From: Alphaproteobacteria bacterium
GTDB taxonomy: Bacteria; Pseudomonadota; Alphaproteobacteria; Caulobacterales; Aquidulcibacteraceae
Assembly: GCA_026400735.1 (NCBI GenBank)
Contig: JAPLOL010000111.1
Span: 1,680-65,679, forward strand
Reading direction: 5' to 3'
DNA: 64,000 bases
Part shown: one piece after another, positions 1-64,000 of the stretch
How positions within the stretch are numbered: the first letter of the stretch is position 1
Layout: every line of letters begins with the position of its first letter
Made by a program: the position numbers and the translations under genes
The notes under the pieces: generated by a model
The model's database searches: none
What the model saw: the letters and a program-made list of their open reading frames with translations, nothing else
Told to the model about the DNA's origin: nothing

Positions 1-1
1 T

Positions 2-1033
2 ATTCAGCCGAACATCATTCTGTGCCGTTGCGATCGCCCGATCCCGGAAGACGAGAAGCGCAAGATCGCGCTCTTCTGCAACGTTCGCGAAAGCTCAGTC
101 ATCGAAGCGCGCGATCTGCAGACGATCTATGAAGCGCCGATTGCCTATCACTTCGCCGGTTTAGATACCGAATTGCTGCGCCATTTCGGTGTGAACGTCG
201 CCCCACAGCCCGATCTGACAAAATGGGACACGATCGTGAAGCGCCTGAAGGCGCCTGACGGTGAAGTTACGATCGGCGTCGTCGGCAAATACACCGAGCT
301 TAAAGACGCATATAAATCGCTGATTGAGGCGCTCTATCACGGTGGCGTCGCCAACAACGTCAAAGTGAATCTTCGCTGGATCGAGTCAGAGAAGTTCGAA
401 GAGCTCGGCGACGCGTGGCACGAGGATTTGCACGGCGTGCACGGTATTCTCGTGCCGGGCGGCTTTGGCGAGCGCGGCACGGAAGGCAAGATCGCCGCCG
501 TGCAATTCGCGCGCGAACACAATGCGCCGTTCTTCGGTATCTGCTTCGGCATGCAGATGGCCTGCATTGAGGCTGCTCGCAATCAGGCGGGCCTCAAGGG
601 CGCAAGCTCCTCGGAATTCGGCGCCGCCAAACATCCGATCGTCGGCCTGATGACGGAATGGCTGAAAGGCAACGAACTGGAAAAGCGGGCCGCCGAAGGT
701 GATCTCGGTGGAACCATGCGTCTCGGCGCCTTTAAGGCGGCGCTTGATCCGGAAAGCAAAGTGGCGGCCATCTACGGTGAAACGGAGATCAGCGAACGGC
801 ATCGCCACCGCTTCGAAGTGAACACGCGCTACCGCGACAAGCTCGAAGCCGCAGGCCTCATCTTCTCGGGCATGAGCCCGGATGGATTGCTGCCTGAAAT
901 TGTCGAGCGACGCGACCATCCTTGGTTCATCGGCGTGCAGTATCACCCCGAACTGAAGAGCCGCCCCTTCGAACCGCACCCTCTGTTCGCGAGTTTCATT
1001 GCCGCCGCGGTGGAGCAATCGCGGCTCGTTTGA
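2..1033 (+). CDS. pyrG: CTP synthase, C-terminal part (5' end outside window)
   Basis: The frame is open from the window edge ([28 protein letters not shown]...). Glutamine amidotransferase domain motifs [21 protein letters not shown] (Cys nucleophile) and HRHRFEVN are present. Confidence 0.95.
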
Positions 1034-1079
1034 GACGTTTTTCATCGACACGCTGCGCCGGTCCCACTAGGCGGGTTTC

Positions 1080-1640
1080 ATGATCTCGCTCTGGATTTTT
1101 GCGACCCAAGCCGCCACCGATGCGGCGCAACCCGGAACCGGTGGCGGCACAGTCGTTGCGCTGTTCATCATCGTGGCGGCTGTTGGACTCTGGTTTGCTC
1201 TGCGCACATTCGTACGAGGCCTCCAAGCCAATAAAACCCAAACCGCTACCCGCGGCGATTTCTCCGGCTATGCTCTTGAGGCGCTGGTCAACGCTGCCAA
1301 ACTCGATGGTCGTGTCAACGACGAGGAAAAACGCGCCATCGTAGTGGCAATGCGTGAGATCGCGGGCGAGGCTTACGAAGCGGCGAAAGTGGAAGAATGC
1401 TTCGCACGTGTAGGCCTCAATAAGGCTGAACTTGTCTCGTTTCTGGCGGCGCGCTCAACCGCGTTCACGCGAGATCAAAAAGTGTCGTTGCTGAAGGCGT
1501 TGATGGCCGTATTCGTCTCTGACGGAAAGTTCGATGAAGCCGAACATAGCGCGCTGATGGACTACACTGCGGCAATTGGATTCGATCGCGAAGGCGCCCC
1601 GCAATTGCTGCGTAGCTTCACCCGCGGCAGCATCACCTAA
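1080..1640 (+). CDS. membrane-anchored TerB-like (tellurite-resistance-type) domain protein
   Basis: One N-terminal TM helix is followed by a helical domain. It carries the paired acidic motifs AAKLDGRVNDEEKRAI and VSDGKFDEAEHSAL typical of TerB-type domains. Confidence 0.55.
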   Translation: MISLWIFATQAATDAAQPGTGGGTVVALFIIVAAVGLWFALRTFVRGLQANKTQTATRGDFSGYALEALVNAAKLDGRVNDEEKRAIVVAMREIAGEAYEAAKVEECFARVGLNKAELVSFLAARSTAFTRDQKVSLLKALMAVFVSDGKFDEAEHSALMDYTAAIGFDREGAPQLLRSFTRGSIT

Positions 1641-2485
1641 GTCGTAACGCGTTGCGCAAACGCCGTGACGTCCGCAAGCGTCGGCGCGCGTCCGCGGAGC
1701 GGGCGCGAGAGCGCCAGCATGATATCGACGTGATTTACGCCTGGATAAGTCTTCGTCTCGACCTCTGCGCCCACGGAACGCATCGCCGCGTCTAAGCTGC
1801 GGAGATTGCGCGGTCCCACAGTCGTGTCTGCCTCGCCCCAGAGCAGCAGCAGAGGCGGCGCGTCCGTTCGGGCAAAATGCACTGGCTGAGTTAGTGCCGT
1901 ATCGGGCGCCTGCCCGAATGCGTTGCGCGTCGCATCCACATCGAACGGCAAGAAATCATATGGCCCGGACAGCCCGACAGCGCCTCGCACCCGTGTGGAG
2001 TCAACGCCAGCGTCGCGCAAGAAGTGCGCGTCAAGCGCAAGCATCATGACGTTGTAAGCGCCGGCAGAGTGTCCAACGAGCAAGATGCGCGAAGGATCGC
2101 CGCCATGGTCCTGCGCGTGTTCGGTGACCCAACGTACGGCGGCAGCACAGTCTTCAATGAACGTTGGAAATCGCACCGTTGGCACGAGCTGATAGTCAGG
2201 GATGACAGTCACGAAACCACGTGATGCGAGTGCGGCGCCGGCGAATGCGTAGTCGTTCTTCGAGCCAGAACTCCATGAGCCGCCATAGATGAAGACGATC
2301 ACCGGCAGCTGCGTGGCGCCTCGCGGTGCGTACACATCCAGCTTGTGCCGAGGTCCGTCTCCATACGGCAGGTCGCGGGCCGATCGAGCCGCCCCCGCGT
2401 CGCGCGGCGCGACCGCGTTGAAGGCGCCCAAAGAGGGGGTGCAGGCAGCTGCGAGGGAGGCGAGGAGGATGGTTCGGCGGTGCAT
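1637..2485 (-). CDS. alpha/beta hydrolase (esterase/lipase family), lipoprotein-type signal
   Basis: It has the GxSxG nucleophile elbow VGHSAGAY and an oxyanion-type IYGGSW. I moved the start to the internal ATG at 2485, which gives the signal MHRRTILLASLAAAC. Confidence 0.8.
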   Translation of the reverse strand: MHRRTILLASLAAACTPSLGAFNAVAPRDAGAARSARDLPYGDGPRHKLDVYAPRGATQLPVIVFIYGGSWSSGSKNDYAFAGAALASRGFVTVIPDYQLVPTVRFPTFIEDCAAAVRWVTEHAQDHGGDPSRILLVGHSAGAYNVMMLALDAHFLRDAGVDSTRVRGAVGLSGPYDFLPFDVDATRNAFGQAPDTALTQPVHFARTDAPPLLLLWGEADTTVGPRNLRSLDAAMRSVGAEVETKTYPGVNHVDIMLALSRPLRGRAPTLADVTAFAQRVTT

Positions 2486-2599
2486 TTGCCACCCATACGT
2501 CTTTCCGCGGTCCCTGGATGCATCCAATCCCTCCTCAGACAGCATCCCCTAGCCAACAGACGGGCAAACTGCGCCCGACGGCATCTAGGGGAAAACACC

Positions 2600-3211
2600 A
2601 TGAAACTGCTTTTGGCGACATCCGCCCTGGTCCTGGCAAGCGCCGGCGTCGCACATGCAGAAGTCCGCAATTTTTCAGGGTTCACCAAAGTCGAGGCTAA
2701 CGCCGGTACTGACGTGCAGGTGGCCGTCGGCGCCGTCTTTCGTGTCGAAGTCACTGGCCGCGACGCCGATCGGATCGTGACGCGCATCCAGGGTGACACG
2801 CTGGTCGTCGAACCGGTGCGTGGTTGGTCGTGGCGTGGGCGGCAAGCGAACATTCGCGTGACAATGCCGCGCGTTGAGGCGCTCTCGGCTTCAAGCGGCG
2901 CCGATCTTGTCGCCAGCGGCGTCAGCGGCGGCGACATCTCCCTTGATTCGTCTTCCGGCGCCGACCTTCGCGTAAGCGGCACATGCGCCAACTTCACGGC
3001 TGACGCCTCTAGCGGATCCGACATCGACGCGCGCCAGTTGCGTTGCGAAAACGGCAGCGTGGACGTCTCGTCCGGCGCAGATGCGCGCGTGTTCGCAAGC
3101 GGCCGGCTCAACGTCGACGCCTCTAGCGGCGGCGGTGTTGTCGCCTACGGCAATCCCGGCATCGGCAACATCGATCTCTCGTCTGGCGGTTCGCTCCGCC
3201 GCGCTGACTAA
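2600..3211 (+). CDS. DUF2807/GIN-type putative adhesin-head beta-helix protein, secreted
   Basis: The internal ATG at 2600 gives the signal peptide MKLLLATSALVLASAGVAHA. Repetitive SSGADL/SSGSDI/SSGGGV beta-helix-like repeats follow, and the gene is a paralogue of the next gene. Confidence 0.6.
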   Translation: MKLLLATSALVLASAGVAHAEVRNFSGFTKVEANAGTDVQVAVGAVFRVEVTGRDADRIVTRIQGDTLVVEPVRGWSWRGRQANIRVTMPRVEALSASSGADLVASGVSGGDISLDSSSGADLRVSGTCANFTADASSGSDIDARQLRCENGSVDVSSGADARVFASGRLNVDASSGGGVVAYGNPGIGNIDLSSGGSLRRAD

Positions 3212-3223
3212 GGAGTTTACACT

Positions 3224-3841
3224 ATGCGCAGCCTTCTCATCACGAGCGCCGTTCTGATCGCGCTCTCCGGCGTCGCCAACGCGGAAGTCCGGCGTGTCTC
3301 CGGATTTACCGGCGTATCCGCATCCGATCGCATCCGCGTAGAGGTGGCGGTTGGTGAGACCTATCGCGTCGAAGTGCTTGGTTCCGACGCGGACAAGGTC
3401 ACCACGCGCGTCGACGATGGTTCACTCATCATCCGGCGAACACACCGCCCGTTCTGGGGTGGCACGCCGCCGATCGACGCTACAGTGCGTGTTACCATGC
3501 CGGCTGTTGAAAGCCTCGGGTCGTCACGTGGCGCTGAACTCACCGCCGCCGACTTAACCTCCGCGCACTTGTCGCTTGCAGCGGCGATGGGTGGCGAACT
3601 TCGCGTCACCGGTACGTGTACAGACCTCGACGCAGCCGTCTCCATGGGGGGCGTCATCCGCGCCGAAGGCCTGGAATGCCGCGACGCTGATCTTGCCGCT
3701 TCAATGGGCGGCGACGCCCGTGTCTTCGTTTCGAACCGCTACGATGCCGCCGCCTCGATGGGGGGCTCGATCAACGTCTCGGGCGGCGGCCGAAGCGGTG
3801 ATATCGCGACCTCGATGGGCGGTTCGGTCGACGGCCACTAA
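3224..3841 (+). CDS. DUF2807/GIN-type putative adhesin-head protein (tandem paralogue)
   Basis: It has the signal MRSLLITSAVLIALSGVANA and the same EVRxxSGFTxV...V(E/L)V.G.DAD...TR opening as 2600..3211. It contains a repeated SMGG motif. Confidence 0.6.
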   Translation: MRSLLITSAVLIALSGVANAEVRRVSGFTGVSASDRIRVEVAVGETYRVEVLGSDADKVTTRVDDGSLIIRRTHRPFWGGTPPIDATVRVTMPAVESLGSSRGAELTAADLTSAHLSLAAAMGGELRVTGTCTDLDAAVSMGGVIRAEGLECRDADLAASMGGDARVFVSNRYDAAASMGGSINVSGGGRSGDIATSMGGSVDGH

Positions 3842-3868
3842 GCTGGGAACTTCAGCGGCGGGATCGCG

Positions 3869-4774
3869 TTGGTTCCCGCCATGCAACCTGCCGCTGAAGC
3901 TTCCTCCGCGCCTACACGCGCCTCTGTTGGCGTTCGACGCGCCCTAGTGTTGCTGAATGAAAAGGCCGGGAGCGTCGGCCCTAAGGCCGGCGCCCAGCTC
4001 ATTGATGCGTTAAACGCCGCCGGCGTCGAACAATTCACCATCGTTGACGCAACGCGGATGTCACGTCGCCATTTCCAGCGCGCCTCGCAGTTTGACGCAA
4101 TCGTTGTCCTTGGAGGCGATGGAACCGCGCGTCACGCCGCCGAATTGGCGCCGCGCGATGGTCCGCCGCTCATTCTGCTTCCCGGTGGCACACTGAATAT
4201 CTTGCCCAAGGCTCTTTACGGTGATCTCGCATGGCCAGAGGCGATCAAGGCGGTGCTGGAACGCGGCGTAGAACTGCGATTGCCGGTTGGCCGCGCAAAC
4301 GGTGAAGCGTTCTATGTGGCGGGCCTTTTTGGTCCGACTACATTGCTTGCGCTGGCGCGGGAATCCGTTCGCGAGGGCAAGCCGTTAAAGGCCCTGCAGC
4401 GTCTACGCCATGCGCTCAATCGATCGTTCACACGGTCCATTCGCGCTCGCGCTGGCAACGCTAAAATGCGTAAGGCCGAGGGGATTGGCGTGCTGTTGCC
4501 AAGCTTCTCTGGCGGTATCGAGTCTGATCATCTTGAGTGGGTGCGTCTCGACGCCCGACACTTCCTGGACCTCGCGCGGGTCTCACTGCGTGCAATTACA
4601 GCCGATTGGCGGAACGACCGATCTGTTGAGATCAGCGAGACCGAAACGGGCGATATCTATGCCGCAGGCATCATCCCGGCCACACTGGACGGTGAACCGC
4701 GCACGTTCATCTCGAATGTGCGCATAACCTTTGACAAACGTGGCCCAAAAGTATTGGCGCTAGCAGCGGAGTAG
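3869..4774 (+). CDS. diacylglycerol/lipid kinase family protein (DAGK catalytic domain)
   Basis: It has the VVLGGDGTARHAA motif and LPGGTLN, characteristic of the YegS/DAGK catalytic fold. Confidence 0.75.
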   Translation: MVPAMQPAAEASSAPTRASVGVRRALVLLNEKAGSVGPKAGAQLIDALNAAGVEQFTIVDATRMSRRHFQRASQFDAIVVLGGDGTARHAAELAPRDGPPLILLPGGTLNILPKALYGDLAWPEAIKAVLERGVELRLPVGRANGEAFYVAGLFGPTTLLALARESVREGKPLKALQRLRHALNRSFTRSIRARAGNAKMRKAEGIGVLLPSFSGGIESDHLEWVRLDARHFLDLARVSLRAITADWRNDRSVEISETETGDIYAAGIIPATLDGEPRTFISNVRITFDKRGPKVLALAAE

Positions 4775-4777
4775 GCG

Positions 4778-5605
4778 TTGCAGATCGTCCATTTCACCGA
4801 CCTGCACTTTGGGTGCGAAGACAAGAATGCGCTCGATGCCGCCGCAAAGTACGTCCGCAATCTGAAGCCCGACGCCGTTATTGTAACGGGCGACATTTCG
4901 AAGGATGGTTTGGCCACCGAACTCAACGCTGCGTGCGACTGGATTCGAAGTCTTGAGGCGCCGGCGATGCTGACGCCGGGCAATCACGATGTGCCGTACT
5001 ACGAAATGTGGGGCCGCCTGTTCTATCCTTGGGATCGCATTCGCAGCGCTCAGCATGGCATTCAATGCGACGCGTGGCACACCGATTTGTGGAGCATTGT
5101 GCCAATCAACACCGCGCGGGCGTGGCAGTTTCGAATGAACTGGGCGCAGGGGGAAATCTCACGCGGCCAAACTGCGATCGCCGCTGCCGAGCTGCAACGC
5201 GCTAAACCTGGTGCGCTTCGCATCATCATAACACACCATCCACTGGATTGGCCGAACGATGCGCCAATCAAGGGTGTTACTCGCGGCGGTGTTCGGGGGC
5301 TGCGCAAACTCGCCGATGCAGGCGCGGAACTGTTCCTCGCCGGCCATCTCCATTTCGCCAGCGCGCGTCTGTTCGAGACCCGAGCGCTATCGATCGTAAG
5401 CGGCACGCTTTCTCGGCGCGTTCGACACGAACCTTGTGCGTTCACGGTCATCCGCCGCCCGGAGCCAAAGGTCATTGAGACGGAGGTCGTGCACATTAAG
5501 CAAGGTGTGTGCGAAACCGCCAGCACACGCCAGTTTCGCCTAGATGTGCCGCAAGATCCCGGTGCGCCCGCTGTGATCCGCGCGCAACCGGCGTCGCCCA
5601 GCTAA
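4778..5605 (+). CDS. metallophosphoesterase
   Basis: It has the calcineurin-like motifs FTDLHFG, TGDIS, PGNHD and THHP. The start is an alternative (TTG) codon. Confidence 0.8.
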   Translation: MQIVHFTDLHFGCEDKNALDAAAKYVRNLKPDAVIVTGDISKDGLATELNAACDWIRSLEAPAMLTPGNHDVPYYEMWGRLFYPWDRIRSAQHGIQCDAWHTDLWSIVPINTARAWQFRMNWAQGEISRGQTAIAAAELQRAKPGALRIIITHHPLDWPNDAPIKGVTRGGVRGLRKLADAGAELFLAGHLHFASARLFETRALSIVSGTLSRRVRHEPCAFTVIRRPEPKVIETEVVHIKQGVCETASTRQFRLDVPQDPGAPAVIRAQPASPS

Positions 5606-5630
5606 CTCCCGCGCGCATCGATATCGTGAC

Positions 5631-6074
5631 CTAGGCGCGTCCTTCGACTGATTGGCTGCGTTCGCCACCGGGCCGCGTTATGCCTTCCAGAGCTTCGCCA
5701 GCTTCGTCAGCGCGCGCCTCGGCGAGATCCGCCAATGAAATGATCCCGATCAGACGCTTGTCGACATCCACGACCGGCAAACGCCGCACCTGTTTTTCCG
5801 CCATGTTCTCGGCGATGTGCCCGATGTCTTCGTCTTCGTGGCAATAGAGCACGTCGAGCGTCATTACTTCGCTCACCAATGCGTCCGGTCCTCGGCCGAT
5901 CGCAACGGCGCGCACGGCGATGTCACGGTCGGTGACCATGCCGGCTAGCCGGTCGCCGTCTGAGACGGGGAGGGCGCCGATATCGCACTCGCCCATTATC
6001 CGCGCCGCTTCACGTATGGTGGTGTCCGGGCTGACCGTCTTCACGTCGCGGCTCATCGCATCTCGCACCAGCAT
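5631..6074 (-). CDS. CBS-domain pair protein
   Basis: It contains two CBS repeats (MSRDVKTVSPDTTIREAARIM...GALPV and VMTLDVLYCHEDEDIGHIAENM...RLPVV). I chose the start at the internal ATG (MLVRDAM). Confidence 0.85.
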   Translation of the reverse strand: MLVRDAMSRDVKTVSPDTTIREAARIMGECDIGALPVSDGDRLAGMVTDRDIAVRAVAIGRGPDALVSEVMTLDVLYCHEDEDIGHIAENMAEKQVRRLPVVDVDKRLIGIISLADLAEARADEAGEALEGITRPGGERSQSVEGRA

Positions 6075-6205
6075 CTTTTGCTCCTCGCAGCGCCACACCC
6101 ATCTGGCCAACGGTGGTCGCGCGCTGGGGTTCCCGGTTTCGACCTGTGATCCTGGTCACGTGCATCCGCGCGGGCCGCCACGACATCTCTCTTCTGAGGA
6201 GAACC

Positions 6206-6322
6206 ATGAGCGACGATACCCAAGGCCCCGAGTCTGATGCCGCCGCATGGGGCGCGGTGGCCGCGCTTGCCTTCGGCGTCGGGATCCTCTGTCTGGTGGT
6301 TTTTGCGGTTTTTGGCGCCTGA
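6206..6322 (+). CDS. 38-aa small membrane protein (hypothetical)
   Basis: A GAGGAG Shine-Dalgarno lies 4 nt upstream of the ATG at 6206. The product [38 protein letters not shown] has one TM helix. Confidence 0.35.
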
Positions 6323-6426
6323 TACCGCCCTGGAGCAGGGCTCCCAGGCTTGCCCCGAACCCGCCTTTGGCCTATCAGCCCCGCTTTCCCGAGCGCAGAG
6401 GCCCGGGAACCAGGAGTTTTCCGGCC

Positions 6427-6609
6427 ATGGCCGTTCCGAAGCGAAAAACTACCCCGTCCCGCCGTGGCATGCGCCGCGCTCACGATAAGCTGGCCAAGAA
6501 TACCTACGTGGCCGACGCCGAGTCAGGCGAGTTGCGCCGCCCGCACCACATCGACCTCAAGACCGGCCGTTATCGCGGCAAGCAAGTCCTGAAGCCGAAG
6601 GAAGACTGA
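6427..6609 (+). CDS. rpmF: 50S ribosomal protein L32
   Basis: The internal ATG gives [19 protein letters not shown], the canonical L32 N-terminus (60 aa). Confidence 0.95.
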
Positions 6610-6611
6610 GC

Positions 6612-7151
6612 GTGCGCGCTCTAGCGCTCGCTCTCATCCTTACACTTGGCGCCTGCCAGTGGGACCCACCGTCTCAGGGCGCGCGAGATGATTCCGTTCC
6701 GCCGCTGACCGTCGAGGGTTACGGCGACATGCGCATCGGCACGTCGCTCGCTGACGCACGTCGCATCTCCGGCCAGGCAATGACAAACACACCGCTCGAC
6801 GAAGAGACTTCGGGCGCGTGCGTTGAGCAAGAGTACGTGCTGCCTACCGGCGAGAAGCTTTGGCTGATGTTCGAAGGCGACGTGATCACGCGCATAACCG
6901 CCGGCTCGGAATCGCCAAGCACGCGCACTGCGCAAAATGTCGGCGTTGGTTCGACAGACGCTGAAGTGCGCGCCGCATACCAAAACGTGATCGAAGAAGG
7001 CGCGCACTACAATCCGCCGCCCGCGCACAACTTGATCATCTGGACGGCGCCCGATCAAAGCGGTTTGCTTTTCGAAGTGAGCGAGCAGGGCGTGGTTACT
7101 TCAGTCCACGCCGGCGGGCCCTCGATCCGCTATATGGAAGGCTGCGCATAA
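6612..7151 (+). CDS. hypothetical lipoprotein
   Basis: It has a lipobox signal MRALALALILTLGAC. I recognise no other domain. Confidence 0.55.
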   Translation: MRALALALILTLGACQWDPPSQGARDDSVPPLTVEGYGDMRIGTSLADARRISGQAMTNTPLDEETSGACVEQEYVLPTGEKLWLMFEGDVITRITAGSESPSTRTAQNVGVGSTDAEVRAAYQNVIEEGAHYNPPPAHNLIIWTAPDQSGLLFEVSEQGVVTSVHAGGPSIRYMEGCA

Positions 7152-7266
7152 GCAGCGCTCCCTGAAATCGTGTCCGGACACGCATTCCGGTCGTCCCGAC
7201 ACGGTTTCCTTCGCTACCCAAACCCGCTTCACTGCAAGCCTGAACGCACCTGAGTCTGAGGGCAGG

Positions 7267-9283
<2,017 letters not shown>

Positions 9284-9355
9284 GTCCCAAGTTCCGTCCC
9301 GCTTGCCATAGTCACGGCTCAACACCGGGCCTAGATTGCGGTAAGCGGAGGCGGT

Positions 9356-10963
9356 GTGGTTACGGCGACAATCGACAGAACCGAAACGCCCATCTGGCTG
9401 CGCGTTGGCGAGATCGTTCTTGCTGCGCTGATCTATTTCGCGCTCGCGCGCGCCAGTCTCTACTTTGCTTCGCTGAATGCAAGCGCCACCCCGATCTGGC
9501 CGCCGACAGGTCTCGCTATCGCGCTGCTGCTCATGCGCGGCAACATGTTGCTGCCCGCAATTATCGCCGGCGCCTTCGCCGCGAACTACGCGGTCACACC
9601 AAACATACCAACTGCTGCGATGATTGCCGTCGGCAACACGCTCGAAGCCTTCGTTGCGACATTGCTCGTTCGGCGCTGGGCGAAGGGCGAGCACGTTTTT
9701 CAATCGCCAATCGGCGTTGGAAAGTTCGCCGTCATTGTCACCGCGGCAGCGGCGCCGATCAGCGCCACGATCGGCGTCGTCGCGCTCGCCAGCACTGGCC
9801 ACGCTGCCTGGAGCCAGTTCACACCGATCTGGATCACTTGGTGGCTCGGCAATCTCGCGGGCGCCATTCTGACCACGCCCGCGCTCGTTCTATGGGCGCG
9901 TACGCTGCGCGGTGAAGAACCCGCGCCGCTTGCTGCCAATGCGCTCATCTCGTTTGCCTCGGCGTTGTTCATTGCGACGGTCGCGTTTAGTCCGATCTCG
10001 CCGGCGCCAGCCTCCGTCCGAAGCGCGCTCGCATTTCTTGTCATCATGCCGCTCTTGTGGTCCGCGCTTCGCTTAGGCCTGCGCGAAACTGCGACGATGG
10101 CATTGCTCATCTCCAGCTTCGCCGTTTGGGGCGTCATCGCCGGATCGAGCCCGTTCATTCAACCAACGCTGAACGCATCTTTGTTGATGCTCGTCACATT
10201 TATCGTGTCCGCAACGCTCCCAAGCCTGGCGCTCGCCGCCGAACGACACCAATCGCAAACGCTTCTCGATCAAACGCGCCACGAGCTTGTGCAGGCCCAA
10301 AAGCTTGAAGCTCTCGGCACGCTCACCAGCGGTGTCGCGCACGATTTCAATAATTTGCTCGCGGCCATCGGTGGCGGCATACGTCTGCTCGAACGCCAAA
10401 ACGAAGAGCGCGTGCGCACCATGGAAGCCGTGAGCCAAGCGCTCGAACGCGGCTCAGGCTTGACGCGACAGCTGCTAGCTTTCGCGCGCCGCGAGCCCCT
10501 CAAACTTGAGCGCATCGATACCACACAAGCGCTCGAAAGCGCTCACGGCCTTATCCGGTCTTCGATCAAGGATCACATCCGTTTCGAAATGCAGATCACG
10601 CCTGGCCTCTGGCCGGTGAAGGCAGATCGCAATCAATTGGAAGTCGCGCTTTTGAATCTCGCGGTGAATGCGCGCGACGCCATGCCCGAGGGCGGCGACC
10701 TTCTTGTGCAGGCCGAGAACATTGTCGCAGACGATCAAGAGAAGTGCCTCGCGATCAGCGTTGCCGATACTGGCGAGGGCATGAGCCAAGAAACGCTCGC
10801 CCGCGCCTTTGAACCTTTTTATTCGACCAAAGCCGCAGGTCACGGCACTGGCCTCGGTCTCGCGCAAGTCTACGGGTTCGCGACACAATGTGGCGGCAAG
10901 GTAAGCATCGACTCTGCGCTCGGGAGGGGCACCACCGTTACGATCACGCTGCCACGCGCCTAG
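9356..10963 (+). CDS. sensor histidine kinase with N-terminal MASE1-type membrane domain
   Basis: A multi-TM N-terminus carries ATPIWPPTGLAIALLL (MASE1-like). It also has the H-box GVAHDFNNLL and N/G boxes NLAVNARDAM and GTGLGLA. Confidence 0.85.
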   Translation: MVTATIDRTETPIWLRVGEIVLAALIYFALARASLYFASLNASATPIWPPTGLAIALLLMRGNMLLPAIIAGAFAANYAVTPNIPTAAMIAVGNTLEAFVATLLVRRWAKGEHVFQSPIGVGKFAVIVTAAAAPISATIGVVALASTGHAAWSQFTPIWITWWLGNLAGAILTTPALVLWARTLRGEEPAPLAANALISFASALFIATVAFSPISPAPASVRSALAFLVIMPLLWSALRLGLRETATMALLISSFAVWGVIAGSSPFIQPTLNASLLMLVTFIVSATLPSLALAAERHQSQTLLDQTRHELVQAQKLEALGTLTSGVAHDFNNLLAAIGGGIRLLERQNEERVRTMEAVSQALERGSGLTRQLLAFARREPLKLERIDTTQALESAHGLIRSSIKDHIRFEMQITPGLWPVKADRNQLEVALLNLAVNARDAMPEGGDLLVQAENIVADDQEKCLAISVADTGEGMSQETLARAFEPFYSTKAAGHGTGLGLAQVYGFATQCGGKVSIDSALGRGTTVTITLPRA

Positions 10964-11505
10964 CGCTTGCTGAGGGGCGGGGAATAGACGTGCAGCGTCA
11001 CCAGAACCGCGTCACCGTCATTGCCGAGCGAGTGCGTCATGGAACCAGGCGCGCGCGTCACGATGCCGGATTTCAATTCGCGCTCAATAAAACGCCGCTC
11101 GCCTTTGGTGGTCTCGCGCGAGCGATAGACGTGCTCATGCGCTAGGCCCTCAACGATGCGAACGATGCAGGTGGATTGCCCGTGATCGTGAACCGGGCTT
11201 CGTTGTCCTGGCTTCCAAGTCAGCGCCAACATCTCCACGCGCTCGTCGCGGTAGAGCAGAGTGCGGACGTAATTTGCGTCGTCCTCGCACACAGCAAAGC
11301 CCAACGCTTTCGCATCAACGCACATCATCTGAAGCGCTACCTCAATCGCGTCGAGATCGATTCTCTCCGGCGAACGCAGCAGCTGTACGAGTTCAGCCAC
11401 CACATCCGGGGGAACATGCGACAAATCCCGTTCGACGGGCTTGGCTGCTTCAGCGCGCTTTGCACGCGAAGCGACTGTTGGGATGTCGGGGCTCAGTTCC
11501 GTCAT
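10960..11505 (-). CDS. cysteine dioxygenase type I family cupin (thiol dioxygenase-like)
   Basis: It has the WKPGQRSPVHDHGQS metal-binding motif, a later H in MTHSL, and the LHVYSPPL tail typical of the CDO_I family. Confidence 0.7.
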   Translation of the reverse strand: MTELSPDIPTVASRAKRAEAAKPVERDLSHVPPDVVAELVQLLRSPERIDLDAIEVALQMMCVDAKALGFAVCEDDANYVRTLLYRDERVEMLALTWKPGQRSPVHDHGQSTCIVRIVEGLAHEHVYRSRETTKGERRFIERELKSGIVTRAPGSMTHSLGNDGDAVLVTLHVYSPPLSKR

Positions 11506-11670
11506 CTGTCACCTCGCGCACGAGCCTGACCCGGCACGCCGCGAACGCCAACCCAAGACGCTATTCAATTCTGGGAAGCGCGGACTCAACATCGCAGAGC
11601 AACAACATCCGCGCATAACTCGGGGCCGAGCCTTGCGTGACGCGCTCAAATCCGATGCGTCGCCGCCACA

Positions 11671-12930
11671 CTAAAGCGAAAGCGCACTCCGTGACTCCGC
11701 CGTCACGACGTCTTCACGCACATAGCCAGTGCGTCCGTCCGCGAGCGTCACCCGCAGCCACCAATGCTCGCCTTCACGGATTTTGCCTGTGGCTTGCATT
11801 TGTGCTGCGGCCGGGACGCGTACAATCACCCGCGCGTTGCGTCGCGGCGCCACACGAACCTTTGCGCCTGCCCGTCCGGCATTTACGCCGACGGTTGGCG
11901 CAATATCCGTCACGCCCGCGATCACCTGCGCCACTGGCGGCGCAGAGAACGTGACGACATCCTCACGCACAAACCCGACGCGTCCGTCTTCAAGCGCAAC
12001 GCGAAACCACCATTGGCCTTGCACCATACGTCGTCCGGTTACGCGCATTGGCGTACGCGCAGGCGCCTCCAAAATCAGCTCGCCTGTTGTCAGCGGATAA
12101 TCACGCACGTTCGCGCCGTTGCGTCCGGCGTAGAGAGGGCGCTCCGGCGCGTACTCTTGGACTGAGACGTCCATCGGGGAGTAGGGCGGGTCTTCGGCTG
12201 TGATCGCCTCAGCGGCAGTTGTGACGCTCGCCCAGCTTGCGCGCGCTTGCGTGAGTAGCTCAGGCTTCACAATCACGCCGACCACTGATGCTGCCACCGC
12301 CCCGAGAAATAGGACGCGGAGCAATGGAAAACGCGGCGCAGTCACGCGCCGTATCTGCCTCTCCAGTTCGCGCTGTTCTGCCTTGCGCAACTTGCGCTCC
12401 TCCTTCCGCGCTTGAGCTTCGGCGCGACGCGCATCGCGCCCGCTATCTTGGGGCGCTGTCTGGGGCGCCACAGCAGCGGCGTGCAGTCGCTCAACACTTC
12501 GGAGCGCGGATTCAAGACGACGCTGTCCGTCGTAGAAGCCCGAATTGGCGATAGATGGGTCGGAATAAAAGTAGACAGTATTTAGGCCTGCGAGTTCGCG
12601 CGCGGCGCCATGCAGAGGCGCAGGCAACACCAGCACCACGCGTTTGCCGAGGCGCTGTGCTTCCTCGACCTCCCATACACACAGATCTGCGTTCGCGGAT
12701 TCGGTAGTCAGCACCAACACCAGCGCGTCGGCATCTTCGATCAAGCGCCCGAGACGCTCTTCCCAACCTACGCCGCCGCTCTCATAGCGATCTAGCAGCG
12801 GCTGGAAGCCCGCATTGTGGAGGAAGGCGCCAAGCTGGTCGGCGAACCCCATATCCGCACGAGCATGTGAGACAAACACCCTGATCCGGTTGTCAGCCGC
12901 AAAGCCGCGCGCGTTCGCCATGGCGCCCAT
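11671..12930 (-). CDS. TIR domain - coiled coil - TM helix - two bacterial SH3 (SH3b) domains
   Basis: The N-terminus IRVFVSHARADMGFADQL...ADALVLVLTTES...WEVEEA is TIR_2-like, followed by a charged ARKEERKLRKAEQRELERQ segment and the TM helix LLRVLFLGAVAASVVGVIV. Two repeats follow (ANVRDYP...WWFRVALEDGRVGFVREDVV and AKVRVAP...WWLRVTLADGRTGYVREDVV). Confidence 0.8.
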   Translation of the reverse strand: MGAMANARGFAADNRIRVFVSHARADMGFADQLGAFLHNAGFQPLLDRYESGGVGWEERLGRLIEDADALVLVLTTESANADLCVWEVEEAQRLGKRVVLVLPAPLHGAARELAGLNTVYFYSDPSIANSGFYDGQRRLESALRSVERLHAAAVAPQTAPQDSGRDARRAEAQARKEERKLRKAEQRELERQIRRVTAPRFPLLRVLFLGAVAASVVGVIVKPELLTQARASWASVTTAAEAITAEDPPYSPMDVSVQEYAPERPLYAGRNGANVRDYPLTTGELILEAPARTPMRVTGRRMVQGQWWFRVALEDGRVGFVREDVVTFSAPPVAQVIAGVTDIAPTVGVNAGRAGAKVRVAPRRNARVIVRVPAAAQMQATGKIREGEHWWLRVTLADGRTGYVREDVVTAESRSALSL

Positions 12931-13080
12931 TTAGGCTGCTCCTCACATCAGGGAAACGCTCAAGCGATCAGTATGGATTGTCCAACCTGAACGGCAGTGT
13001 AGCGCCGGTCACGGTCAGCAGGTCCAACCGGGGCTAGGTTCTTATCGTCGTCTCCAGCGACGAAGGAAGGAGCCCCACCA

Positions 13081-13176
13081 ATGTTGATCCGTTTCGCCTG
13101 CATCATGCTCGCGATGACCGCTTTCGTGCCCGGCGCCTTCGCCGCGCTCACCCAAGCGGCCCAAATCGTCGCCTAA
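13081..13176 (+). CDS. 31-aa signal-peptide-like small ORF (hypothetical)
   Basis: An AAGGAAGGAG Shine-Dalgarno lies 8 nt upstream of the ATG. The product is MLIRFACIMLAMTAFVPGAFAALTQAAQIVA (AFA-A cleavage-like site). It is too short for the supplied ORF track. Confidence 0.25.
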   Translation: MLIRFACIMLAMTAFVPGAFAALTQAAQIVA

Positions 13177-13385
13177 TCGGCCCTCGCCGCAAAAATATTT
13201 CGCGACAAGCGGAGGACTCGATCTGGGAGTCTGGCGGATCAGCGGCCACCACATCTTGCGCCATTCTCCTAAGTTGCTGATTTAGCGCGACTCTTTGGAC
13301 TCCTTTTGTTCCGCAAGCTCCTGATTCCGTAAAGATTTCATTAAGGATCAGGACTCATTTTGCCGACCGCATTGGGGTCGGTACG

Positions 13386-13679
13386 ATGTCGAAACATGGC
13401 TCCGCCTTGCTCAGCGTAGGTCTGGGTGCGGCGATCCTCTATCTCGGCGCGCAAGCCGTCACGGGCCGTCAGGGCCTCGTGGCGTACGTTGATCTGCAAG
13501 CGCAGGAGCGCGTCCTTGAACAGCGCGTCGCCCAACTCTCAGAGGAAGAGGCAAATCTCCAAGCCCGTGCCGCCCGCTTGCAACCAGGTGAGCATTTCGA
13601 TCGCGACTACTTGGACGAACGCGCTCGCATCACGCTTGCTGCCGGTGACGGCGAAGAGATTGTCTTCGATCTCAACTAG
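13386..13679 (+). CDS. ftsB: septum formation initiator (FtsB/DivIC family)
   Basis: It has one TM helix plus a leucine-zipper coiled coil. It sits in the conserved alphaproteobacterial position between eno and pdhA. Confidence 0.8.
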   Translation: MSKHGSALLSVGLGAAILYLGAQAVTGRQGLVAYVDLQAQERVLEQRVAQLSEEEANLQARAARLQPGEHFDRDYLDERARITLAAGDGEEIVFDLN

Positions 13680-13807
13680 CTCTGCTGCAATGCAGCATCG
13701 CAAACCTTCCTAGCGAGCCAAGTCATTCCCGCATAAGAGGATCGCGCAGCGAGCCGTGGACACTGCGCGCGCGTGCAGCGTTACGTAGCGGCGGAGGACG
13801 GCCACCG

Positions 13808-14800
13808 ATGGCGAAAGCGAACGGCAAGCAAGCAAGCGCAGAAGCGACCAAAGACGAATTGCTTCAGTACTATCGCGACATGCTGCTGATCCGCCGCTTC
13901 GAAGAGCGCGCCGGCCAGCTTTACGGCATGGGTCTGATCGGCGGCTTCTGTCACCTCTACATCGGCCAAGAGGCGGTCGTCGTCGGAATGCAAGCTGCCC
14001 TAACAGAGGGCGACCAAGTCATCACCGCCTATCGCGATCACGGCCACATGCTCGCAGCGGGCATGGAAGCCAACGGTGTCATGGCTGAGCTAACAGGCCG
14101 CAGCGGCGGCTACTCGCGCGGCAAAGGCGGCTCGATGCACATGTTCAGCACCGAGAAGGCGTTCTACGGCGGCCACGGCATCGTCGGCGCACAAGTTTCG
14201 CTCGGCACCGGCCTCGCGTTCGCGAACCAGTACCGCAAGGACGGCAAAGTCTGCCTGACGTATTTCGGCGACGGCGCGGCCAACCAAGGCCAAGTCTACG
14301 AAAGCTTCAACATGGCAGCGCTATGGAAGCTCCCGGTCGTCTACATCGTCGAGAACAATCAGTACGCGATGGGCACCGCGATCCAGCGTTCAAGCTCGGA
14401 AACGCATCTCCATAAGCGCGGCATCAGTTTCAATATTCCCGGCGAAGAAGTGGACGGCATGGATGTCGTCGCTGTGCGCGAAGCCGGTAAACGCGCCGTC
14501 GAAAATGCCCGCGCAGGTAACGGTCCGACTTTGCTCGAAATGAAAACTTACCGTTATCGCGGCCACTCGATGTCGGACCCGGCCAAGTATCGCACCAAAG
14601 AAGAAGTCGACGAGCAAAAGGCCAAGCGCGATCCGATCGACCACGTGAAGAAGCTCATCACCGATGCGGGCTACGCGAGCGACGACGATCTCAAAGCCAT
14701 CGACCGCGAAATCCGCGCAGTCGTCACCGACAGCGCGACCTTCGCGCAGGAAAGCCCAGAGCCGGATCCGAGCGAACTGATGACGGATATCTATCTGTGA
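13808..14800 (+). CDS. pdhA: pyruvate dehydrogenase E1 component, alpha subunit
   Basis: It has the TPP-binding region GDGAANQGQVYESFNMAALWKLPVVYIVENNQYAMGT and YRYRGHSMSDP. Confidence 0.95.
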   Translation: MAKANGKQASAEATKDELLQYYRDMLLIRRFEERAGQLYGMGLIGGFCHLYIGQEAVVVGMQAALTEGDQVITAYRDHGHMLAAGMEANGVMAELTGRSGGYSRGKGGSMHMFSTEKAFYGGHGIVGAQVSLGTGLAFANQYRKDGKVCLTYFGDGAANQGQVYESFNMAALWKLPVVYIVENNQYAMGTAIQRSSSETHLHKRGISFNIPGEEVDGMDVVAVREAGKRAVENARAGNGPTLLEMKTYRYRGHSMSDPAKYRTKEEVDEQKAKRDPIDHVKKLITDAGYASDDDLKAIDREIRAVVTDSATFAQESPEPDPSELMTDIYL

Positions 14801-15255
14801 ACGACACGCCAACTTACACGGTCGCGGCCAACCTCCGTTGGTTTGGTCTCTTCTACGTCGCTGCTGTCGTCGTCTTGGTGGTGATCGTCGGCGTTCTGCA
14901 AACTATGGGCGTTGAGTTGCCGACGACCGGCCTCGGCATCGGCCTGTTTGCTGGGGTCGTCGCAGCTGCGGGTCAACGCTTTGCGACGCGGCGCGCTTGG
15001 ACCAGCCGCGATCGCAACCTGCTTGCGCTCGGCTACATGATCGTGGCGGCGTCGATTTCTTGCTTGGTCGCGGCGTCACTGATCGTCGTCGACTCGAGCA
15101 CATACGATGAGATAGCGCGCAGCGGCGCCTTGGCTGGAATGGCTGTGCTGGTCGTGGCGGTCGTGGGCGCAATCTATTTCGTCACGGCGCGCCTGACATT
15201 GAGGCTGATCGCGCGACAACTTGCGGCGAAAATCGGGGGAACGCATGACGCCTGA
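14797..15255 (+). CDS. hypothetical 4-TM membrane protein inserted in the pdh operon
   Basis: Its GTG start overlaps the pdhA stop (GTGA). It has four hydrophobic segments and no recognisable domain. Confidence 0.55.
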   Translation: MNDTPTYTVAANLRWFGLFYVAAVVVLVVIVGVLQTMGVELPTTGLGIGLFAGVVAAAGQRFATRRAWTSRDRNLLALGYMIVAASISCLVAASLIVVDSSTYDEIARSGALAGMAVLVVAVVGAIYFVTARLTLRLIARQLAAKIGGTHDA

Positions 15256-15643
15256 ACTCACTTATCTCCTTTACTCGATCATTCTGCTGTTCGTGATCGT
15301 GTTCATCCAGGCCAGCGCCGGCATCCGTCAGCACGGTGGCTTGGTGCTCGCGAACAATCGCGACAATCTGCCTGGCGCGAATACGTTTGCGGCCAGGGCT
15401 AAGCGCAACGTCGACAACATGCGCGAGAACCTCTGGTTCTTCGTGCCGGCTGCACTGATCGTGGCCATCACAGACGCGTCGACATCGTGGACGGTGCTCG
15501 GCTCGCAAATCTTCTTCTTCGCGCGCCTCGCGCACTCGATCACCTACCTCGCGGGCTGGCCGTTCATTCGTCCGCTGTTCTGGGCGGCCGGCATCGCAGG
15601 CTGTGCGCTCATCTTCCTCTCACTCTTCGGGATCCTCGTCTGA
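15245..15643 (+). CDS. MAPEG family membrane protein
   Basis: The [23 protein letters not shown]...[17 protein letters not shown] pattern resembles MAPEG/inner-membrane YecN-like proteins. Its stop overlaps the pdhB start. Confidence 0.65.
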
Positions 15644-16995
15644 TGACGCAAATCCTCATGCCCGCGCTTTCTCCGACGATGGAGGAGGGCAATCTTACGA
15701 AGTGGCTCGTCAAAGTCGGGGACACGATCGAACCCGGGCAAGTCATCGCCGAGATCGAAACCGATAAGGCGACGATGGAAGTCGAAGCCGTTGACGAAGG
15801 CACGGTAACGGAGCTGCTCGTCGAAGAGGGCGCGCAAGGCGTGAAGGTGAATACGCCGATCGCCGTGTTGAGCGGCGAAGGCGAGGCGCCTGCGCCGAAG
15901 CAGGACGCAAAGAAGCCGGTGCCTTCGGAAGTGCGCGATGAGCCGGTGAAGACCGCGCGCGCCGTGCCGACCTCAGCGGCTCTGGCCGATCCGGAAATCC
16001 CTGCCGGGACGCAGATGATCAAGATCACGTTGCGCGACGCATTGCGTGACGCGATGGCGGAAGAGATGCGCCGCGACGATCGCGTGTTCCTCATGGGTGA
16101 GGAAGTCGCGGAATACCAAGGCGCCTACAAAGTCAGCCGCGAATTGCTGCAAGAGTTTGGCCCAACTCGAGTGGTTGATACGCCAATCACCGAGCACGGC
16201 TTCGCAGGCCTCGGCGTCGGCGCCGCAATGGCGGGCCTAAAGCCGATCGTCGAATTCATGACCTGGAACTTCGCGATGCAAGCGATCGACCAGATCATCA
16301 ATTCCGCTGCCAAGACGCTCTACATGTCCGGCGGGCAGATCAAATCATCGATCGTCTTCCGCGGGCCCAACGGCGCAGCCTCGCGCGTCGCCGCGCAACA
16401 CAGCCAGGACTATTCATCCTGGTACAGTCACATCCCGGGCCTCATCGTCATCGCGCCTTACGACGCCGCCGACGCCAAGGGCTTGCTCAAAGCCGCGATC
16501 CGCAACCCGAACCCTGTGGTCTTCCTCGAGCATGAGATGCTCTACGGCCATGAGTTCGAGATCCCTGACGTCGCCGATTGGATCGTGCCCATCGGAAAAG
16601 CCAAGGTTCGCCGCGAAGGCGTCGACGTTACGATCTCGACGCACTCGCGTATGGTCGGTCATGCGTTGAAGGCTGCCGATGAATTATCGAAGCTAGGCAT
16701 CGAAGCGGAAGTGATCGATCTGCGCACATTGCGCCCGCTCGACACGGACACTGTCATCGAGAGCGTGAAGAAGACTAACCGCCTCGTCACCGTGGAAGAG
16801 GGTTGGGGTCAATCCGGCGTTGGCGCGGAAGTCTGCGCACGCGTGACCAGCGAAGCGTTCGACTATCTCGACGCGCCACCGACACGGGTCCACCAAGTCG
16901 ATGCGCCTCTGGCTTACGCTGCCAACCTTGAAGCGCTCGCGCTGCCAAGCGTCGAGAAGATCGTCGATGCGGTGAAAGCGGTGACCTACCGGTGA
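15643..16995 (+). CDS. pdhB: pyruvate dehydrogenase E1 component, beta subunit with N-terminal lipoyl domain
   Basis: The internal ATG gives [27 protein letters not shown]...[13 protein letters not shown] (lipoyl-Lys motif). A transketolase-like pyrimidine-binding and C-terminal domain follows. Confidence 0.95.
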
Positions 16996-17405
16996 TCTAC
17001 CACGGCGCATGCCATTGCGGCGTCGTTCACGCCGAATACGAGACGAACCAACCGGTCCGGCTTCGCCAAGACGGGTGTGGCTTTTGCTCATCACGCGGCG
17101 TGAAATCGGCAAGCGACCCGGGAGGACGCGTTGCGCTGACGGCGGCAAAGCGTCTGACGCGCTATCGCTTCGGCCATAAGACGGCGGACTTTCTGATCTG
17201 TCCCGACTGCGGGACCTACGTGGCGACATCCATGGAAAGCCCACGCGGCCGCCTTGGCGTCATCAATGTGGTTGGCCTCAACATCAACGAACTGAAGCAT
17301 CTGCCTGCGACACTCACCAGCCTTGAGGGCGAGACCAATAACGAGCGTATCGCCCGCCGCGTCTCGCGCTGGACGCCGTTGACGCTTACGGAGGCCGCAT
17401 CATGA
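16992..17405 (+). CDS. GFA (glutathione-dependent formaldehyde-activating/CENP-V-like) family protein
   Basis: It has Cys clusters [16 protein letters not shown] and CPDCGTYV. Its GTG start overlaps the pdhB stop. Confidence 0.75.
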
Positions 17406-17845
17406 GCGAAGGCGAAGTTGTCGAGCAATTGATTGGCTACATGAGCCTCTTGCTGCTCGGCGTGTCGATCATCTTCACGGTCGTCTCGACCTACATCGTC
17501 GCGCTCAATTATTTTGTTGGTGACGCTCATCTTATCGCGCGTGTCGGCGCCTTCGCGTTCGTGTCGCTTATCCTGTCGCTGCTGCTCGTCGTGATGCTCG
17601 GCGCTGAGAGCACGCACGCGAGTTTGATTGCGCGCTTGGCCGAATTCGAGGCGAGCGGCGAGATCAGCGCTGCCGGGCGTGGTGCGTTAGCGAACGCGCG
17701 CAACGGCATCGACGGCCTCGTGCGCATTCTGCTCTGGCTCGGCATGGTCTCGGTCTTCGCCGCGCTCGCCTACATGACATTCTTGCATCGCTGGAGACCG
17801 GACATCGTCAACGTCCAGATCCAATCGAAGAAAGCCGCTTCGTAA
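17402..17845 (+). CDS. hypothetical 3-TM membrane protein inserted in the pdh operon
   Basis: Its start overlaps the stop of the GFA gene and its stop overlaps the pdhC ATG (TAATG). It has no recognisable domain. Confidence 0.55.
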
Positions 17846-19140
17846 TGACGACTCAGATCACCATGCCTGCGCTGTCGCCGACGATGGAGGAGGGGAACCT
17901 CGCCAAGTGGCACGTCAAAGCGGGCGACAAGATCGAGCCTGGTCAAGTCATCGCCGAGATCGAGACCGACAAAGCGACGATGGAAGTCGAAGCTGTCGAC
18001 GAAGGCGTGATCGAAGAGATTTTGGTGCCGGAGGGCAGTCAAGGCGTGAAGGTCAACACGCCCATCGCCACGCTTTCCGGTGAGGGTGACGCGGCAAAGC
18101 CTGCACCAAAGCAGCAAGCCAAGGCCGAGCCGAGCGCTGCAAAACAACAACCAGCCGAGGCAACGTCAAAGCGGGCTCCCGCCCAGCAGACCGCCCAAAC
18201 GACACCAAGCGAACGCGTGCTGGCGTCACCTCTTGCGCGTCGTCTCGCCGAGCAAGGCGGGATCGATCTCAGTGGCTTGAACGGCTCCGGCCCGAACGGC
18301 CGAATTGTGAAAGCTGATATCGAAGCCGCCGCTAAATCACCGCGTGCAGCGCCGCAGCAACAAGCAGCGCAGCAATCGCGCGAAGTGTCGAAGCCTGCGC
18401 CTACCCAAGCGCCGCCGCCGGCAACATTGGAGAGCTACGGCATCCGCAACGGCTCCTATGACCTCGTGCCTCTCGATTTGATGCGTAAGACCATTGCCAA
18501 ACGTATGACGGCATCGTTCCGCGACGTGCCGCACTTTCCGCTGACGATCGATCTTGAGATCGACGCGCTCCTGAAAGCCCGCGGCGAGATCAACAAGCGC
18601 TTCGCCGACAATGGCGTGAAGATCTCCGTCAACGACATGTGCATCAAGGCGGCGGCGTTAGCGCTCAAGCTCGTTCCGGAAGCTAACGCGAGCTACACGC
18701 CCGACGGGATAGCGTTGCACCATCACGCAGATGTGGCGGTAGCGGTGGCAATCCCTCACGGGCTGATCACGCCGATCGTTTGGGCCGCTGAAACAAAGGG
18801 GCTCGCACAAATCAGTGCGGAGATGGGCGATCTAGCGCTTCGCGCACGCGAGCGAAAACTGAAGCCAGAGGAGTTCCAAGGGGGCACGTTCTCCATCTCG
18901 AACATGGGCATGCTTGGCATCAAAAGCTTTGCCTCGATCATCAATGAGCCGCACGGCATGATCATGTCGATTGGCGCTGGCGAGAAGCGACCGATCGTAA
19001 AGAACGATGCGCTCGCAATCGCGACAATGATGACTGTCACGGTGACCTGCGATCACCGCGTCGTCGACGGTGCACTCGGCGCCGCATTTCTGAAAGCGTT
19101 CAAGAGCTTCCTGGAAGATCCAATGGCGATGCTGCTGTAG
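17845..19140 (+). CDS. pdhC: dihydrolipoamide acetyltransferase (PDH E2)
   Basis: It has a lipoyl domain ([13 protein letters not shown]), an E3-binding domain ([28 protein letters not shown]) and the catalytic DHRVVDG. Confidence 0.95.
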
Positions 19141-19143
19141 CGC

Positions 19144-19449
19144 ATGAGCGTACGCGAGGGTTTCCTACGCATCGAAGTACTGTACTGGCGGCGTTGGTGG
19201 TTGCTCATTGTCGCTCCGGCCGTGATGTTCGCCTATCGGCTTCTGGAGCAGCCAGCGCCGTTCGGAATGCATCCCGCAGTCTGGCTCGCGGCGAAGGCAA
19301 TCCTATTGGGCGCGGCCAGCATGATGACATTGGCGCTCATCGCTTGGTTGATCCTTGGCTTCATTGCGCCACCGGCGGCGTGGGAGCTCCAGCTGGAGCC
19401 CGCGCGTAAGCCCTCATCACGCAATGAACCGGACGCGCCCAACGCTTGA
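19144..19449 (+). CDS. hypothetical 2-TM membrane protein
   Basis: It starts 4 nt after the pdhC stop and has two hydrophobic helices. Confidence 0.45.
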   Translation: MSVREGFLRIEVLYWRRWWLLIVAPAVMFAYRLLEQPAPFGMHPAVWLAAKAILLGAASMMTLALIAWLILGFIAPPAAWELQLEPARKPSSRNEPDAPNA

Positions 19450-19558
19450 CTCTCGCAAGCCCACCTTCTGAAGTGGTCAGGGGGAGCAGACCACGCAGAG
19501 CGTAGACACACTCGTAGATCAGCTCGTTTCAACGGCTGGCGATCTCTGGTTCGCTGCC

Positions 19559-19936
19559 TTGATTGGGCAATTCTTTGTCATGGTTTGCGAGTCCGCTAAG
19601 CCGAAGCCAGAGGATGGCGAAGATCGGGGCGGGCCGCGCGGTTTTGCGCTGCTGGTGACGATCCTCAGCTTGCTGACGCCGCTTCTGCTATTCCTGCACG
19701 CCTTCCTATCAGGCAGTGGTGCACTCATTGCCGTTGTTGTCGCCATCTTCGGGGCCGTCCTGACAGCGACGATCGTTGGATGGATTATTCGCGCTGCGAT
19801 CCCGGGGGTTGCACGCACGCTGAACCGCGCCGCGCCGATTCTGGCGGTGCCGGTATTCTTGCTCGCGCTTTACGTCAGCTGGGAAACGGTGTTCGGTTTC
19901 ATCAACGGCATTGTGACCGCAGGCGCCGGCGGCTGA
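19559..19936 (+). CDS. hypothetical membrane protein, paralogue 1 of 3 (start uncertain or degraded)
   Basis: It shares the pattern P-x-(E/D)E-x...hydrophobic-LTP-hydrophobic-L-x-(H/Y)(G/A)(Y/F) with 20009..20458 and 20549..20989. Homology continues upstream to 19514 without a canonical start codon. Confidence 0.45.
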   Translation: MIGQFFVMVCESAKPKPEDGEDRGGPRGFALLVTILSLLTPLLLFLHAFLSGSGALIAVVVAIFGAVLTATIVGWIIRAAIPGVARTLNRAAPILAVPVFLLALYVSWETVFGFINGIVTAGAGG

Positions 19937-20008
19937 CGCGCAACTACCCTTGCGCAACCGTTGCGAACTATCCCGCGTATGCGTTAGGTGCACGCCGCGA
20001 GGGAGACC

Positions 20009-20458
20009 ATGGACGCGCTAATCTCGACTGCGGGGCTTGGCTATTTCGTTGCTGTGGCCGCGGTGTTCATCGCCGCTCTGATCGCGAAGGCAGGCGCCGC
20101 ACGCGCGCCGAATGAAGAGCCCACGCGTCCAGGATTTGTGATGGCGTCTCTGGCTTTCGCGAGTGCGCTAACGCCCGCCGTGCTTGCGCTCTATGGCTAC
20201 TCGATCACTGCGGAAACTGGTCAGCGGATCGTGTTGATGGCGGCTCCAATTGTCGCCGGCTTTCTGGGGTCGATGGTTGGTGCGCTTATCGGTCTCGTCA
20301 CCCGTGATGCGCGGGTCATGTTTCGGATGGCGAGCATCGTTGCTGGCTTTGCAGCCCTGATCGTGGCCTTGGGTGTTGTGTTGCCTCGGGTCGACACGGC
20401 TTGGGCGGCCGAACAAACCGCCAAAATCGTAGGCGCTGCCGAAGCCCTGACCGACTAG
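20009..20458 (+). CDS. hypothetical membrane protein, paralogue 2 of 3
   Basis: A GGGAG Shine-Dalgarno precedes the ATG at 20009. The N-terminus MDALISTAGLGYF aligns with the upstream extension of paralogue 1, and there are four TM segments. Confidence 0.6.
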   Translation: MDALISTAGLGYFVAVAAVFIAALIAKAGAARAPNEEPTRPGFVMASLAFASALTPAVLALYGYSITAETGQRIVLMAAPIVAGFLGSMVGALIGLVTRDARVMFRMASIVAGFAALIVALGVVLPRVDTAWAAEQTAKIVGAAEALTD

Positions 20459-20548
20459 CGTCACGTAACTGCCGCGCCCGGTGAGTTAGCGACGAGCGGC
20501 GCCGTCGAATCTCTCCACAGGGGGCCGGCGCGCACCTATGATCGCTGC

Positions 20549-20989
20549 ATGCTGGAAGCGCTGATTCAGATCGTCGGGCCGATGTTTCTGTTGGCCATTG
20601 CGCTTGAGATGATCTCGGTCATGGTCGAGCAATGGGGCGCGGCGCGCTCACCCGATGAGGAGGCGCCAAAGCACAACGCGCTCGCCTTGCTGGCGCTGGT
20701 GCTGACGATTTTGACGCCTGGCCTGTTGCTCGCGCACGGCTACGTCTTAACGCACGGCCGGGATCAGACGTTGCTCGTGATCGCTTTGGGGCTGCCGATA
20801 GCGGCCGTGCTTATTGGGGCGCTGCTTGGTGCGATATTAGGTGCGGCTTTGAATGGAGCAGCGCCAGTCATGCGCAAACTCGCGCTGCCACTCGACATCG
20901 CCGCGTTCGGCGTGACGATCTATGCAACGCTCGCGACAATCCAGGCGCTGGTCCAAGCCGCACAAAACGGCGGCGTTGTCGCGCCCTAG
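20549..20989 (+). CDS. hypothetical membrane protein, paralogue 3 of 3
   Basis: SPDEEAPKHNALALLALVLTILTPGLLLAHGY aligns with PNEEPTRPGFVMASLAFASALTPAVLALYGY in paralogue 2. Confidence 0.6.
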   Translation: MLEALIQIVGPMFLLAIALEMISVMVEQWGAARSPDEEAPKHNALALLALVLTILTPGLLLAHGYVLTHGRDQTLLVIALGLPIAAVLIGALLGAILGAALNGAAPVMRKLALPLDIAAFGVTIYATLATIQALVQAAQNGGVVAP

Positions 20990-21903
20990 GCGGCTTGGCC
21001 GGCTTGGCGGAGCTTTTTTGTGACCATCAACGTAAGCTGTTGGGTCACCGTCTGCCGAATCTCGACTTGGTAGTTTGGCAGTTCAGCCAACTGCACGATC
21101 GAATCCAAATGCGCTTGCACCACATCGAGGTTCAGCGGTGCTTCGGCGCCCACACCCTTGATGTAATTGAAGAGGGATGAGGTCGCCGACATTAGCAGGC
21201 GATCCTTCATGTCGCCGGCAAGCGCGCTCAACTGGCCGCAGGTGAGGCCGAGATCACGCAGCGCAACGGCGTCTCCCGGTTTTAGCGCTCGCAGCAGAAC
21301 GCCAATGCGCTCGCAATACATACGCGCCAGGCCCTTGCGGATCTGCACATCCGGCGCGTCGGCTTGTTTGTCGTTTGAGTCGAACAAGCGGCGGCGCGGG
21401 CCGTCGTAGGCGTCGGCTGTAACGCGCCGACGTCGGCAAGGGCCAATGTAGCGCGTGCTTTCAACGAAATCGCGGCGCTTGGCGCGCACGTCAGCAATCC
21501 GCTTCCGAAGGGTCTGTGTCGAGAAGGGGCGCAGCACGAACTCATCGATGCCGACGTTGCGAGCGCGTTGCACGTCATTGGCGCTGTTGCGCGTCGCCAC
21601 CATGATGATCGCGAGCTTACGGAAGGCGTCGCCGGCTTCGCCCGCGCGTATGCGCTTCACTAGCGTCAAGCCCGAGCCTTCGTCGATGTCCCAATCAGCG
21701 ATCAGCACATCGGGCTGGCAATAGCTAAGCGCCATCAAGCACTGCTCAATGTTCTCGGCGTAATCGATTTGGGCCCGACCCGCGGCGCGCAGGGTCTCTG
21801 TCGTCAGCCGCCGCTGAAACGCAGATCCATCAGCCACAAGAATTCTGAGAACGGCTTGTTCAGCCGCGTCGTCCGTAAGCATGCCCGTCACCACGGAACG
21901 CAC
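20986..21903 (-). CDS. response regulator: receiver domain plus C-terminal helical (Hpt-like, His-less) domain
   Basis: It has REC motifs ILVADGS, LIADWDIDEGSG (phospho-Asp region) and IIMVATRN, followed by YIGPCRRRR and a roughly 110-aa helical tail. Confidence 0.75.
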   Translation of the reverse strand: MRSVVTGMLTDDAAEQAVLRILVADGSAFQRRLTTETLRAAGRAQIDYAENIEQCLMALSYCQPDVLIADWDIDEGSGLTLVKRIRAGEAGDAFRKLAIIMVATRNSANDVQRARNVGIDEFVLRPFSTQTLRKRIADVRAKRRDFVESTRYIGPCRRRRVTADAYDGPRRRLFDSNDKQADAPDVQIRKGLARMYCERIGVLLRALKPGDAVALRDLGLTCGQLSALAGDMKDRLLMSATSSLFNYIKGVGAEAPLNLDVVQAHLDSIVQLAELPNYQVEIRQTVTQQLTLMVTKKLRQAGQAA

Positions 21904-21985
21904 GCTACAAGACCACGCTTAACATTTGTGGTAATGAGTTCGAATAATCGTCCTAAACAGAAGCTGAATCGGTTAAACGGCGTTT

Positions 21986-22639
21986 ATGCTTTCGCTGCTG
22001 CTTGCCTCCTTCGTCACGTTCTTCGTCGCCATCGATCCGGTGGCGATGGCGCCGATGTTCACCACCATGACTTCGCGCATGACGCCAGAGTGGCGGCGCA
22101 AGATGGCGTTCAAATCCATCGCCATAGCAACGGGTATCCTGTTGGCTTTTGCGTTTGGCGGCGCTTGGCTACTGGAGCAGATACACGTTTCGATCGACGC
22201 GTTCCGTATTGCTGGCGGCCTGCTGCTCTTCCTCATAGCGGTCGACATGCTCTTCGAGAAACGCTCGGAGCGGCGCGAAGAGCGGGCGGAGCAAGTCGCG
22301 GCGCATCAGGCACAGCACCCAGAAGCGCAGGACGACATCTCTGTCTTCCCATTGGCGATCCCGCTTATTTCCGGTCCGGGCGCCATTGCCTCGATCATGC
22401 TGTTCTTCGCCGAGAACGAGGACCTCGTCAGCCGCGGCTTCATCTTGCTCGGCGTTGGTGCGAACTTGGCGCTCTGCCTCATCGCGTTCCTGATGTCCGG
22501 CACGCTCTCCAGGATCATGGGTGAGACGGTCGCCTCCATGCTCACCCGCATCTTCGGCATCCTGCTGGCGGCGCTAGCGGCGCAGTTCGTGGTTGATGGA
22601 ATTAAGAACGTGTTTGGGATCGTCTCAGCGGGCGGCTGA
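21986..22639 (+). CDS. MarC family (UPF0056/NAAT) integral membrane protein
   Basis: It has the N-terminus FVTFFVAIDPVAMAPMF and FPLAIPLISGPGAI, hallmark MarC-family motifs, with 6 TM. Confidence 0.85.
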   Translation: MLSLLLASFVTFFVAIDPVAMAPMFTTMTSRMTPEWRRKMAFKSIAIATGILLAFAFGGAWLLEQIHVSIDAFRIAGGLLLFLIAVDMLFEKRSERREERAEQVAAHQAQHPEAQDDISVFPLAIPLISGPGAIASIMLFFAENEDLVSRGFILLGVGANLALCLIAFLMSGTLSRIMGETVASMLTRIFGILLAALAAQFVVDGIKNVFGIVSAGG

Positions 22640-22707
22640 CAATTTCGCATCGCAGCATCGCCAATCGCCGCCTTCACGGAGGGCTTCAGACTGCTAAGTA
22701 AGCTCCT

Positions 22708-24117
22708 ATGAGCAACATCTTCGACGCCATCGTTATCGGTTCCGGCCCTGGCGGCTATGTCACCGCCATCCGTGCTTCGCAGCTTGGCTTGCAGACAGCC
22801 ATCGTTGAGCGGGACCGCTTGGGCGGCATCTGTCTCAACTGGGGCTGCATTCCAACGAAAGCGCTGCTGCGCAGCGCCGAAGTCTATCGCAACGCGATGC
22901 ACGCGAAGGATTACGGCCTCACCATCGAGAACGTGAAGTTCGATCCCGAAGCCGTGGTGAAGCGCTCGCGCGGCGTGGCTGGACGCATGGAGAAGGGCGT
23001 CCAGTTCTTGATGAAGAAGAACAAGATCACCGTAATCGAAGGCGACGCTCGGCTTGAGAAGGGTGGCCCATCACCGAAAGTCGTTGTCAAAGGCAAGGAC
23101 GGAAAAGACGCCCCGTATGAAGCGAAGCACGTCATCCTCGCCACCGGCGCGCGTGCTCGTGAGATTCCCGCGGCAGGCTTGAAGGCAGATGGAAAACGCA
23201 TCTGGACCTATCGCGATGCGATGACGCCGCCATCGTGGCCGGAATCGTTGCTGGTGTTCGGCTCAGGCGCCATCGGCATCGAGTTCGCGAGCTTCTATGC
23301 GGCGTTCGGCGTGAAGACGACCGTGGTGGAATTGCTAGATCGCGTTCTGCCGGTCGAGGACGAGGAAATCTCGGCATTCGCCAAGAAGCGCTACGAGAAG
23401 GAAGGTCTGAAGATCATGACCTCCACCGAAGCCAAGTCGCTGAACGCGACGGCGAACGGTGTTGAGGCGGTGGTGCAGGCGAACGGCAAGCAAGAAACGC
23501 TGACCGCATCACACGCCATCGTCGCTGTCGGCATCACTGGCAATATCGAGAATCTTGGTCTCGAAGGCCTCGGCGTGAAAACCGATCGCGGCCACATCGT
23601 CACCGATGGCTACGGCAAAACTAATGTCGCCGGGCTCTACGCGATCGGCGATGTCACCGGCGCGCCGTGGCTGGCGCACAAGGCGAGCCACGAGGGTATC
23701 ATCTGCATCGAGGCCATCGCGGGCCAGAAGCCGCATCCGATGATCAAGGAACGCATTCCGGGCTGCACCTATTCGCATCCGCAAGTCGCCAGCGTCGGCC
23801 TTACCGAAGCGAAGGCGAAAGCGGCGGGCAGGGAAGTGCGCGTTGGCCGCTTTCCGTTCGTTGGCAACGGCAAGGCGATCGCGCTCGGCGAAGATCAGGG
23901 CATGGTCAAAGTCGTGTTCGACGCCAAGACCGGTGAACTTCTCGGCGCCCACATGATCGGCGCCGAAGTTACGGAGCTGATCCAAGGCTACGCCATCGCC
24001 ATGCAAACGGAGACTACCGAGCACGAGTTGATGGAAACCGTATTCCCGCACCCGACGCTGTCAGAAATGATGCACGAAGCGGTGCTGGATGCGTATGGGC
24101 GCGTGCTGCACGTTTGA
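22708..24117 (+). CDS. lpdA: dihydrolipoyl dehydrogenase (E3)
   Basis: It has the FAD motif VIGSGPGGY, the redox-active disulfide GGICLNWGCIPTK, and C-terminal HPTLSE. Confidence 0.95.
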   Translation: MSNIFDAIVIGSGPGGYVTAIRASQLGLQTAIVERDRLGGICLNWGCIPTKALLRSAEVYRNAMHAKDYGLTIENVKFDPEAVVKRSRGVAGRMEKGVQFLMKKNKITVIEGDARLEKGGPSPKVVVKGKDGKDAPYEAKHVILATGARAREIPAAGLKADGKRIWTYRDAMTPPSWPESLLVFGSGAIGIEFASFYAAFGVKTTVVELLDRVLPVEDEEISAFAKKRYEKEGLKIMTSTEAKSLNATANGVEAVVQANGKQETLTASHAIVAVGITGNIENLGLEGLGVKTDRGHIVTDGYGKTNVAGLYAIGDVTGAPWLAHKASHEGIICIEAIAGQKPHPMIKERIPGCTYSHPQVASVGLTEAKAKAAGREVRVGRFPFVGNGKAIALGEDQGMVKVVFDAKTGELLGAHMIGAEVTELIQGYAIAMQTETTEHELMETVFPHPTLSEMMHEAVLDAYGRVLHV

Positions 24118-24124
24118 TAGTTCA

Positions 24125-24664
24125 ATGATGAGATGTGCACTTGTCAGTCTGTTGGCGTTGGCGGCATGCGCCAACCCTCCACCAGAACGCGTTGCATTTT
24201 GCGATACCGTGACGCGCCGACCGATCTTCAGCGAGCACGTGCGCGTCGAGGCAGTTGGCCTTTTTGGCGATCACGGTGTGCTGCTCAGACACCCGGATTG
24301 CCCAACGGTCAGCGCATTTTGGGCCGAAACCGAGGAGTTCGAGAACGACCAGTCTAGCGACATACTTGCTGACGCCATTCATGCGCTAAGATTCGATATG
24401 TCGCCCCGGGTGCTCCTCGATCCGGAGGACTTAGCAGTCGATATCACTGCGCGTTATCATTGGCGCGGAGGACGTCCTGAATTCGTTGTTGAAACGGTGC
24501 ATTCGGTCCGACGAGCGCCAAGAGTTTATGCAAACGACTCTGAGCGCAACTTCACGCGCTGCGAAACCATCCCGGCCGTAGAAGAACTGAGAGGCGAGTG
24601 GCGAGCCGCTTGTGCCGCGGAAGAAGAGGAACTCCGAACCCAGCGACGAACAGCAAATAACTAA
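24125..24664 (+). CDS. hypothetical lipoprotein
   Basis: The internal ATG gives the lipobox signal MMRCALVSLLALAAC. I recognise no domain. Confidence 0.5.
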   Translation: MMRCALVSLLALAACANPPPERVAFCDTVTRRPIFSEHVRVEAVGLFGDHGVLLRHPDCPTVSAFWAETEEFENDQSSDILADAIHALRFDMSPRVLLDPEDLAVDITARYHWRGGRPEFVVETVHSVRRAPRVYANDSERNFTRCETIPAVEELRGEWRAACAAEEEELRTQRRTANN

Positions 24665-26229
24665 GCCGCCTTCGCCTCAGCAAACCGCTCCGCCGCCATG
24701 CGTTGCATGGCGACGTAGTCGACCTTGCCGCTGCCGAGCATAGGAATTTCATCGATCACGACGATCTTCTTCGGCACAGCCAACTCGCTCGCGCCATTCG
24801 CCTTGCACCAGGCTTGCAACTCTTCCGAGGTCGCGCCGGCGTGATCGGTGAACAGGATAATGCGCTCGCCCTTGCGTGAATCGGGAAGCGCCACCGCGGC
24901 GTGGGTGTGATCAGACCAAACAGTCGAGGCGTAGCTCTCAACCGCATTCAGCGACACCATCTCGCCGCCAACCTTCGCAAAGCGCTTCACGCGACCGAGA
25001 ATGCGGATGAAGCCGTCTGCATCGACATCAACGACGTCGCCGGTGTCGTGCCAGCCTTGCGGCAGGAGATCGATTCCGAACGGCTTGGTTGGATCGAGAT
25101 AGCCGCGCATCACATTCGGACCACGCACGTAGAGGCGCTGGCCGCCCTCGATGCCGGGTACCGGCTCAAGACGCCATTCAATGCCAGGCAGGAACGCGCC
25201 GACAGTGCCGTGCTTGTTGTTTTCAGGAAGGTTGATCGAAATCACCGGCGAAGCTTCAGTCGCGCCGTAGCCTTCGAGCAGCTCTACATCGAAGCGCGTC
25301 TTGTAAAGTTCGCGCGTCTCAGGCTTCACGCGCTCAGCGCCGCAAACCATCAGCTCGATGCAGTTGAGATCGCCGTCCGCAGCGTTGCGCGCATATTGCT
25401 GCGCAAACGTATCCGTAGCGAAGAAGACGTTGGCCCCGGTCTCACGGATGAGTTTCGGAATCTCTTTCACCTGCAGCGGCGATGGGAAAAGGAACGTCTT
25501 GTGGCCCGTGAAGAGCGGAAGCAGCGTGCCGCCAGTCAGGCCGAAGCTATGAAACATCGGCAGCGGGCAGAAGAACGACCAGTCCGGTTTGAATGGGACA
25601 TACGAATAGCATTGCTCGACATTCGACACGATGTTCGCGTGGCTCAGCACCGCGCCCTTCGGCGTGCCGTACGAGCCTGACGTAAACAGGATCACACCGG
25701 TGTCATCCGGATTGCCCTTGGCCGCGAACATGCGCGGTAAGAAGCCCTTCACCAGCGCGATAATCTTGTCGCCGATATCGACGGTCTTGCGGACGTCTTC
25801 GAGATAAATCAGCTGGGCGTGCTTGGAGAGCTCATTGGCGAGCGGCTCAAGGCCAGCCTTCTTAATGAAGACGCGCGAGGTCAAAATCTTGCGAACGTTC
25901 GCCGCTTCGCACGCGGAGCGAAGGTTCATGATGCCGGCGGTGAAGTTCAGCATCGCCGGCGTGCGGCCGATGGCGTGGAGCGCAAAGAACGTGACGGTGC
26001 AGCCAACGCCTGTCGGCAGTAGGACACCTGCGGTCTCGCGGCGCTTAATAAGCGTGTCGAGCTTTCCGCCCAGTGCGAACGCGGCGCGGATCAGATCGTC
26101 ATAGCTCATCGGCTTGCGATCGTGATCCTCGATGATTTGAAACTTGCCGCCCTTTTTATCGCGGGCCCGGAGCAGAGCTTCGAACAGAGTGACGCGCGTA
26201 CGCGCCAGTTCGAAAGGACGTTGCGCCAT
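24661..26229 (-). CDS. AMP-dependent synthetase/ligase (acyl-CoA or acyl-ACP synthetase family)
   Basis: It has the AMP-binding motifs FTSGSYGTPKGAVLSH, GYGATE and TGD...DGF..I.GR.K. Confidence 0.9.
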   Translation of the reverse strand: MAQRPFELARTRVTLFEALLRARDKKGGKFQIIEDHDRKPMSYDDLIRAAFALGGKLDTLIKRRETAGVLLPTGVGCTVTFFALHAIGRTPAMLNFTAGIMNLRSACEAANVRKILTSRVFIKKAGLEPLANELSKHAQLIYLEDVRKTVDIGDKIIALVKGFLPRMFAAKGNPDDTGVILFTSGSYGTPKGAVLSHANIVSNVEQCYSYVPFKPDWSFFCPLPMFHSFGLTGGTLLPLFTGHKTFLFPSPLQVKEIPKLIRETGANVFFATDTFAQQYARNAADGDLNCIELMVCGAERVKPETRELYKTRFDVELLEGYGATEASPVISINLPENNKHGTVGAFLPGIEWRLEPVPGIEGGQRLYVRGPNVMRGYLDPTKPFGIDLLPQGWHDTGDVVDVDADGFIRILGRVKRFAKVGGEMVSLNAVESYASTVWSDHTHAAVALPDSRKGERIILFTDHAGATSEELQAWCKANGASELAVPKKIVVIDEIPMLGSGKVDYVAMQRMAAERFAEAKAA

Positions 26230-26435
26230 GAGGGGTATTGCCTCCGACTTATTGTTCCGCCTGAGAGTCTTACGAGTAAGACGCCCAACCCGTGATTATT
26301 GTTTCACGGTTGTAACAGAGACTAACGGGCCGATTGTGGCCGGACAAGGGAGGGGGCCATTAAGTATTTGGCGACGCAGGGGAGGTTTGCCCTCCAGGCG
26401 TTGCGGGACAAGGCCGGGAGGGTCATGTTGGGGGC

Positions 26436-27401
26436 GTGCCGACGCTGATTGATTTGCGCCAAGGAGGCGACCCCGACCGCCCCCGCCACCCTGAAAAAGA
26501 GGGGCGGCCGGATAACGCCAGCCCACGCAAGCCTGACTGGATTCGGGTCAAGGCGCCGACGAGCCTAGGCTACCATCAGACCAAGGAACTGGTCCGCGAT
26601 CTCAAGCTCCACACGGTCTGCGAGGAAGCGGGCTGCCCCAACATCGGCGAGTGCTGGAGCCAGAAGCACGCCACTTTCATGATCCTTGGCGGCATCTGCA
26701 CGCGCGCCTGCAGCTTCTGCAACGTCGCGACCGGCAAGCCGCTCCCACTCGATTTGGCGGAGCCTGAGAACGTCGCGTTCGCAACGGCGCAAATGGCTCT
26801 GAAGCACGTTGTGATCACGTCGGTCGATCGCGACGACCTCGAAGACGGCGGCGCTGATCACTTCGTACAAACGATTCAAGCCGTCCGCCGCGCCGCGCCG
26901 AACACCACCATTGAAATTCTGACGCCGGACTTCCTGCGCAAGCCTGGCGCCGCCGAGCGCGTCATCGACGCCGCACCGGATGTGTTCAACCATAATCTCG
27001 AAACCGTGCCGCGGCTCTACCATTCGATCCGCCCCGGCGCGCGCTACTACCAATCTCTGCGCTTGCTCGATTCCGTGAAGCAGCGCGATCCGAAGCAGTT
27101 CACGAAGTCCGGGCTCATGGTTGGCCTCGGCGAAGCCAAGGATGAAGTCCTCCAAGTGATGGACGACCTTCGCGTCGCCAACGTCGATTTCCTCACCATC
27201 GGCCAATATCTACAGCCGACGAAGAAGCACGCCGCCATCGATCGCTTCTGGACGCCGGAAGAATTCAAAGCGCTCGAAACCATCGCCTACGCCAAAGGCT
27301 TCCTGATGGTCTCGGCCAGCCCACTGACGCGCTCCTCGCACCATGCCGGCGACGATTTCGCGCGGCTGAAAGCGGCGCGTTTGGCCCTATCTAAAGACTG
27401 A
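26436..27401 (+). CDS. lipA: lipoyl synthase
   Basis: It has the radical-SAM cluster [10 protein letters not shown] and the auxiliary cluster [12 protein letters not shown]. Confidence 0.95.
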
Positions 27402-27402
27402 G

Positions 27403-27858
27403 ATGCCTCGCACCGTCATCGAAGCCGAGCGCGTGCTGCCGTATGCGCCTGAGGATTTGTGCCGATTGGTCGGCGACGTTCGCGTCTATCCTGAGTTCGT
27501 GCCGTTCCTAAAGAAGATGCACGTCACCAAAGAAGAGCCGCGTGAAGCTGGCGGCTGGCAGGGTATCGCGGAAGCCGATGTGGGCTGGCAGGCGATCAAG
27601 GTGACGTTCTCAACCAGCGTCCGCTGCGAACCAGCGAAAGGGGAGGTGGAAGTCGCGCTGGTCAAAGGTCCGCTCCATTCGTTAGCCAACAAGTGGTGGT
27701 TCAAGGCCAGTGAAGCGGGTGGCGCACACGTGCGCTACTGGATCGCCTACGAGTTCAAGAACCCGATCCTGCAAGGCGCGATCTCGGCCAACAAGGACAA
27801 GCTCGCATTGAAGATCATGCAGGCGTTTGAACGCGAAGCAAAACGGCGGCTGGGCTAA
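27403..27858 (+). CDS. SRPBCC family protein (RatA/COQ10-like polyketide cyclase/dehydrase fold)
   Basis: It is about 150 aa with LVGDVRVYPEFVPF. It sits in the conserved position after lipA. Confidence 0.8.
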   Translation: MPRTVIEAERVLPYAPEDLCRLVGDVRVYPEFVPFLKKMHVTKEEPREAGGWQGIAEADVGWQAIKVTFSTSVRCEPAKGEVEVALVKGPLHSLANKWWFKASEAGGAHVRYWIAYEFKNPILQGAISANKDKLALKIMQAFEREAKRRLG

Positions 27859-28346
27859 TCTAGGACGCGCTCCATTAGGTCGAACGCAGCCGCGACTGTT
27901 TCCGCTTGCACTTCGTGGCGCCCAATTGCGCCAAAACGCTTCTCTTCATGCAGCGTAGCGCCGTCTCGGCGCGCCGCGGCAATGTGCACGAGGCCAACAG
28001 GTTTCTCAGCCGTGCCCCCATCCGGTCCGGCAACGCCAGTCACCGCAACAGCGATATCAGCAGGACTATGGTCCAACGCGCCCGCCACCATTGCGAGCGC
28101 GACCTGTCGGCTGACAGCGCCGTGCTCACGGATCAGCTCCGCCGGCACGCCGAGCAACTCCGTCTTGGCTTCGTTGGAATACGTTACGAACCCGCGCTCG
28201 AGAGACGCGGAGGCGCCAGGCACCGCCGCGAGCGACGCGGCAATCAATCCGCCCGTGCAACTTTCCGCCGTAGCGATGGTGTAGCCGCGCATCTTGGTCT
28301 GCTTCAGCAGATCGGCGGCACGTTCGTAGTTCAGAGGAAGCGCCAT
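27855..28346 (-). CDS. CinA-family nicotinamide-nucleotide amidohydrolase domain protein (PncC-like)
   Basis: It has TIATAESCTGGLIAASL and VTGVAGPDGG, characteristic of the CinA C-terminal domain. Confidence 0.85.
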   Translation of the reverse strand: MALPLNYERAADLLKQTKMRGYTIATAESCTGGLIAASLAAVPGASASLERGFVTYSNEAKTELLGVPAELIREHGAVSRQVALAMVAGALDHSPADIAVAVTGVAGPDGGTAEKPVGLVHIAAARRDGATLHEEKRFGAIGRHEVQAETVAAAFDLMERVLD

Positions 28347-28432
28347 GCTGCAAGTGTGGCTGGCGTGCGGCGAAAGTCCATTCCCTTGACCCGGGGCGAG
28401 TGGCAGAAGCGGCGCAAATACCGGGAGGGACT

Positions 28433-31138
28433 ATGGAAGCCGTAGCGCGTCGGATCGCAGCGCCGGTGTTTGCGTTGGCGCTGTTCTCCAGCGCCGCGCT
28501 CATCTTCGTCCTGCAGCCATTGTTCGGGCGCATGGTGACTCCGCTTTTGGGCGGCAGTCCACAAGTCTGGAACACGTCGATGGCGTTCTTCCAGGCGGCG
28601 CTACTTGTCGGCTACCTGTACGCGCACGTGCTCGCGCGCGTGAAAGATCTGCGCATTCAAGCCGCCGTTCACGGCGTTGTGTTGCTTGCTGCGTGGTTCG
28701 TGTTGCCGCTGCACGTGACGACGGCGCTTGGTGAGCCAAGTTCAGAGCATCCAGTCTGGTGGCTCATCGGCGTGCTGGCACTTTCCGTGGGCGCGCCGTT
28801 CGCCGCCGCCTCGGCGACGGCGCCACTGCTTCAAGCGTGGTTCGCGCGCACTGGCCGCGAAGACGCAAGCGATCCGTACTACCTCTACGCGGCAAGCAAT
28901 CTCGGCAGCTTCGTGGGTTTGCTTGCCTACCCGGTGCTCATCGAACCGCTACTCGGCACACACGCACAAAGCGCCGCCTGGTCGGTGGCGTATCTGGCTG
29001 TCGGCGCATTGATCGCGGTGGCTGCCGCCATGGCGATCAGCGCGCACGGCGACACGCCAAAGCCGCTTGAGCACACCGGGCCGGCCCCCAGCTGGCGCGA
29101 ACGCGGCTATTGGATCGCGGCGGCCGCAATTCCGTCCGCGCTTTCGCTCGGCGTCACGCTGCATATTTCGACGGACATTGCGTCTGCCCCGATGCTGTGG
29201 GTGGTGCCGCTCGCGCTTTACCTGCTCACGTTCGTGCTCGCCTTCGCGCGCGGCAGCGAAAAGATGGAAGCGGGCACGCTCTTCATCCATCCGGTGGCGC
29301 TCGCGCTGATGTTGATGTCCTACTACATGTCGGGCAACTGGCTGGGTTCGGTTCTTTGGATTTTAGCCGGCTTTTTCTTCAGCGCACTCATTTGTCACCT
29401 TGCGCTCGCGCGCTCGCGTCCGGGCGCAGACCGGTTGACTGAATTCTATCTGTTTGTGTCGTTGGGCGGCGTGCTAGGCGGGGCGTTCGCGGCCTTGTTG
29501 GCTCCGCTGATCTTCAACAACGTCTACGAATATCCGATCGCGCTCGCCGCAGCGTGTCTCCTCAGGCCCCGCGAAGAGAATGATATGCCGCGCCTCATCG
29601 ACGCGTCCTTCGCCGCTGCCGTGCTGATGGGCGTGCTGTCGATCATACTCCTATTCAAGCAGCCCTTGGATTCGACGCTGATCATCGGTGCGCTCGGCGC
29701 GGCCGCGGCGTTGATCGCCGCAGGTTGGAGCGATGAGAACCGCCCACCGATGTATCGCTACATCTTCCTAGGCATCGCGGCGATCCACGCGAGCCTTGTC
29801 ATCTACATTGCCTTCAACCTGCCGCAGATATTCGTCTCCGCCATCGTCGGTGATGAAACCCGCACGGTCGCGCACCAGCCATGGGGCGCGCTCTTGATGG
29901 CGACAAGTTTCATGGTGGTCGCCTTCGCGGTGCACGGCACAATTTTGCCGCGAAAAGACAATCGCCGCGTCTCGGACTTCGCCCTGGGTGCAGCGCTGGT
30001 GTCGGCGGTTTTGTTGTTGTTGCGCTTAGTTGGCGCCGGCGCGGGGGATGCGGACACGCTGACGGTCGTCAGCATTATCTTCTGCGGCGTCGCTGTCTTT
30101 TTCAATCGCGGCAAACCGATAACTCTTGCAGCCATCGTTTTGGTGGCGTTCACGATCATCTTCCTCGATGAGACGCGCGGGTCGCGCATCATTACGCAAG
30201 AACGCAGCTTCTTTGGCGTGTTGCGCACGCGCGAATTCGATAGTGGCGATCCACAGATACCGCGCACGCGCATTCTCATGCACGGCACGACGATTCACGG
30301 CGCGCAGCTCGTAGGCCCAATCGTGGAGCGCCAGCCGCTCACATACTACCACCCGCGTACCGCACTCGGCGAGGCGATCCTCGCGGGCGTTTCGATGGGG
30401 CCGTCGTCGAACGTCGCGCTGATTGGTCTTGGAACGGGCTCGACAGCCTGTCTATTGCGACCCACCGATCATCTGACGATCTTTGAGATTGACCCGGCTG
30501 TTGTGCGTTTATCGGCGGAGCCGGGAGGGGACTTCACATTTGTACCCGTGTGCCAGCCGAACCGACGCATCGAGCTTGGTGACGCTCGTTTGCAAATCGC
30601 AGAAGAACCGGATCATGAGTTCGACGTCATCGTCGTCGATGCATTTTCATCGGACGCTATTCCGGCGCACTTGCTGACACGTGAGGCAATCGCGCTCTAT
30701 CTGTCGAAGCTCAGCGATCGTGGGATCGTGGTGCTGCACCTTTCGAACCGAAATCTCGCGCTTGTCTCTGAGGCCGCGCGCGTCGCCCACGATCTTAACG
30801 CGCCGTACCTTTATCGCATCAGCGATCCGTTTCAGATGGAGCACGCTTCTTGGGTCGGCGGTTTGGCGGCTAGCGTGATGATCCTCGCGCGCACACCCCA
30901 GGCCCTAACATCGCTCACGCTCAACCCCGATTGGCGCGTGATCCCGGCGCCGCCGGGGCGCGCCTGGTCAGACGACTACATAAATCTTCCGCGCGCACTG
31001 TGGGAAGGTTTGCCCATCGGCCCACACAACAACTCGGCCGAGACCTGTCGTATCTATGTCGGCTATTGCGACGACACGCCGGCAGCGGAGCCGACGACGA
31101 CCCAAGCGCCTACGCCGGTCGCTCCACCGTCGCCGTAG
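28433..31138 (+). CDS. large polytopic membrane protein fused to a spermidine-synthase-like SAM-methyltransferase-fold domain
   Basis: A GGGAGGGA Shine-Dalgarno precedes the ATG at 28433. The N-terminus has more than 12 TM helices. The C-terminus has ALIGLGTGSTA, FDVIVVDAFSSDAIPAHLLT and VLHLSN, then a Pro-rich tail. Confidence 0.8.
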   Translation: MEAVARRIAAPVFALALFSSAALIFVLQPLFGRMVTPLLGGSPQVWNTSMAFFQAALLVGYLYAHVLARVKDLRIQAAVHGVVLLAAWFVLPLHVTTALGEPSSEHPVWWLIGVLALSVGAPFAAASATAPLLQAWFARTGREDASDPYYLYAASNLGSFVGLLAYPVLIEPLLGTHAQSAAWSVAYLAVGALIAVAAAMAISAHGDTPKPLEHTGPAPSWRERGYWIAAAAIPSALSLGVTLHISTDIASAPMLWVVPLALYLLTFVLAFARGSEKMEAGTLFIHPVALALMLMSYYMSGNWLGSVLWILAGFFFSALICHLALARSRPGADRLTEFYLFVSLGGVLGGAFAALLAPLIFNNVYEYPIALAAACLLRPREENDMPRLIDASFAAAVLMGVLSIILLFKQPLDSTLIIGALGAAAALIAAGWSDENRPPMYRYIFLGIAAIHASLVIYIAFNLPQIFVSAIVGDETRTVAHQPWGALLMATSFMVVAFAVHGTILPRKDNRRVSDFALGAALVSAVLLLLRLVGAGAGDADTLTVVSIIFCGVAVFFNRGKPITLAAIVLVAFTIIFLDETRGSRIITQERSFFGVLRTREFDSGDPQIPRTRILMHGTTIHGAQLVGPIVERQPLTYYHPRTALGEAILAGVSMGPSSNVALIGLGTGSTACLLRPTDHLTIFEIDPAVVRLSAEPGGDFTFVPVCQPNRRIELGDARLQIAEEPDHEFDVIVVDAFSSDAIPAHLLTREAIALYLSKLSDRGIVVLHLSNRNLALVSEAARVAHDLNAPYLYRISDPFQMEHASWVGGLAASVMILARTPQALTSLTLNPDWRVIPAPPGRAWSDDYINLPRALWEGLPIGPHNNSAETCRIYVGYCDDTPAAEPTTTQAPTPVAPPSP

Positions 31139-32258
31139 CTTGTGCGGCTAGGCCTTCTTCGCGACCGAGAAAGCCCATGCGTTCGGTCGTGGTGGCTTTG
31201 ACGCTGACGCGCGAGAGTGGAAGGCCAAGCACCTCGGCGGTGCGTGCCCGCATCGCTTCGCGGTGCGTGCCAATCTTCGGGCGTTCGCAAAGCAGCGTGA
31301 CGTCGACGTGCACGATCCGCGCGCCCGCATCCGCAGCGAGCTTCGCCGCGTGACGCAGAAAGCGCTCAGAATCCGCGCCTTTCCATTGCGGGTCGCTCGG
31401 CGGGAAGTGCGCGCCGATATCGCCTTCGCCAAGTGCGCCGAGGATGGCGTCAACGAGAGCGTGCCAACCTGCGTCCGCATCTGAGTGGCCGACGAGCCCT
31501 TTCGTGTGTGCAATACGCACGCCGCACAGCGTGACGAATTCACCGTCACCGAAACGGTGCGCGTCAACGCCGTTACCAACGCACACAATACGTTCGACGC
31601 CGAGCATGCGTTCGAGCATGGCGATATCCTCCGCGTAGGTAATCTTCATGAGCTTTTCGTCGCCGGTGACGAGTACGGCGTCGACACCGTTGGCGCGGGC
31701 AACCGCGACGTCGTCTGTCATCACGGCGTTAGGTGCGAGCGCTGCATAGGCGGCGCGCAAAGCTTGTGCTCGAAAAGCCTGCGGTGTCTGAATGCGCATG
31801 AGCCCGTCGCGTGCAACGTCTTCAACGATGCGCCCCGCGTCGTCAGCACGCCGGAGGGTGTCTGGCACTGCAATAGCGGGCGCTACGGCGGAGGCCCCGT
31901 CTCGAAGAGTCGAGACTAGCGCGCCGATCATCTCCACCGTCAGTCCGGGACGCGCAGCGTCATGAACCAGGATTGCGTCAGCTTCACCAAGCGCGGCCAG
32001 TCCTGCACGGACTGACGCCGTTCTGGTAGCGCCGCCATCCACGATCGTTACCGCTGCGGACCCTCGCGTTGCGACGTGGCAGAGGTCGGCGTGCTCGGGC
32101 GCGCAGACCACAACAATCTCCGTCGCACCGGCGGCAGCTAGCGCCGAGACCGACCAGGCGATCACCGGCTTGCCCGCTAGGGCTCTATATTGCTTCGGAA
32201 TGTCACCGCCGGCGCGTTCGCCCCGGCCACCGGCCACAATGATCGCAGCGAACCTCAT
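31110..32258 (-). CDS. ispDF: bifunctional 2-C-methyl-D-erythritol 4-phosphate cytidylyltransferase / MEcPP synthase
   Basis: The internal ATG gives MRFAAIIVAGGRGERAG (IspD P-loop-like). The C-terminal half has GVDAHRF...GHSDADAGWHAL (IspF). Confidence 0.95.
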   Translation of the reverse strand: MRFAAIIVAGGRGERAGGDIPKQYRALAGKPVIAWSVSALAAAGATEIVVVCAPEHADLCHVATRGSAAVTIVDGGATRTASVRAGLAALGEADAILVHDAARPGLTVEMIGALVSTLRDGASAVAPAIAVPDTLRRADDAGRIVEDVARDGLMRIQTPQAFRAQALRAAYAALAPNAVMTDDVAVARANGVDAVLVTGDEKLMKITYAEDIAMLERMLGVERIVCVGNGVDAHRFGDGEFVTLCGVRIAHTKGLVGHSDADAGWHALVDAILGALGEGDIGAHFPPSDPQWKGADSERFLRHAAKLAADAGARIVHVDVTLLCERPKIGTHREAMRARTAEVLGLPLSRVSVKATTTERMGFLGREEGLAAQATATVERPA

Positions 32259-32357
32259 CGCTGGAGAAATCCGCCGCCTAAATGTTGCATCGCAGCATAA
32301 AACCCTTGGCGCCCGCTTTTTAGGCGCCCTAAGCTCCTCGTCGAACCGGGGTGCTGA

Positions 32358-33341
32358 GTGTTCGATTTGAACGAAAAACCGCCGCTTGTCTCGCTCGCAC
32401 CGATGGCGGGCGTGACCGACATCCCGTTCCGCCGCCAAGTGAAGGCCTTCGGCGGGCAGTACTGCGTGTCTGAAATGGTTGCGTCCGACCAACTGGCGCG
32501 GGCGCGGATCGACATGGTCCGCCGCGCCGCCGGCGCTGGCGTAATTTCACCGCTCGTCATTCAGCTCGCAGGCCGCGATCCCGAATGGATGGCGGAAGGA
32601 GCGCGACTTGCGGAGGATGCAGGCGCTGAAGTCATCGACATCAACATGGGATGCCCATCGAAGAGCGTGACCAGCGGCCTGTGCGGCTCTGCGCTGATGC
32701 GCGAACCCGATCACGCCATGCGCCTCGTGGGAGCGACAGTGAGCGCAACGAATCTTCCTGTCACGCTGAAGATGCGTTTGGGCTGGGACGACAATTCGCT
32801 GAACGCCCCAGACATGGCCAAGCGCGCGGAAAACGCCGGCGTGCGTATGCTCACGATCCACGGGCGTACGCGTCATCAATTCTTTCGCGGTGTTGCGAAC
32901 TGGTCTGCAATCGCGCCGGTGGTGCAAGCGGTGCGCATTCCTGTAATCGCCAATGGCGACATCGGCACAGCAACTGACGCGCGACGCGCACTCGAGCTTT
33001 CCGGTGCGGCTGGTGTGATGATCGGGCGCGCAGCGCAAGGTAAACCCTGGCTGCCCGCCGCCATCGAACGTGCAATGATGGAAGGCGGCGAGATTTCTCC
33101 GCCGCCGCGTGCGCGATTGCTCGAAAGTCTGCTCGCACTCTGCGACGACACTCTATCCTTCTACGAGGGCCAGCTTGGCGTTCGCATCGCCCGCAAGCAC
33201 ATAGCGTGGATGATCGATGCGGAGTTCGGCGCCGAGGCGCGCGATATTCGCCAAGCCATCTGCATGCTGGAAGATCCACGCCGCGTTCGCGATGCGCTGA
33301 TCCGGCTCTTCGATGATGGATTGGATCGGGCTGCGGCATGA
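32358..33341 (+). CDS. dusB: tRNA-dihydrouridine synthase B (NifR3 family)
   Basis: It has LAPMAGVTDIPFR, DINMGCP and HGRTR. It sits in the conserved position upstream of ntrBC. Confidence 0.9.
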   Translation: MFDLNEKPPLVSLAPMAGVTDIPFRRQVKAFGGQYCVSEMVASDQLARARIDMVRRAAGAGVISPLVIQLAGRDPEWMAEGARLAEDAGAEVIDINMGCPSKSVTSGLCGSALMREPDHAMRLVGATVSATNLPVTLKMRLGWDDNSLNAPDMAKRAENAGVRMLTIHGRTRHQFFRGVANWSAIAPVVQAVRIPVIANGDIGTATDARRALELSGAAGVMIGRAAQGKPWLPAAIERAMMEGGEISPPPRARLLESLLALCDDTLSFYEGQLGVRIARKHIAWMIDAEFGAEARDIRQAICMLEDPRRVRDALIRLFDDGLDRAAA

Positions 33342-34420
33342 GCGATCCGGTCATCCGCCCGCTGCCGCAGCGCTCTTTGGCTCCCGACGCAGAACGGTGG
33401 CTCGAAGCGCTGCCGGCGCCGGTGTTGGGGATCGACGCAGGCGAGCGCATTCGCTTTGTGAACGCCGCCGCTGCAGAATTGCTCGCCGGTGTAGGACGTG
33501 GATTGCTCGGAAGGCGGCTTGACGAAATCTTCGGCATCGACGCACCCATCATCGCGCTCGTCCGCCGCACGCTCTCTGGCGCGAGCGGTGTTGCGGAAGC
33601 GGATGTCGCTTTGGTCGGCCCTGGTTTTGCTTTGGGCCACGCCAGCGTCGCGGCGGCGCCGGTGGGGGAGAATGGCTACATCGCCCTCGTGTTGACGCGC
33701 CCGCCGCGTGCTCGCGCCGCACCGCCAGCCGCCGCCAGTTCCGCCGCACGCACACTCGCGCATGAAGTGCGCAATCCGCTCGCCGGCATTCGGGCCGCGG
33801 CGCAGCTCATCTCTCGCGCCGACGACCCGGACTCCGCTGCATTAGCAAAGCTCATCGTTGACGAAGTCGATCGCGTACGCCGCCTCACAGATCGCATTGA
33901 TCCGCTAGGCGCCGTCGATGCGCCGCGCTTCGATCGCTTCAACATTCACGAAGCGCTCGATCGTGTGCGCAAACTTATCGGTTCCAGCGCACCGGATGTG
34001 ATGATCCGCGAACGCTACGATCCCAGCTTGCCGCAGGTGCGCGGTGACCTGGATCAATTGATCCAAGCGCTCCTAAACATCGCCAAAAACGCTGCTGAAG
34101 CCGTGGCCGACCAAGAAGATGGCGAGATCGCTATCTCGACCTCGTATCGCTCCGGCGTGAAGTTCCGCTCCGCCGCCAGCGGCGCGGCGCGAGCACAACT
34201 GGAAGTGCAGATCATCGACAACGGACCAGGGTTGCATCCCGACGTTGCCGATCGGCTCTTCGAAGCGTTCGCCACGACGAAGCGCGATGGCATGGGCCTT
34301 GGCCTCACCGTCGCTGCCGACGTCATCGCGCGCCACGATGGCCGCATCGAAGTCGAAAGCCAGCCGGGCCGCACGGCTTTCAAAATTCTCCTCCCCATCG
34401 ATCCGGACGAAACCACATGA
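33338..34420 (+). CDS. ntrB: nitrogen regulation sensor histidine kinase NtrB
   Basis: It has a PAS-like N-terminus, the H-box LAHEVRNPLAGI and the ATPase boxes NIAKNA and DNGPG...GLGLTV. It overlaps dusB and ntrC by 4 nt. Confidence 0.9.
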   Translation: MSDPVIRPLPQRSLAPDAERWLEALPAPVLGIDAGERIRFVNAAAAELLAGVGRGLLGRRLDEIFGIDAPIIALVRRTLSGASGVAEADVALVGPGFALGHASVAAAPVGENGYIALVLTRPPRARAAPPAAASSAARTLAHEVRNPLAGIRAAAQLISRADDPDSAALAKLIVDEVDRVRRLTDRIDPLGAVDAPRFDRFNIHEALDRVRKLIGSSAPDVMIRERYDPSLPQVRGDLDQLIQALLNIAKNAAEAVADQEDGEIAISTSYRSGVKFRSAASGAARAQLEVQIIDNGPGLHPDVADRLFEAFATTKRDGMGLGLTVAADVIARHDGRIEVESQPGRTAFKILLPIDPDETT

Positions 34421-35796
34421 GCGCACGCATTCTCCTGGCCGAAGACGACAATTCGTTGCGTCTCGTGCTGTCGCAAGCGCTCGGCAAAGAAGGCTACGAC
34501 GTCCGCGCGACCGGCAATGTTGCGACGCTGTCGAAATGGGTGCGTGACGGCGAAGGCGATCTGGTCTTGAGCGACGTCTACATGGGCGATGATTGTGTGT
34601 TCGATGCGCTACCGGCAATGCGCATGGCGCGACCGCATCTGCCTGTGATCGTCATGAGCGCTCAAAGCACAGTAAGCACAGCGCTGAGCGCCGCGGGCGC
34701 CGGCGCGTTCGACTACATGCCCAAGCCATTCGACCTCGACGATTTGATGGCGGCGGTGAAACGCGCGCTAGTCGGCGGGCCGGATGCGAAAACGCGGGCG
34801 CAGGCATCGAAGGCGGAAAGAGAAGAGCGCCTGCCGCTGATCGGCCGTTCCGCGCCGATGCAGGACGTGTACCGCGTCATGGCGCGTGTCGCCGGCACTG
34901 ATCTTACGGTGCTGATCGAAGGTGAGAGTGGCACAGGCAAGGAACGCGTGGCGCGCGCCATCCACGATCACGGGCGCCGCGCAACCGGTCCGTTCATCGC
35001 GATGAGTCTCGCAGGCGCGCAATCGCTTCAGCTCGAGCGCGAATTGTTCGGGCCACAAGGCAAGTTTGCGCAAGCGCAAGGTGGGACACTCTTCCTCGAA
35101 GATATCGACGAGCTGCCGCAAGACTCCCAAACGCGCCTTGCAGGTTTGCTGCACGCCGAAGAACCCGGCGATCGGCCAGATGCGCGTCTCGTCGTATCAT
35201 CACAACGCAGCCTTGCGACGCTCACGCGCCAAGGCGCGTTCCGGCAGGATCTATTTTATCGCCTCAACGTCGTCGTCATCCGCATGCCGCCACTGCGCGA
35301 GCGCCTTGAAGACATCGGTGATCTTGCGCGCGCCTTCCTCGTGCGCGCCAAACGCGAAGGCCTGCCGGACAAATCCATCGACAACGCTGCGATCGAGCGC
35401 CTGAAAGCGCATAGTTTCCCATGCAATCTCCGCGAACTTGAAAACTTGCTTCGGCGCGCAACAGCGCTGAGCCCGGCAACGGTCATCACAGCGCGCGAAA
35501 TCGGCCGCGAACTTGGCCACGCTGACAATAATGTCGTGCCGGAGGAAGCGACGGACGGTTTCGAGACGGCGGTGACACGCCGGGTGGAAGGGGAGTTCAC
35601 TGCGGCCAGCCCTGGCTTCCCGTCGGCGGGCCTATATGATCGCCTTCTGGCCGAGGTGGAGCGTCCGCTCATTGCCCAGGCGCTCCAGGCGACCCGCGGC
35701 AACCAGATCAAGGCCGCCGCGATCCTCGGGATCAACCGGAATACCCTTCGCAAGAAAATACAGGCCCTCGGCCTGGCAACTGGCCGAAGCGATTGA
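34417..35796 (+). CDS. ntrC: nitrogen regulation response regulator NtrC (sigma54 activator)
   Basis: It has REC (ILLAEDD), AAA+ (GESGTGKE, FRQDLFYRLNV) and a C-terminal Fis-type HTH (GNQIKAAAILGINRNTLRKKI). Confidence 0.92.
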   Translation: MSARILLAEDDNSLRLVLSQALGKEGYDVRATGNVATLSKWVRDGEGDLVLSDVYMGDDCVFDALPAMRMARPHLPVIVMSAQSTVSTALSAAGAGAFDYMPKPFDLDDLMAAVKRALVGGPDAKTRAQASKAEREERLPLIGRSAPMQDVYRVMARVAGTDLTVLIEGESGTGKERVARAIHDHGRRATGPFIAMSLAGAQSLQLERELFGPQGKFAQAQGGTLFLEDIDELPQDSQTRLAGLLHAEEPGDRPDARLVVSSQRSLATLTRQGAFRQDLFYRLNVVVIRMPPLRERLEDIGDLARAFLVRAKREGLPDKSIDNAAIERLKAHSFPCNLRELENLLRRATALSPATVITAREIGRELGHADNNVVPEEATDGFETAVTRRVEGEFTAASPGFPSAGLYDRLLAEVERPLIAQALQATRGNQIKAAAILGINRNTLRKKIQALGLATGRSD

Positions 35797-35856
35797 CCTG
35801 ACCGTGATATTGGTTCAACACCATGTGGCTATTCCGCAACATGGTGACCCCCGGCC

Positions 35857-38097
35857 ATGGCAGAAATCACCGCCGATGAGCCTGCTGACGCAGCTGTGCT
35901 CTCAGATCAGCCGCAGAGCCGCAGCGCTCTGACGTTTGTAGTCGGCCTTGCCGTTGCGGGCGCGCTGACGGCTGTCGCGACGATTACGCTGCTCATGGGT
36001 GACGGTCTCGCCGGCGAAAACAACGGCCTCATCCGCGCGCTGTTGATCGCGAGCCTTGTTGTTTCCGCAGGCCTCGCGGGCATTCTCATCCACCGCATCC
36101 TGCGCGTCGCGCGCGCGTGGCGCGCCGCGGCAACTGGGGCGCGTCTCCATCTGCGCTTCGTCACGCTGTTCAGTCTGGCCGCGCTCGCACCGGCGATCAT
36201 CGTTGCGGTGTTTTTGGGCGTGACCTTCACGCAAGGCATGGACCGTTGGTTTAGCCAGCGCGTCGTCGACACGATCGAGAGCGCCGCGGACGTCGGCGCC
36301 GCCTACGTGGATCTCGCTTCGGGCGGGCTCGGCGGTGAGGTGCAGGCGATGGCGGAAGATTTAAACGCCGCACGCGGCGGCCTGACATCGGACCCAGCGA
36401 GGTACGCAACATTTCTTCAGCTGCAGGGCGAGCGGCGTGAGCTCTCCTCGGTTTACGTGATCGATCGCGGCGGAAGCATTTTGGCTGGCGGCGCACTGGT
36501 CGAGAACGCAGTTCCATATAGCGCGCCGTCGCAGCAGGCGCTCTCAGTGGCTGACCAAGGCGAGGTGTCTGTACGCTTTGACCAAGACAACGATCGCTTG
36601 CTCGCCCTCTATCGGCTCTCTGCCTACAACAACGCCTATGTGTTCGTGTCGAAGCGGATCGAACCAGGCCTCGTCGCTCAATTGCGGCAGTTCGAGACAT
36701 CTGTGAGCGAGTACCGCGCGGCGCGCGATCAACAGAACTCACTGCGCGGATTGCTTGGCATGGCCTACGTATCCACCGCCGTGCTGCTGTTGCTTGGCGC
36801 CGGCTGGGTCGGCTTGACGAGCGCAACACGCGTGGCAGAGCCGATCGGACGCCTAGTCGGCGCTGCGCGGCGGGTGGCAGCCGGCGATTTGAAGGCGCGC
36901 GTCTCCGTGGGCGAAGAGCGCGACGAGGTTGATGCATTGGCAAGCGCCTTTAACCGCATGACGGCGCAGCTGGAAACGCAACACCGAGACTTGGTCACGG
37001 CGCAAGAAGACGCCGAGAACCGCTCCTCGTTCATCGAAGCCGTGCTCGGCGGCGTTAGCGCAGGCGTGATGGGACTCGATAACAACGGCCGCGTTACAGC
37101 AACGAACCGCTCTGCGGTTCATTTGCTGGGGCTCGCCGACGCCGCAATCATCGGCCGCCGTTTGATCGATCTGGCGCCTGAGTTCACGGAGCTTTTGAAT
37201 CAACCACTGCGCGCCGGTGAAGCGCCTTCGCAGCGCGTTGATCTGATGCGCGAAGGTGGCTCCGTAAATCTGAGTGTGCGGATGAGCCCGGAAGCTGACG
37301 GCGGCCTGGTGCTCACCTTCGATGACATGACGAAACTCATCTCGGCACAACGCCAAGAAGCCTGGAAAGACGTCGCGCGACGCATCGCGCACGAAATCAA
37401 AAACCCGCTGACGCCGATCCAGCTTTCCGCGGAGCGCCTTCGCAAGAAGTACTCCGCAGAGATCACCTCCGATCCCGACACCTTTGCCAAGTGCACCGAC
37501 ACGATCTTGCGCCAAGTCGCTGACATCGGCCGCATGGTGGATGAATTTTCGTCGTTCGCACGCATGCCGACGCCGCGCATGGCGTACGCCGACATCAGCG
37601 ACGTGGCGCGCTCGACGGTGTTCGCGCAACGTCTGGTGTTTCCGGACGTACGCATCGAAGTCGAAGGCGCTGATCAGCCGATCGCGTTAGTGAGCGATGA
37701 ACGCCTGATCGGGCAGTCACTGCTCAACCTCATCAAGAACGCGAGCGAGAGCGTGCAAGCGCGCCGCGAGCGCGATGGCGAACCGAAGGACGGTTTCGTC
37801 ACTTTGCGTTTGCGCGATTTGGATTTTGGGGTGCAGTTCGAGGTGATCGACAACGGGTTGGGCTTCCCGGGAAAAGATCGCCATCGTTTGATCGAACCAT
37901 ACGTCACCACGCGCACGAAAGGCGCAGGCCTCGGCCTCGCTATCGTCGCGCGCATTATCGAAGACCACGGGGGGCTAATTGAGTTGGACGACGCGCCTGG
38001 CGGGGGGCCAGGGGCAGTCGTTCGTTTTGTTCTCCCCAAACGCGGCGAAGAAGCCATCGATCCCGCCGCAGAAATCGGCGCAGGAGCCTCCCCATGA
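35857..38097 (+). CDS. ntrY: sensor histidine kinase NtrY
   Basis: It has 4 TM helices, HAMP (AFNRMTAQL), PAS, the H-box IAHEIKNPLTPI and an ATPase domain. It is followed by ntrX. Confidence 0.92.
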   Translation: MAEITADEPADAAVLSDQPQSRSALTFVVGLAVAGALTAVATITLLMGDGLAGENNGLIRALLIASLVVSAGLAGILIHRILRVARAWRAAATGARLHLRFVTLFSLAALAPAIIVAVFLGVTFTQGMDRWFSQRVVDTIESAADVGAAYVDLASGGLGGEVQAMAEDLNAARGGLTSDPARYATFLQLQGERRELSSVYVIDRGGSILAGGALVENAVPYSAPSQQALSVADQGEVSVRFDQDNDRLLALYRLSAYNNAYVFVSKRIEPGLVAQLRQFETSVSEYRAARDQQNSLRGLLGMAYVSTAVLLLLGAGWVGLTSATRVAEPIGRLVGAARRVAAGDLKARVSVGEERDEVDALASAFNRMTAQLETQHRDLVTAQEDAENRSSFIEAVLGGVSAGVMGLDNNGRVTATNRSAVHLLGLADAAIIGRRLIDLAPEFTELLNQPLRAGEAPSQRVDLMREGGSVNLSVRMSPEADGGLVLTFDDMTKLISAQRQEAWKDVARRIAHEIKNPLTPIQLSAERLRKKYSAEITSDPDTFAKCTDTILRQVADIGRMVDEFSSFARMPTPRMAYADISDVARSTVFAQRLVFPDVRIEVEGADQPIALVSDERLIGQSLLNLIKNASESVQARRERDGEPKDGFVTLRLRDLDFGVQFEVIDNGLGFPGKDRHRLIEPYVTTRTKGAGLGLAIVARIIEDHGGLIELDDAPGGGPGAVVRFVLPKRGEEAIDPAAEIGAGASP

Positions 38098-39488
38098 CGC
38101 AAGACATTCTCGTCGTCGACGACGAGGCCGACATTCGCGATCTCGTCTCCGGCATTCTCGAAGACGACGGCCACCAAGTTCGCACCGCGCGCGACAGCGA
38201 CGAAGCGCTGACCGCCTTCGGCAAGCGCAAGCCCTCTTTGATCGTGCTCGACATCTGGCTGCAGGGCAGTCGTATGGACGGCTTGGATCTGCTGGCGATC
38301 TTCAAGGACATGGATCCCGACACGCCGGTCGTCGTGATCTCCGGTCATGGCACCATCGAGACCGCCGTCGCGGCGATCCGCAAAGGCGCTTACGATTTCG
38401 TGGAAAAGCCTTTCACCGCTGACCGATTGCTGCACGTCGTGTCGCGCGCGCTGGAAACGACGCGGCTGAAGCGTGAGAACTCCGAACTCAAGGCCAAGTC
38501 CGCCGCAAGCGACAACCTCATCGGTTCATCCGCGGTGATGGCCGCTTTGCGCGCTTCTATCGATCGCGTCGCCCAAACCAATTCGCGCGTGCTCATCACC
38601 GGGCCCGCAGGCGCTGGTAAAGAACTGGTCGCGCGGCTGTTGCACGAGCGCAGCGCGCGCGCGGGCGGCGCCTTCGTCGCAATCAACGCGGCGTCCATCG
38701 CGCCAGATCGGATGGAGTCCGAAATCTTCGGCGAAGAGGGCTCGGATGGCCGTCCCAAAAAGATCGGCGTCTTCGAGCAAGCGCACATGGGTACGCTCTT
38801 CCTCGACGAAGTTGGCGACATGCCGCTTGAGACGCAATCCAAGATCCTGCGCGTTCTCGTCGATCAGCGCTTCAAGCGCCTGCACGGCGCCAACGACGTG
38901 CAAGTGAACGTTCGCGTCGTCTCTTCCAGTTCGCGCGATCTTTCCGGTGACATCGCCGAAGGACACTTCCGAGAAGATCTCTACCATCGCCTCAACGTCG
39001 TGCCGTTGCGAGCCCCGAGCGTCGCCGAGCGCCGCGAAGACATCCCTGAGTTGGCTGGCTATTTCGTGGGGCGTCTGGCCGGCATGTCGGGCGTGCCTGC
39101 GCGCCAAATCGGCGAAGATGCACTCGCAACGCTTCAAGCGGCCGATTGGCCGGGCAATGTCCGCCAGCTCCGGAACGTTATCGAGCGCATCCTGATCCTT
39201 GCAACCGGCGACGCTTCCACACCGGTGACTGTCGACAACTTGCCGGAAGAAGCCTGGCCGCAGTCCGGCTTCGCCAAGCGTGATGGCCTGCAGCAAGTCA
39301 TCGGTCTGCCGCTACGCGATGCACGTGAGCGGTTCGAGCGCGAGTATCTCAACGTCCAGATCACGCGCTTCGGTGGCAACATTTCGCGCACCGCGGCCTT
39401 CATCGGCATGGAGCGCTCGGCATTGCACCGGAAGTTGAAGTCGCTCAGCGTCGATCCGCCGGGCCGCAACGGCGCTGATCCTGAATGA
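38094..39488 (+). CDS. ntrX: response regulator NtrX
   Basis: It has REC (ILVVDDE), an AAA+-like core (GPAGAGKE, FREDLYHRLNV) and a C-terminal HTH. It overlaps ntrY by 4 nt. Confidence 0.92.
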   Translation: MTQDILVVDDEADIRDLVSGILEDDGHQVRTARDSDEALTAFGKRKPSLIVLDIWLQGSRMDGLDLLAIFKDMDPDTPVVVISGHGTIETAVAAIRKGAYDFVEKPFTADRLLHVVSRALETTRLKRENSELKAKSAASDNLIGSSAVMAALRASIDRVAQTNSRVLITGPAGAGKELVARLLHERSARAGGAFVAINAASIAPDRMESEIFGEEGSDGRPKKIGVFEQAHMGTLFLDEVGDMPLETQSKILRVLVDQRFKRLHGANDVQVNVRVVSSSSRDLSGDIAEGHFREDLYHRLNVVPLRAPSVAERREDIPELAGYFVGRLAGMSGVPARQIGEDALATLQAADWPGNVRQLRNVIERILILATGDASTPVTVDNLPEEAWPQSGFAKRDGLQQVIGLPLRDARERFEREYLNVQITRFGGNISRTAAFIGMERSALHRKLKSLSVDPPGRNGADPE

Positions 39489-40330
39489 GCCGCATCGCCT
39501 ACGTGAACGGCGCCTACGTGCCTTTGCGTAGCGCGAGCGTCTCTATTCTAGATCGAGGCTTTCAGTTCGCGGATTCAATCTACGAAGTCTGGGCCATCCG
39601 TGGCGGCCGCATGTTTGACACTGAAGCGCACATGACGCGCTTACAGCGCTCCCTTGCGGAACTCCGCATCACGCCGCCCATGAACGAAGCCTCTCTCATG
39701 GCGGTGATACGCGAGACCATGCGCCGCAATCGCGTCACCGACGGCATCGTCTACGTGCAAGTCAGCCGCGGCGCTGCCAATCGCGATCACGTATTTCCCG
39801 CACCGGATACAAAGCCAACCATCATAGTCACGGCGAAGAACCTCGACCGCACTGCCATCGCCAAGCGCGCCGCCACTGGCATCAAGGTCACCAGCGCACC
39901 TGAGACCCGGTGGCAGCGCCGCGACATCAAGTCGGTCAACCTCCTCCCAAATGTGCTCGCTAGACAAGGGGCGAAAGAGAAGGGGGCTTTTGAGGCGTGG
40001 TTCGTAGATGAGCACGGCCTTGTTACAGAAGGCACCTCTTCCAACGCGTGGATCGTTGACGCCAACGGCGTGCTCCGTACGCGCGCGCTGTCTTTCGACA
40101 TCCTCCACGGCGTCACGCGCGGGGCAGTTCTACAACTCGCACAAGAGCGCCAGATCAAAATCGAAGAACGACCCTTCACAGTCGAAGAAGTGAAACGCGC
40201 GCGCGAAGCCTTTATCACTGCTGCCTCTAACGCCGCGACGGCCGTCGTCGAGATCGACGGCGTCCGCATCGGCGACGGCAAACCCGGCTCTGTCACAGAA
40301 GCTTTACGCGCCGCTTATTTGGGCGCCTGA
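39485..40330 (+). CDS. dat: D-amino-acid (class IV) aminotransferase
   Basis: It has a fold-type IV PLP signature ([13 protein letters not shown], catalytic K in [15 protein letters not shown]). It sits in the conserved position upstream of hfq. Confidence 0.75.
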
Positions 40331-40445
40331 CCGCAAATTGGGTCCGTTGCGGTTGGCGAACGCTGCGGCGCACCCTATACCTCATAGCGCAGCCCCGCGT
40401 TCGATGGGGCGCTATAAAACTCATCCAACATGGGGGCTAACAACC

Positions 40446-40680
40446 ATGGATAAGAAGCAAAACCTCCAGGACACGTTTCTGAACGCTGTCCGCAAGTCGA
40501 AGACGCCGCTCACGATTTTCCTCGTCAATGGCGTGAAGCTGCAAGGCGTCGTCACCTGGTTCGACAATTTCTGTGTGCTCTTGCGCCGCGACGGCCAAGT
40601 TCAGCTCGTCTACAAACACGCGATCTCGACCATTATGCCGGGTGCACCCGTCCAGCTGTTCGAGAACGAGAAGGCGACTG

Positions 40681-40697
<17 letters not shown>
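40446..40697 (+). CDS. hfq: RNA chaperone Hfq
   Basis: The internal ATG gives [50 protein letters not shown]...[10 protein letters not shown] (Sm1/Sm2 motifs). Confidence 0.96.
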
Positions 40698-42033
<1,336 letters not shown>

Positions 42034-42042
42034 GGGAGCGCC

Positions 42043-43446
42043 CTACTTCCGCGAAAGACGTTCAACGAGTTCCGCGGCGAAGACCGACAGCGTATCGTCA
42101 CGCGCGCCCATAACGATGATACGATCGCTGGGCTCGGCCAACTCAATCAGCTTGTCGCCACACGCGCCACGCTCAGCGAACGCCATCGCTTGCAGACCAC
42201 GCGAGCGCACGCCGGCAACGATGTGTTCGCTGGTGACTGTGCGATCGACGGTGCCGCCGAAATAGACCGGATCGGGCATGATCAGCACGTCGTCGCCGTC
42301 CATGTTGCGTGCGAAGCAATCGATGAACTCATCGCGCATAAGCCGCAGCGGGCCAAAACCGTGCGGCTGAAACATGATCAGCAGGCGACCTGGAAAAGCG
42401 TGCAGCGTGTTGAGCGTCGCGGTGATCTTATCAGGGTTGTGCCCAAAATCGTCGATCACTGTGACGTTGTTGGCTTTGCCGACGACCTCTAGACGCCGTT
42501 TGGTGCCGGAGAAGCCTTTGAGCGCGGCCGCCGCCACATTGAGTGGCATACCCAGCGCCCGCGCCGCAGACAGCGCTGCCAATGCGTTCGAGACGTTGTG
42601 CTCACCGGGCACTGCGAGATCGACCGTCGCGCGCTCGCGCGTGTCTTTCTCCAGCACATCGAAGGAGACGCCGTCCGGCGCCAAGCGGATGGCGGAGCAG
42701 TGGAGATCGGCGAGGCCTGAGCGCAGCGCGTAGGTGCGCGTACGCACCTTCGTCGCGATCACCAGCGCCGCCGTTTCCTCGTTGTCGAGGTTCAGCACCG
42801 CGATCTCGGCCTTGTTGACGAAGCCAGCGAACAACGTCCGCAGCTCGTCCATGCTCTTGTGGTCAAGCGCGATGTTGTTGACGACGGCAATCGTCGGCTC
42901 GTAGCGCGCGATCGAGCCGTCGCTCTCATCGACCTCAGACACAAACGCGTCGCCTTTGCCAACCAGCGCGCTCGCAAACAGCGCGTCCGGCGTGACGAAG
43001 TTCTTCATCACAGCGCCGTTCATCACCGTGGGATCGCGCCCAGCGCGATGGAGCAGCCACGCGATCATACCGGTGGTCGTGCTCTTGCCGCTGGTGCCGG
43101 CAACGCCGATGCGCACCGGCGCCGCGTTGAACAACTCCGCCAACAGCTGCGGCCGCTTCAAATCTTCCGCGCCAACGCGCTTGGCGGCGACGACATCACC
43201 CACAGTGTCTTCAACAGCCGCTGAGCGCACCAAGATCTGGTCAGCGCTCGTGATGCCGGAACCGTCCTGCGGGAAGAGGGCAATGCCTTGCGCTTTCAGG
43301 TACTCGAACTTCGCGCCCAAGCGTCCCTGATCGAGAGAGCGGTCAGAGCCCGCGACCGTCACGCCTTTACCGCGCAGGATAAGCGCCAGCGGCAACATTC
43401 CGGAGCCGCCGACGCCGCTGAAGAAATAGGATTTTGCCTGACTCAT
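42043..43446 (-). CDS. Mur ligase family protein (MurC/Mpl-like UDP-N-acetylmuramate ligase)
   Basis: It has GVGGSGM...GSDRS at the N-terminus, the P-loop [14 protein letters not shown] and a Mur ligase central and C-terminal domain. It is paired with an LD-carboxypeptidase gene, which suggests peptidoglycan recycling. Confidence 0.8.
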
Positions 43447-43498
43447 GCGTGCCGGTTATGACGAGAAACGCTGATTTTCGGAAGGACGTGAACACAGC

Positions 43499-44341
43499 AT
43501 GGCCCCGTCGCTCCGCATTGGCATTGTCGCGCCCGGCACGCGCATCGAGCCAGAGCTTGCTGCACGGCTTAAAGCGTTCGCCGCAGACAGTTTTCTCGAC
43601 CGCGCGCCGGAGATCGTTGTTCATCCGCAATGCTTCGAGAGCGCCGGTCATTTCGCTGGCGACGACGACACGCGCACCAAAGCGTTCGTGGAGTACGCCA
43701 ACGATCCGACGCTAGACGCGATCTGGTTCGCGCGCGGCGGCTACGGCGCGTGCAGGATCGCTGAGGCGGCGCTGGCGCAGCTCAACGGCGCCTCGCGCGT
43801 CAAAACCTATCTTGGCTACAGCGACAACGGCGCCATCCTCGGCGGCCTCTACGCACGCGGCTACGAGAACGTCGCGCACGGCCCTATTCCCGTCGACATG
43901 ACGCGCGCCGGCGGGGAGGGGGCCGTGAAGAGGGCGCTCAACTGGCTCATCGACCGCGCGCCCGAGAGCGTCGAACTCGGCGTGATGTTCGACGCCAAGT
44001 GCGCCGCGTTCAATCTCACCGTCTTCCAATCGATGCTCGGCACGTCGCTTGAGCCAGACCTCAGCGGCCACGTGCTGATGCTCGAAGATGTCGGCGAGTA
44101 CCTTTACCGGCTAGACCGCGCCCTCTTCCAAATCACCTCCTCCGCAAACGTGCGGAGCGTGAAGGGGATTAAGCTGGGGCGCATTTCCGACGTGCTCGAG
44201 AACGACAAACCTTTTGGCGCAACAGCCGAAGAAATGATGCGTTATTGGTGCGCCAAAGCCGGCATCTCGTATCTCGGCCGCTGCGACATCGGCCACGACG
44301 TCGAGAACAAGATCGTGCCGTTTGGAGCCCCCAAGCGCTGA
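43499..44341 (+). CDS. ldcA: LD-carboxypeptidase (peptidase S66)
   Basis: It has a FAGDDDTR-type N-terminus, the nucleophile region YLGYSDNGAIL and a C-terminal GHD motif (CDIGHDVEN). Confidence 0.75.
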   Translation: MAPSLRIGIVAPGTRIEPELAARLKAFAADSFLDRAPEIVVHPQCFESAGHFAGDDDTRTKAFVEYANDPTLDAIWFARGGYGACRIAEAALAQLNGASRVKTYLGYSDNGAILGGLYARGYENVAHGPIPVDMTRAGGEGAVKRALNWLIDRAPESVELGVMFDAKCAAFNLTVFQSMLGTSLEPDLSGHVLMLEDVGEYLYRLDRALFQITSSANVRSVKGIKLGRISDVLENDKPFGATAEEMMRYWCAKAGISYLGRCDIGHDVENKIVPFGAPKR

Positions 44342-44371
44342 GATTGAGACTGGCGTTCGTACAGAGCTAAC

Positions 44372-45157
44372 TCAGGGCCGCGCAGAGAGCTCGGCGTAGA
44401 GATCGTGCGCACGCGCCTCTGAGCGCGTGAATTGGATGAACTTCTGATCGATATCGGCGAGATGGCGAGTGAGGTCCAACTCAAGGCCGGGTGTCGCGCG
44501 AACGCGCGCCGCAGCGCGGGCAACCTCGTCGCGGCTAAGTCCAAGTTCGCATTGCGTGGGTAGGGACAATTGCACAAAGCCTGAGTCAGCGGTTTCCATG
44601 CGCTCAGCGCAAGCTTCGCGGATGCGCTCTTGCACGTGATACGGGATCGCGCGACGCATCACCTCACGATACGCGGTGACGTTCCTGAACGTCGCTTCGC
44701 TGACTTCGACGGCGATGTAGTAGTTGGCGATCTTCTGACGGGTGACGACATCACCCAATGTGTCGAGCGCGCCGACGGAGAGAACTTCGTCGTACGACGT
44801 GCGCACCATCGGTCGCGGATAGATTTGTGTGGCTTGGTAGGCAGCGATCAGAAATTGTTCATCAGGAATACGGGCAGAGCCATCGAGACTACCCAGCACC
44901 TGTAGCGCGAACGTTTTGACCTGCTGGTAGTAGGCCATACGCACTTGCATATCGCGCTCGTTGTCCGCGATGTCGTGAACGATGCGTGCGCGATAGCTTT
45001 CACCAGCTTGGTGCGCGAGGCGCTCGGCGTTCCAATTGCTGACTTGAGTTCCCAGAAAGACGCCAAGCACCACTATGATGAGGTCGACGCCGACGGCGAA
45101 CCAATTGTGTTTGCCCACGTGCTCGTGAATGCGCCGCAGAATCATAAGAGCTCCCAC
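44372..45157 (-). CDS. hypothetical membrane-anchored protein
   Basis: An N-terminal TM helix (WFAVGVDLIIVVLGVFLGTQV) is followed by a helical domain. I recognise no family. Confidence 0.5.
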   Translation of the reverse strand: MGALMILRRIHEHVGKHNWFAVGVDLIIVVLGVFLGTQVSNWNAERLAHQAGESYRARIVHDIADNERDMQVRMAYYQQVKTFALQVLGSLDGSARIPDEQFLIAAYQATQIYPRPMVRTSYDEVLSVGALDTLGDVVTRQKIANYYIAVEVSEATFRNVTAYREVMRRAIPYHVQERIREACAERMETADSGFVQLSLPTQCELGLSRDEVARAAARVRATPGLELDLTRHLADIDQKFIQFTRSEARAHDLYAELSARP

Positions 45158-45199
45158 ACCACGGGAGAGCCTCGCACCCAGCCCAAAGGTTGGCTAGCT

Positions 45200-45589
45200 T
45201 TAGACCTTTGGCTGGTAGTGGATGTAGCCGCGCTCAACGAGCCGGCGCATTGCGTCGTAGGCTTCGGTCATCTCATCGAACGCGAGACGCAGGGCAGCAA
45301 GCTCCGCAACTTGCGCCGCAGAAAGCGCTGTGCCGGCCTCTGTCATGCCCACGACCGCTGTAACCCAGCTGGCGCGTGCGTGCGCGGTAGCGATGGCGAG
45401 GCGCTCAAAGGCGCGCAAATCCACATTGCCCAAAGCCTGGCCAAGGACGGCGCGGTTGGCCGCGTAGGCTGCATAATCAATCTGGTCGAGGTGCCCGCGC
45501 AGCTTGCGCTGCTCAGCCGGATCTAGCTCAGCTTCCGGTTCAAACCGGTCGCTACGGGCGCGCAGAGTGTTGGTGACCGTCGTGGACAT
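45200..45589 (-). CDS. hypothetical protein
   Basis: It is 129 aa and helical, with coding-like composition. No motif is recognised. Confidence 0.45.
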   Translation of the reverse strand: MSTTVTNTLRARSDRFEPEAELDPAEQRKLRGHLDQIDYAAYAANRAVLGQALGNVDLRAFERLAIATAHARASWVTAVVGMTEAGTALSAAQVAELAALRLAFDEMTEAYDAMRRLVERGYIHYQPKV

Positions 45590-45646
45590 GAGGCCCGTTC
45601 CTGTGGCTCAGATAGAGCTAAACAGGCCAAGCCTACGCCCAACCGG

Positions 45647-46309
45647 TTAAGGCGGCGTTTGAGCCGCCTCCGCGCCTTCGGGGCTCGGCGCGCTCGTTTC
45701 TGCCCCGTTCGGGTCCAGCAAGCCGCTCGCCCGCATCTCTTCGATCGCCCCGTCCACCAGGAGCCCGGCACGCTCCACAGCCCGCTCATTGTCGTAAAGC
45801 AGAGGTGTGTAAGCGCCGTTGAGCTGTGTCTGCCAGACGATCTCTTCCGACGCGATCTCAATGAGCGCCCAGGTCACCACGTACTGGCCGCCATCGCCTG
45901 AATACTGACTCATCGACAGAAAACGCGGCACGATCAGAAGCCTGTAGGCGGCGCCGAATTCCTCTTCGTTGGCGCGGTTCTTGTCGACGATCTCGCGCAC
46001 GGGCATGCGGAAGCGCCGGTCGTAGGGCTGTGAACGTATCTGCCCATCCAGCGGATCGACCGTCGAGGCGTTGCCAAACCCGACAGTGACCGAACTCTCG
46101 CTCAGGCGTTGCGTTAGCTGTGCGTCGATGTTTTCGAGCACGCCTGGGCCGATGGCATTCCGGCCGACTTGCAAGAACGAATAGACGTAGACCTTAGAGC
46201 CCGCGATGCTCCCGACATCGCGAAGCTCTCGCGTACCCTCGTAAGACGCAATCGTCGTGCAAGCGCCGAGCAGCACCAGCGCCACAAACGCCGTCAGAAT
46301 CTTGTACAT
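45647..46309 (-). CDS. hypothetical lipoprotein
   Basis: A GGGAGGGG Shine-Dalgarno precedes the ATG at 46309. The lipobox signal is MYKILTAFVALVLLGAC. Confidence 0.6.
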   Translation of the reverse strand: MYKILTAFVALVLLGACTTIASYEGTRELRDVGSIAGSKVYVYSFLQVGRNAIGPGVLENIDAQLTQRLSESSVTVGFGNASTVDPLDGQIRSQPYDRRFRMPVREIVDKNRANEEEFGAAYRLLIVPRFLSMSQYSGDGGQYVVTWALIEIASEEIVWQTQLNGAYTPLLYDNERAVERAGLLVDGAIEEMRASGLLDPNGAETSAPSPEGAEAAQTPP

Positions 46310-46363
46310 GGTTCCCCTCCCATACCGCCACGCTAGCAAGGCGACGCAGGGAGTCTAGTGGGG

Positions 46364-47206
46364 CTATTTCCGCTCGGCGCGCTTAGCTTCGAGCCATAGC
46401 GCTTCCATGTCGTCCAGCGGCTGTGGTCCGGTCCGGCCTTGCTCGGCCAGCCTGCCTTCGATGTACTGAAACCGCCGCGTGAACTTGGCGTTGGCGCGTC
46501 GCAGGGCTTCCTCAGGATCGACCTTCAGCTTGCGCGCAAGGTTCGCCATCACGAACAGGATGTCGCCCATCTCTTCGGCGATGTGATCCTGATCGCCTGA
46601 CACGCGCGCTTCCTTCAGCTCGGCCAATTCCTCTTCGAGTTTCTCCAGCACCGGCTCAGGCGTCGGCCAATCGAAGTTGATGCGCGCGGCGCGCTTGGTG
46701 AGCTTCTCTGCGCGCATCAGCGCGGGTAGGGCCATGGCGACATCGTCCAAAAGGGACGGCGCGCCCTTGGCGGCGCGATTTTCGGCCTTCAGTGTTTCCC
46801 AGGCGACCGTCTGCTGCTCGGCGTTACGTCCATCGCCAGCTTCGCTGAACACGTGCGGATGGCGTTCGATCATCTTGTCGGCCAGCGCCTGGGCTACATC
46901 GGCAAAATCGAACGCGCCTTGCTCCTCGGCCATGCGCGCGTGGAAGGCGACCTGGAAGAGGAGGTCGCCCAGCTCTTCCTTCAGCGCAGACATATCGTTG
47001 CGCTCGATCGCGTCGGCAACCTCGTAGGCTTCCTCGATCGTGTAGGGAGCGATGGTCGCGAAGTTCTGTTCGACGTCCCACGGGCAGCCGCCGTTCGGAT
47101 TGCGCAGCTGGGCCATGACATCGAGCATAGATTGCGTAGAGCGGGCATTGCGCGCGAGGGCTTCATCGCTCGTTTTACTCGTTTTTTCAGTAGCTTGGGC
47201 CACCAT
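46364..47206 (-). CDS. mazG: nucleoside triphosphate pyrophosphohydrolase MazG
   Basis: It has tandem MazG domains with EEAYEVADAIE...ELGDLLFQV and ELKEA...EEMGDILFVM. Confidence 0.92.
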   Translation of the reverse strand: MVAQATEKTSKTSDEALARNARSTQSMLDVMAQLRNPNGGCPWDVEQNFATIAPYTIEEAYEVADAIERNDMSALKEELGDLLFQVAFHARMAEEQGAFDFADVAQALADKMIERHPHVFSEAGDGRNAEQQTVAWETLKAENRAAKGAPSLLDDVAMALPALMRAEKLTKRAARINFDWPTPEPVLEKLEEELAELKEARVSGDQDHIAEEMGDILFVMANLARKLKVDPEEALRRANAKFTRRFQYIEGRLAEQGRTGPQPLDDMEALWLEAKRAERK

Positions 47207-47399
47207 ACATATCTCGCATAAGATAGATTATGGGAAGTCCCGCATCGATCTGCATGGATAGAATCCCGTCTCGACCAACTTAGGCCGCTTCGCCCTGCCG
47301 CACAGCCTCACCGGCCATCGTGTTCGTGGCGGCCATGGAATGGACCGACGGCCCAGATCGCCACGATAGCCGCGAGCATCGCTATGAACATCGATGCCA

Positions 47400-48221
47400 T
47401 CAGCTCACCTTGTAGTCGCCAGCCCAGCCATCGTACGCGGGTTCAACGCCGGCTGGCAGCCGCGCTTTCAGCGCCTGGTAGTCGAGATCGATGTGCATGT
47501 TGGTGAGCACCGAGCGCGCGGGCTTGAGCCGTTCGATCCATTCCAACGCACGCCCGACGTGGGCGTGTGTGGGGTGCGGCGTGTCGCGCAGTGCATCGAC
47601 GATCCAAAGCTGCAAGTTGCTGAGTGCGCCAAACGTCGTCTCAGGCATCGCCACCACATCGTTTGAGTAAGCGACGCTGCCGACCCGAAAGCCCAGTGAT
47701 TTTGAGAAGCCGTGATCCTGTTCTAGCGGCAGCACTTCGAGCTTGCCGCCCGGACCATCGATCTCCACCGGGATCAGTGGTGTCATGTGTCCAGCGTCGC
47801 GTGCGATCGCCGGATAGCCGCTCTCGCTGACGAAGCAATACCCGAACCGCTGCATGAAGCTGCCGCGTGTCGAGGCGTCGATCCAGGTCGGAATCTGTTT
47901 GCGCTGTTTGATGAAGAACGCGCGGATATCGTCGAAGCCGTGGATCTGATCGGCGTGGTCGTGGCTGATGAGCACCGCATCAATGTGCGATGGTCCTGCG
48001 GCGGCCAGCTGTTGGCGCAGTTCCGGCGGCGTGTCGATCAGCACCGTGGTCGCCTCGTTCGGCGTCGTCGCCCCCCCGCTCCACTTCTGGAGCATAATCC
48101 CGCAGCGCGTGCGGCGGTTCTTCGGCTCGTTCGGATCGCAGACGCCCCAATCGCCAGTTGCGCGCGGAACGCCGCCGGAGGAGCCGCAGCCAAGAATGGT
48201 GACGCGCAGCGTGCCACTCAT
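47400..48221 (-). CDS. MBL-fold metallo-hydrolase (PhnP/GPX-like)
   Basis: It has ILGCGSSGGVP and the HxHxDH motif ISHDHADQIHG. It sits in the conserved position downstream of tatD. Confidence 0.85.
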   Translation of the reverse strand: MSGTLRVTILGCGSSGGVPRATGDWGVCDPNEPKNRRTRCGIMLQKWSGGATTPNEATTVLIDTPPELRQQLAAAGPSHIDAVLISHDHADQIHGFDDIRAFFIKQRKQIPTWIDASTRGSFMQRFGYCFVSESGYPAIARDAGHMTPLIPVEIDGPGGKLEVLPLEQDHGFSKSLGFRVGSVAYSNDVVAMPETTFGALSNLQLWIVDALRDTPHPTHAHVGRALEWIERLKPARSVLTNMHIDLDYQALKARLPAGVEPAYDGWAGDYKVS

Positions 48222-49009
48222 GACGTCACACGCGGTATCGTCGGGAAGAGGCGATGGAAGTTGTCGGCGAGCAGGGCGCTCGCCTCCTCCTCCTCAAGCC
48301 CCCTCAACGTCGCGAACGCGCTTTGGACGTGCGCGACGTGCATCGGCTCACAGCGTTGGCCGCGATAAGGAATAGGGGTCAGATATGGGCAATCGGTCTC
48401 AACAATGATGCGATCGAGCGGCGTCTCGCTGGCGATGGCGCGCACGTCGGTCGCGTTCTTGAATGTCATGATGCCAGAGAACGAGATGTAAGCGCCCAGC
48501 GCCAGCGCACGGCGCGCGAGTTCGGCGCCGCTCGTGTAGCAATGCATCAGAATCCGAAGAGGGCCCTTCCCCGCCTCTTCCTCCAACAGCTGCGCCATCG
48601 CCTCGTCAGCTTCGCGCGTGTGGATGATCAGCGTTTTATCGAGCGCGTGCGCAGCTTCTGCGTGCGCGCGAAACACCTGAACTTGGTCCTCAAACGGGCT
48701 GTGCTTGTAGTGCTGATCGAGACCAGTTTCCCCTACTCCGACCACCCTATCGTGCTTGCCAAGTTCGATGAGGTGCTCGGCCGTCAGATCGAGATGGTCC
48801 TTGGCATAGTGCGGATGCGCACCGACGCTGGCGTAGATGTCGTTGTGCTGTTCGGCGATAGCGATGACTTGGCCGAAGTTCTCGATCCTATCGCAAATCG
48901 TGATCATGCGGCCGACGCCGGCATCGCGCGCACGCGCAATCACCGCTTCGCGGTCTTCGTCGAAGCTGTGGTGATGCAGGTTCACGTGGCTGTCGATGAG
49001 AAGCGTCAC
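48218..49009 (-). CDS. tatD: TatD family metal-dependent hydrolase/DNase
   Basis: The GTG at 49009 overlaps the holB stop. It has LIDSHVNLHH, GETGLD, IHTREA and ETDCPYL motifs. Confidence 0.9.
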   Translation of the reverse strand: MTLLIDSHVNLHHHSFDEDREAVIARARDAGVGRMITICDRIENFGQVIAIAEQHNDIYASVGAHPHYAKDHLDLTAEHLIELGKHDRVVGVGETGLDQHYKHSPFEDQVQVFRAHAEAAHALDKTLIIHTREADEAMAQLLEEEAGKGPLRILMHCYTSGAELARRALALGAYISFSGIMTFKNATDVRAIASETPLDRIIVETDCPYLTPIPYRGQRCEPMHVAHVQSAFATLRGLEEEEASALLADNFHRLFPTIPRVTS

Positions 49010-50001
49010 CGGCGCGACGCTCCAGCGCGATCGAGAACGCCAGCGGCGCGCGCGAGCGCGTGGCGCGGATCCATGTCGAGGCCCTCGGCTTCGCCGCGCA
49101 GCGTCTCTAGCGCGGACCACGCCTCAGCCCATTGCTCGCCGCCCTGTTCGACACCGGCAGCGCGCGTCCATTCGCCCGCAAGCTCAAGCACGCCTGCGAG
49201 CTTCTCGAACGGCTCGCCGCTCATCTTGTCGTAAAGCCCGCCAAGCAACGCTGCCGACGCGCCACGCGCAATCTCGGAGTGCGCGCGCTTCGGATCAGCG
49301 CCTGCCGTATCAACGCCTTGCGCCTTCAACGCGATCGCGCGTCCCGGCCGGCCTTTGGCCAACGCAACGATGCCCGCATCAGCGCCGCTAGCTTTTTTCA
49401 CCTCATCATCGCCCAACGTGCGCAACGCCAAACGACGGCAACGCGAACGGATCGTTGGTAAGATCGCACCAGGTGCGTGGCACACCAGCAGCAATATGGA
49501 ACGCGCGGGCGGCTCCTCCAGCGTCTTCAAGATCGCATTCGCAGCATTGCGGTTGAGATCATCCACCGCGTCCACGATCGCCACGCGCATACCGCCCTCC
49601 GAGGGCGCCAGCGAAAAGAAATGCCCCAGCTCACGCGCATCATCGACAGCGATCTCACGACGCGGCTTGCCGCGATCATTGAGTCCACGACGCAGTACGA
49701 AGAGATCGGGATGGGAGAGCGCCATCACGCGTCGTGCGACTGGATCTTCGGGATCAACATCGAGCGGTCGCGGGCCGATACGTTTGGCGCCAAGCGCTGC
49801 ACGAGCCACCCGATATGCGAGCGTTGCTTTCCCCAACCCCTTCGGCCCAGCCAGCAGCCAAGCGTGATGCATGCGTCCGCCACGCAGGCCCTCGGCAAAC
49901 GCCTCTTCCTCAGCGTCGTGACCGACAAACGAAAACGTCTCGCGCGGGTGCGGAGCGTTGGGTTCCTTATCGAGTTCGGCGGCGGGTTTTTCGGCCTTCA
50001 T
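49006..50001 (-). CDS. holB: DNA polymerase III subunit delta'
   Basis: It has HAWLLAGPKGLGKATLA (P-loop-like), LNRNAANAILKTLEEPP and LPTIRSRC. Confidence 0.9.
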   Translation of the reverse strand: MKAEKPAAELDKEPNAPHPRETFSFVGHDAEEEAFAEGLRGGRMHHAWLLAGPKGLGKATLAYRVARAALGAKRIGPRPLDVDPEDPVARRVMALSHPDLFVLRRGLNDRGKPRREIAVDDARELGHFFSLAPSEGGMRVAIVDAVDDLNRNAANAILKTLEEPPARSILLLVCHAPGAILPTIRSRCRRLALRTLGDDEVKKASGADAGIVALAKGRPGRAIALKAQGVDTAGADPKRAHSEIARGASAALLGGLYDKMSGEPFEKLAGVLELAGEWTRAAGVEQGGEQWAEAWSALETLRGEAEGLDMDPRHALARAAGVLDRAGASRR

Positions 50002-50008
50002 GGGCCTA

Positions 50009-51199
50009 TCAAGGGCCGAAGAAGGTCAGGCGCAAGCCCTCAAAAGCGCGGGAGAACCAGTTGGCGCGGCCAACCTTGCGCTCCGCGATCAATTCGAAGC
50101 GTTGTGTTTCGAAGTCCGGCCCCTCTACCACAAGGTGGGCGACCACCGCGCCCTGTGCGATGGGAGGCCGCAGCGGCCCCTCATACTCGATGTGCGCCCG
50201 CAATCCTGCGCGGACACCGCGCGGGCTCAGGACGCGGATGTCATCTTTGGCAAGCAAATTGACAGTTCGGCGCCCACCGAGCCTGACCTGCGCCTCGCCC
50301 ATCACGTCGCCTGCGGTCGCAAGCTGCGAGATTACGAAATCGTTGAACGCCGAACGCATGAGACGCTGGGCTTCGCTGTTGCGCGCCGCCATCGTCGGCA
50401 ACCCGTTGAACACAATGATGCGTCGTTCGCCGTTCTGAACGGCCGATCCAACCAGGCCATAGCCAGAATCATCGGTATGGCCTGTCTTCACACCATCGGC
50501 GCCGGGATAAGCGCCGAGCAGCGGATTGCGGTTCATTTGGGTGTGATTGTTGAACGTGAACTGTCGACGCGAATAGACCGGATAGAATTCCGGGTAGGTG
50601 GTGATGATGTGACGTGTCAGCCGCGCCAGGTCCGCCGAACTAATCCGTTGCTCAGGATCGTCTACGCCGGTTGCGTTCGTGAAATGCGCTGACGTTAGCC
50701 CAAGTTCTTGCGCGCGTCGGTTCATCATAGCGACGAACGCCTGTTCCGAACCTGCAATCCCCTCGGCCATCACGACACAAGCGTCGTTCGCCGAGACGAT
50801 GACCGCGCCCTGAATGAGGTCGCGCACAGCCACCTCGGAATTGATCGGCAGGAACATGTGCGAGCCGGACGACATCGCGCCGTGCTCACGCCACGCATAT
50901 TCGCTAACCCGGAAGCGGGTCCCCATCGTGATCCGCCCGGCGCGCAATTGCTCGAGCACGACCAACACCGTCATTAACTTGGCCATCGAAGCCGGCGGCA
51001 TCGGTGTATTGCAGTCTTGGCATTGCAGGATCGCCCCAGAGGAGGCGTCCATGATGGTGACGTGCTGAGCGACGGCCGGCGCCGGGGGCGGCGCAGGCGG
51101 ACGTCGCGAACGGCGACGTTGAGCATCGGCGTCGCTCGCGCTCGCGACCACGAGAAGCGTCGCCAAAGCGATCGCGCCAAATTTGCGCTGCAGGGTCAT
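50009..51199 (-). CDS. D-alanyl-D-alanine carboxypeptidase (peptidase S11, PBP5/6-like)
   Basis: It has a signal peptide, SxxK (ASMAKLMT), SGN-like VSAND and KTGHT motifs, and a C-terminal PBP5_C-like domain. Confidence 0.9.
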   Translation of the reverse strand: MTLQRKFGAIALATLLVVASASDADAQRRRSRRPPAPPPAPAVAQHVTIMDASSGAILQCQDCNTPMPPASMAKLMTVLVVLEQLRAGRITMGTRFRVSEYAWREHGAMSSGSHMFLPINSEVAVRDLIQGAVIVSANDACVVMAEGIAGSEQAFVAMMNRRAQELGLTSAHFTNATGVDDPEQRISSADLARLTRHIITTYPEFYPVYSRRQFTFNNHTQMNRNPLLGAYPGADGVKTGHTDDSGYGLVGSAVQNGERRIIVFNGLPTMAARNSEAQRLMRSAFNDFVISQLATAGDVMGEAQVRLGGRRTVNLLAKDDIRVLSPRGVRAGLRAHIEYEGPLRPPIAQGAVVAHLVVEGPDFETQRFELIAERKVGRANWFSRAFEGLRLTFFGP

Positions 51200-51281
51200 T
51201 CGTCCGCCGAATCGTTAGCGCGTCTTGCGCGGGTTCACTCAACCAGACCGGCGCGGCGCTTTCACGTCAACAAGCCGGCCT

Positions 51282-52490
51282 TCAGCGCGCTGCGACGACG
51301 CTCTCAGCGTAACCGAGGGTGCTCAGCGTGCGGCGCGCGTTATCCGCCTCCTCGCGGCTCGACCACGGACCAACCCGGACCCGGAACAACTCCCCGCCAG
51401 CAGCAGTCGCTCGGGTATCCACAACTACCGGGCCCGCTGCGCTCACCGCATCGCGGACGCGCTGTGCATTGCTCGGATCCGAATAGGCGCCGACTTGAAC
51501 GAAGAACGTACCCGGAGCTGAGGCTGCGCCGTACACCGGACGCTCGGGTGCTCCAGCAAGTTCGGCTGTTTGACTTGGTTGCTGGAGCAGGGTGCGTGGC
51601 CCCTCTTCCGTCTGCTGCGGCGCAGGTTGCGAAGCGGGGGCGTGGACAGATTCCGGCACAGCGGAGCCGTCCATGTTAACGCGGCGCGGAGCAGGGCCCA
51701 GGTAACGCACGTTAACGCGCGCATGGCCGGCTTGCTCAAACCCCAACACGTTCGCGGCGCCTCGGGACAAATCGATCAGGCGCTCACCGTTGAACGGTCC
51801 GCGATCATTGACACGCACGATGACCTCGCGGCCGTTCTCCAAATTGGTGACTTGCACCAAGCTCGGGATCGGCAACGTCGGGTGCGCAGCAGTGAGCGCA
51901 TCTTGGTCGAATGTCTCCCCGCTCGCAGTGCGACGGCCCTGCAACTCTTGGCCATACCAAGAGGCTGTCCCGGTTTGTTGATAGCCCGGCTCAGGCGTCG
52001 GCACATACCAACGGCCGTTCGCTTCATAGGGTGGGCCAACGCGCTCGCGCTCAAGCCAAGGCTGAGCCCCCTGCTCGCTCGCGGCCGGCGCGGCATTGGT
52101 TTGAGTCTCGGGCTGTGTCTGCGCTGCTTGCGCGACTTGCTGCGACGCCGGCGTCAAGTTTACCGGACCAGATTCTTCGTCTTCATCATCGGCTTCAGCG
52201 ACCGGCGGCGTAAACACCACCGGCGTCGTGCGCACCACACCGGTGCGGCGAAGGTCGATGACGGCGCCAGCTTGACGACGCGAGCTTGCGCCGTAGCCGT
52301 AAGAATTGTCGCCACCACCGGCGAGACCCGGCGCGGTTTCGGTAGCGGCGGCAGCGCCACCGTTATCGTTCGATGCAAAGGTGATCGGCGCCCGTTGCGC
52401 TTCGGCGGTCGTGGCGAACGCCAGCAAACCAAAGCAGGAAACCACGAGTGCGCGCGACGTATGGCGAAGCATCAATAGACCCCAACGCAA
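51282..52490 (-). CDS. rlpA: septal ring lytic transglycosylase RlpA family protein with C-terminal SPOR domain
   Basis: It has a DPBB domain (ASWYGQELQGRRTASGETFD...VRVNDRGPF) and a SPOR domain (FFVQVGAYSDPSNAQRV). An alternative start lies at 52472. Confidence 0.85.
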   Translation of the reverse strand: MRWGLLMLRHTSRALVVSCFGLLAFATTAEAQRAPITFASNDNGGAAAATETAPGLAGGGDNSYGYGASSRRQAGAVIDLRRTGVVRTTPVVFTPPVAEADDEDEESGPVNLTPASQQVAQAAQTQPETQTNAAPAASEQGAQPWLERERVGPPYEANGRWYVPTPEPGYQQTGTASWYGQELQGRRTASGETFDQDALTAAHPTLPIPSLVQVTNLENGREVIVRVNDRGPFNGERLIDLSRGAANVLGFEQAGHARVNVRYLGPAPRRVNMDGSAVPESVHAPASQPAPQQTEEGPRTLLQQPSQTAELAGAPERPVYGAASAPGTFFVQVGAYSDPSNAQRVRDAVSAAGPVVVDTRATAAGGELFRVRVGPWSSREEADNARRTLSTLGYAESVVAAR

Positions 52491-52594
52491 TTCTTGCGAT
52501 GCGACCCTTATACGGGCGCGGGGCTTTAGGGCGCGTAAGCTTTCATGCTTATTTCAGCTTCACCAATAATGCGTGTTCACCACGCGGAAGCGGT

Positions 52595-52660
52595 CGTTTT
52601 GGGCCACCGGCGCAGGGTGGCGGAGGGAGTGTCCGTCTAATTCCGTTGATTTAGAGACGC
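52595..52660 (+). repeat. cassette-array repeat, 5' half copy (copy 1 of 13)
   Basis: CGTTTTGGGCCACC...GAGTGTCCG..CTAATTCC..TTGATTTAG aligns with the 5' halves of the copies at 60161 and 57795. The 3' block is absent. Confidence 0.5.
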
Positions 52661-52826
52661 TTTTTGATTCCCGATATTTGTATCCACGGCGCTATCAACG
52701 TAATGCGCGCGAAAACGAGCGAACGGCCACGGCCTCCAACGAACACGCCGTGCCCCGCCAAAGCGAGCGTTGCAGGGTTAGCTGACATCGCGGATGTTGG
52801 CCCCTTCACCTCGGAGGGCGGAAATC

Positions 52827-53363
52827 ATGCGGCTGTTGGTTTGTCTGGCGGTGGCGCTGACTCTGGGTGCGTGCGCAAGCGCATGGAATGAACAGGCCGC
52901 GCAGGAGTGCTCAGAAAGGGGCTTCGCGGCGGACTCCGTCGATTACAACATGTGCGTCGCTATCAGTGTGAACGAGCGACGCCAGCGTTTTGCTACAGGG
53001 TTGCAGGCGGCCGGCCGAGCAATGAGCGCTGCTAGTGCTTCCACCACGCCGCCGCCCGCGGGTGCAGCTCTCTCAGCGCCACAGCAGTGTCCGGTCGGAT
53101 CGTATTGGTGGACAGATTCGTGGGGAAACCGGATTTGCAGACGCTTCTCAGATCAGAGCACCGCTACGGTGCAAGCTCCGGCAGGCCAACAATGTCCAAC
53201 CGGCTCATATCCATGGACCGATAGCTGGGGCAACTCGATATGCCGCTCCTTCGCTACGCCCGGCCAACCGACCACGGATTCATATGACACCTCACGCGGC
53301 TGTCCCGTTGGATTTCATGAATGGGTCGACAGCTGGGGCAATCGAGTCTGCCAACGCAATTAG
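52827..53363 (+). CDS. lipoprotein with three CPxG-x3-W-x-DSWGN-x2-C repeats
   Basis: A GGAGGG Shine-Dalgarno precedes the ATG at 52827, and the lipobox is MRLLVCLAVALTLGAC. The repeats are QCPVGSYWWTDSWGNRICRRF, QCPTGSYPWTDSWGNSICRSF and GCPVGFHEWVDSWGNRVCQRN. Confidence 0.6.
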   Translation: MRLLVCLAVALTLGACASAWNEQAAQECSERGFAADSVDYNMCVAISVNERRQRFATGLQAAGRAMSAASASTTPPPAGAALSAPQQCPVGSYWWTDSWGNRICRRFSDQSTATVQAPAGQQCPTGSYPWTDSWGNSICRSFATPGQPTTDSYDTSRGCPVGFHEWVDSWGNRVCQRN

Positions 53364-53380
53364 GAACTGGTCGGGCGCCG

Positions 53381-53494
53381 GGGTTGCCAACGCTCAGCGC
53401 AGCGCCATTCAGTCGCTCACAAGCGGCAGCTTTTGCGCATAAGCCCGCCACTCAAGCCGCTTCAGCCAGCGGCGCGAATTCGCCGATAGACGCC
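53381..53494 (+). repeat. cassette-array repeat, degenerate copy (copy 2 of 13)
   Basis: GGGTTGCCAACG..GCGCCATTCAGTCGCTCA...GGCGCGAATTCGCCGATAGACGCC resembles the family blocks, but it carries a roughly 30-nt insertion. Confidence 0.35.
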
Positions 53495-53521
53495 ACTCAC
53501 GTCCCGCCGCTCTTAGTCACG

Positions 53522-54364
53522 TCAAGTCGGCACGGGAGGGCGCGCAAGCCCCGTTGGGGCGGCATCTGTTTCAAATGCAACGTGTGCGCTGTCCGGCGTG
53601 GCTCCCATGCGGCGCTTTGCGTAGAGCAGCCATTGGTGACCACGGATCGCGGGCGGCTTCGCGACTGTGATCTGCAGGCGATGGCGTGCGAAGAGATTGC
53701 GCACGAACTGGACGTCATAAATGCAAGCGTTCGTGTTGTCGTTTGGGTTGATGTAGATGCAGTTTTGGAAGTCCTGCATCATTGGGAAATTGATCTTGTC
53801 GAACATGAACCAGGTGGAGCGAAGAACGCCGTCAACTGAGAGGCGCGTCGCGATCTGGTTGAAATAGTGCTCGAGGTCAGGCTCTGGGATGTGCGTGAAC
53901 ACCGAGTGCGCGTTGACAAGCGTGAAGCGCTCAAGGTCGGATCCGATCGTCGCTTGCTGTTTTCCGCCCGGATTGAACGTGTGGTGGAACGCGTCAAAAT
54001 GGCGAAATTCAAACCCTGGTCGGCGTAGATTCTCGCGGCTCCACTCAATTGACGGTCGGTAAAGATCAAGGCCTAGGTAGCGGCCTGGAACGTCCCTGGA
54101 TTGCAACATCATCTTGCGCGCGAGGCGGCCGCAGCCGCAGCCGAAGTCCAACACCGAGGCGTAATTTTCTGGTGGAACATCATTGCCAAACGCTAGATCG
54201 CCGTGTGGGTTTTCGAAGGAAGCATCATCTTCTACCCCAACATGTCGCCTTAGTTCTCGTGGCGGGAGTGGGAGATCAAGGCCGATCATGGTGCGAACGT
54301 AGCGGCCAGCCGCGGGCTTGCACAGAGCCAATTCCCGCGCGTTTCGCGCGGCATTAGGACCCAC
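53522..54364 (-). CDS. class I SAM-dependent methyltransferase
   Basis: It has motif I VLDFGCGCGRLARKM and the post-I acidic residue in YLGLDL. Confidence 0.8.
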   Translation of the reverse strand: MGPNAARNARELALCKPAAGRYVRTMIGLDLPLPPRELRRHVGVEDDASFENPHGDLAFGNDVPPENYASVLDFGCGCGRLARKMMLQSRDVPGRYLGLDLYRPSIEWSRENLRRPGFEFRHFDAFHHTFNPGGKQQATIGSDLERFTLVNAHSVFTHIPEPDLEHYFNQIATRLSVDGVLRSTWFMFDKINFPMMQDFQNCIYINPNDNTNACIYDVQFVRNLFARHRLQITVAKPPAIRGHQWLLYAKRRMGATPDSAHVAFETDAAPTGLARPPVPT

Positions 54365-54469
54365 GAGCAGCGTGCGATGGTTGAGCGATCATCATGCAAT
54401 AGGCTGCCCAAAGCGAGCAGCAACGTCCTCTAACGTCCGTGGCGCTGCCAGAAGCGCGGTGATGTCTGC

Positions 54470-54578
54470 ATTGGGCCATCGTACGACATAGCCGCGATTT
54501 TCGTGAGCGGCCTACTCGCTCCAAACCCGACAGTGATTTAGCGCACACAGCAACGGCGTGTCGTCGCCGTTAGCGGAC
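54470..54578 (+). repeat. cassette-array repeat, subfamily B (copy 3)
   Basis: The sequence is ATTGGGCCATCG...GCGGCCTACTCGCTCCAAACCCGACAGTGATTTAGCGCACACAGCAACGGCGTGTCGTCGCCGTTAGCGGAC. It is 52 nt from the CTC block to CGCCGT. Confidence 0.8.
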
Positions 54579-54657
54579 ATTCGCAAAAATGTTTTTCGAC
54601 CGCGACTGCTAGTTCGCAGCCTGGCGGCGTGCCAGCATAAATTCGCCGGGGGGCTTC

Positions 54658-55179
54658 ATGACGCTCGAACAAATTTCTGACGTGAGTCAAGCGGTGGCGG
54701 CTGTAGCGGTCGTTCTGTCTCTCATCGCACTCATCCAGGAGACGCGACAGAACACCAAGATGATGCGCGCGACGGCGGTGTGGGACTCGCAGCTCTCGTT
54801 CGTCTCGATCAATGAGACGCTGGCCGAAGGCGGCGTGCTGAGCGATCTGGCGTTCCGTGCGTTCACGGCGCACGAGAGCCTCACCCCATACGAGCGCCAC
54901 CTCTGGCATCGCTACATGCGCGCGGTTTTCCAACGCGTTGAAGCTCAATTCGCTCTGTACCGGAGCGGCGTTCTGGACGCTGAGGTCTGGGAGCTGCGCC
55001 GCAGCTACACGAAGTCGCTACTGCTTAACCCGCTGGTCGCGGAAATCTGGCGCTTGGAAAAGGGCAACTCGATGCTCACCAAAGCCTTCATCGCCGAACT
55101 CGAAGCCGCGCCCGCCGATGCGCCGCCCGTGTTCATGGGGCAAAGCAACGACGCGAAACCTGGGGAGGCTGCATCATGA
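54658..55179 (+). CDS. hypothetical N-terminally TM-anchored helical protein (paralogue A)
   Basis: MTLEQISDVSQAVAAVAVVLSLIALIQETRQN aligns with the N-terminus of the next gene. Confidence 0.55.
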   Translation: MTLEQISDVSQAVAAVAVVLSLIALIQETRQNTKMMRATAVWDSQLSFVSINETLAEGGVLSDLAFRAFTAHESLTPYERHLWHRYMRAVFQRVEAQFALYRSGVLDAEVWELRRSYTKSLLLNPLVAEIWRLEKGNSMLTKAFIAELEAAPADAPPVFMGQSNDAKPGEAAS

Positions 55180-55673
55180 CGCTCGAGGAAATCTCTTACG
55201 TTGGCCAAGCCGTCGCCGCCATCGCCGTGCTGGTCTCGCTCGCGGCAGTGTATGGCCAGCTGCAGCAGAACAACAAGATCGCACGCGCGGACCTGACGCA
55301 CAGCATTTGGCTAAGCGCGGGTGCAATGAACCTCTCCCTCTATGATACGCCGGAAAAGGCCGAGTTAATGCACCGGGCGCTCTACAGCACTGGGCCGCTC
55401 ACGGAGATCGAAAAGCTACAGATGAGAAGCGTTATCGGCGTTGCGCTCGGCGTTCACGAGGCGGCGTTTAATGCTCACAAGCGTGGTTTGATGGAGGACG
55501 GCGCCTACTCGACCCTCGAACAAGCAGCGCGCCTCTACTTGCTGAGCCCCTTTGTCCAACAATGGTGGGCGGAAGCCGGAAGGCGCGGTCACGATCCCGC
55601 CTACGTCACGCTCATGGACGAGATGGTCGTCAAGATCAATGCGAAGCGTAAGACGCGCGCTGACGGCGCATAA
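55176..55673 (+). CDS. hypothetical N-terminally TM-anchored helical protein (paralogue B)
   Basis: The N-terminus is MTLEEISYVGQAVAAIAVLVSLAAVYGQLQQN. An ATGA overlap with the previous stop indicates translational coupling. Confidence 0.55.
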   Translation: MTLEEISYVGQAVAAIAVLVSLAAVYGQLQQNNKIARADLTHSIWLSAGAMNLSLYDTPEKAELMHRALYSTGPLTEIEKLQMRSVIGVALGVHEAAFNAHKRGLMEDGAYSTLEQAARLYLLSPFVQQWWAEAGRRGHDPAYVTLMDEMVVKINAKRKTRADGA

Positions 55674-55714
55674 CTCAAGCAAAATGGATGCAACGACGTC
55701 TAGGGGAGAGGCGC

Positions 55715-56125
55715 ATGAAAATCGAAGGTGGTTGCTACTGCAAAGGCGTGCGCTATCGGGCCGATGGCGAGCCGATCGTGCGGGCGGAGTGTTTTTGCCG
55801 CGAATGCCAATACATCACCGGCGGCGGCAATCTCATGATGATCGCCATGCCCTCCTCCGGGTTTCAGATCACCAAGGGCGCGGTGAAGGATTACAAGCGC
55901 GCCGATCTGCCGAACGGCGTGACGCGCCAGTTCTGTCCCGAGTGCGGCACGCATTTGTTTACGCGCGCGCCTGGTTTCGAGATCGCCGTCATCATCAAGC
56001 TCGGCACTCTGGACGACCTCTCGCTCTATGGCAAAGCCGACAGCGCCAACTACATCTGCGACGCCCAGCCCTATCACCGGCTGCCGAGCGACATGCCGAC
56101 GTTCCAGAAGTGGATGCACGACTAG
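55715..56125 (+). CDS. GFA (CENP-V-like) family protein
   Basis: It has Cys clusters GGCYCKGV, CFCRECQ and CPECGTHL. This is the second GFA gene in the window. Confidence 0.8.
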   Translation: MKIEGGCYCKGVRYRADGEPIVRAECFCRECQYITGGGNLMMIAMPSSGFQITKGAVKDYKRADLPNGVTRQFCPECGTHLFTRAPGFEIAVIIKLGTLDDLSLYGKADSANYICDAQPYHRLPSDMPTFQKWMHD

Positions 56126-56127
56126 GG

Positions 56128-56208
56128 GCGCTGACCGGCAGACCCTCTCCAAAGTGGTCAGTCACTATGATCACCCCGGTACGGCCTGATCTCGCCGAAA
56201 ATGGCCGT
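56128..56208 (+). repeat. cassette-array repeat, 5'-truncated (copy 4)
   Basis: The sequence is GACCGGCAGACCCTCTCCAAAGTGGTCAG...CTCGCCGAAAATGGCCG. It is 52 nt from CTCC to CGCCGA and starts 3 nt after the GFA stop. Confidence 0.65.
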
Positions 56209-56217
56209 TCGCGCGCG

Positions 56218-57156
56218 TCAGCGGGCTATGCGTACGTTTTGCGCAATCTCGTTCAGGTGGCGATCCCAGGTCCCACAACACCCACCCCAAATGTCGATAT
56301 GCGGATAGCGCCGCGCGAGGTCACCCATGCGCGCACCAAGATCTTGAGGATCACCATCTTCCAGATGGCCGATCTTGCAGAGCTCAATCTTCTCCATCGC
56401 GCTGGCGTTGGGACGCAACATCCGCACGCGCTCCATCCACGCACCCGGCTCAAGCGTGGGCTCGAACTCCAATGGGTGTGAGCAATTGATGCCGTAGAAA
56501 TCCGGGCGCGCATCACCAGCTTCAGCGTCTGTCGATTCGATCGCTTGCTTTAGCGTCGGCCCGGACTTCAGCCTGTGATCGCTGTTGAGCGTGAACGACA
56601 CGTGCAGCGGAACGCCAATGCGCCGCGCCGCGCGTGCCACGCCCACCGCCTCCGGCACGTTGTTGAAAGTCATCGCGGTGGCGTAATCGACGCGGGCGCG
56701 CGAAAGCACTTCAAGTTGGAAGCTGTGATATTCTTCCGCTTCGTCAGCGCTGATCGTCTTGTTAAGTTGGTAAGCGTCGCCGCGAGGCCCGACCATGCCA
56801 CCGATAAATATCCTCGGAATGTGCCCCGCATACGGCGCCGCCACCTCGCGCAAAATGGCGATGCATTGCAGCAACGCATCCGCCAAACTTGCGCGCGAGT
56901 AGCCGAGTTTTTGGCCCCAATCCGGGCTGGCGCGATAGTCGAGCCCGGCCATCATCGGCACGAAACCGTGCGCGGCAGCGGCGTCTAGCACTCGCGCATA
57001 CATGCCGCGCAAATCCGCCATCGCTTGAAAATTGTCCAGCAACGGATACATCGCGAACTCGGGCAACTCGTGCCCGTGCTTGTACATGATCTCCGTCTCT
57101 TGGCCGCCTTCGGTCAGATAGAGAACGCCGGCTCGTTGATCTGGAAATCGCGCCAT
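56218..57156 (-). CDS. homocysteine S-methyltransferase family protein
   Basis: A GGAGGGG Shine-Dalgarno precedes the ATG at 57156. The N-terminus is VLYLTEGGQETE and the C-terminus has the zinc-site GGCCGT (WGGCCGTWDRH). Confidence 0.85.
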   Translation of the reverse strand: MARFPDQRAGVLYLTEGGQETEIMYKHGHELPEFAMYPLLDNFQAMADLRGMYARVLDAAAAHGFVPMMAGLDYRASPDWGQKLGYSRASLADALLQCIAILREVAAPYAGHIPRIFIGGMVGPRGDAYQLNKTISADEAEEYHSFQLEVLSRARVDYATAMTFNNVPEAVGVARAARRIGVPLHVSFTLNSDHRLKSGPTLKQAIESTDAEAGDARPDFYGINCSHPLEFEPTLEPGAWMERVRMLRPNASAMEKIELCKIGHLEDGDPQDLGARMGDLARRYPHIDIWGGCCGTWDRHLNEIAQNVRIAR

Positions 57157-57221
57157 AGCCCCTCCGCACGATGAAACTCTGGCCAAAACCTAGTCCAGTT
57201 AAGTAACGCCGCTCGGCGTCA

Positions 57222-57332
57222 GAATGGGGCCATCCTGCACCCTCGCGTAGAAAATCGCGAATGGCTTAGCCGCTCAAATTCTGCCGCCGGTAATGCTGCA
57301 TGAGCTAGGGCAGCCCATCGCCGAAAGCTGCC
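57222..57332 (+). repeat. cassette-array repeat, subfamily A-like (copy 5)
   Basis: The sequence is GAATGGGGCCATCC...CGCGAATGGCTTAGCCGCTCAAATTCTGCCG...GGCAGCCCATCGCCGAAAGCTGCC, with 52-nt spacing conserved. Confidence 0.7.
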
Positions 57333-57334
57333 AG

Positions 57335-57769
57335 TCAGCGGTGCACGTTGGGATCGTATTCCGTGTCTTCCGGAACGTCGGTCGGACTTTCGAAGTCGAT
57401 CTTGTAACCGTCCGGGTCATGGAAGCTCACAACCCATAACGTGTTTCCAACAAATGGCGTTCGCGGCGACAATCCGCTGGCCACCGCATCGCGATAAACG
57501 CGGAGCGCATCTCTACACATGAAGCAGACCGACACGCCTGATCCGAGTTCTCCTACCGGCGCGCGACCAGGCAAGTATTCCTGCAGCATCAAGGCGGCGC
57601 CGCCTGCCTCAAGCCTGCACCAACGGATATGGTCGGGCGCATCGGGCGTCCCCACAAGCTTTAGCTCGAAGCCGAGGCTATCGCGGTAAAAGCGCAGGGA
57701 CGCGGCCATGTCGCACACATGGAGGAACGGGACCGCCTGCGTGAGGTTTTCAGCGAGCGCACCGGCCAT
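57335..57769 (-). CDS. VOC family protein (glyoxalase/bleomycin-resistance fold)
   Basis: It is about 144 aa with LHVCDMAASLRFYRDSLGF and HDPDGYKI, typical of VOC beta-alpha-beta-beta-beta modules. Confidence 0.8.
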   Translation of the reverse strand: MAGALAENLTQAVPFLHVCDMAASLRFYRDSLGFELKLVGTPDAPDHIRWCRLEAGGAALMLQEYLPGRAPVGELGSGVSVCFMCRDALRVYRDAVASGLSPRTPFVGNTLWVVSFHDPDGYKIDFESPTDVPEDTEYDPNVHR

Positions 57770-57794
57770 TATGGATTCCCCAATCGCAGACTAC

Positions 57795-57896
57795 GGCCCG
57801 CCCACCCTTCAAATTACTCGAATGTCCGGCGCGCTCAATTCCTGCCGTAGATCACATTTGACAGGCTATGGCGTTTTCTCGCCGAAGGCGGTCATA
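57795..57896 (+). repeat. cassette-array repeat, subfamily A (copy 6)
   Basis: The sequence is CCCACCCTTCAAATTACTCGAATGTCCGGCGCGCTCAATTCCTGCCGTAGATCACATTTGACAGGCTATGGCGTTTTCTCGCCGAAGGCGGTCAT. It is about 85% identical to the copy at 60161. Confidence 0.85.
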
Positions 57897-57910
57897 AGGT
57901 ATGCTGCAAC

Positions 57911-58345
57911 ATGACAATGAACACCTTTAGACTCGGGGTTCGCGACTCAGCTGACTACGCCGCGTTGTTCGATGAGACCAAGGCAAAGATTCAACCCGCT
58001 ATCGGCGGTCAGCGTGCGACACCCGAGATGGGTGTAGTTACAATCGGCGAAGGCGATCTGGAATTCGAAGTCTGGCTTCCGTCAGATCGGGGCAGCCTTC
58101 CGCCAGCGCACGTTTCAACAGCAAAGTCGGTGTTAGGCCAGATCGTCCGTATGGACGACGAAGCCCGCGCCATTCCCGACATAATCGATTCAGACGAAAA
58201 CCTAGCGTGGGTAGCCATCAACGACGATGGCGTTGAATTCCATTACTTCGCGAACAGCGTGAGCTCGGAGTGGAGCGTTCTTTTCGCCATGGATGAAAAC
58301 GGTGTTTGGCGATGTCGAGGCATCAAGAAACCGACATCGGCGTGA
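57911..58345 (+). CDS. hypothetical cytoplasmic protein
   Basis: It is 144 aa with no signal or TM and coding-like composition. No family is recognised. Confidence 0.5.
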   Translation: MTMNTFRLGVRDSADYAALFDETKAKIQPAIGGQRATPEMGVVTIGEGDLEFEVWLPSDRGSLPPAHVSTAKSVLGQIVRMDDEARAIPDIIDSDENLAWVAINDDGVEFHYFANSVSSEWSVLFAMDENGVWRCRGIKKPTSA

Positions 58346-58353
58346 GTCCGCTC

Positions 58354-58460
58354 CGGGCCAGCGTGCGCCATCGACACGAATTTCGCGACTGGCCTACGCT
58401 CTCGATTGCGGTCAATCGCTTAGCGCCCGCAGCAACGGCTCGGTTTCGCCGATCGCGGAC
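58354..58460 (+). repeat. cassette-array repeat, subfamily B (copy 7)
   Basis: The sequence is GGGCCAGCG...GAATTTCGCGACTGGCCTACGCTCTCGATTGCGGTCAATCGCTTAGCGCCCGCAGCAACGGCTCGGTTTCGCCGATCGCGGAC, with 52-nt spacing conserved. Confidence 0.75.
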
Positions 58461-58586
58461 ACCCGGTCCGTGGGCGCCGGGGCATAGACGAGCAGGCAAC
58501 GCCCAGCTAACGGAACTCTCAAAGCATGTCGCGCTTCGGGCTCGGCGATTGAGCGCCGCATGATTGATTGTTCACAGGGATCAGCG

Positions 58587-59159
58587 ATGGATAAGTTCGA
58601 CTTCGTCTTGATCCTGCTGTCGTTCGCGTTTGCGATGGCGCTCGGACATCTGCTGACGGGCGTTGGCGCATTGATCTCGGCACGAGAGCGAGTGCGCTTC
58701 TCGCCTTTACTGGCACTGGCGATCGTGAACGCACTCGCACAGGTATTTATCGATTGGCTGAGCCTGTGGGATTATCGAGGCCTGCCGGAATGGGACCTCC
58801 TCACGGTCTCCGTGTTCTTCACCTTCCCGGTCGTCGTATACTTCATCTGTGTCGCCGCCGTCCCGGAAACACAAGGCGACAAGCCCATCGACATGGAGGC
58901 GTTCTATTGGAAGACGCGTCGCCTCTATTACGGCCTGTTCGCCTTGTTGATGCTGCTCTTCGCGGGCGCGGCGTGGACTCTGTTGCGGACGTCCACACCA
59001 GAACTCGCGCTGCAGCAGAGCCTCAGCAATCTGCCATTCTTGCTCGCTAGCCTACTCGCATTTTTCGTCTCCGCGCGCTGGGCTCAGTGGCTCGCCGGCG
59101 TCACACTGCTGGTGTTGAGCGTCGCCTGGCCAATCGTGTTCAGCAGTTCGATTCAATAG
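58587..59159 (+). CDS. hypothetical 6-TM membrane protein
   Basis: The ATG at 58587 gives MDKFDFVLILLSFAFAMALGHLL. It has six hydrophobic segments. Confidence 0.55.
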   Translation: MDKFDFVLILLSFAFAMALGHLLTGVGALISARERVRFSPLLALAIVNALAQVFIDWLSLWDYRGLPEWDLLTVSVFFTFPVVVYFICVAAVPETQGDKPIDMEAFYWKTRRLYYGLFALLMLLFAGAAWTLLRTSTPELALQQSLSNLPFLLASLLAFFVSARWAQWLAGVTLLVLSVAWPIVFSSSIQ

Positions 59160-59179
59160 TGGTTGCGCCGCTGATCGGG

Positions 59180-59278
59180 GAATGGTCAGCCACACCCCGC
59201 TTCGCGAATGGCTTAAAAGATCCAATTCAGACAGCGGCGCCCTGCCCACCCGACGGCTGACGTTCGCCGTTAGCGGAC
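59180..59278 (+). repeat. cassette-array repeat (copy 8)
   Basis: The sequence is GAATGGTCAGCC...CGCGAATGGCTTAAAAGATCCAATTCAGACAGC...GACGGCTGACGTTCGCCGTTAGCGGAC, with 52-nt spacing conserved. Confidence 0.7.
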
Positions 59279-59311
59279 GTTGGGCACACGGGTCTACTTT
59301 GGGGGCGGTGG

Positions 59312-60106
59312 TTAGTTGGCGCGCAACTGTGGTGGATCATTGACGGGATAAGACCTCATCGCTCGGCTCAAACTGGGTGTCGATACGTCGCCCAGGTAGG
59401 CATTCATGGCGGTCACATCGATGCGCCCGCTGGCGACTACGCCACTGTAACTTGCACAGTTTTCCACTGAACCGTCCAACATACCGAACATGCGCTCTGC
59501 CTCTGCCTCCTGAGAATGCTCGCGTGCGCGGGCCAGGACGATGCTGCGGAACTGTCTGTCTGTGATGACGGCGCGAAGGAAAGCACGCAGCCCAGCTTCA
59601 TTGTCTGGACTTAAGCGTTCATCGCCCGAGATGTCTGCCGACAAATCATTAGAGAAGTAGAACCTGCTGGTTTGAAACAAAAGCACGCTCGGCGTTCCAG
59701 CAAGACACCAAAGGCGCGTTGCCGGATCAAATGCGGTTTCGTCAAATTCGACCTGCTTTACGTACCTGTAGCCACCGGAAGCGCGTTGCGCTTCGAGAGC
59801 TCCAAACAGGGCGCTGAAATTTTCGAACATGGGGAGTTCGCGGACGACCATCGCCATTGGATCAGTTGTGAACACAGCAATATCGGTCGCGCCGATGGTC
59901 AGTGTGGTTCGCATCCGCAGCGTGGATGACTCAACGCGTATTACACTTTCGCACGCACCATCATCCGGAAAGACAACGCAAAGAGACCGCCCCTGGTAGG
60001 CCGTCTGGAGCTGGCTTGGCGTCAAATCCGCAATAGTCTCGCCTTCGCGAAGTGGGGCACTGCTCGCACAGCCAGAGAGAAACACTGCGATGATGAAGGC
60101 GCGCAT
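59312..60106 (-). CDS. hypothetical lipoprotein
   Basis: The ATG at 60106 gives the lipobox signal MRAFIIAVFLSGC. No domain is recognised. Confidence 0.55.
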   Translation of the reverse strand: MRAFIIAVFLSGCASSAPLREGETIADLTPSQLQTAYQGRSLCVVFPDDGACESVIRVESSTLRMRTTLTIGATDIAVFTTDPMAMVVRELPMFENFSALFGALEAQRASGGYRYVKQVEFDETAFDPATRLWCLAGTPSVLLFQTSRFYFSNDLSADISGDERLSPDNEAGLRAFLRAVITDRQFRSIVLARAREHSQEAEAERMFGMLDGSVENCASYSGVVASGRIDVTAMNAYLGDVSTPSLSRAMRSYPVNDPPQLRAN

Positions 60107-60160
60107 AGCCGGGGAACTTGCCCGGATTGCCCATTTGATTGCAAGCCGACCGGTGATGTC

Positions 60161-60274
60161 CGTTTTGGGCCAACCTACGCCCACCCATTAAATTACTCGA
60201 ATGACCGCCGCGCTCAATTCCTGCCGTAGATCACATTCGGCAGGCTACGGCGTGTTGTCGCCGAAAGGCGACAT
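60161..60274 (+). repeat. cassette-array repeat, subfamily A, most complete copy (copy 9)
   Basis: The sequence is CGTTTTGGGCCAACCTACGCCCACCCATTAAATTACTCGAATGACCGCCGCGCTCAATTCCTGCCGTAGATCACATTCGGCAGGCTACGGCGTGTTGTCGCCGAAAGGCGACAT. Confidence 0.85.
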
Positions 60275-60330
60275 CCGTCGTCAGAAGATTCCATTCTATG
60301 GTAGGCGCAGGGCAATCATCGGAGCGCCTT

Positions 60331-60615
60331 ATGAATCGTGCGGGCTGTGCAATCGCGCTTGTGGTCGCCTGTGTTGCATTGGGCGTCTTGATCCAGCTTC
60401 TCGTGGTGCCCCTGGCATTGGTCCTCGACGCAAGGAATTGGTGCTGGCCGGACTGTCCAAATCCAATGCGAAGTGCAGATCGAGATATTTCCCGTATCTC
60501 GCCAATTGTTCTGTTTATTATCGCTTCCGTCGGCGTGGTTCTGATCAGCCGGATGCCGGAAAAATCGGACGAGCCCACAAATAGCAGTGACCTGGGCGAT
60601 CCGGAGTCGCGTTAG
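60331..60615 (+). CDS. hypothetical small 2-TM membrane protein
   Basis: A GGAG lies 6 nt before the ATG at 60331. The product begins MNRAGCAIALVVACVALGVLIQLLVV, and the gene is visibly more AT-rich than the core genes. Confidence 0.45.
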   Translation: MNRAGCAIALVVACVALGVLIQLLVVPLALVLDARNWCWPDCPNPMRSADRDISRISPIVLFIIASVGVVLISRMPEKSDEPTNSSDLGDPESR

Positions 60616-60627
60616 ACGACCGTCTCA

Positions 60628-60730
60628 AATGGGCCAAGTTGCGTCGTGCGCTCGATTTCCACGACCGGCCTACTCTCTCCAAACTGGACAGTGATTTAGC
60701 GCATACGGCAATGGCGTGTTGTCGCCGATA
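60628..60730 (+). repeat. cassette-array repeat, subfamily B (copy 10)
   Basis: The sequence is AAATGGGCCAAGTTGCG...GATTTCCACGACCGGCCTACTCTCTCCAAACTGGACAGTGATTTAGCGCATACGGCAATGGCGTGTTGTCGCCGATA. Confidence 0.8.
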
Positions 60731-60765
60731 CCCGCCATTGCTCCGGGTGCGTGCAACGGGCTTGC

Positions 60766-61887
60766 TCACACGCCCGTCGCACGCACCCGAAGGTCGCTCT
60801 CCAACGCTTCGGCATCGGCGGGCAGCACGCCGAGTGTATCGCGCAGCCTGTTGAGCAGTGCGCGTTCCTTGTCGGATATAGCGCCCCCTTGAAGGGCCTC
60901 CGAGACGGCAGCCTCATAGACCTTTAGCTTACGAAAGGCAGCGTATTCTGGTGTGTCATGTGTGTTAGGCATCGCCGCGCCCGCCACGCGATCGGCGAAA
61001 CGTTGCAGCGGCGCCAAGAAGAAGACGACAATCGCAGCCGCTATAAGGCCTGCGAAGGCGCCAAACTCAGCCGAAAGAAATTGGTTTGCGCCTTCGGAAA
61101 TCACAAAGATGATCGCCACAACCGCAGCCGCGAGCGTCGACTGCTTGATCGTCCAGCGAATACGCAGATCGATGTCAAAGAGCTGACTTCGCAGAATGCC
61201 ATAAGCGATCAGGGGCACTGAAATCAGCGTGCCCAGTGTGTAAGCCATGAAACGCGGCGCAACGGGATCTGGGATTGCCTGATACGTGCCCGCGAGCAAT
61301 TCCCAAACAGCGTTGCCGTAAAGAAAGCCCCAACATAAATCGCGAATGCCAAAAGCGAGCGCGAATACGCCCGCCCGAACACGCGCTTCACCAACCGCTC
61401 CGCGCCACGCATCGACCGAAGCCACAAGCGCAAACGCGAAAAGGAGAGCCAGTGCGGTGTAGAGCAGCGAACCGCTGATGCGTAGCGGGCTAACTTGGAT
61501 CGCCACGAAGAGCGCGGTCGCGATAGCGGCAAGGCCAAACCGAATGCGTCCACTCTCGAATGGGCGCGTCATTTTTGTCTGCAATGCGGCGGTTAAGAAG
61601 GTCGGATAAAGCGCCAACATGGCGCAATCGCCCAATGTATGGACGATCATTTGCCAGTTGAAAAACTCAGGATAGCGGCCGTAGAGATCGGCGGGCGAAG
61701 TCGTCAGGTACATGACCGAGTCGCTAGTCCCGAGTGTCATGCCCTCCACAAAAAGCAGAAGCGCGAGCTTGCGCGCCACGCTGCCAGATGACCCGACCCG
61801 GTAAAGCACCACAGCCAGCGACCAGCACATCGCGATGGCGGCGAGTGTAAGAATCCCCCACAGGTCGGCTTGAAACATGATCAACAC
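60766..61887 (-). CDS. polytopic (about 8-9 TM) membrane protein with cytoplasmic helical C-terminal tail
   Basis: It is hydrophobic throughout. The C-terminal tail is EYAAFRKLKVYEAAVSEALQGGAISDKERALLNRLRDTLGVLPADAEALESDL. No catalytic domain is recognisable. Confidence 0.6.
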   Translation of the reverse strand: MLIMFQADLWGILTLAAIAMCWSLAVVLYRVGSSGSVARKLALLLFVEGMTLGTSDSVMYLTTSPADLYGRYPEFFNWQMIVHTLGDCAMLALYPTFLTAALQTKMTRPFESGRIRFGLAAIATALFVAIQVSPLRISGSLLYTALALLFAFALVASVDAWRGAVGEARVRAGVFALAFGIRDLCWGFLYGNAVWELLAGTYQAIPDPVAPRFMAYTLGTLISVPLIAYGILRSQLFDIDLRIRWTIKQSTLAAAVVAIIFVISEGANQFLSAEFGAFAGLIAAAIVVFFLAPLQRFADRVAGAAMPNTHDTPEYAAFRKLKVYEAAVSEALQGGAISDKERALLNRLRDTLGVLPADAEALESDLRVRATGV

Positions 61888-61936
61888 CTACCCTGAGCAT
61901 CGAATTCTTTCCATGAACGAAATCGCGCTTTGATCC

Positions 61937-62030
61937 CTTGGCCCGGACCGCTTACCGAGTGTCCCGCCAGCGCTGATCCTGCCGTTCACGCTCCCCGCTC
62001 TGCGAGGGCTGAAACTCGCCGAAAGCGGTC
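61937..62030 (+). repeat. cassette-array repeat (copy 11, first of a tandem pair)
   Basis: The sequence is CCTTGGCCCGGACC...CGAGTGTCCCGCCAGCGCTGATCCTGCCG...GGCTGAAACTCGCCGAAAGCGGTC. It is 50 nt from the CTG block to CGCCGA. Confidence 0.65.
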
Positions 62031-62104
62031 AAACCACTTCCCAAGCGAATGGCCGCAACACGCGCTCATTCAGCCGTCATGCAACGCCGTCTGAGCGAAA
62101 TCAC
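62031..62104 (+). repeat. cassette-array repeat, 3'-truncated (copy 12, second of the tandem pair)
   Basis: The sequence is AAACCACTTCCCAAGCGAATGGCCGCAACACGCGCTCATTCAGCCGTCATGCAACGCCG.... It runs into the stop codon of the FGE gene. Confidence 0.5.
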
Positions 62105-62866
62105 TCATAGGGCTCTCGCCACACGAAATCCGGTTGTGTTGTAACGGTCGTAGTCGAAGCTGGCGGACACGCTCGAAAATGGCAGGTCGTGCGGGAACTC
62201 GCCCCAGGAACCGCCACGCTTAACGCGGGCCGAGCAGATCGGCCTCTCGTCTTGGTAGCAATCTTCTAGTAGCTCCCAAACATTCCCGTGCATGTCGTAG
62301 AGCCCAAACGCATTTGGCTGGAATGAGCCCACGGGCCGCGTCCGCTCTTCAGGGCACCCGTTGAAGTTTGCGCCATTTCGCGCGCGCCGATCGCACACTG
62401 GGTCCTGGTCACCCCAGGAAAACCTCGTCGTCGTGCCCGCACGCGCCGCGTACTCCCATTCCGCCGACGTGAGCAGCCGATAATGCTGGCCGGTGAGCTG
62501 GCTCAGCCACTGCACATATTCTTGCGCTTGGTCCCAGGACACGTCGATCACTGGCCGCCGCCCGCGGCCCCAGCCATGATCGTTCGGATTGGGATTACTG
62601 ACGCAGCCTCCGCCGCGCACGCACGCCTCCCATTCAGCGAACGTCACCTCGTATCTCCCGATTGCGAAATCCGGCACACTCACCCGATTAATGGGGGGCG
62701 TGGCAAAATCCGGGTAAAATCGTCCGGCCATCATGAGTTGGCCGCCAGGAATCGCCACCATTTGGGGACACGCGCGACAATCTCGGAAGAGGTCGCCCGC
62801 GGAACGCGCGGACGATGAGGCGCATGCCGAAAGCAACACCGCTGCAACAAACAGAATTGCTCTCAT
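62105..62866 (-). CDS. formylglycine-generating-enzyme (FGE-sulfatase/SUMF1) domain lipoprotein
   Basis: The ATG at 62866 gives the lipobox MRAILFVAAVLLSAC. It has motifs LLTSAEWEYAARAG, MHGNVWELLEDC, RGGSWG and GFRVAR. Confidence 0.85.
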   Translation of the reverse strand: MRAILFVAAVLLSACASSSARSAGDLFRDCRACPQMVAIPGGQLMMAGRFYPDFATPPINRVSVPDFAIGRYEVTFAEWEACVRGGGCVSNPNPNDHGWGRGRRPVIDVSWDQAQEYVQWLSQLTGQHYRLLTSAEWEYAARAGTTTRFSWGDQDPVCDRRARNGANFNGCPEERTRPVGSFQPNAFGLYDMHGNVWELLEDCYQDERPICSARVKRGGSWGEFPHDLPFSSVSASFDYDRYNTTGFRVARAL

Positions 62867-62885
62867 GGCGCACCCCCTCAACGAG

Positions 62886-62988
62886 ATTCGGATTTGCGAG
62901 TGAGCCTAGGAGCATACGTCAACGGCGCAAGCAGATGCGCGGACGTTGATTTAGCGCACGCAGCAACGGCGTGTTGTCGCCGAACTCG
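62886..62988 (+). repeat. cassette-array repeat, subfamily B (copy 13)
   Basis: The sequence is CGGATTTGCGAGTGAGCCTAGGAGC...GGACGTTGATTTAGCGCACGCAGCAACGGCGTGTTGTCGCCGAACTCGGTC. Confidence 0.7.
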
Positions 62989-63091
62989 GTCCTCCGTAGA
63001 CGGCACAACATGGACACATCCGCGGCAACCATTCCTGCTTCAGTGGTGGGCAGGCATTGGCGTTTGCATTAAGCCCTGAAACGCGGCGCTC

Positions 63092-64000
63092 ATGCGACAC
63101 GTATTGGCAGACATACGCAACGTATTGGCGCCGCGAACGAACTGCAGCCAGGGCTGTGCGATCAGCCAAGGCGGTCCGGGCAGCGGCTCGGGTTTTGTCA
63201 ACGCCGGGGATAGTGCGACGGTCTTCGAAAATGGACGAGCGAAGATCGAACATGCGGGTGGGCGCACAATCTGTCGCATATCGGGAGATTTCCAATCGAT
63301 CGGCGAGGGAACTGTAGTGTTTCCCTCCGCGATCTCCGTAGCAGATGGTGTCTGGCTGTTGGGTCAACCGACTACCAATCGCGCCATACTCTTCGAAGAA
63401 CACGGCTGCTCATCTGTGCAATCAATTGTAGATCGCAACAGCGATCCCGTGTTCACGGATCCGGGCGGGCGAGTCTTCCTCATTGGGCCAGAGCTTCGCG
63501 ACGCTCACACCGGCAGGGTAATTTCCGCCAACCAATGCGACGCTCCTGGCGGGGCCGCAATCGCGAGTTCATCGTCGGTCATGGCAATCGCCTGCGGACG
63601 CGAATTGAACCTTGTCGACATTCGCAACGGCGAGACGCAACGCATAGATGCATTTCGAGATCTCGATGATGTCGTCGTTTCTAGTAACGGTCGGTATTTT
63701 CTCGCGCGATCGCATGGCGCCCTGCACCTTTTTGACCGGGACGGACGGTTCATGCGCACGGCAAATATCGGCTTTGCGCTCGCTCGGCTCACCGGCGTCT
63801 CCGATGACGGCGAGACCGGATACGTCATGATTGGGTCTTCGACAGGGTTGTCGATTTCGCTCCGGACGTTGTTCGCGCCGTCGCGTCAGACAAACCTCGG
63901 TATTTCAATCACGCGCGGGGACGCAGAAGACGAGACAAATCGCATCGTGCTCGATACGCCGGGAAACGTTGCCGTCGTTTGGGACACACGGGGCTGGCGC
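63092..64000 (+). CDS. hypothetical protein, 3' end outside window (possible beta-propeller-like repeats); start uncertain
   Basis: My own translation shows a frame open from the TGA at 63077-63079 to the window end (307 codons). It is absent from the ORF track because it has no stop. Candidate starts are ATG 63092, GTG 63317 and ATG 63581. The sequence includes ...ELNLVDIRNGETQRIDAFRDLDDVVVSSNGRYFLARSHGALHLFDRDGRF...NRIVLDTPGNVAVVWDTRGW. Confidence 0.4.
   Translation, partial: MRHVLADIRNVLAPRTNCSQGCAISQGGPGSGSGFVNAGDSATVFENGRAKIEHAGGRTICRISGDFQSIGEGTVVFPSAISVADGVWLLGQPTTNRAILFEEHGCSSVQSIVDRNSDPVFTDPGGRVFLIGPELRDAHTGRVISANQCDAPGGAAIASSSSVMAIACGRELNLVDIRNGETQRIDAFRDLDDVVVSSNGRYFLARSHGALHLFDRDGRFMRTANIGFALARLTGVSDDGETGYVMIGSSTGLSISLRTLFAPSRQTNLGISITRGDAEDETNRIVLDTPGNVAVVWDTRGWR

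Follow-up and report, generated by a model that had tools for sequence, protein, structure and literature searches.

The window analyzed here, a stretch of 64,000 nucleotides, contains on its minus strand a complete gene for a protein of 419 amino acids, in which a TIR domain is followed by a charged tether, a single transmembrane (TM) helix and two SH3b repeats (Table 1). An NCBI MAG protein is 100% identical to it and carries the label "TIR domain-containing protein". An overlapping plus-strand ORF (11764-12165) was favored by the GC3 filter and was discarded because the minus-strand ORF has Pfam domains, homologues and low dN/dS values. A conserved Shine-Dalgarno sequence, GAGGAG (12939-12944), lies 8 nt 5' of the first ATG, and the alignment of 11 orthologous upstream regions revealed two further conserved blocks outside coding sequence (12951-12961 and 12986-13014), which, judged from sequence, may be promoter or operator elements that also serve ftsB and the small divergent ORF. 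A site scan found no sigma-70 consensus 5' of the gene, and the blocks could be assigned neither to a CtrA motif nor to any known sigma factor. The cysteine-dioxygenase-like cupin of the preliminary description was recovered on the same strand, beginning 165 bp downstream (CDO_I, 4.1e-13); the scan detected four terminator-like sites, and none is on this strand in the interval that separates the two genes. As the cupin was found at only four of 24 related loci, it is not a conserved partner and was ruled out as such.

Table 1. Position of the TIR-TM-2xSH3b gene and its parts in the window.
Feature	Position	Strand	Basis
TIR-TM-2xSH3b gene (complete, 419 aa)	11671..12930	-	ORF list; stop codon counted in the end coordinate
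TIR domain, aa 16-145, predicted cytoplasmic	12496..12885	-	Pfam TIR_2, profile-to-PDB search, AF2/Foldseek
E87 codon, catalytic-Glu-equivalent site, motif C84-V-W86-E87	12670..12672	-	Profile alignment to SARM1 E642
Arg/Glu/Lys-rich helical tether, aa 160-199, cytoplasmic	12334..12453	-	AF2 helix 164-196
Single transmembrane helix, aa 201-222	12265..12330	-	Hydrophobicity, K/R bias
SH3b repeat 1, aa 263-326, predicted periplasmic	11953..12144	-	Pfam SH3_3/SH3_16, Foldseek
SH3b repeat 2, aa 341-410, predicted periplasmic	11701..11910	-	Pfam SH3_3 at residues 355-407
Conserved 5' region of the TIR gene	12939..13014	-	Alignment of 11 orthologous upstream regions

Domains, topology and the glutamate site

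The domain calls of the preliminary description, one TIR_2 and two SH3b domains, were borne out by Pfam matches above the cut-offs and by agreeing AF2/Foldseek folds. The TIR_2 match (PF13676) covers residues 18-122 with an E-value of 1.8e-14 and 54.7 bits (cut-off 28). Mean pLDDT of the AF2 model is 78 (SH3b about 90, TIR about 75-91), and its TIR has the flavodoxin-like architecture with five helices and five strands (bA-bE, at residues 17-21, 43-46, 69-73, 97-102 and 117-120) that can be superposed on solved TIRs. In Foldseek, the N-terminal region aligned with TIR structures from SPARTA, SARM1 and MyD88 with E-values of 1e-5 to 1e-4 at an rmsd of about 3 A. A PDB search with the single TIR sequence gave chance-level matches only, so that a family profile was needed, with which the TIRs of SARM1, TLR and MyD88 were matched.

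TIR domains are normally NAD-cleaving immune or signalling modules, and the known TIR NADases (SARM1, plant TIRs, AbTir, SPARTA) are activated by oligomerization and depend on a catalytic glutamate. In the profile alignment E87, within the motif CVWEVEEA, pairs with E642 of SARM1, so that the glutamate required by the preliminary description is present at the site that characterizes NADase TIRs. Within the TIR-SH3b family this site is occupied by Glu in 55, by Asp in four and by Ala or Val in eight of 67 members, all of which share D26, Q32, C84, A91 and the SGFxDGQ motif. Members of one clade lack both the Glu and the Trp of the motif and have, as well, a 17-residue deletion across the BB-loop region; here the TIR is the least conserved part of the protein (76% identity vs 93% for SH3b), and the sister of this clade is without any TIR. 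That Glu, Trp and BB loop disappeared jointly suggests, at the level of sequence, that the CxWE motif works as a catalytic unit in those proteins that retain it, including the protein of the window. In the pair P0054/55 the Glu is missing and the TIR is still 94% identical. Moreover, TLR TIRs (TLR15/TLR2 in the alignment) carry a Glu at the same position and have no reported NADase activity, showing that the Glu alone is not sufficient.

The protein contains one hydrophobic segment only, with the best 19-residue stretch at 203-221 (Kyte-Doolittle mean 2.47), which is flanked by five K/R residues before and one after, and an N-terminal signal peptide is absent. K/R residues are enriched N-terminal of the TM in all 66 TIR-SH3b family members compared. 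Together, the single TM, the K/R bias and the lack of a signal peptide predict a bitopic inner-membrane protein in N-in orientation with a cytoplasmic TIR and a periplasmic SH3b pair, in agreement with the topology put forward initially. The segment in between had been described as a highly charged coiled coil; a charged helix (164-196) is indeed modeled. However, its confidence is low (pLDDT 54-70) and short Pro-rich linkers take the place of the charged segment in distant (class-B) orthologues, so that a coiled coil is not established. The tether is also the fastest-evolving stretch of the protein.

For the C-terminal part, Pfam SH3_3 (PF08239) matched two stretches (E 5.2e-11, 43 bits vs a cut-off of 27), and both repeats adopt a beta-barrel fold in the AF2 model (pLDDT about 90 for repeat 1 and above 90 for repeat 2). 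Over 67 aa the repeats reach 48% identity (E 2e-19), and they share the C-terminal ending WW(F/L)RV.L.DGR.G(F/Y)VREDVV, which the preliminary description had read in both. The structural matches of this part are SH3b repeats of YrvJ, NlpC2, AtlE and lysostaphin. SH3b domains of cell-wall hydrolases bind peptidoglycan, and by analogy peptidoglycan binding is assumed for the SH3b pair. Regarding the wider context, a Peptidase_M15 gene lies beside TIR-less relatives and one relative carries a TonB_C fusion.

Conservation of the locus and exchange of modules

The gene is situated between eno and ftsB-pdhA-pdhB at all 24 related loci (24/24), which include 20 GTDB species, all of them Terricaulis/Hyphomonadaceae/Caulobacteraceae MAGs, and this synteny is kept while protein identity falls from 90% down to 38%. 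It is thus fixed in the chromosome of a Terricaulis-related Caulobacterales lineage. The whole gene shows a dN/dS of about 0.04-0.10 against close orthologues, i.e., strong purifying selection, which acts equally on both ends of the protein (TIR 0.02-0.09; SH3b 0.01-0.12, with 0.01-0.08 for repeat 1; dS is saturated in these comparisons). Horizontal transfer or a compositional anomaly was discarded as an explanation, since GC (0.63) and GC3 (0.66), near ftsB, are typical of the region. Searches for plasmid or phage relatives found none, and PADLOC and Pfam over the 51 ORFs of the 64 kb detected housekeeping genes only and neither defence genes nor defence partners. The features of a mobile defence island, i.e., patchy occurrence, variable position and defence or mobile neighbours, were not found here. 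The gene is therefore a vertically inherited one at a housekeeping locus and not a mobile defence gene. An exception to this context is a Vitreimonas paralogue, which adjoins an LmuB-like ATPase and XRE regulators. The preliminary description had considered that homologues could turn out to be ubiquitous core-genome cell-wall proteins; the family is narrow in its lineage and hence not ubiquitous, although within that lineage it keeps a syntenic position at a core locus.

Signalling-type genes recur in the neighbourhood: a MASE1 kinase at the locus of the window, a PAS kinase together with response regulators at L030, and at L031 a LuxI-type synthase. The MASE1 kinase was ruled out as an obligate partner, being missing from class-B loci. 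Furthermore, this TIR subtype is repeatedly found beside, or fused to, histidine kinases. Two orthologues (L016 and L024) have interrupted reading frames, which are pseudogenes or assembly errors.

The whole TIR was lost at least two times, leaving TM-2xSH3b proteins at the same locus, where they adjoin a Peptidase_M15 cell-wall peptidase. Because it persists where the TIR is lost, the TM-2xSH3b part probably has a role of its own. In P0080 it is preceded by TPR instead (TPR-TM-2xSH3b), indicating that the N-terminal cytoplasmic module is exchangeable.

A larger family of TIR-TM proteins and its resemblance to named systems

The architecture had initially been taken for an unrecognized one, but the layout of TIR, TM and extracytoplasmic domain proved to be widespread. 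The parent TIR subfamily comprises 1170 clusters at E<=1e-10, and the usual order is an N-terminal TIR, a helical module, one TM and a C-terminal WD40, with WD40 replaced in some members by SH3b, TonB_C or Sel1 (WD40 in 40 of 65; also SH3_3, Sel1 and periplasmic TonB_C); these C-terminal domains would be periplasmic. Over aa 10-145 the TIR of the window is 45-55% identical to the 150 top-ranking clusters; in most of these nearest relatives, a single TM is located around aa 250. Exactly one hydrophobic segment follows the TIR in 92 of the 134 top clusters, and a K/R excess precedes the TM in 79 of 88 members. CxWE is invariant in 65 of 65 parent-subfamily sequences, which have the invariant columns of the TIR-SH3b family in common. 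The protein described here shows the same characters, i.e., a TIR with CxWE and YFYSDP..SGFxDGQ and one N-in TM followed by a C-terminal ectodomain. What it lacks is the helical module "WLR...LLRG..L..A..W" of about 90 aa between TIR and TM, which occurs by strict motif in 41 of 134 relatives and is present in P0043, P0052, P0054, P0078, P0079 and P0141, of which P0052, P0054 and P0141 are basal TIR-SH3b forms. Since the module is missing, the protein is a reduced variant, that is, a compact derivative of the large family built of TIR, helical module, TM and periplasmic domain.

Compared with TIR-TM-WD40 proteins, it has the N-terminal TIR in common (whole-domain identity 45-55%, including the YFYSDP...SGFxDGQ tail), followed by exactly one TM with positive-inside bias; it differs by two SH3b repeats in place of WD40 and by its one fixed chromosomal site. 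Two genomic contexts of TIR-TM-WD40 relatives were inspected and neither is a defence island. An example of the WD40 proteins is MDP3738680.1 from a Hyphomonadaceae MAG, a TIR-helical module-single TM-WD40 protein that is annotated as TIR domain-containing protein. Some members of the TIR-TM family have the same type of SH3b repeat as the protein of the window, and WP_167755773.1 of Vitreimonas flagellata represents a TIR-TM-3xSH3b-TonB_C form. A domain-only word-index search returned short proteins and fragments only and was of little use for architectures. One "stand-alone TIR" match on a noisy long-read contig was rejected, as a WD40 gene follows directly and it is probably a frameshifted TIR-WD40; in a second such match, also on a noisy long-read contig, an unannotated 492-aa gene comes next. 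Literature searches found no published description of TIR-TM-SH3b or TIR-TM-WD40 proteins, although one may still exist; the parent family is apparently unstudied.

Like Toll-like and IL-1 receptors, the protein joins a putative ligand-binding domain outside the membrane, by way of one TM, to a TIR in the cytoplasm, for which signalling by proximity is expected. Unlike in these receptors, its TIR is N-terminal (type II membrane protein) and the order thus reversed, the ectodomain is SH3b instead of LRR or Ig, and the TIR, with its catalytic-type Glu, belongs to the bacterial TIR_2 type, without evidence for adaptor signalling. The defining Toll-like receptor features, an LRR ectodomain and a C-terminal TIR, were not found; only the topological logic is common, and the resemblance to the animal receptors is analogy, not orthology. 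With ThsB of Thoeris and other defence TIRs the protein shares the TIR fold and the Glu, the SPARTA TIR being among its best structural matches. However, the partners of such TIRs are missing: the protein has neither a partner nor a fused domain of the ThsA, SIR2, SLOG, Macro, pAgo, SAVED or STING kind, and a Thoeris partner (ThsA: SIR2/SLOG or Macro-TM) was found neither among the 51 ORFs of the window, as the preliminary description had noted for ThsA, SIR2 and SLOG, nor in the gene tables of 10 related loci. PADLOC reported weak similarity to ThsB and SAVED-TIR, and all matches to defence models stayed far under the family thresholds (ThsB_TIR 12.8 bits vs 21.2, ThcB4 28.8 vs 220), revealing nothing beyond generic TIR similarity. 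Zorya ZorAB is comparable in concept, as in it envelope events are passed inward by a membrane protein whose periplasmic part binds peptidoglycan (PMC11890865), but there is no homology in sequence or architecture, and the protein of the window is without motor or ion channel and carries the effector in the same polypeptide. The tandem SH3b fold and the envelope location are shared with YrvJ, NlpC/P60 dipeptidyl-peptidase VI, AtlE and lysostaphin; unlike these cell-wall hydrolases, the protein has no hydrolase domain. It also falls far short of TIGR04211 "SH3 and anchor" (13.6 bits vs a cut-off of 65).

Possible function and competing explanations

We tentatively favor, with somewhat less than even confidence, that the protein is an envelope-tethered, signal-activated TIR enzyme, an "outside-in" receptor that would cleave NAD+ via E87 and serve either immunity or envelope physiology. 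The SH3b pair would bind peptidoglycan or another envelope ligand and thereby set the place and density of the protein in the membrane. A change in the envelope, such as local wall damage or remodelling or an attack by phage or competitor, would cluster or free the ectodomains, and the signal would pass through proximity-driven self-association of the TIRs; as the tether is variable and partly disordered, signalling via a rigid helix is not expected and TIR proximity would be required. The assembled TIR might then cleave NAD+ via E87, and the resulting NAD+ depletion or ADPR-type signal might slow or halt growth. Several observations speak against this model: 12% of the family are without the Glu, and the TIR kept at 94% in P0054/55 fits a non-catalytic role; the 64-kb window holds no downstream receptor for a TIR-made signal; and the fixed housekeeping synteny is unusual for an immune effector.

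The defence-type idea of the preliminary description, a single-gene anti-phage abortive infection system in which SH3b senses adsorption or wall puncture and the TIR kills via NAD+ depletion, appears unlikely. The catalytic-type Glu, the weak PADLOC likeness to the TIRs of ThsB and SAVED-TIR and the LmuB-like ATPase and XRE regulators next to the related Vitreimonas protein are compatible with it, repeated TIR loss fits a costly and occasionally useful function, and precedents exist in single-gene TIR and TIR+TM systems that guard E. coli against phage (PMC11350192) and, for envelope-anchored defence sensing, in Zorya (PMC11890865). However, the comparison of neighbourhoods did not support it: a gene with core-locus synteny in 24/24 loci and 20 species, with normal base composition, no signs of mobility, no plasmid or phage relatives and no PADLOC system or defence genes in the 64 kb, is under purifying and not diversifying selection, and the two contexts of TIR-TM-WD40 relatives are not defence islands either. 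Vertical inheritance, core-locus position and purifying selection speak for a further reading, a non-immune signalling enzyme of envelope stress or growth control, in which the TIR would tune NAD+ or make an ADPR-derived messenger in response to the state of the wall as part of normal cell-cycle or stress physiology. The conserved 5' region common to the divergent small ORF and ftsB and the signalling-type neighbours (MASE1 kinase; PAS kinase and response regulators in L030; LuxI-type synthase in L031) agree with such a role. It is nevertheless the least probable of the readings and quite improbable, as a receptor for such a messenger was not found, the family is narrow with a TIR that is dispensable in several lineages, and we know of no bacterial housekeeping TIR signalling pathway.

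Rather unlikely, too, is a non-enzymatic scaffold, in which TM-2xSH3b acts as a peptidoglycan anchor and the TIR serves interaction or oligomerization only and might recruit partners of division, stalk, cell-wall metabolism or two-component signalling. The persistent position beside ftsB, the survival of TM-2xSH3b-only forms, one of them next to a Peptidase_M15 gene, the swapped cytoplasmic module of P0080 (TPR-TM-2xSH3b) and the recurrent adjacency or fusion of this TIR subtype to histidine kinases argue for it, as do the loss of the Glu in 8/67 members with D26, Q32, C84, A91 and SGFxDGQ invariant and the Glu-less P0054/55 pair with its 94% identical TIRs. However, the CxWE motif is invariant across the parent family, and Glu, Trp and BB loop disappeared as a set, after which the TIR evolved faster and was then lost, which resembles the loss of one catalytic function and not the drift of an indifferent scaffold. 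Moreover, the bacterial TIR domains tested to date are generally NADases (PMC9153377).

For the preferred reading of a signal-activated, envelope-tethered TIR enzyme, the natural losses of Glu or TIR with the SH3b core kept offer ready-made comparison strains, and the idea is testable, since Vitreimonas flagellata and Ca. Viadribacter manganicus (WP_066766730.1), the latter with a complete genome, both carry relatives. The TIR proteins of bacteria are at present seen as cytoplasmic sensors or effectors in phage defence. A recent survey of E. coli TIR systems noted that the membrane-receptor features of TLRs seem to be missing from bacterial TIR systems (PMC11350192). The gene and its much larger family suggest that bacteria do have proteins in which a sensing domain outside is linked by one TM to a TIR inside. 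That this reflects a widespread bacterial class of transmembrane TIR receptors (>1000 clusters), in which a periplasmic domain controls the cytoplasmic TIR and of which the protein of the window senses peptidoglycan, is a doubtful but arguable extension; if true, prokaryotes would have their own equivalent of the Toll-like receptor layout, and the protein would inform NAD+ metabolism of wall damage or invasion. Regulation of the TIR from the periplasm would show how envelope events are linked to NAD+ metabolism, would add a class of receptors to bacterial signalling or immunity and would bear on the evolution of TIR-based receptors.

Domains and topology of the TIR-SH3b protein

The TIR gene is a real open reading frame, and an SD-like GAGGAG located 8 nt 5' of its first ATG is kept in orthologues. 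By every test run, the product is a TIR_2 plus SH3_3 protein, as the preliminary description had accurately read: both domain types exceed their Pfam cut-offs, and an AlphaFold2 model built from 49 homologues (mean pLDDT 78, SH3b domains ~90) agrees, its N-terminal part matching in Foldseek the TIR domains of SPARTA TIR-APAZ, SARM1, TIR-STING and MyD88, and its C-terminal part the SH3b repeats of YrvJ, Trichomonas NlpC2, dipeptidyl-peptidase VI, AtlE, InlB and lysostaphin. The two C-terminal repeats share 48% identity over 67 residues (E 2e-19), and both end in the WW(F/L)RV-type motif reported for them. Next to the TIR profile match, the presumed catalytic glutamate was found as well, E87 (within C84-V-W86-E87) being aligned opposite the catalytic E642 of SARM1 in the family profile alignment.

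Because the protein has a single TM segment with five K/R before and one after it, and lacks an N-terminal signal peptide, the TIR domain is predicted to be cytoplasmic and the SH3b domains periplasmic, which upholds the topology proposed earlier; the K/R bias N-terminal of the TM is the same in 66/66 family members. The segment following the TIR domain is indeed charged and modelled as a helix. However, the coiled coil assigned to it is not established, the helix being of low confidence and its length and character unconserved among homologues, so that "tether" fits better.

Features of the window, the TIR-SH3b protein and related loci (each related locus in its own coordinates)
Feature	Position	Strand	Remark
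Enolase gene	7868-9283	+	
MASE1 histidine kinase gene	9356-10963	+	converges on the TIR locus in class A genomes
CDO_I cupin gene	10960-11505	-	
TIR gene	11671-12930	-	419 aa
Conserved non-coding block	12951-12961		minus-strand reading GAGCGTTTCCC
Conserved non-coding block	12986-13014		minus-strand reading CCGTGACCGGCGCTACACTGCCGTTCAGG
31-aa ORF	13081-13176	+	MLIRFACIMLAMTAFVPGAFAALTQAAQIVA
TAAA-N7-TTAA	13331-13345		~40 nt upstream of ftsB
ftsB/DivIC	13386-13679	+	
152-aa membrane protein gene	14797-15255	+	between pdhA and MAPEG gene
TIR_2 domain	residues 18-122		Pfam, 54.7 bits (cut-off 28)
SH3_3, two stretches			Pfam, 43 bits (cut-off 27)
Charged segment	residues 164-196		
TM segment	residues 203-221		sole strongly hydrophobic 19-mer, between protein halves; Kyte-Doolittle mean 2.47
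L016, interrupted orthologue	8001-9241		ORF 186 aa
L024, interrupted orthologue	8001-9256		ORF 339 aa; long-read contig
L025, eno-ftsB slot	6242-7714		envelope-related
L002, eno-ftsB slot	3640-7248		envelope-related
L003, eno-ftsB slot	7665-9673		envelope-related
L029 (Vitreimonas flagellata), SMC/AAA_23 ATPase gene	4606-7104	-	832 aa
L030, flanks of TIR-TM-WD40 gene	2757-5577		PAS hybrid kinase, response regulator, second TIR gene

Inheritance, selection and decay at a core locus

Approximately 67 full-length homologues were found, ranging from 100% down to 38% identity; every one with a named source stems from metagenome-assembled genomes (MAGs) of Terricaulis, Hyphomonadaceae or Caulobacteraceae, and Ca. 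Viadribacter manganicus, whose genome is complete, encodes one member (WP_066766730.1). In a scan with a single genome for each GTDB species, the gene turned up in 20 species, all of this lineage, and tblastn against 72,556 plasmids and 50,697 phage genomes gave no relatives. In 24/24 related loci the same interval contains the gene, arranged either as pdhB-MAPEG-pdhA-ftsB, TIR-SH3b, (cupin), (MASE1 kinase), eno (class A) or as pdhA, TIR-SH3b, ftsB and, further on, eno (class B). Since enolase stays ~90% identical across these loci whereas the TIR-SH3b protein drops to ~40%, the gene has a long vertical inheritance at this one site and evolves faster than its neighbours. In the window, pdhA, the MAPEG protein gene and pdhB follow beyond ftsB, and the base composition of the TIR gene region is unremarkable.

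Comparison of the 51 ORFs of the 64-kb window with PADLOC and Pfam revealed housekeeping functions, among others the pyruvate dehydrogenase complex, NtrC-type regulators and a D-Ala-D-Ala carboxypeptidase. Neither a defence system nor a partner of the ThsA, SIR2, SLOG or Macro type was found among these ORFs, in line with the reported lack of ThsA, SIR2 or SLOG partners nearby, and the TIR-SH3b protein itself is no recognisable PADLOC system. RtcR-like matches proved to be sigma-54 activators. As obligate partners, the cupin, found in 4/24 loci only, and the MASE1 kinase, limited to class A loci, were both rejected. The framing as a novel defence architecture was not borne out in two respects: within one Caulobacterales lineage, the gene has been passed on vertically at a syntenic housekeeping locus, and its layout is a variant of a large unstudied family.

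Against close orthologues, dN/dS amounts to 0.02-0.09 for the TIR domain and 0.01-0.12 for the SH3b repeats, ratios that are approximate because dS is saturated, and the tether, TM and periplasmic linker evolve several-fold faster. TIR and SH3b both clearly function in the window's clade. D26, Q32, G41, C84, A91, P103, S130, G131, G135 and Q136 are invariant in the 67 members, and the E87 position holds E in 55, D in four and A/V in eight. In the P0061-P0067 clade, loss of the Glu goes together with that of the Trp and of 17 residues over the BB-loop region, and conservation is lowest in the TIR (76% identity vs. 93% for the SH3b repeats). Moreover, some ten clusters contain proteins of 236-283 aa that comprise nothing beyond a short cytoplasmic tail, TM and two SH3b repeats; the one such gene examined (L025) lies in the eno...ftsB locus directly after a Peptidase_M15 gene. 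In a neighbour-joining tree of C-terminal halves, the TIR-less forms branch off at two places, in one case as sister of the Glu-less clade; going by this tree, TIR loss would have occurred at least two times and Glu loss at least three times. The TM-2xSH3b core probably has a function in its own right. Where it is kept, as in the window protein, the catalytic motif seems to behave as one functional unit.

Further observations concern the protein and its surroundings. P0080, a 492-aa metagenomic TPR-TM-2xSH3b protein, carries SH3b repeats of the same type, so the cytoplasmic module on this ectodomain is swappable (TIR, TPR or none). In L016 and L024 similarity runs past the stop, these frames representing either pseudogenes or indel errors in MAG assemblies. 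The eno-ftsB interval is a variable slot, often with envelope-related genes, and holds an ATP-grasp D-Ala-D-Ala-ligase-like gene and a Peptidase_Mx gene in class B loci; in the 50%-identity group, the same strand carries, 72 bp upstream, a gene for a 762-aa PD40/Tricorn-like protein. The 152-aa membrane protein gene is an insertion in the pdh cluster, its product matching NCBIfam ABZJ_00895_fam (44.3 bits, cut-off 33). The 31-aa ORF, which separates the TIR gene from ftsB and shares the strand of the latter, encodes a product resembling a signal peptide or single TM and without an NCBIfam match. It occurs in 16/24 related loci and is a genuine protein-coding micro-gene because it differs from L010 by 11 synonymous and no non-synonymous changes; L025 has a different 32-aa hydrophobic ORF at this position. 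The two non-coding blocks 5' of the TIR gene are kept in most class A loci and sit in a 150-bp divergent region common to the TIR gene, the small ORF and ftsB, in which no sigma-70 consensus was found. Judged by eye, TAAA-N7-TTAA differs little from the CtrA box TTAA-N7-TTAA.

The wider TIR-TM family

A full HMMER search of 1.84 billion representatives with residues 1-155 yielded 3826 proteins at E<=1e-3, of which 1170 reached E<=1e-10. The top matches, mostly 400-1100 aa long with an N-terminal TIR, show 45-55% identity along the full TIR, its YFYSDP...SGFxDGQ tail included. An alignment of 65 members has an invariant C-x-W-E and, after the TIR, a conserved helical module (WLR...LLRG..L..A..W). 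Exactly one hydrophobic segment, at ~residue 240-290, is present in 92/134 relatives, with K/R enriched N-terminal of it in 79/88, and 40/65 have a WD40 beta-propeller as their C-terminal region; others carry SH3_3, Sel1 repeats or, as in P0144 of Vitreimonas flagellata (WP_167755773.1), three SH3_3 and a periplasmic TonB_C. These counts suggest that the layout of cytoplasmic TIR, one TM and extracytoplasmic domain, as predicted from sequence, is common. The helical module is present in the basal TIR-SH3b proteins P0052, P0054 and P0141 and lost in the window protein, which is thus a reduced variant of the TIR-helical-TM-WD40/SH3b group. In the most economical history, a TIR-helical-TM-WD40 ancestor had its ectodomain exchanged for SH3b repeats, the Terricaulis lineage then dropped the helical module, and the TIR decayed or disappeared in some branches. 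No description of this architecture was found in the open literature.

Two-component signalling is repeatedly linked with this TIR subtype, as in the class A genomes with their MASE1 kinase, in L030 and in P0079, where a TIR of 50% identity forms part of a TIR-PAS-HisKA-HATPase fusion.

Possible modes of action

In SARM1, plant TIRs, AbTir and SPARTA, it is TIR self-association that brings about activation and NAD+ cleavage. We tentatively regard the window protein as an outside-in TIR enzyme: the periplasmic SH3b pair would bind peptidoglycan or another envelope ligand, the signal would cross the membrane by a change in local density or self-association and not via a rigid helix, because the tether is variable, and TIR self-association would then turn on E87-dependent NAD+ cleavage. 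A non-enzymatic scaffold is rather improbable; a kept catalytic motif behaving as one functional unit speaks for an enzyme rather than an inert scaffold.

A dedicated anti-phage abortive-infection gene is unlikely. The TIR chemistry and the repeated TIR loss would fit it, as would the Vitreimonas context, yet synteny at the core locus is fixed, partners are absent and selection is purifying, all of which argues against it. Genomic contexts of the relatives are mixed, one looking island-like and two, of TIR-TM-WD40 genes, lying among signalling and metabolic genes. In L029, the Vitreimonas TIR-TM-3xSH3b-TonB_C gene is convergent with an ATPase gene whose product resembles Lamassu LmuB (PADLOC 1.3e-21), with two XRE-type HTH genes and an ECF sigma/FecR pair nearby, and this region may be defence-island-like. 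A physiological enzyme signalling the state of the envelope is the least probable of these readings.

The protein is not Thoeris, being without ThsA and scoring below the family thresholds. With Toll-like receptors it shares the topological logic, although its chain order is inverted and its ectodomain unrelated, and with Zorya the concept but no homology (PMC11890865). As a survey of E. coli TIR systems expressly remarks, bacterial TIR systems seem to lack membrane features of the TLR kind (PMC11350192). The wider TIR-TM family is a more valuable lead than the single gene.

Follow-up and report, generated by a model that had tools for sequence, protein, structure and literature searches.

The window, the whole 64,000-nucleotide stretch of DNA that was analysed, contains beside rlpA a tRNA-Ser-integrated island, whose boundary is marked by a 22-nt remnant of tRNA-Ser(TGA) (an att remnant) adjoining the rlpA promoter. 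In island-free relatives an intact tRNA-Ser lies next to rlpA (9716–9805 in L148 and 4358–4447 in L144). The island genes are separated by a repeat that spans 53.47–62.99 kb as an array of 11 copies in one orientation. Ten of them are strong nhmmer matches to a profile built from the window copies (E values from 1e-29 to 1e-7, 54.47–62.99 kb, all on the + strand), and a position-weight matrix (PWM) for the 3' core added c02 at 53,468–53,497, giving 11 core sites, all +. Nothing comparable was found with these searches across 1–52 kb of the window apart from a single match at 38.2 kb, which lies within coding sequence and looks like chance; shuffled windows gave 0–4 weak PWM matches each. The repeats occupy nearly all of the intergenic space and touch stop codons. 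The cassettes between them hold one to three genes, roughly half of the cassettes being antisense to the repeats, and form modules of 0.5–1.6 kb without an element backbone. The features of the region are the following, with the supporting evidence in brackets.

52595..52720, + strand: c01, not a family member, flank of the tRNA remnant, possibly a decayed core-like stretch (no nhmmer or PWM match)
52616..52637, − strand: tRNA-Ser(TGA) 3'-end remnant, 22 nt (aligns with the intact tRNA-Ser of island-free relatives)
52827..53363, + strand: module 0, lipoprotein with three CPxGxxWxDSWGNxxC repeats (ORF and sequence; no Pfam family)
53468..53497, + strand: c02, Site R only, centre TCGCCG (PWM 25.9)
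53522..54364, − strand: cassette, SAM-dependent methyltransferase (Pfam Methyltransf_23/25/12/11)
54461..54581, + strand: c03, full, Site L 54461–54490, Site R 54552–54581 (nhmmer E=1e-29; PWM L 35.4, R 34.9)
54658..56125, + strand: three-gene cassette, two paralogous unknowns (54658–55179, 55176–55673) and a GFA-family enzyme, 55716–56125 (families D6 and D8; ORFs; Pfam)
56133..56209, + strand: c04, short, Site R 56180–56209, without Site L (profile positions 38–115; PWM R 35.9)
56218..57156, − strand: cassette, homocysteine S-methyltransferase family (Pfam PF02574)
57215..57335, + strand: c05, full, Site L 57215–57244, Site R 57306–57335 (nhmmer, PWM)
57335..57769, − strand: cassette, VOC/glyoxalase family (Pfam PF00903)
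57790..57896, + strand: c06, subfamily A, degenerate Site L, Site R 57867–57896 (nhmmer, PWM)
57911..58345, + strand: cassette, 144-aa protein, unknown family (ORF; Pfam search)
58343..58463, + strand: c07, full, Site L 58343–58372, Site R 58434–58463 (nhmmer, PWM)
58587..59159, + strand: cassette, membrane protein (listed ORF start 58560)
59174..59281, + strand: c08, degenerate Site L, Site R 59252–59281 (nhmmer, PWM)
59312..60107, − strand: cassette, putative lipoprotein (listed ORF reaches 60184)
60155..60275, + strand: c09, full, subfamily A, Site L 60155–60184, Site R 60246–60275 (nhmmer, PWM)
60332..60615, + strand: cassette, small membrane protein (ORF and sequence)
60619..60739, + strand: c10, full, subfamily B, Site L 60619–60648, Site R 60710–60739 (nhmmer, PWM)
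60766..61887, − strand: cassette, 373-aa polytopic membrane protein (ORF)
61950..62033, + strand: c11, degenerate left part, Site R 62004–62033 (nhmmer, PWM)
62030..62106, + strand: c12, decayed partial, middle blocks only, no core (sequence; no HMM or PWM match)
62105..62866, − strand: cassette, FGE-sulfatase-domain lipoprotein (Pfam PF03781; exact protein on Logan contig L001)
62940..62994, + strand: c13, short, Site R 62965–62994, last copy in the window (nhmmer, PWM)
63569..64000, + strand: ORF running off the window end, beta-propeller-like repeats; array and island go on or stop past it (read from sequence)

The initial annotation had described 13 copies, one per gap from 52.6 to 63.0 kb and all on the + strand. 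The family is real and its common orientation holds for all 11 copies by nhmmer and PWM; the number of functional-looking copies is, nevertheless, 11, and the rule of one copy per gap stands from 53.4 to 63.0 kb but not for the gap occupied by c01. In the tandem pair proposed at 61.9–62.1 kb, the second element (c12) is a degenerate partial relic without the core, overlapped by the 3' end of the FGE gene. The shared sequence blocks and subfamilies A and B that it named do exist, its gene calls were borne out by Pfam (methyltransferase, GFA, homocysteine S-methyltransferase, VOC, FGE), and the left 52 kb, as it had stated, holds no full copy, only the chance-like match. The candidate c01 was rejected as a family member: TTTTGGGCCACC is chromosomal sequence beside the tRNA-Ser(TGA) remnant, and the left block of c01 has its homolog in L148, in chromosomal DNA downstream of the tRNA. 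Copies c04, c11 and c13 are 5'-truncated forms, while c02 retains the 3' core alone. The Site R of c08 scores as a Site L on the opposite strand.

The full repeat, of about 121 bp, contains two dyad sites of about 28 bp that are mutually inverted. Site L reads AAYGTCCGCAAT-GGGCCA-GCGTGCGTCAT and Site R reads AAYGGCGTGTTG-TCGCCG-AAAGCGGTCATT, both with the common design GNC-N8-GC-N8-GNC, in which G5, C7, G16, C17, G26 and C28 reach 90–100% conservation at matching positions of both sites. Invariance of the centres is 97–100%, while the arms vary. PWMs limited to the arms identify R as a flipped L (p=7e-9, p=8e-7), and after flipping R to the arm orientation of L the two centres mismatch at 2 of 6 positions. 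The L and R centres are 91 nt apart in 24 of the 34 full copies across genomes (in c09, GGGCCA starts at 60167 and TCGCCG at 60258), so that the fixed spacing claimed earlier, taken here from GGGCCA to TCGCCGA, is stronger than proposed. Short repeats possess Site R and lack Site L.

The family forms arrays at 13 further loci in Caulobacterales genomes and metagenomes. Counting the window there are 14 such loci, drawn from at least 8 genomes or metagenomes and holding 92 sites of type L or R. Site orientation is 100% uniform within each locus and the cluster edges are sharp; the identical scan of related loci without arrays, about 58 kb, found no L or R site, and in non-array DNA amounting to about 110 kb the family does not occur. 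The cargo differs wholly between arrays, and the rlpA/tRNA-Ser locus of Ca. Viadribacter manganicus carries an array in the same orientation as that of the window with different cassettes. One 'cassette' of L031 bears a housekeeping-type Sua5/TsaC gene. The IS30 in L116 and the IS91 in L141 look incidental.

Related genomes have cassettes in common, and their homology breaks inside the repeat, at the invariant 6-bp centres. Between L123 and L020 the identity is 100% over at least 257 nt from TCGCCG and about 83% within the repeat, with unrelated sequence beyond. Within one MAG, the copies L029_4813 and L077_102, from separate contigs, show 98% identity as far as TCGCCGA and are unrelated in both flanks. 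L138 and L029 share a 2.7-kb block (94.6% identity) that includes an unusual left arm common to both loci and ends immediately after the GGCCA of Site L. Two MAGs, one labelled Caulobacteraceae and the other Hyphomonadaceae, share a cassette with AraC and Rce1-like genes (79% nucleotide identity); repeats flank it in both, its neighbours differ and the homology ends at GGGCCA. The homology downstream of the integrase genes int414 and int411 ends within the R centre. Two of these five junctions are clean and the other three are supportive, less precise. A protein identical to the homocysteine S-methyltransferase of the window is encoded on a Logan contig that breaks at repeats. In these alignments each arm is inherited with its own cassette and not with the repeat interior. 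Breaks at the 6-bp centres are what one would expect if those centres were the overlap regions of a tyrosine recombinase; similar junctions could also arise by homologous recombination, or by template switching, within the best-conserved blocks.

In agreement with the initial annotation, no recombinase gene was found in the window, and none lies beside most of the visible array ends. The array of Ca. Viadribacter manganicus contains two XerC-like recombinase paralogs, each with a Site R about 90 nt away. A homolog in another genome (70%) has the same post-core tail, with two repeats 6.7 kb away, whereas no repeat lies within 10 kb of the 88% homolog in L151; the link of these genes to the array thus comes from one genome and one partial case. 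These XerC-like 'recombinase cassettes' of the PRK01287 subfamily are the best candidate enzymes, a tentative assignment that takes a minority share of the weight within the explanation preferred below, the alternatives being the P4-like island integrase encoded directly before a Site R or the host XerCD.

The island is best explained, with a probability of about 0.55, as a site-specific-recombination cassette array in which double-stranded sites divide it into exchangeable cassettes, the enzyme being a candidate only. A tyrosine recombinase would bind the arms and, with the 6-bp centre as overlap region, exchange strands at the two edges of that centre. Every L centre has the same sequence, and so has every R centre, and the two differ at 2 of 6 positions; therefore only like-with-like crosses (L x L, R x R) would be permitted, and a blocked L x R inversion would keep the single orientation of every array. 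A direct-orientation cross of two like sites would excise a circle of one cassette and one repeat, and the reverse reaction would insert the circle beside any resident repeat. If either L x L or R x R exchange were used, the 91-bp interior would be reassorted with respect to the cassettes, in line with the observed mosaics. Against this explanation count the missing recombinase gene in the window and at most visible array ends, the narrow base of the link to the XerC-like genes, the less precise junctions, the antisense half of the cassettes and the Sua5/TsaC 'cassette' of L031. So do strong centres with weak arms, the reverse of many tyrosine-recombinase sites, although this arrangement is expected if all sites must intercross.

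The initial annotation had offered an integron/CALIN-like cassette array, a REP/MITE-type family or a different system. The cassette array is supported (14 one-orientation loci, differing cargo, breaks within the repeat), membership of the integron family is not, and the third option is the best summary. A canonical integron or CALIN, with attC sites recombining as folded single strands and an IntI beyond the window, has very little probability left. In its favour is the organisation, in which the small and mostly orphan cassettes each come with one repeat; the repeats themselves, having a variable middle flanked by two inverted 'simple sites', resemble the classical 59-base element. However, the conserved triplets are GNC and not AAC/GTT, with centres GGGCCA and TCGCCG, confirming the earlier remark that canonical attC boxes could not be found; minimum-free-energy folds lack an end-to-end hairpin, the L–R complementarity (56%) equals that of shuffled partners (z=0.3), and covariation within copies is absent. 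Crossovers fall at both repeat ends, about half of the cassettes are antisense, and no IntI was found, the recombinases encountered not being of this type (133 and 181 bits with TIGR02249, cut-off 265). Integrons, In0 and CALIN were all absent from 243 alpha-proteobacterial genomes (PMC4889954). Spread by transposition of a non-autonomous MITE, REP/BIME-like or IS200/IS605-PATE-like element with inverted ends is possible but unlikely. The elements would be moved by a DDE or HUH/RAYT enzyme, possibly through the single-stranded DNA of one replication strand, into the intergenic gaps of acquired islands, and the cassette mosaics would reflect ordinary homologous recombination between copies. Such an origin is consistent with the constant length, the hairpin potential of the interior, the 98% identical copies with unrelated flanks in one MAG and the uniform orientation per locus, expected of one-strand-biased insertion; anatomically this intuition is half right, since imperfect terminal inverted repeats of about 18–28 bp are present, a layout resembling E. 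coli BIME-1/RIP, with two inverted REPs and a fixed linker. Yet target-site duplications were found in no register and there were no empty sites, the 52-kb core has 23 GGGCCA sequences, none of them joined to an element, and the copies are extremely clustered, one per gene module within islands and none outside. The inverted ends follow the adjacent cassettes and not the element interior, the opposite of a transposing unit; neither a transposase nor a RAYT gene was seen next to the arrays, and folding is not significantly more stable than that of shuffled sequences (z from −2.8 to +1.0).

That the array grew as small integrative elements were added in tandem by a P4-like island integrase of the int414 family is improbable. 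In this model the Site R beside the integrase gene would be an attI-like dock and the XerC-like genes cargo. The whole region is indeed a tRNA-Ser island, the usual home of such integrases, and in Viadribacter (int414) and in the int411 relative, whose RlpA is 91% identical to that of the window, a short repeat starts within a few nucleotides of the integrase stop codon and finishes with a Site R left arm and its spacer. The att core of the int414 family is, however, the tRNA-Ser 3' end, unrelated to Sites L and R; such an integrase is absent at the visible ends of the window array and of most others, and the int411 islands lack an array. A fixed protein-binding or regulatory element carried by islands with no role in mobility (a nucleoid-protein, gyrase or insulator site, or a bidirectional terminator) is more doubtful still. 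Dyads with a fixed 91-bp spacing would suit any dimeric DNA-binding protein pair, as would repeats that fill the intergenic space and abut stop codons, but the orientation is uniform whatever the gene direction, the terminator signal does not exceed that of shuffled controls, no Rfam match to the repeats was found, the breakpoints of shared cassettes lie at site centres and the repeats are confined to variable islands.

The preferred site-specific cassette array would, on the best reading of these comparisons, have its nearest relatives in the Acinetobacter dif modules and integrons. The present GC-rich sites do not resemble E. coli dif. The Acinetobacter plasmid modules carry 1–3 accessory genes between 28-bp two-arm pdif (XerC/XerD) sites and move as adjacent-module pairs (PMC13141974; PMC6449649); their sites alternate in orientation, with a 6-bp spacer, and recombine between identical spacers (PMC13141974). 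Likewise, Sites R and L alternate here (R-cassette-L-interior-R), with invariant centres and breakpoints at them. The present arrays are instead chromosomal, in tRNA-Ser islands and other Caulobacterales loci; they have only two spacer classes, one per orientation, and dedicated XerC-like genes (a candidate link) where Acinetobacter relies on the host XerCD. Every second 'module' is a non-coding filler that holds the centres 91 bp apart, and the array therefore looks like a same-orientation 121-bp repeat. Shared with integrons and CALIN are one site per cassette, orphan genes and small stand-alone enzymes, one orientation per array, cassettes common to genomes in different contexts and, as in CALIN, arrays without an adjacent integrase; the defining attC features are lacking, as detailed above, each repeat has two crossover sites, and an attI/Pc platform was not identified. 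Cut into cassettes of 1–3 genes by one repeat with two inverted 28-bp recombinase-type sites, the island has the look of a gene-shuffling system akin to integrons, in a bacterial class described as being without them. Like MITEs and REP/BIME elements (E. coli BIME-1/RIP, REPINs with RAYT), the repeats are non-coding, about 120 bp long and strictly intergenic, with inverted terminal sites and a fixed-length linker, but they are not dispersed and their ends segregate with the flanking genes. ICE/CIME-type tRNA accretion shares the tRNA-Ser island, a P4-like integrase in relatives and direct repeats separating modules, but here the repeats inside the island bear no relation to the tRNA att core and the small modules have no backbone.

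An nhmmer profile, built from eight clear copies of the repeat and then rebuilt from 28 full-length ones, gave ten strong matches in the window (E 1e-29 to 1e-7), and a position-weight matrix of the 3' core added one more, for a total of 11 cores, all on the + strand and one per gap between gene modules; shuffled windows gave 0–4 weak matrix matches. The same-orientation claim of the initial annotation therefore stands, together with 11 of its thirteen numbered copies (c01–c13) and its gene calls and Pfam assignments. The two other copies were dropped: c12 is decayed and partial and has no core, and c01 was missed by every model, its TTTTGGGCCACC being chromosomal DNA beside the remnant of a tRNA gene. 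No real copy was detected by nhmmer or matrix in the 52-kb housekeeping DNA, as had been stated for full copies, since the one weak match there, at 38.2 kb, falls within coding sequence and was attributed to chance.

Features of the repeat family and its left border in the window
52,616–52,637, − strand: 22-nt 3'-end remnant of tRNA-Ser(TGA), adjoining the c01 block
53,468–53,497, + strand: c02, recovered by the 3'-core matrix
54,469–62,993, + strand: stretch holding the ten strong nhmmer matches

Ungapped alignment and logos of 41 left ends and 52 right ends revealed a 28-bp site at each end of the full repeat, namely Site L, AAYGTCCGCAAT-GGGCCA-GCGTGCGTCAT, and Site R, AAYGGCGTGTTG-TCGCCG-AAAGCGGTCATT, with conservation ending about 12 nt ahead of GGGCCA and about 13 nt past TCGCCGA. 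Positions G5, C7, G16, C17, G26 and C28 are conserved at 90–100% in both sites, and the resulting common pattern GNC-N8-GC-N8-GNC is a dyad with contacts about one helical turn on each side of the centre. The 6-bp centres are 97–100% invariant and the arms, of which two kinds (alpha and beta) occur in Site L and Site R, are variable. A matrix of the L arms only scored the R sites at 6.2 when flipped versus −2.1 in the same orientation (p=7e-9), and the R arms scored the L sites at 4.3 versus −3.5 (p=8e-7), with background sequence at −17 to −21; Site R is thus an inverted Site L, in agreement with the consensus, whose ends form an inverted repeat with matches at 12 of 18 terminal positions. 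GGGCCA and TCGCCGA lie 91 nt apart in 24 of 34 copies and 86–92 nt apart in 32 of them, a distance kept despite an interior (the stretch between the two centres) that differs between subfamilies, so that the fixed 52-nt spacing first noticed in the window extends to a 91-nt centre-to-centre spacing across copies. Full repeats follow the order R-cassette-L-interior-R. Short copies begin near GACCGGCCTAC and retain Site R alone, and the L/R alternation is therefore not universal.

Two degenerate forms were also observed. In L138 (L numbers denote other genome or metagenome loci fetched for comparison) a repeat variant at 9795–9930 and 12585–12720 has lost about 11 nt of Site R, comprising left arm and spacer (...GCCAA|CCCCGAAGCG); by analogy with the fused dif modules of Acinetobacter, these decayed cores may mark fused cassettes. 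The fragment CATTGGGCCAGAGCTTCGCGAC at 63483–63510 of the window resembles a truncated left module of the repeat and fails the Site L matrix.

Arrays of the same repeat are present in other genomes. Raw matches of an 18-mer scan of a genome collection were mostly due to chance, and among the matches listed those arrays were recognised after nhmmer profiling of 8-kb blocks; a metagenome scan and protein-guided look-ups contributed further loci. Viral contigs and PLSDB plasmids gave no repeat match.

Loci bearing arrays, and chance loci of the metagenome scan
L029, L077, L100: three contigs of a Caulobacteraceae MAG, array (nhmmer)
L020, L031: Hyphomonadaceae MAG, array (nhmmer)
L086: Terricaulis MAG, array (nhmmer)
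L116: unclassified proteobacterial MAG, array (nhmmer)
L123, L130–L133, L135, L136: arrays from the metagenome scan
L138, L153, L154/L155: arrays from protein-guided look-ups
L122, L124, L127, L129, L134, L137: metagenome loci with the chance 21-mer in a glmS-like gene

When scored with both site matrices, 14 loci held 92 sites, whose orientation is uniform in each locus, and the same matrices found none in five related array-free loci (about 58 kb). The arrays have sharp edges, for instance in L077, L100, L020 and L131, and cargo unrelated from one to another except for a few shared cassettes. Nine of the 16 matches of the 21-mer metagenome scan were discarded as coincidental, in conserved glmS-like coding sequence of an unrelated, abundant lineage; the 21-mer used, GCAACGGCGTGTTGTCGCCGA, is the best-conserved part of Site R, and its chance occurrence there can mislead k-mer searches. 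L139 and L140 seemed to differ in a cassette, but their DNA is identical and only the gene calling differs, so this polymorphism was likewise discarded. Exact-protein look-ups of the window genes returned only short Logan contigs of SRR20698650 that break at repeats; two of these (L001 and L002) encode FGE and homocysteine S-methyltransferase proteins identical to those of the window and begin or end inside repeats. Since short-read contigs break in the repeats, the arrays are expected to be fragmented in, or missing from, most short-read MAGs.

The comparison of related strains for cassette breakpoints inside the repeat, proposed in the initial annotation, was informative in five pairs, of which two are clean, and places the breakpoints at the invariant centres of the two sites, GGGCCA and TCGCCG. 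At the right centre, L123 and L020 are 100% identical over at least 257 nt from TCGCCG; identity falls to about 83% over the remainder of the repeat, outside which they are unrelated. A pair of copies from separate contigs of a single MAG agree at 98% as far as TCGCCGA and have different flanks on either side, and 3' of the orthologous P4-like integrase genes int414 (Ca. Viadribacter manganicus) and int411 the homology spans the left arm and spacer of Site R and ends inside its centre. At the left centre, L138 and L029 share a 2.7-kb block of two cassettes, 94.6% identical, that ends right after the GGCCA of a Site L, with the unusual left arm ACGACTAGAAT in both and a different variant in the remainder of the repeat. 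Similarly, a MAG labelled Caulobacteraceae and one labelled Hyphomonadaceae share, at 79% nucleotide identity, a cassette with AraC and Rce1-like genes that is enclosed by repeats in each and whose neighbours differ; here the homology reaches GGGCCA and then stops. Junctions thus occur at both centres, and the five comparisons indicate that each arm travels with its adjoining cassette and that the 91-bp interior is reassorted.

We therefore favour, with a probability of about 0.55, arrays of cassettes built by site-specific recombination. The design of the sites, their invariant centres and the breakpoints located there point to the core site of a tyrosine recombinase in a setting where all sites must cross with one another. 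The overlap would have to match between partners, which would freeze the centre and leave the arms free to drift, with strand exchange presumably at the centre edges. GGGCCA and TCGCCG (CGGCGA when flipped) would constitute two overlap classes, mismatched at 2 of 6 positions when GGGCCA is set against CGGCGA, so that L-by-L and R-by-R exchange would be permitted and L-by-R inversion blocked; such a block would explain the uniform orientation of the arrays. Like sites crossing in direct orientation would excise a circle of cassette plus one repeat, the reverse reaction would insert it, and the use of either class would reassort the interior, matching what is observed.

The cassette-array part of the initial reading, supported by clustering, orientation and shared-cassette breakpoints, was retained; its integron-like part was not, and the repeat departs from integron attC sites on several counts. 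These carry R'' (RYYYAAC) and R' (GTTRRRY) boxes, whereas the ends of the 41 L and 52 R sites are G-N-C triplets around GGGCCA and TCGCCG, with GTT or AAC in few copies only, in accordance with the earlier failure to see attC boxes by eye. An attC site also folds into a hairpin through R''/R' and L''/L' pairs whose structure is kept more than its sequence, and no end-to-end hairpin was seen in the repeat. Minimum-free-energy folds of the DNA contain local hairpins only (z −2.8 to +1.0), the complementarity of L and R is 56% within copies and 56% with shuffled partners (z=0.3), and no significant covariation emerged from end-to-end and all-column scans. DNA folds, RNAalifold on both strands, averaged pair probabilities and covariation yielded only a small CGGCG-N6-CGCCG stem, more plausibly the inner inverted arms of Site R, and the terminal pairing ATGTCCGC/GCGGACAT, attractive by eye, exists at the consensus level only and shows no covariation. 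Moreover, attC recombines at one point, in R', and the repeats at both ends; about half of the cassettes are antisense; and no IntI, the integron partner enzyme with its specific insertion, was found, the recombinases encountered here scoring 133 and 181 bits on TIGR02249, for which the cut-off is 265. A tblastn search with IntI1 and XerC gave no match in the window and the array loci. An Rfam scan of the repeats had no match either, and a terminator and promoter scan of them found nothing above background.

The other reading put forward at the outset, a REP- or MITE-type family, does account for the terminal inverted repeats and fixed length, both of which a MITE would have. It fails in that a direct repeat of 3–8 nt in any register, as a target-site duplication would leave, flanks no more than 1 of 34 copies, a search for empty sites found none, and the two ends segregate with their flanks, left and right flanks of a copy recombining independently of each other. 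REP/BIME elements with RAYT and the PATEs of IS200/IS605 are dispersed and have stable, conserved hairpins, whereas the present copies are clustered and their hairpins lack covariation support; no HUH (Y1) gene was seen among the loci examined. An IS200/IS605-style arrangement with the interior as a mobile unit 3' of GGGCCA was set aside because the 3' flank of Site R is conserved and empty sites are missing, and it also faces 23 unused GGGCCA motifs in the 52-kb core of the window.

The closest system to the proposed site-specific cassette arrays is that of the dif modules, to our knowledge the only other cassette system on Xer-type sites, known mainly from Acinetobacter plasmids and with a mechanism still debated. 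These modules are delimited by 28-bp two-arm sites with a 6-bp spacer in alternating orientation, partner sites in an exchange have identical spacers, and the modules move pairwise (PMC13141974). The repeat shares the 28-bp site with two different arms around a 6-bp spacer, the alternation, Site R being a flipped Site L (p=7e-9 and p=8e-7 in the arms-only comparisons), and crossovers within sites of identical spacer, arms being co-inherited with their own flanks in the five pairs (two clean). Unlike dif modules, it lies in a chromosomal island, every second module is non-coding filler that holds the site centres 91 bp apart, there are two spacer classes only, the sites are GC-rich and the candidate enzymes are accessory, possibly dedicated XerC-like proteins. 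We take Site L and Site R to bear no resemblance to E. coli dif.

The island context is apparent from the rlpA locus. The RlpA of the window shares 74% identity with the protein of Ca. Viadribacter manganicus and 65% with its Terricaulis silvestris counterpart, which places the organism among the uncultured relatives of these Caulobacterales. In the island-free relatives L148 and L144, rlpA has an intact tRNA-Ser(TGA) next to it, and closer relatives (L141–L145) carry the P4-like integrase int411 and an IS91 element at the tRNA-Ser spot. Together with the tRNA remnant, these loci identify 52.6–64 kb of the window as an island integrated at tRNA-Ser, or a portion of such an island, with the repeats organising its interior. 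Relative to rlpA, the repeats of Viadribacter point the same way as those of the window.

Order of the Viadribacter locus
First half: rlpA, tRNA remnant, int414, Site R, 240-aa gene, repeat, two or three genes, repeat
Continued: 245-aa gene, Site R, int336 (convergent), six genes, Site R, int337, toxin genes, repeat

The gap on the 5' side of rlpA is an integration hotspot at tRNA-Ser(TGA), with an intact tRNA and no island in some relatives and a P4-like integrase in others. The P4-like integrases of two lineages at this spot are 75% identical, and their islands differ in cargo, one lineage carrying IS91 with a small tyrosine recombinase and Viadribacter the repeat array.

Coordinates of the hotspot
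window, 52616–52637 (− strand)
L148, 9716–9805
L144, 4358–4447
L141, 3530–4765
L147, 8465–9709

As stated in the initial annotation, no recombinase is encoded in the window, nor at most visible array ends. The candidates come from Viadribacter, where the XerC-like paralogs int336 and int337 (73% identical) are each separated from a Site R by about 90 nt and run antisense to it, with the leader AGCGTCCGYTATG conserved in both. Int336 scores 401 bits on NF002331 (PRK01287 subfamily; cut-off 371), stays below the cut-offs for XerC and XerD (TIGR02224, TIGR02225) and for the integron integrase, and has catalytic motifs recognisable by eye. A 70% homolog in another family-level MAG has the same post-core tail beside its stop codon and two repeats 6.7 kb away, and an 88% homolog has no repeat within 10 kb; the association of XerC-like genes with the repeat is suggestive. 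The P4-like genes int414 and int411 have a short repeat directly 3', and their own att core is a tRNA end unrelated to the repeat sites. The XerC-like genes adjoin polymorphic-toxin loci (L153 2313–9902; L154 1–10011), with PT-HINT, EndoU and TIR_2 in Viadribacter and RHS/YD-shell proteins with repeated C-terminal fragments in L154/L155, and the recombinase may also, or instead, switch toxin cassettes.

At clearly longer odds than the class itself, the whole could be a previously undescribed cassette-capture system of Viadribacter/Terricaulis-like Caulobacterales, an integron analogue of independent evolution. Taken jointly, its parts would be 28-bp double-stranded core sites of Xer type, two incompatible overlap classes 91 bp apart in each repeat, and dedicated XerC-like recombinases of the PRK01287 subfamily, mobile as cassettes in their own right, the paralog pair being possibly matched to the two arm types. 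No description of the repeat family was found by full-text literature search. Integrons are the textbook means of storing and reshuffling single genes in bacteria. No integrons, In0 or CALIN were reported from a survey that covered 243 alpha-proteobacterial genomes, which was called 'extremely puzzling' (PMC4889954). If correct, our reading could explain arrays of orphan genes in that class and would provide a second, independent case of cassette arrays on double-stranded core sites, chromosomal and in free-living Caulobacterales, of a kind likely to escape IntegronFinder and other attC-based tools. It would also supply a simple testable rule, whereby identical 6-bp centres allow any-to-any exchange and the L/R mismatch forbids inversion, and the short, well-defined sites and candidate enzymes would be ready for a recombination assay.

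Several further features were noted. The lipoprotein at 52827–53363 (+) of the window has three tandem, cysteine-framed CP(V/T)G(S/F)xxW(T/V)DSWGN(R/S)(I/V)C motifs and no Pfam family. Adjacent paralogs at 54658–55179 and 55176–55673 (+), about 70% identical (repeat families D6 and D8) and of unknown family, lie within one cassette with stop and start codons overlapping by 4 nt. ORFs listed at 62951–63828 look spurious, and an ORF at 63569–64000 (+) with beta-propeller-like repeats continues past the window end. In the array-bearing L138 of a Caulobacteraceae MAG, genes of conjugative/integrative-element and defence-island type (ParB-like, ArdC-like/MPTase-PolyVal, SSB, PIN/HTH, TIR_2) occupy 2848–6068 and 12926–21422. 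An IS30-family transposase (HTH_38 + rve) is inserted just beyond the last strong repeat in L116 (3821–4990, −). The full-length Sua5/TsaC-type gene between two repeats in L031 (3587–4552, +), normally a housekeeping gene, is either an extra copy or a sign that inter-repeat segments are not all accessory. Finally, in the relative L148 (14281–14379, +) ARAGORN predicts an unusual tRNA ('tRNA-???', 99 nt) whose anticodon has 4 bases, between tatD and a metallo-beta-lactamase-fold gene.
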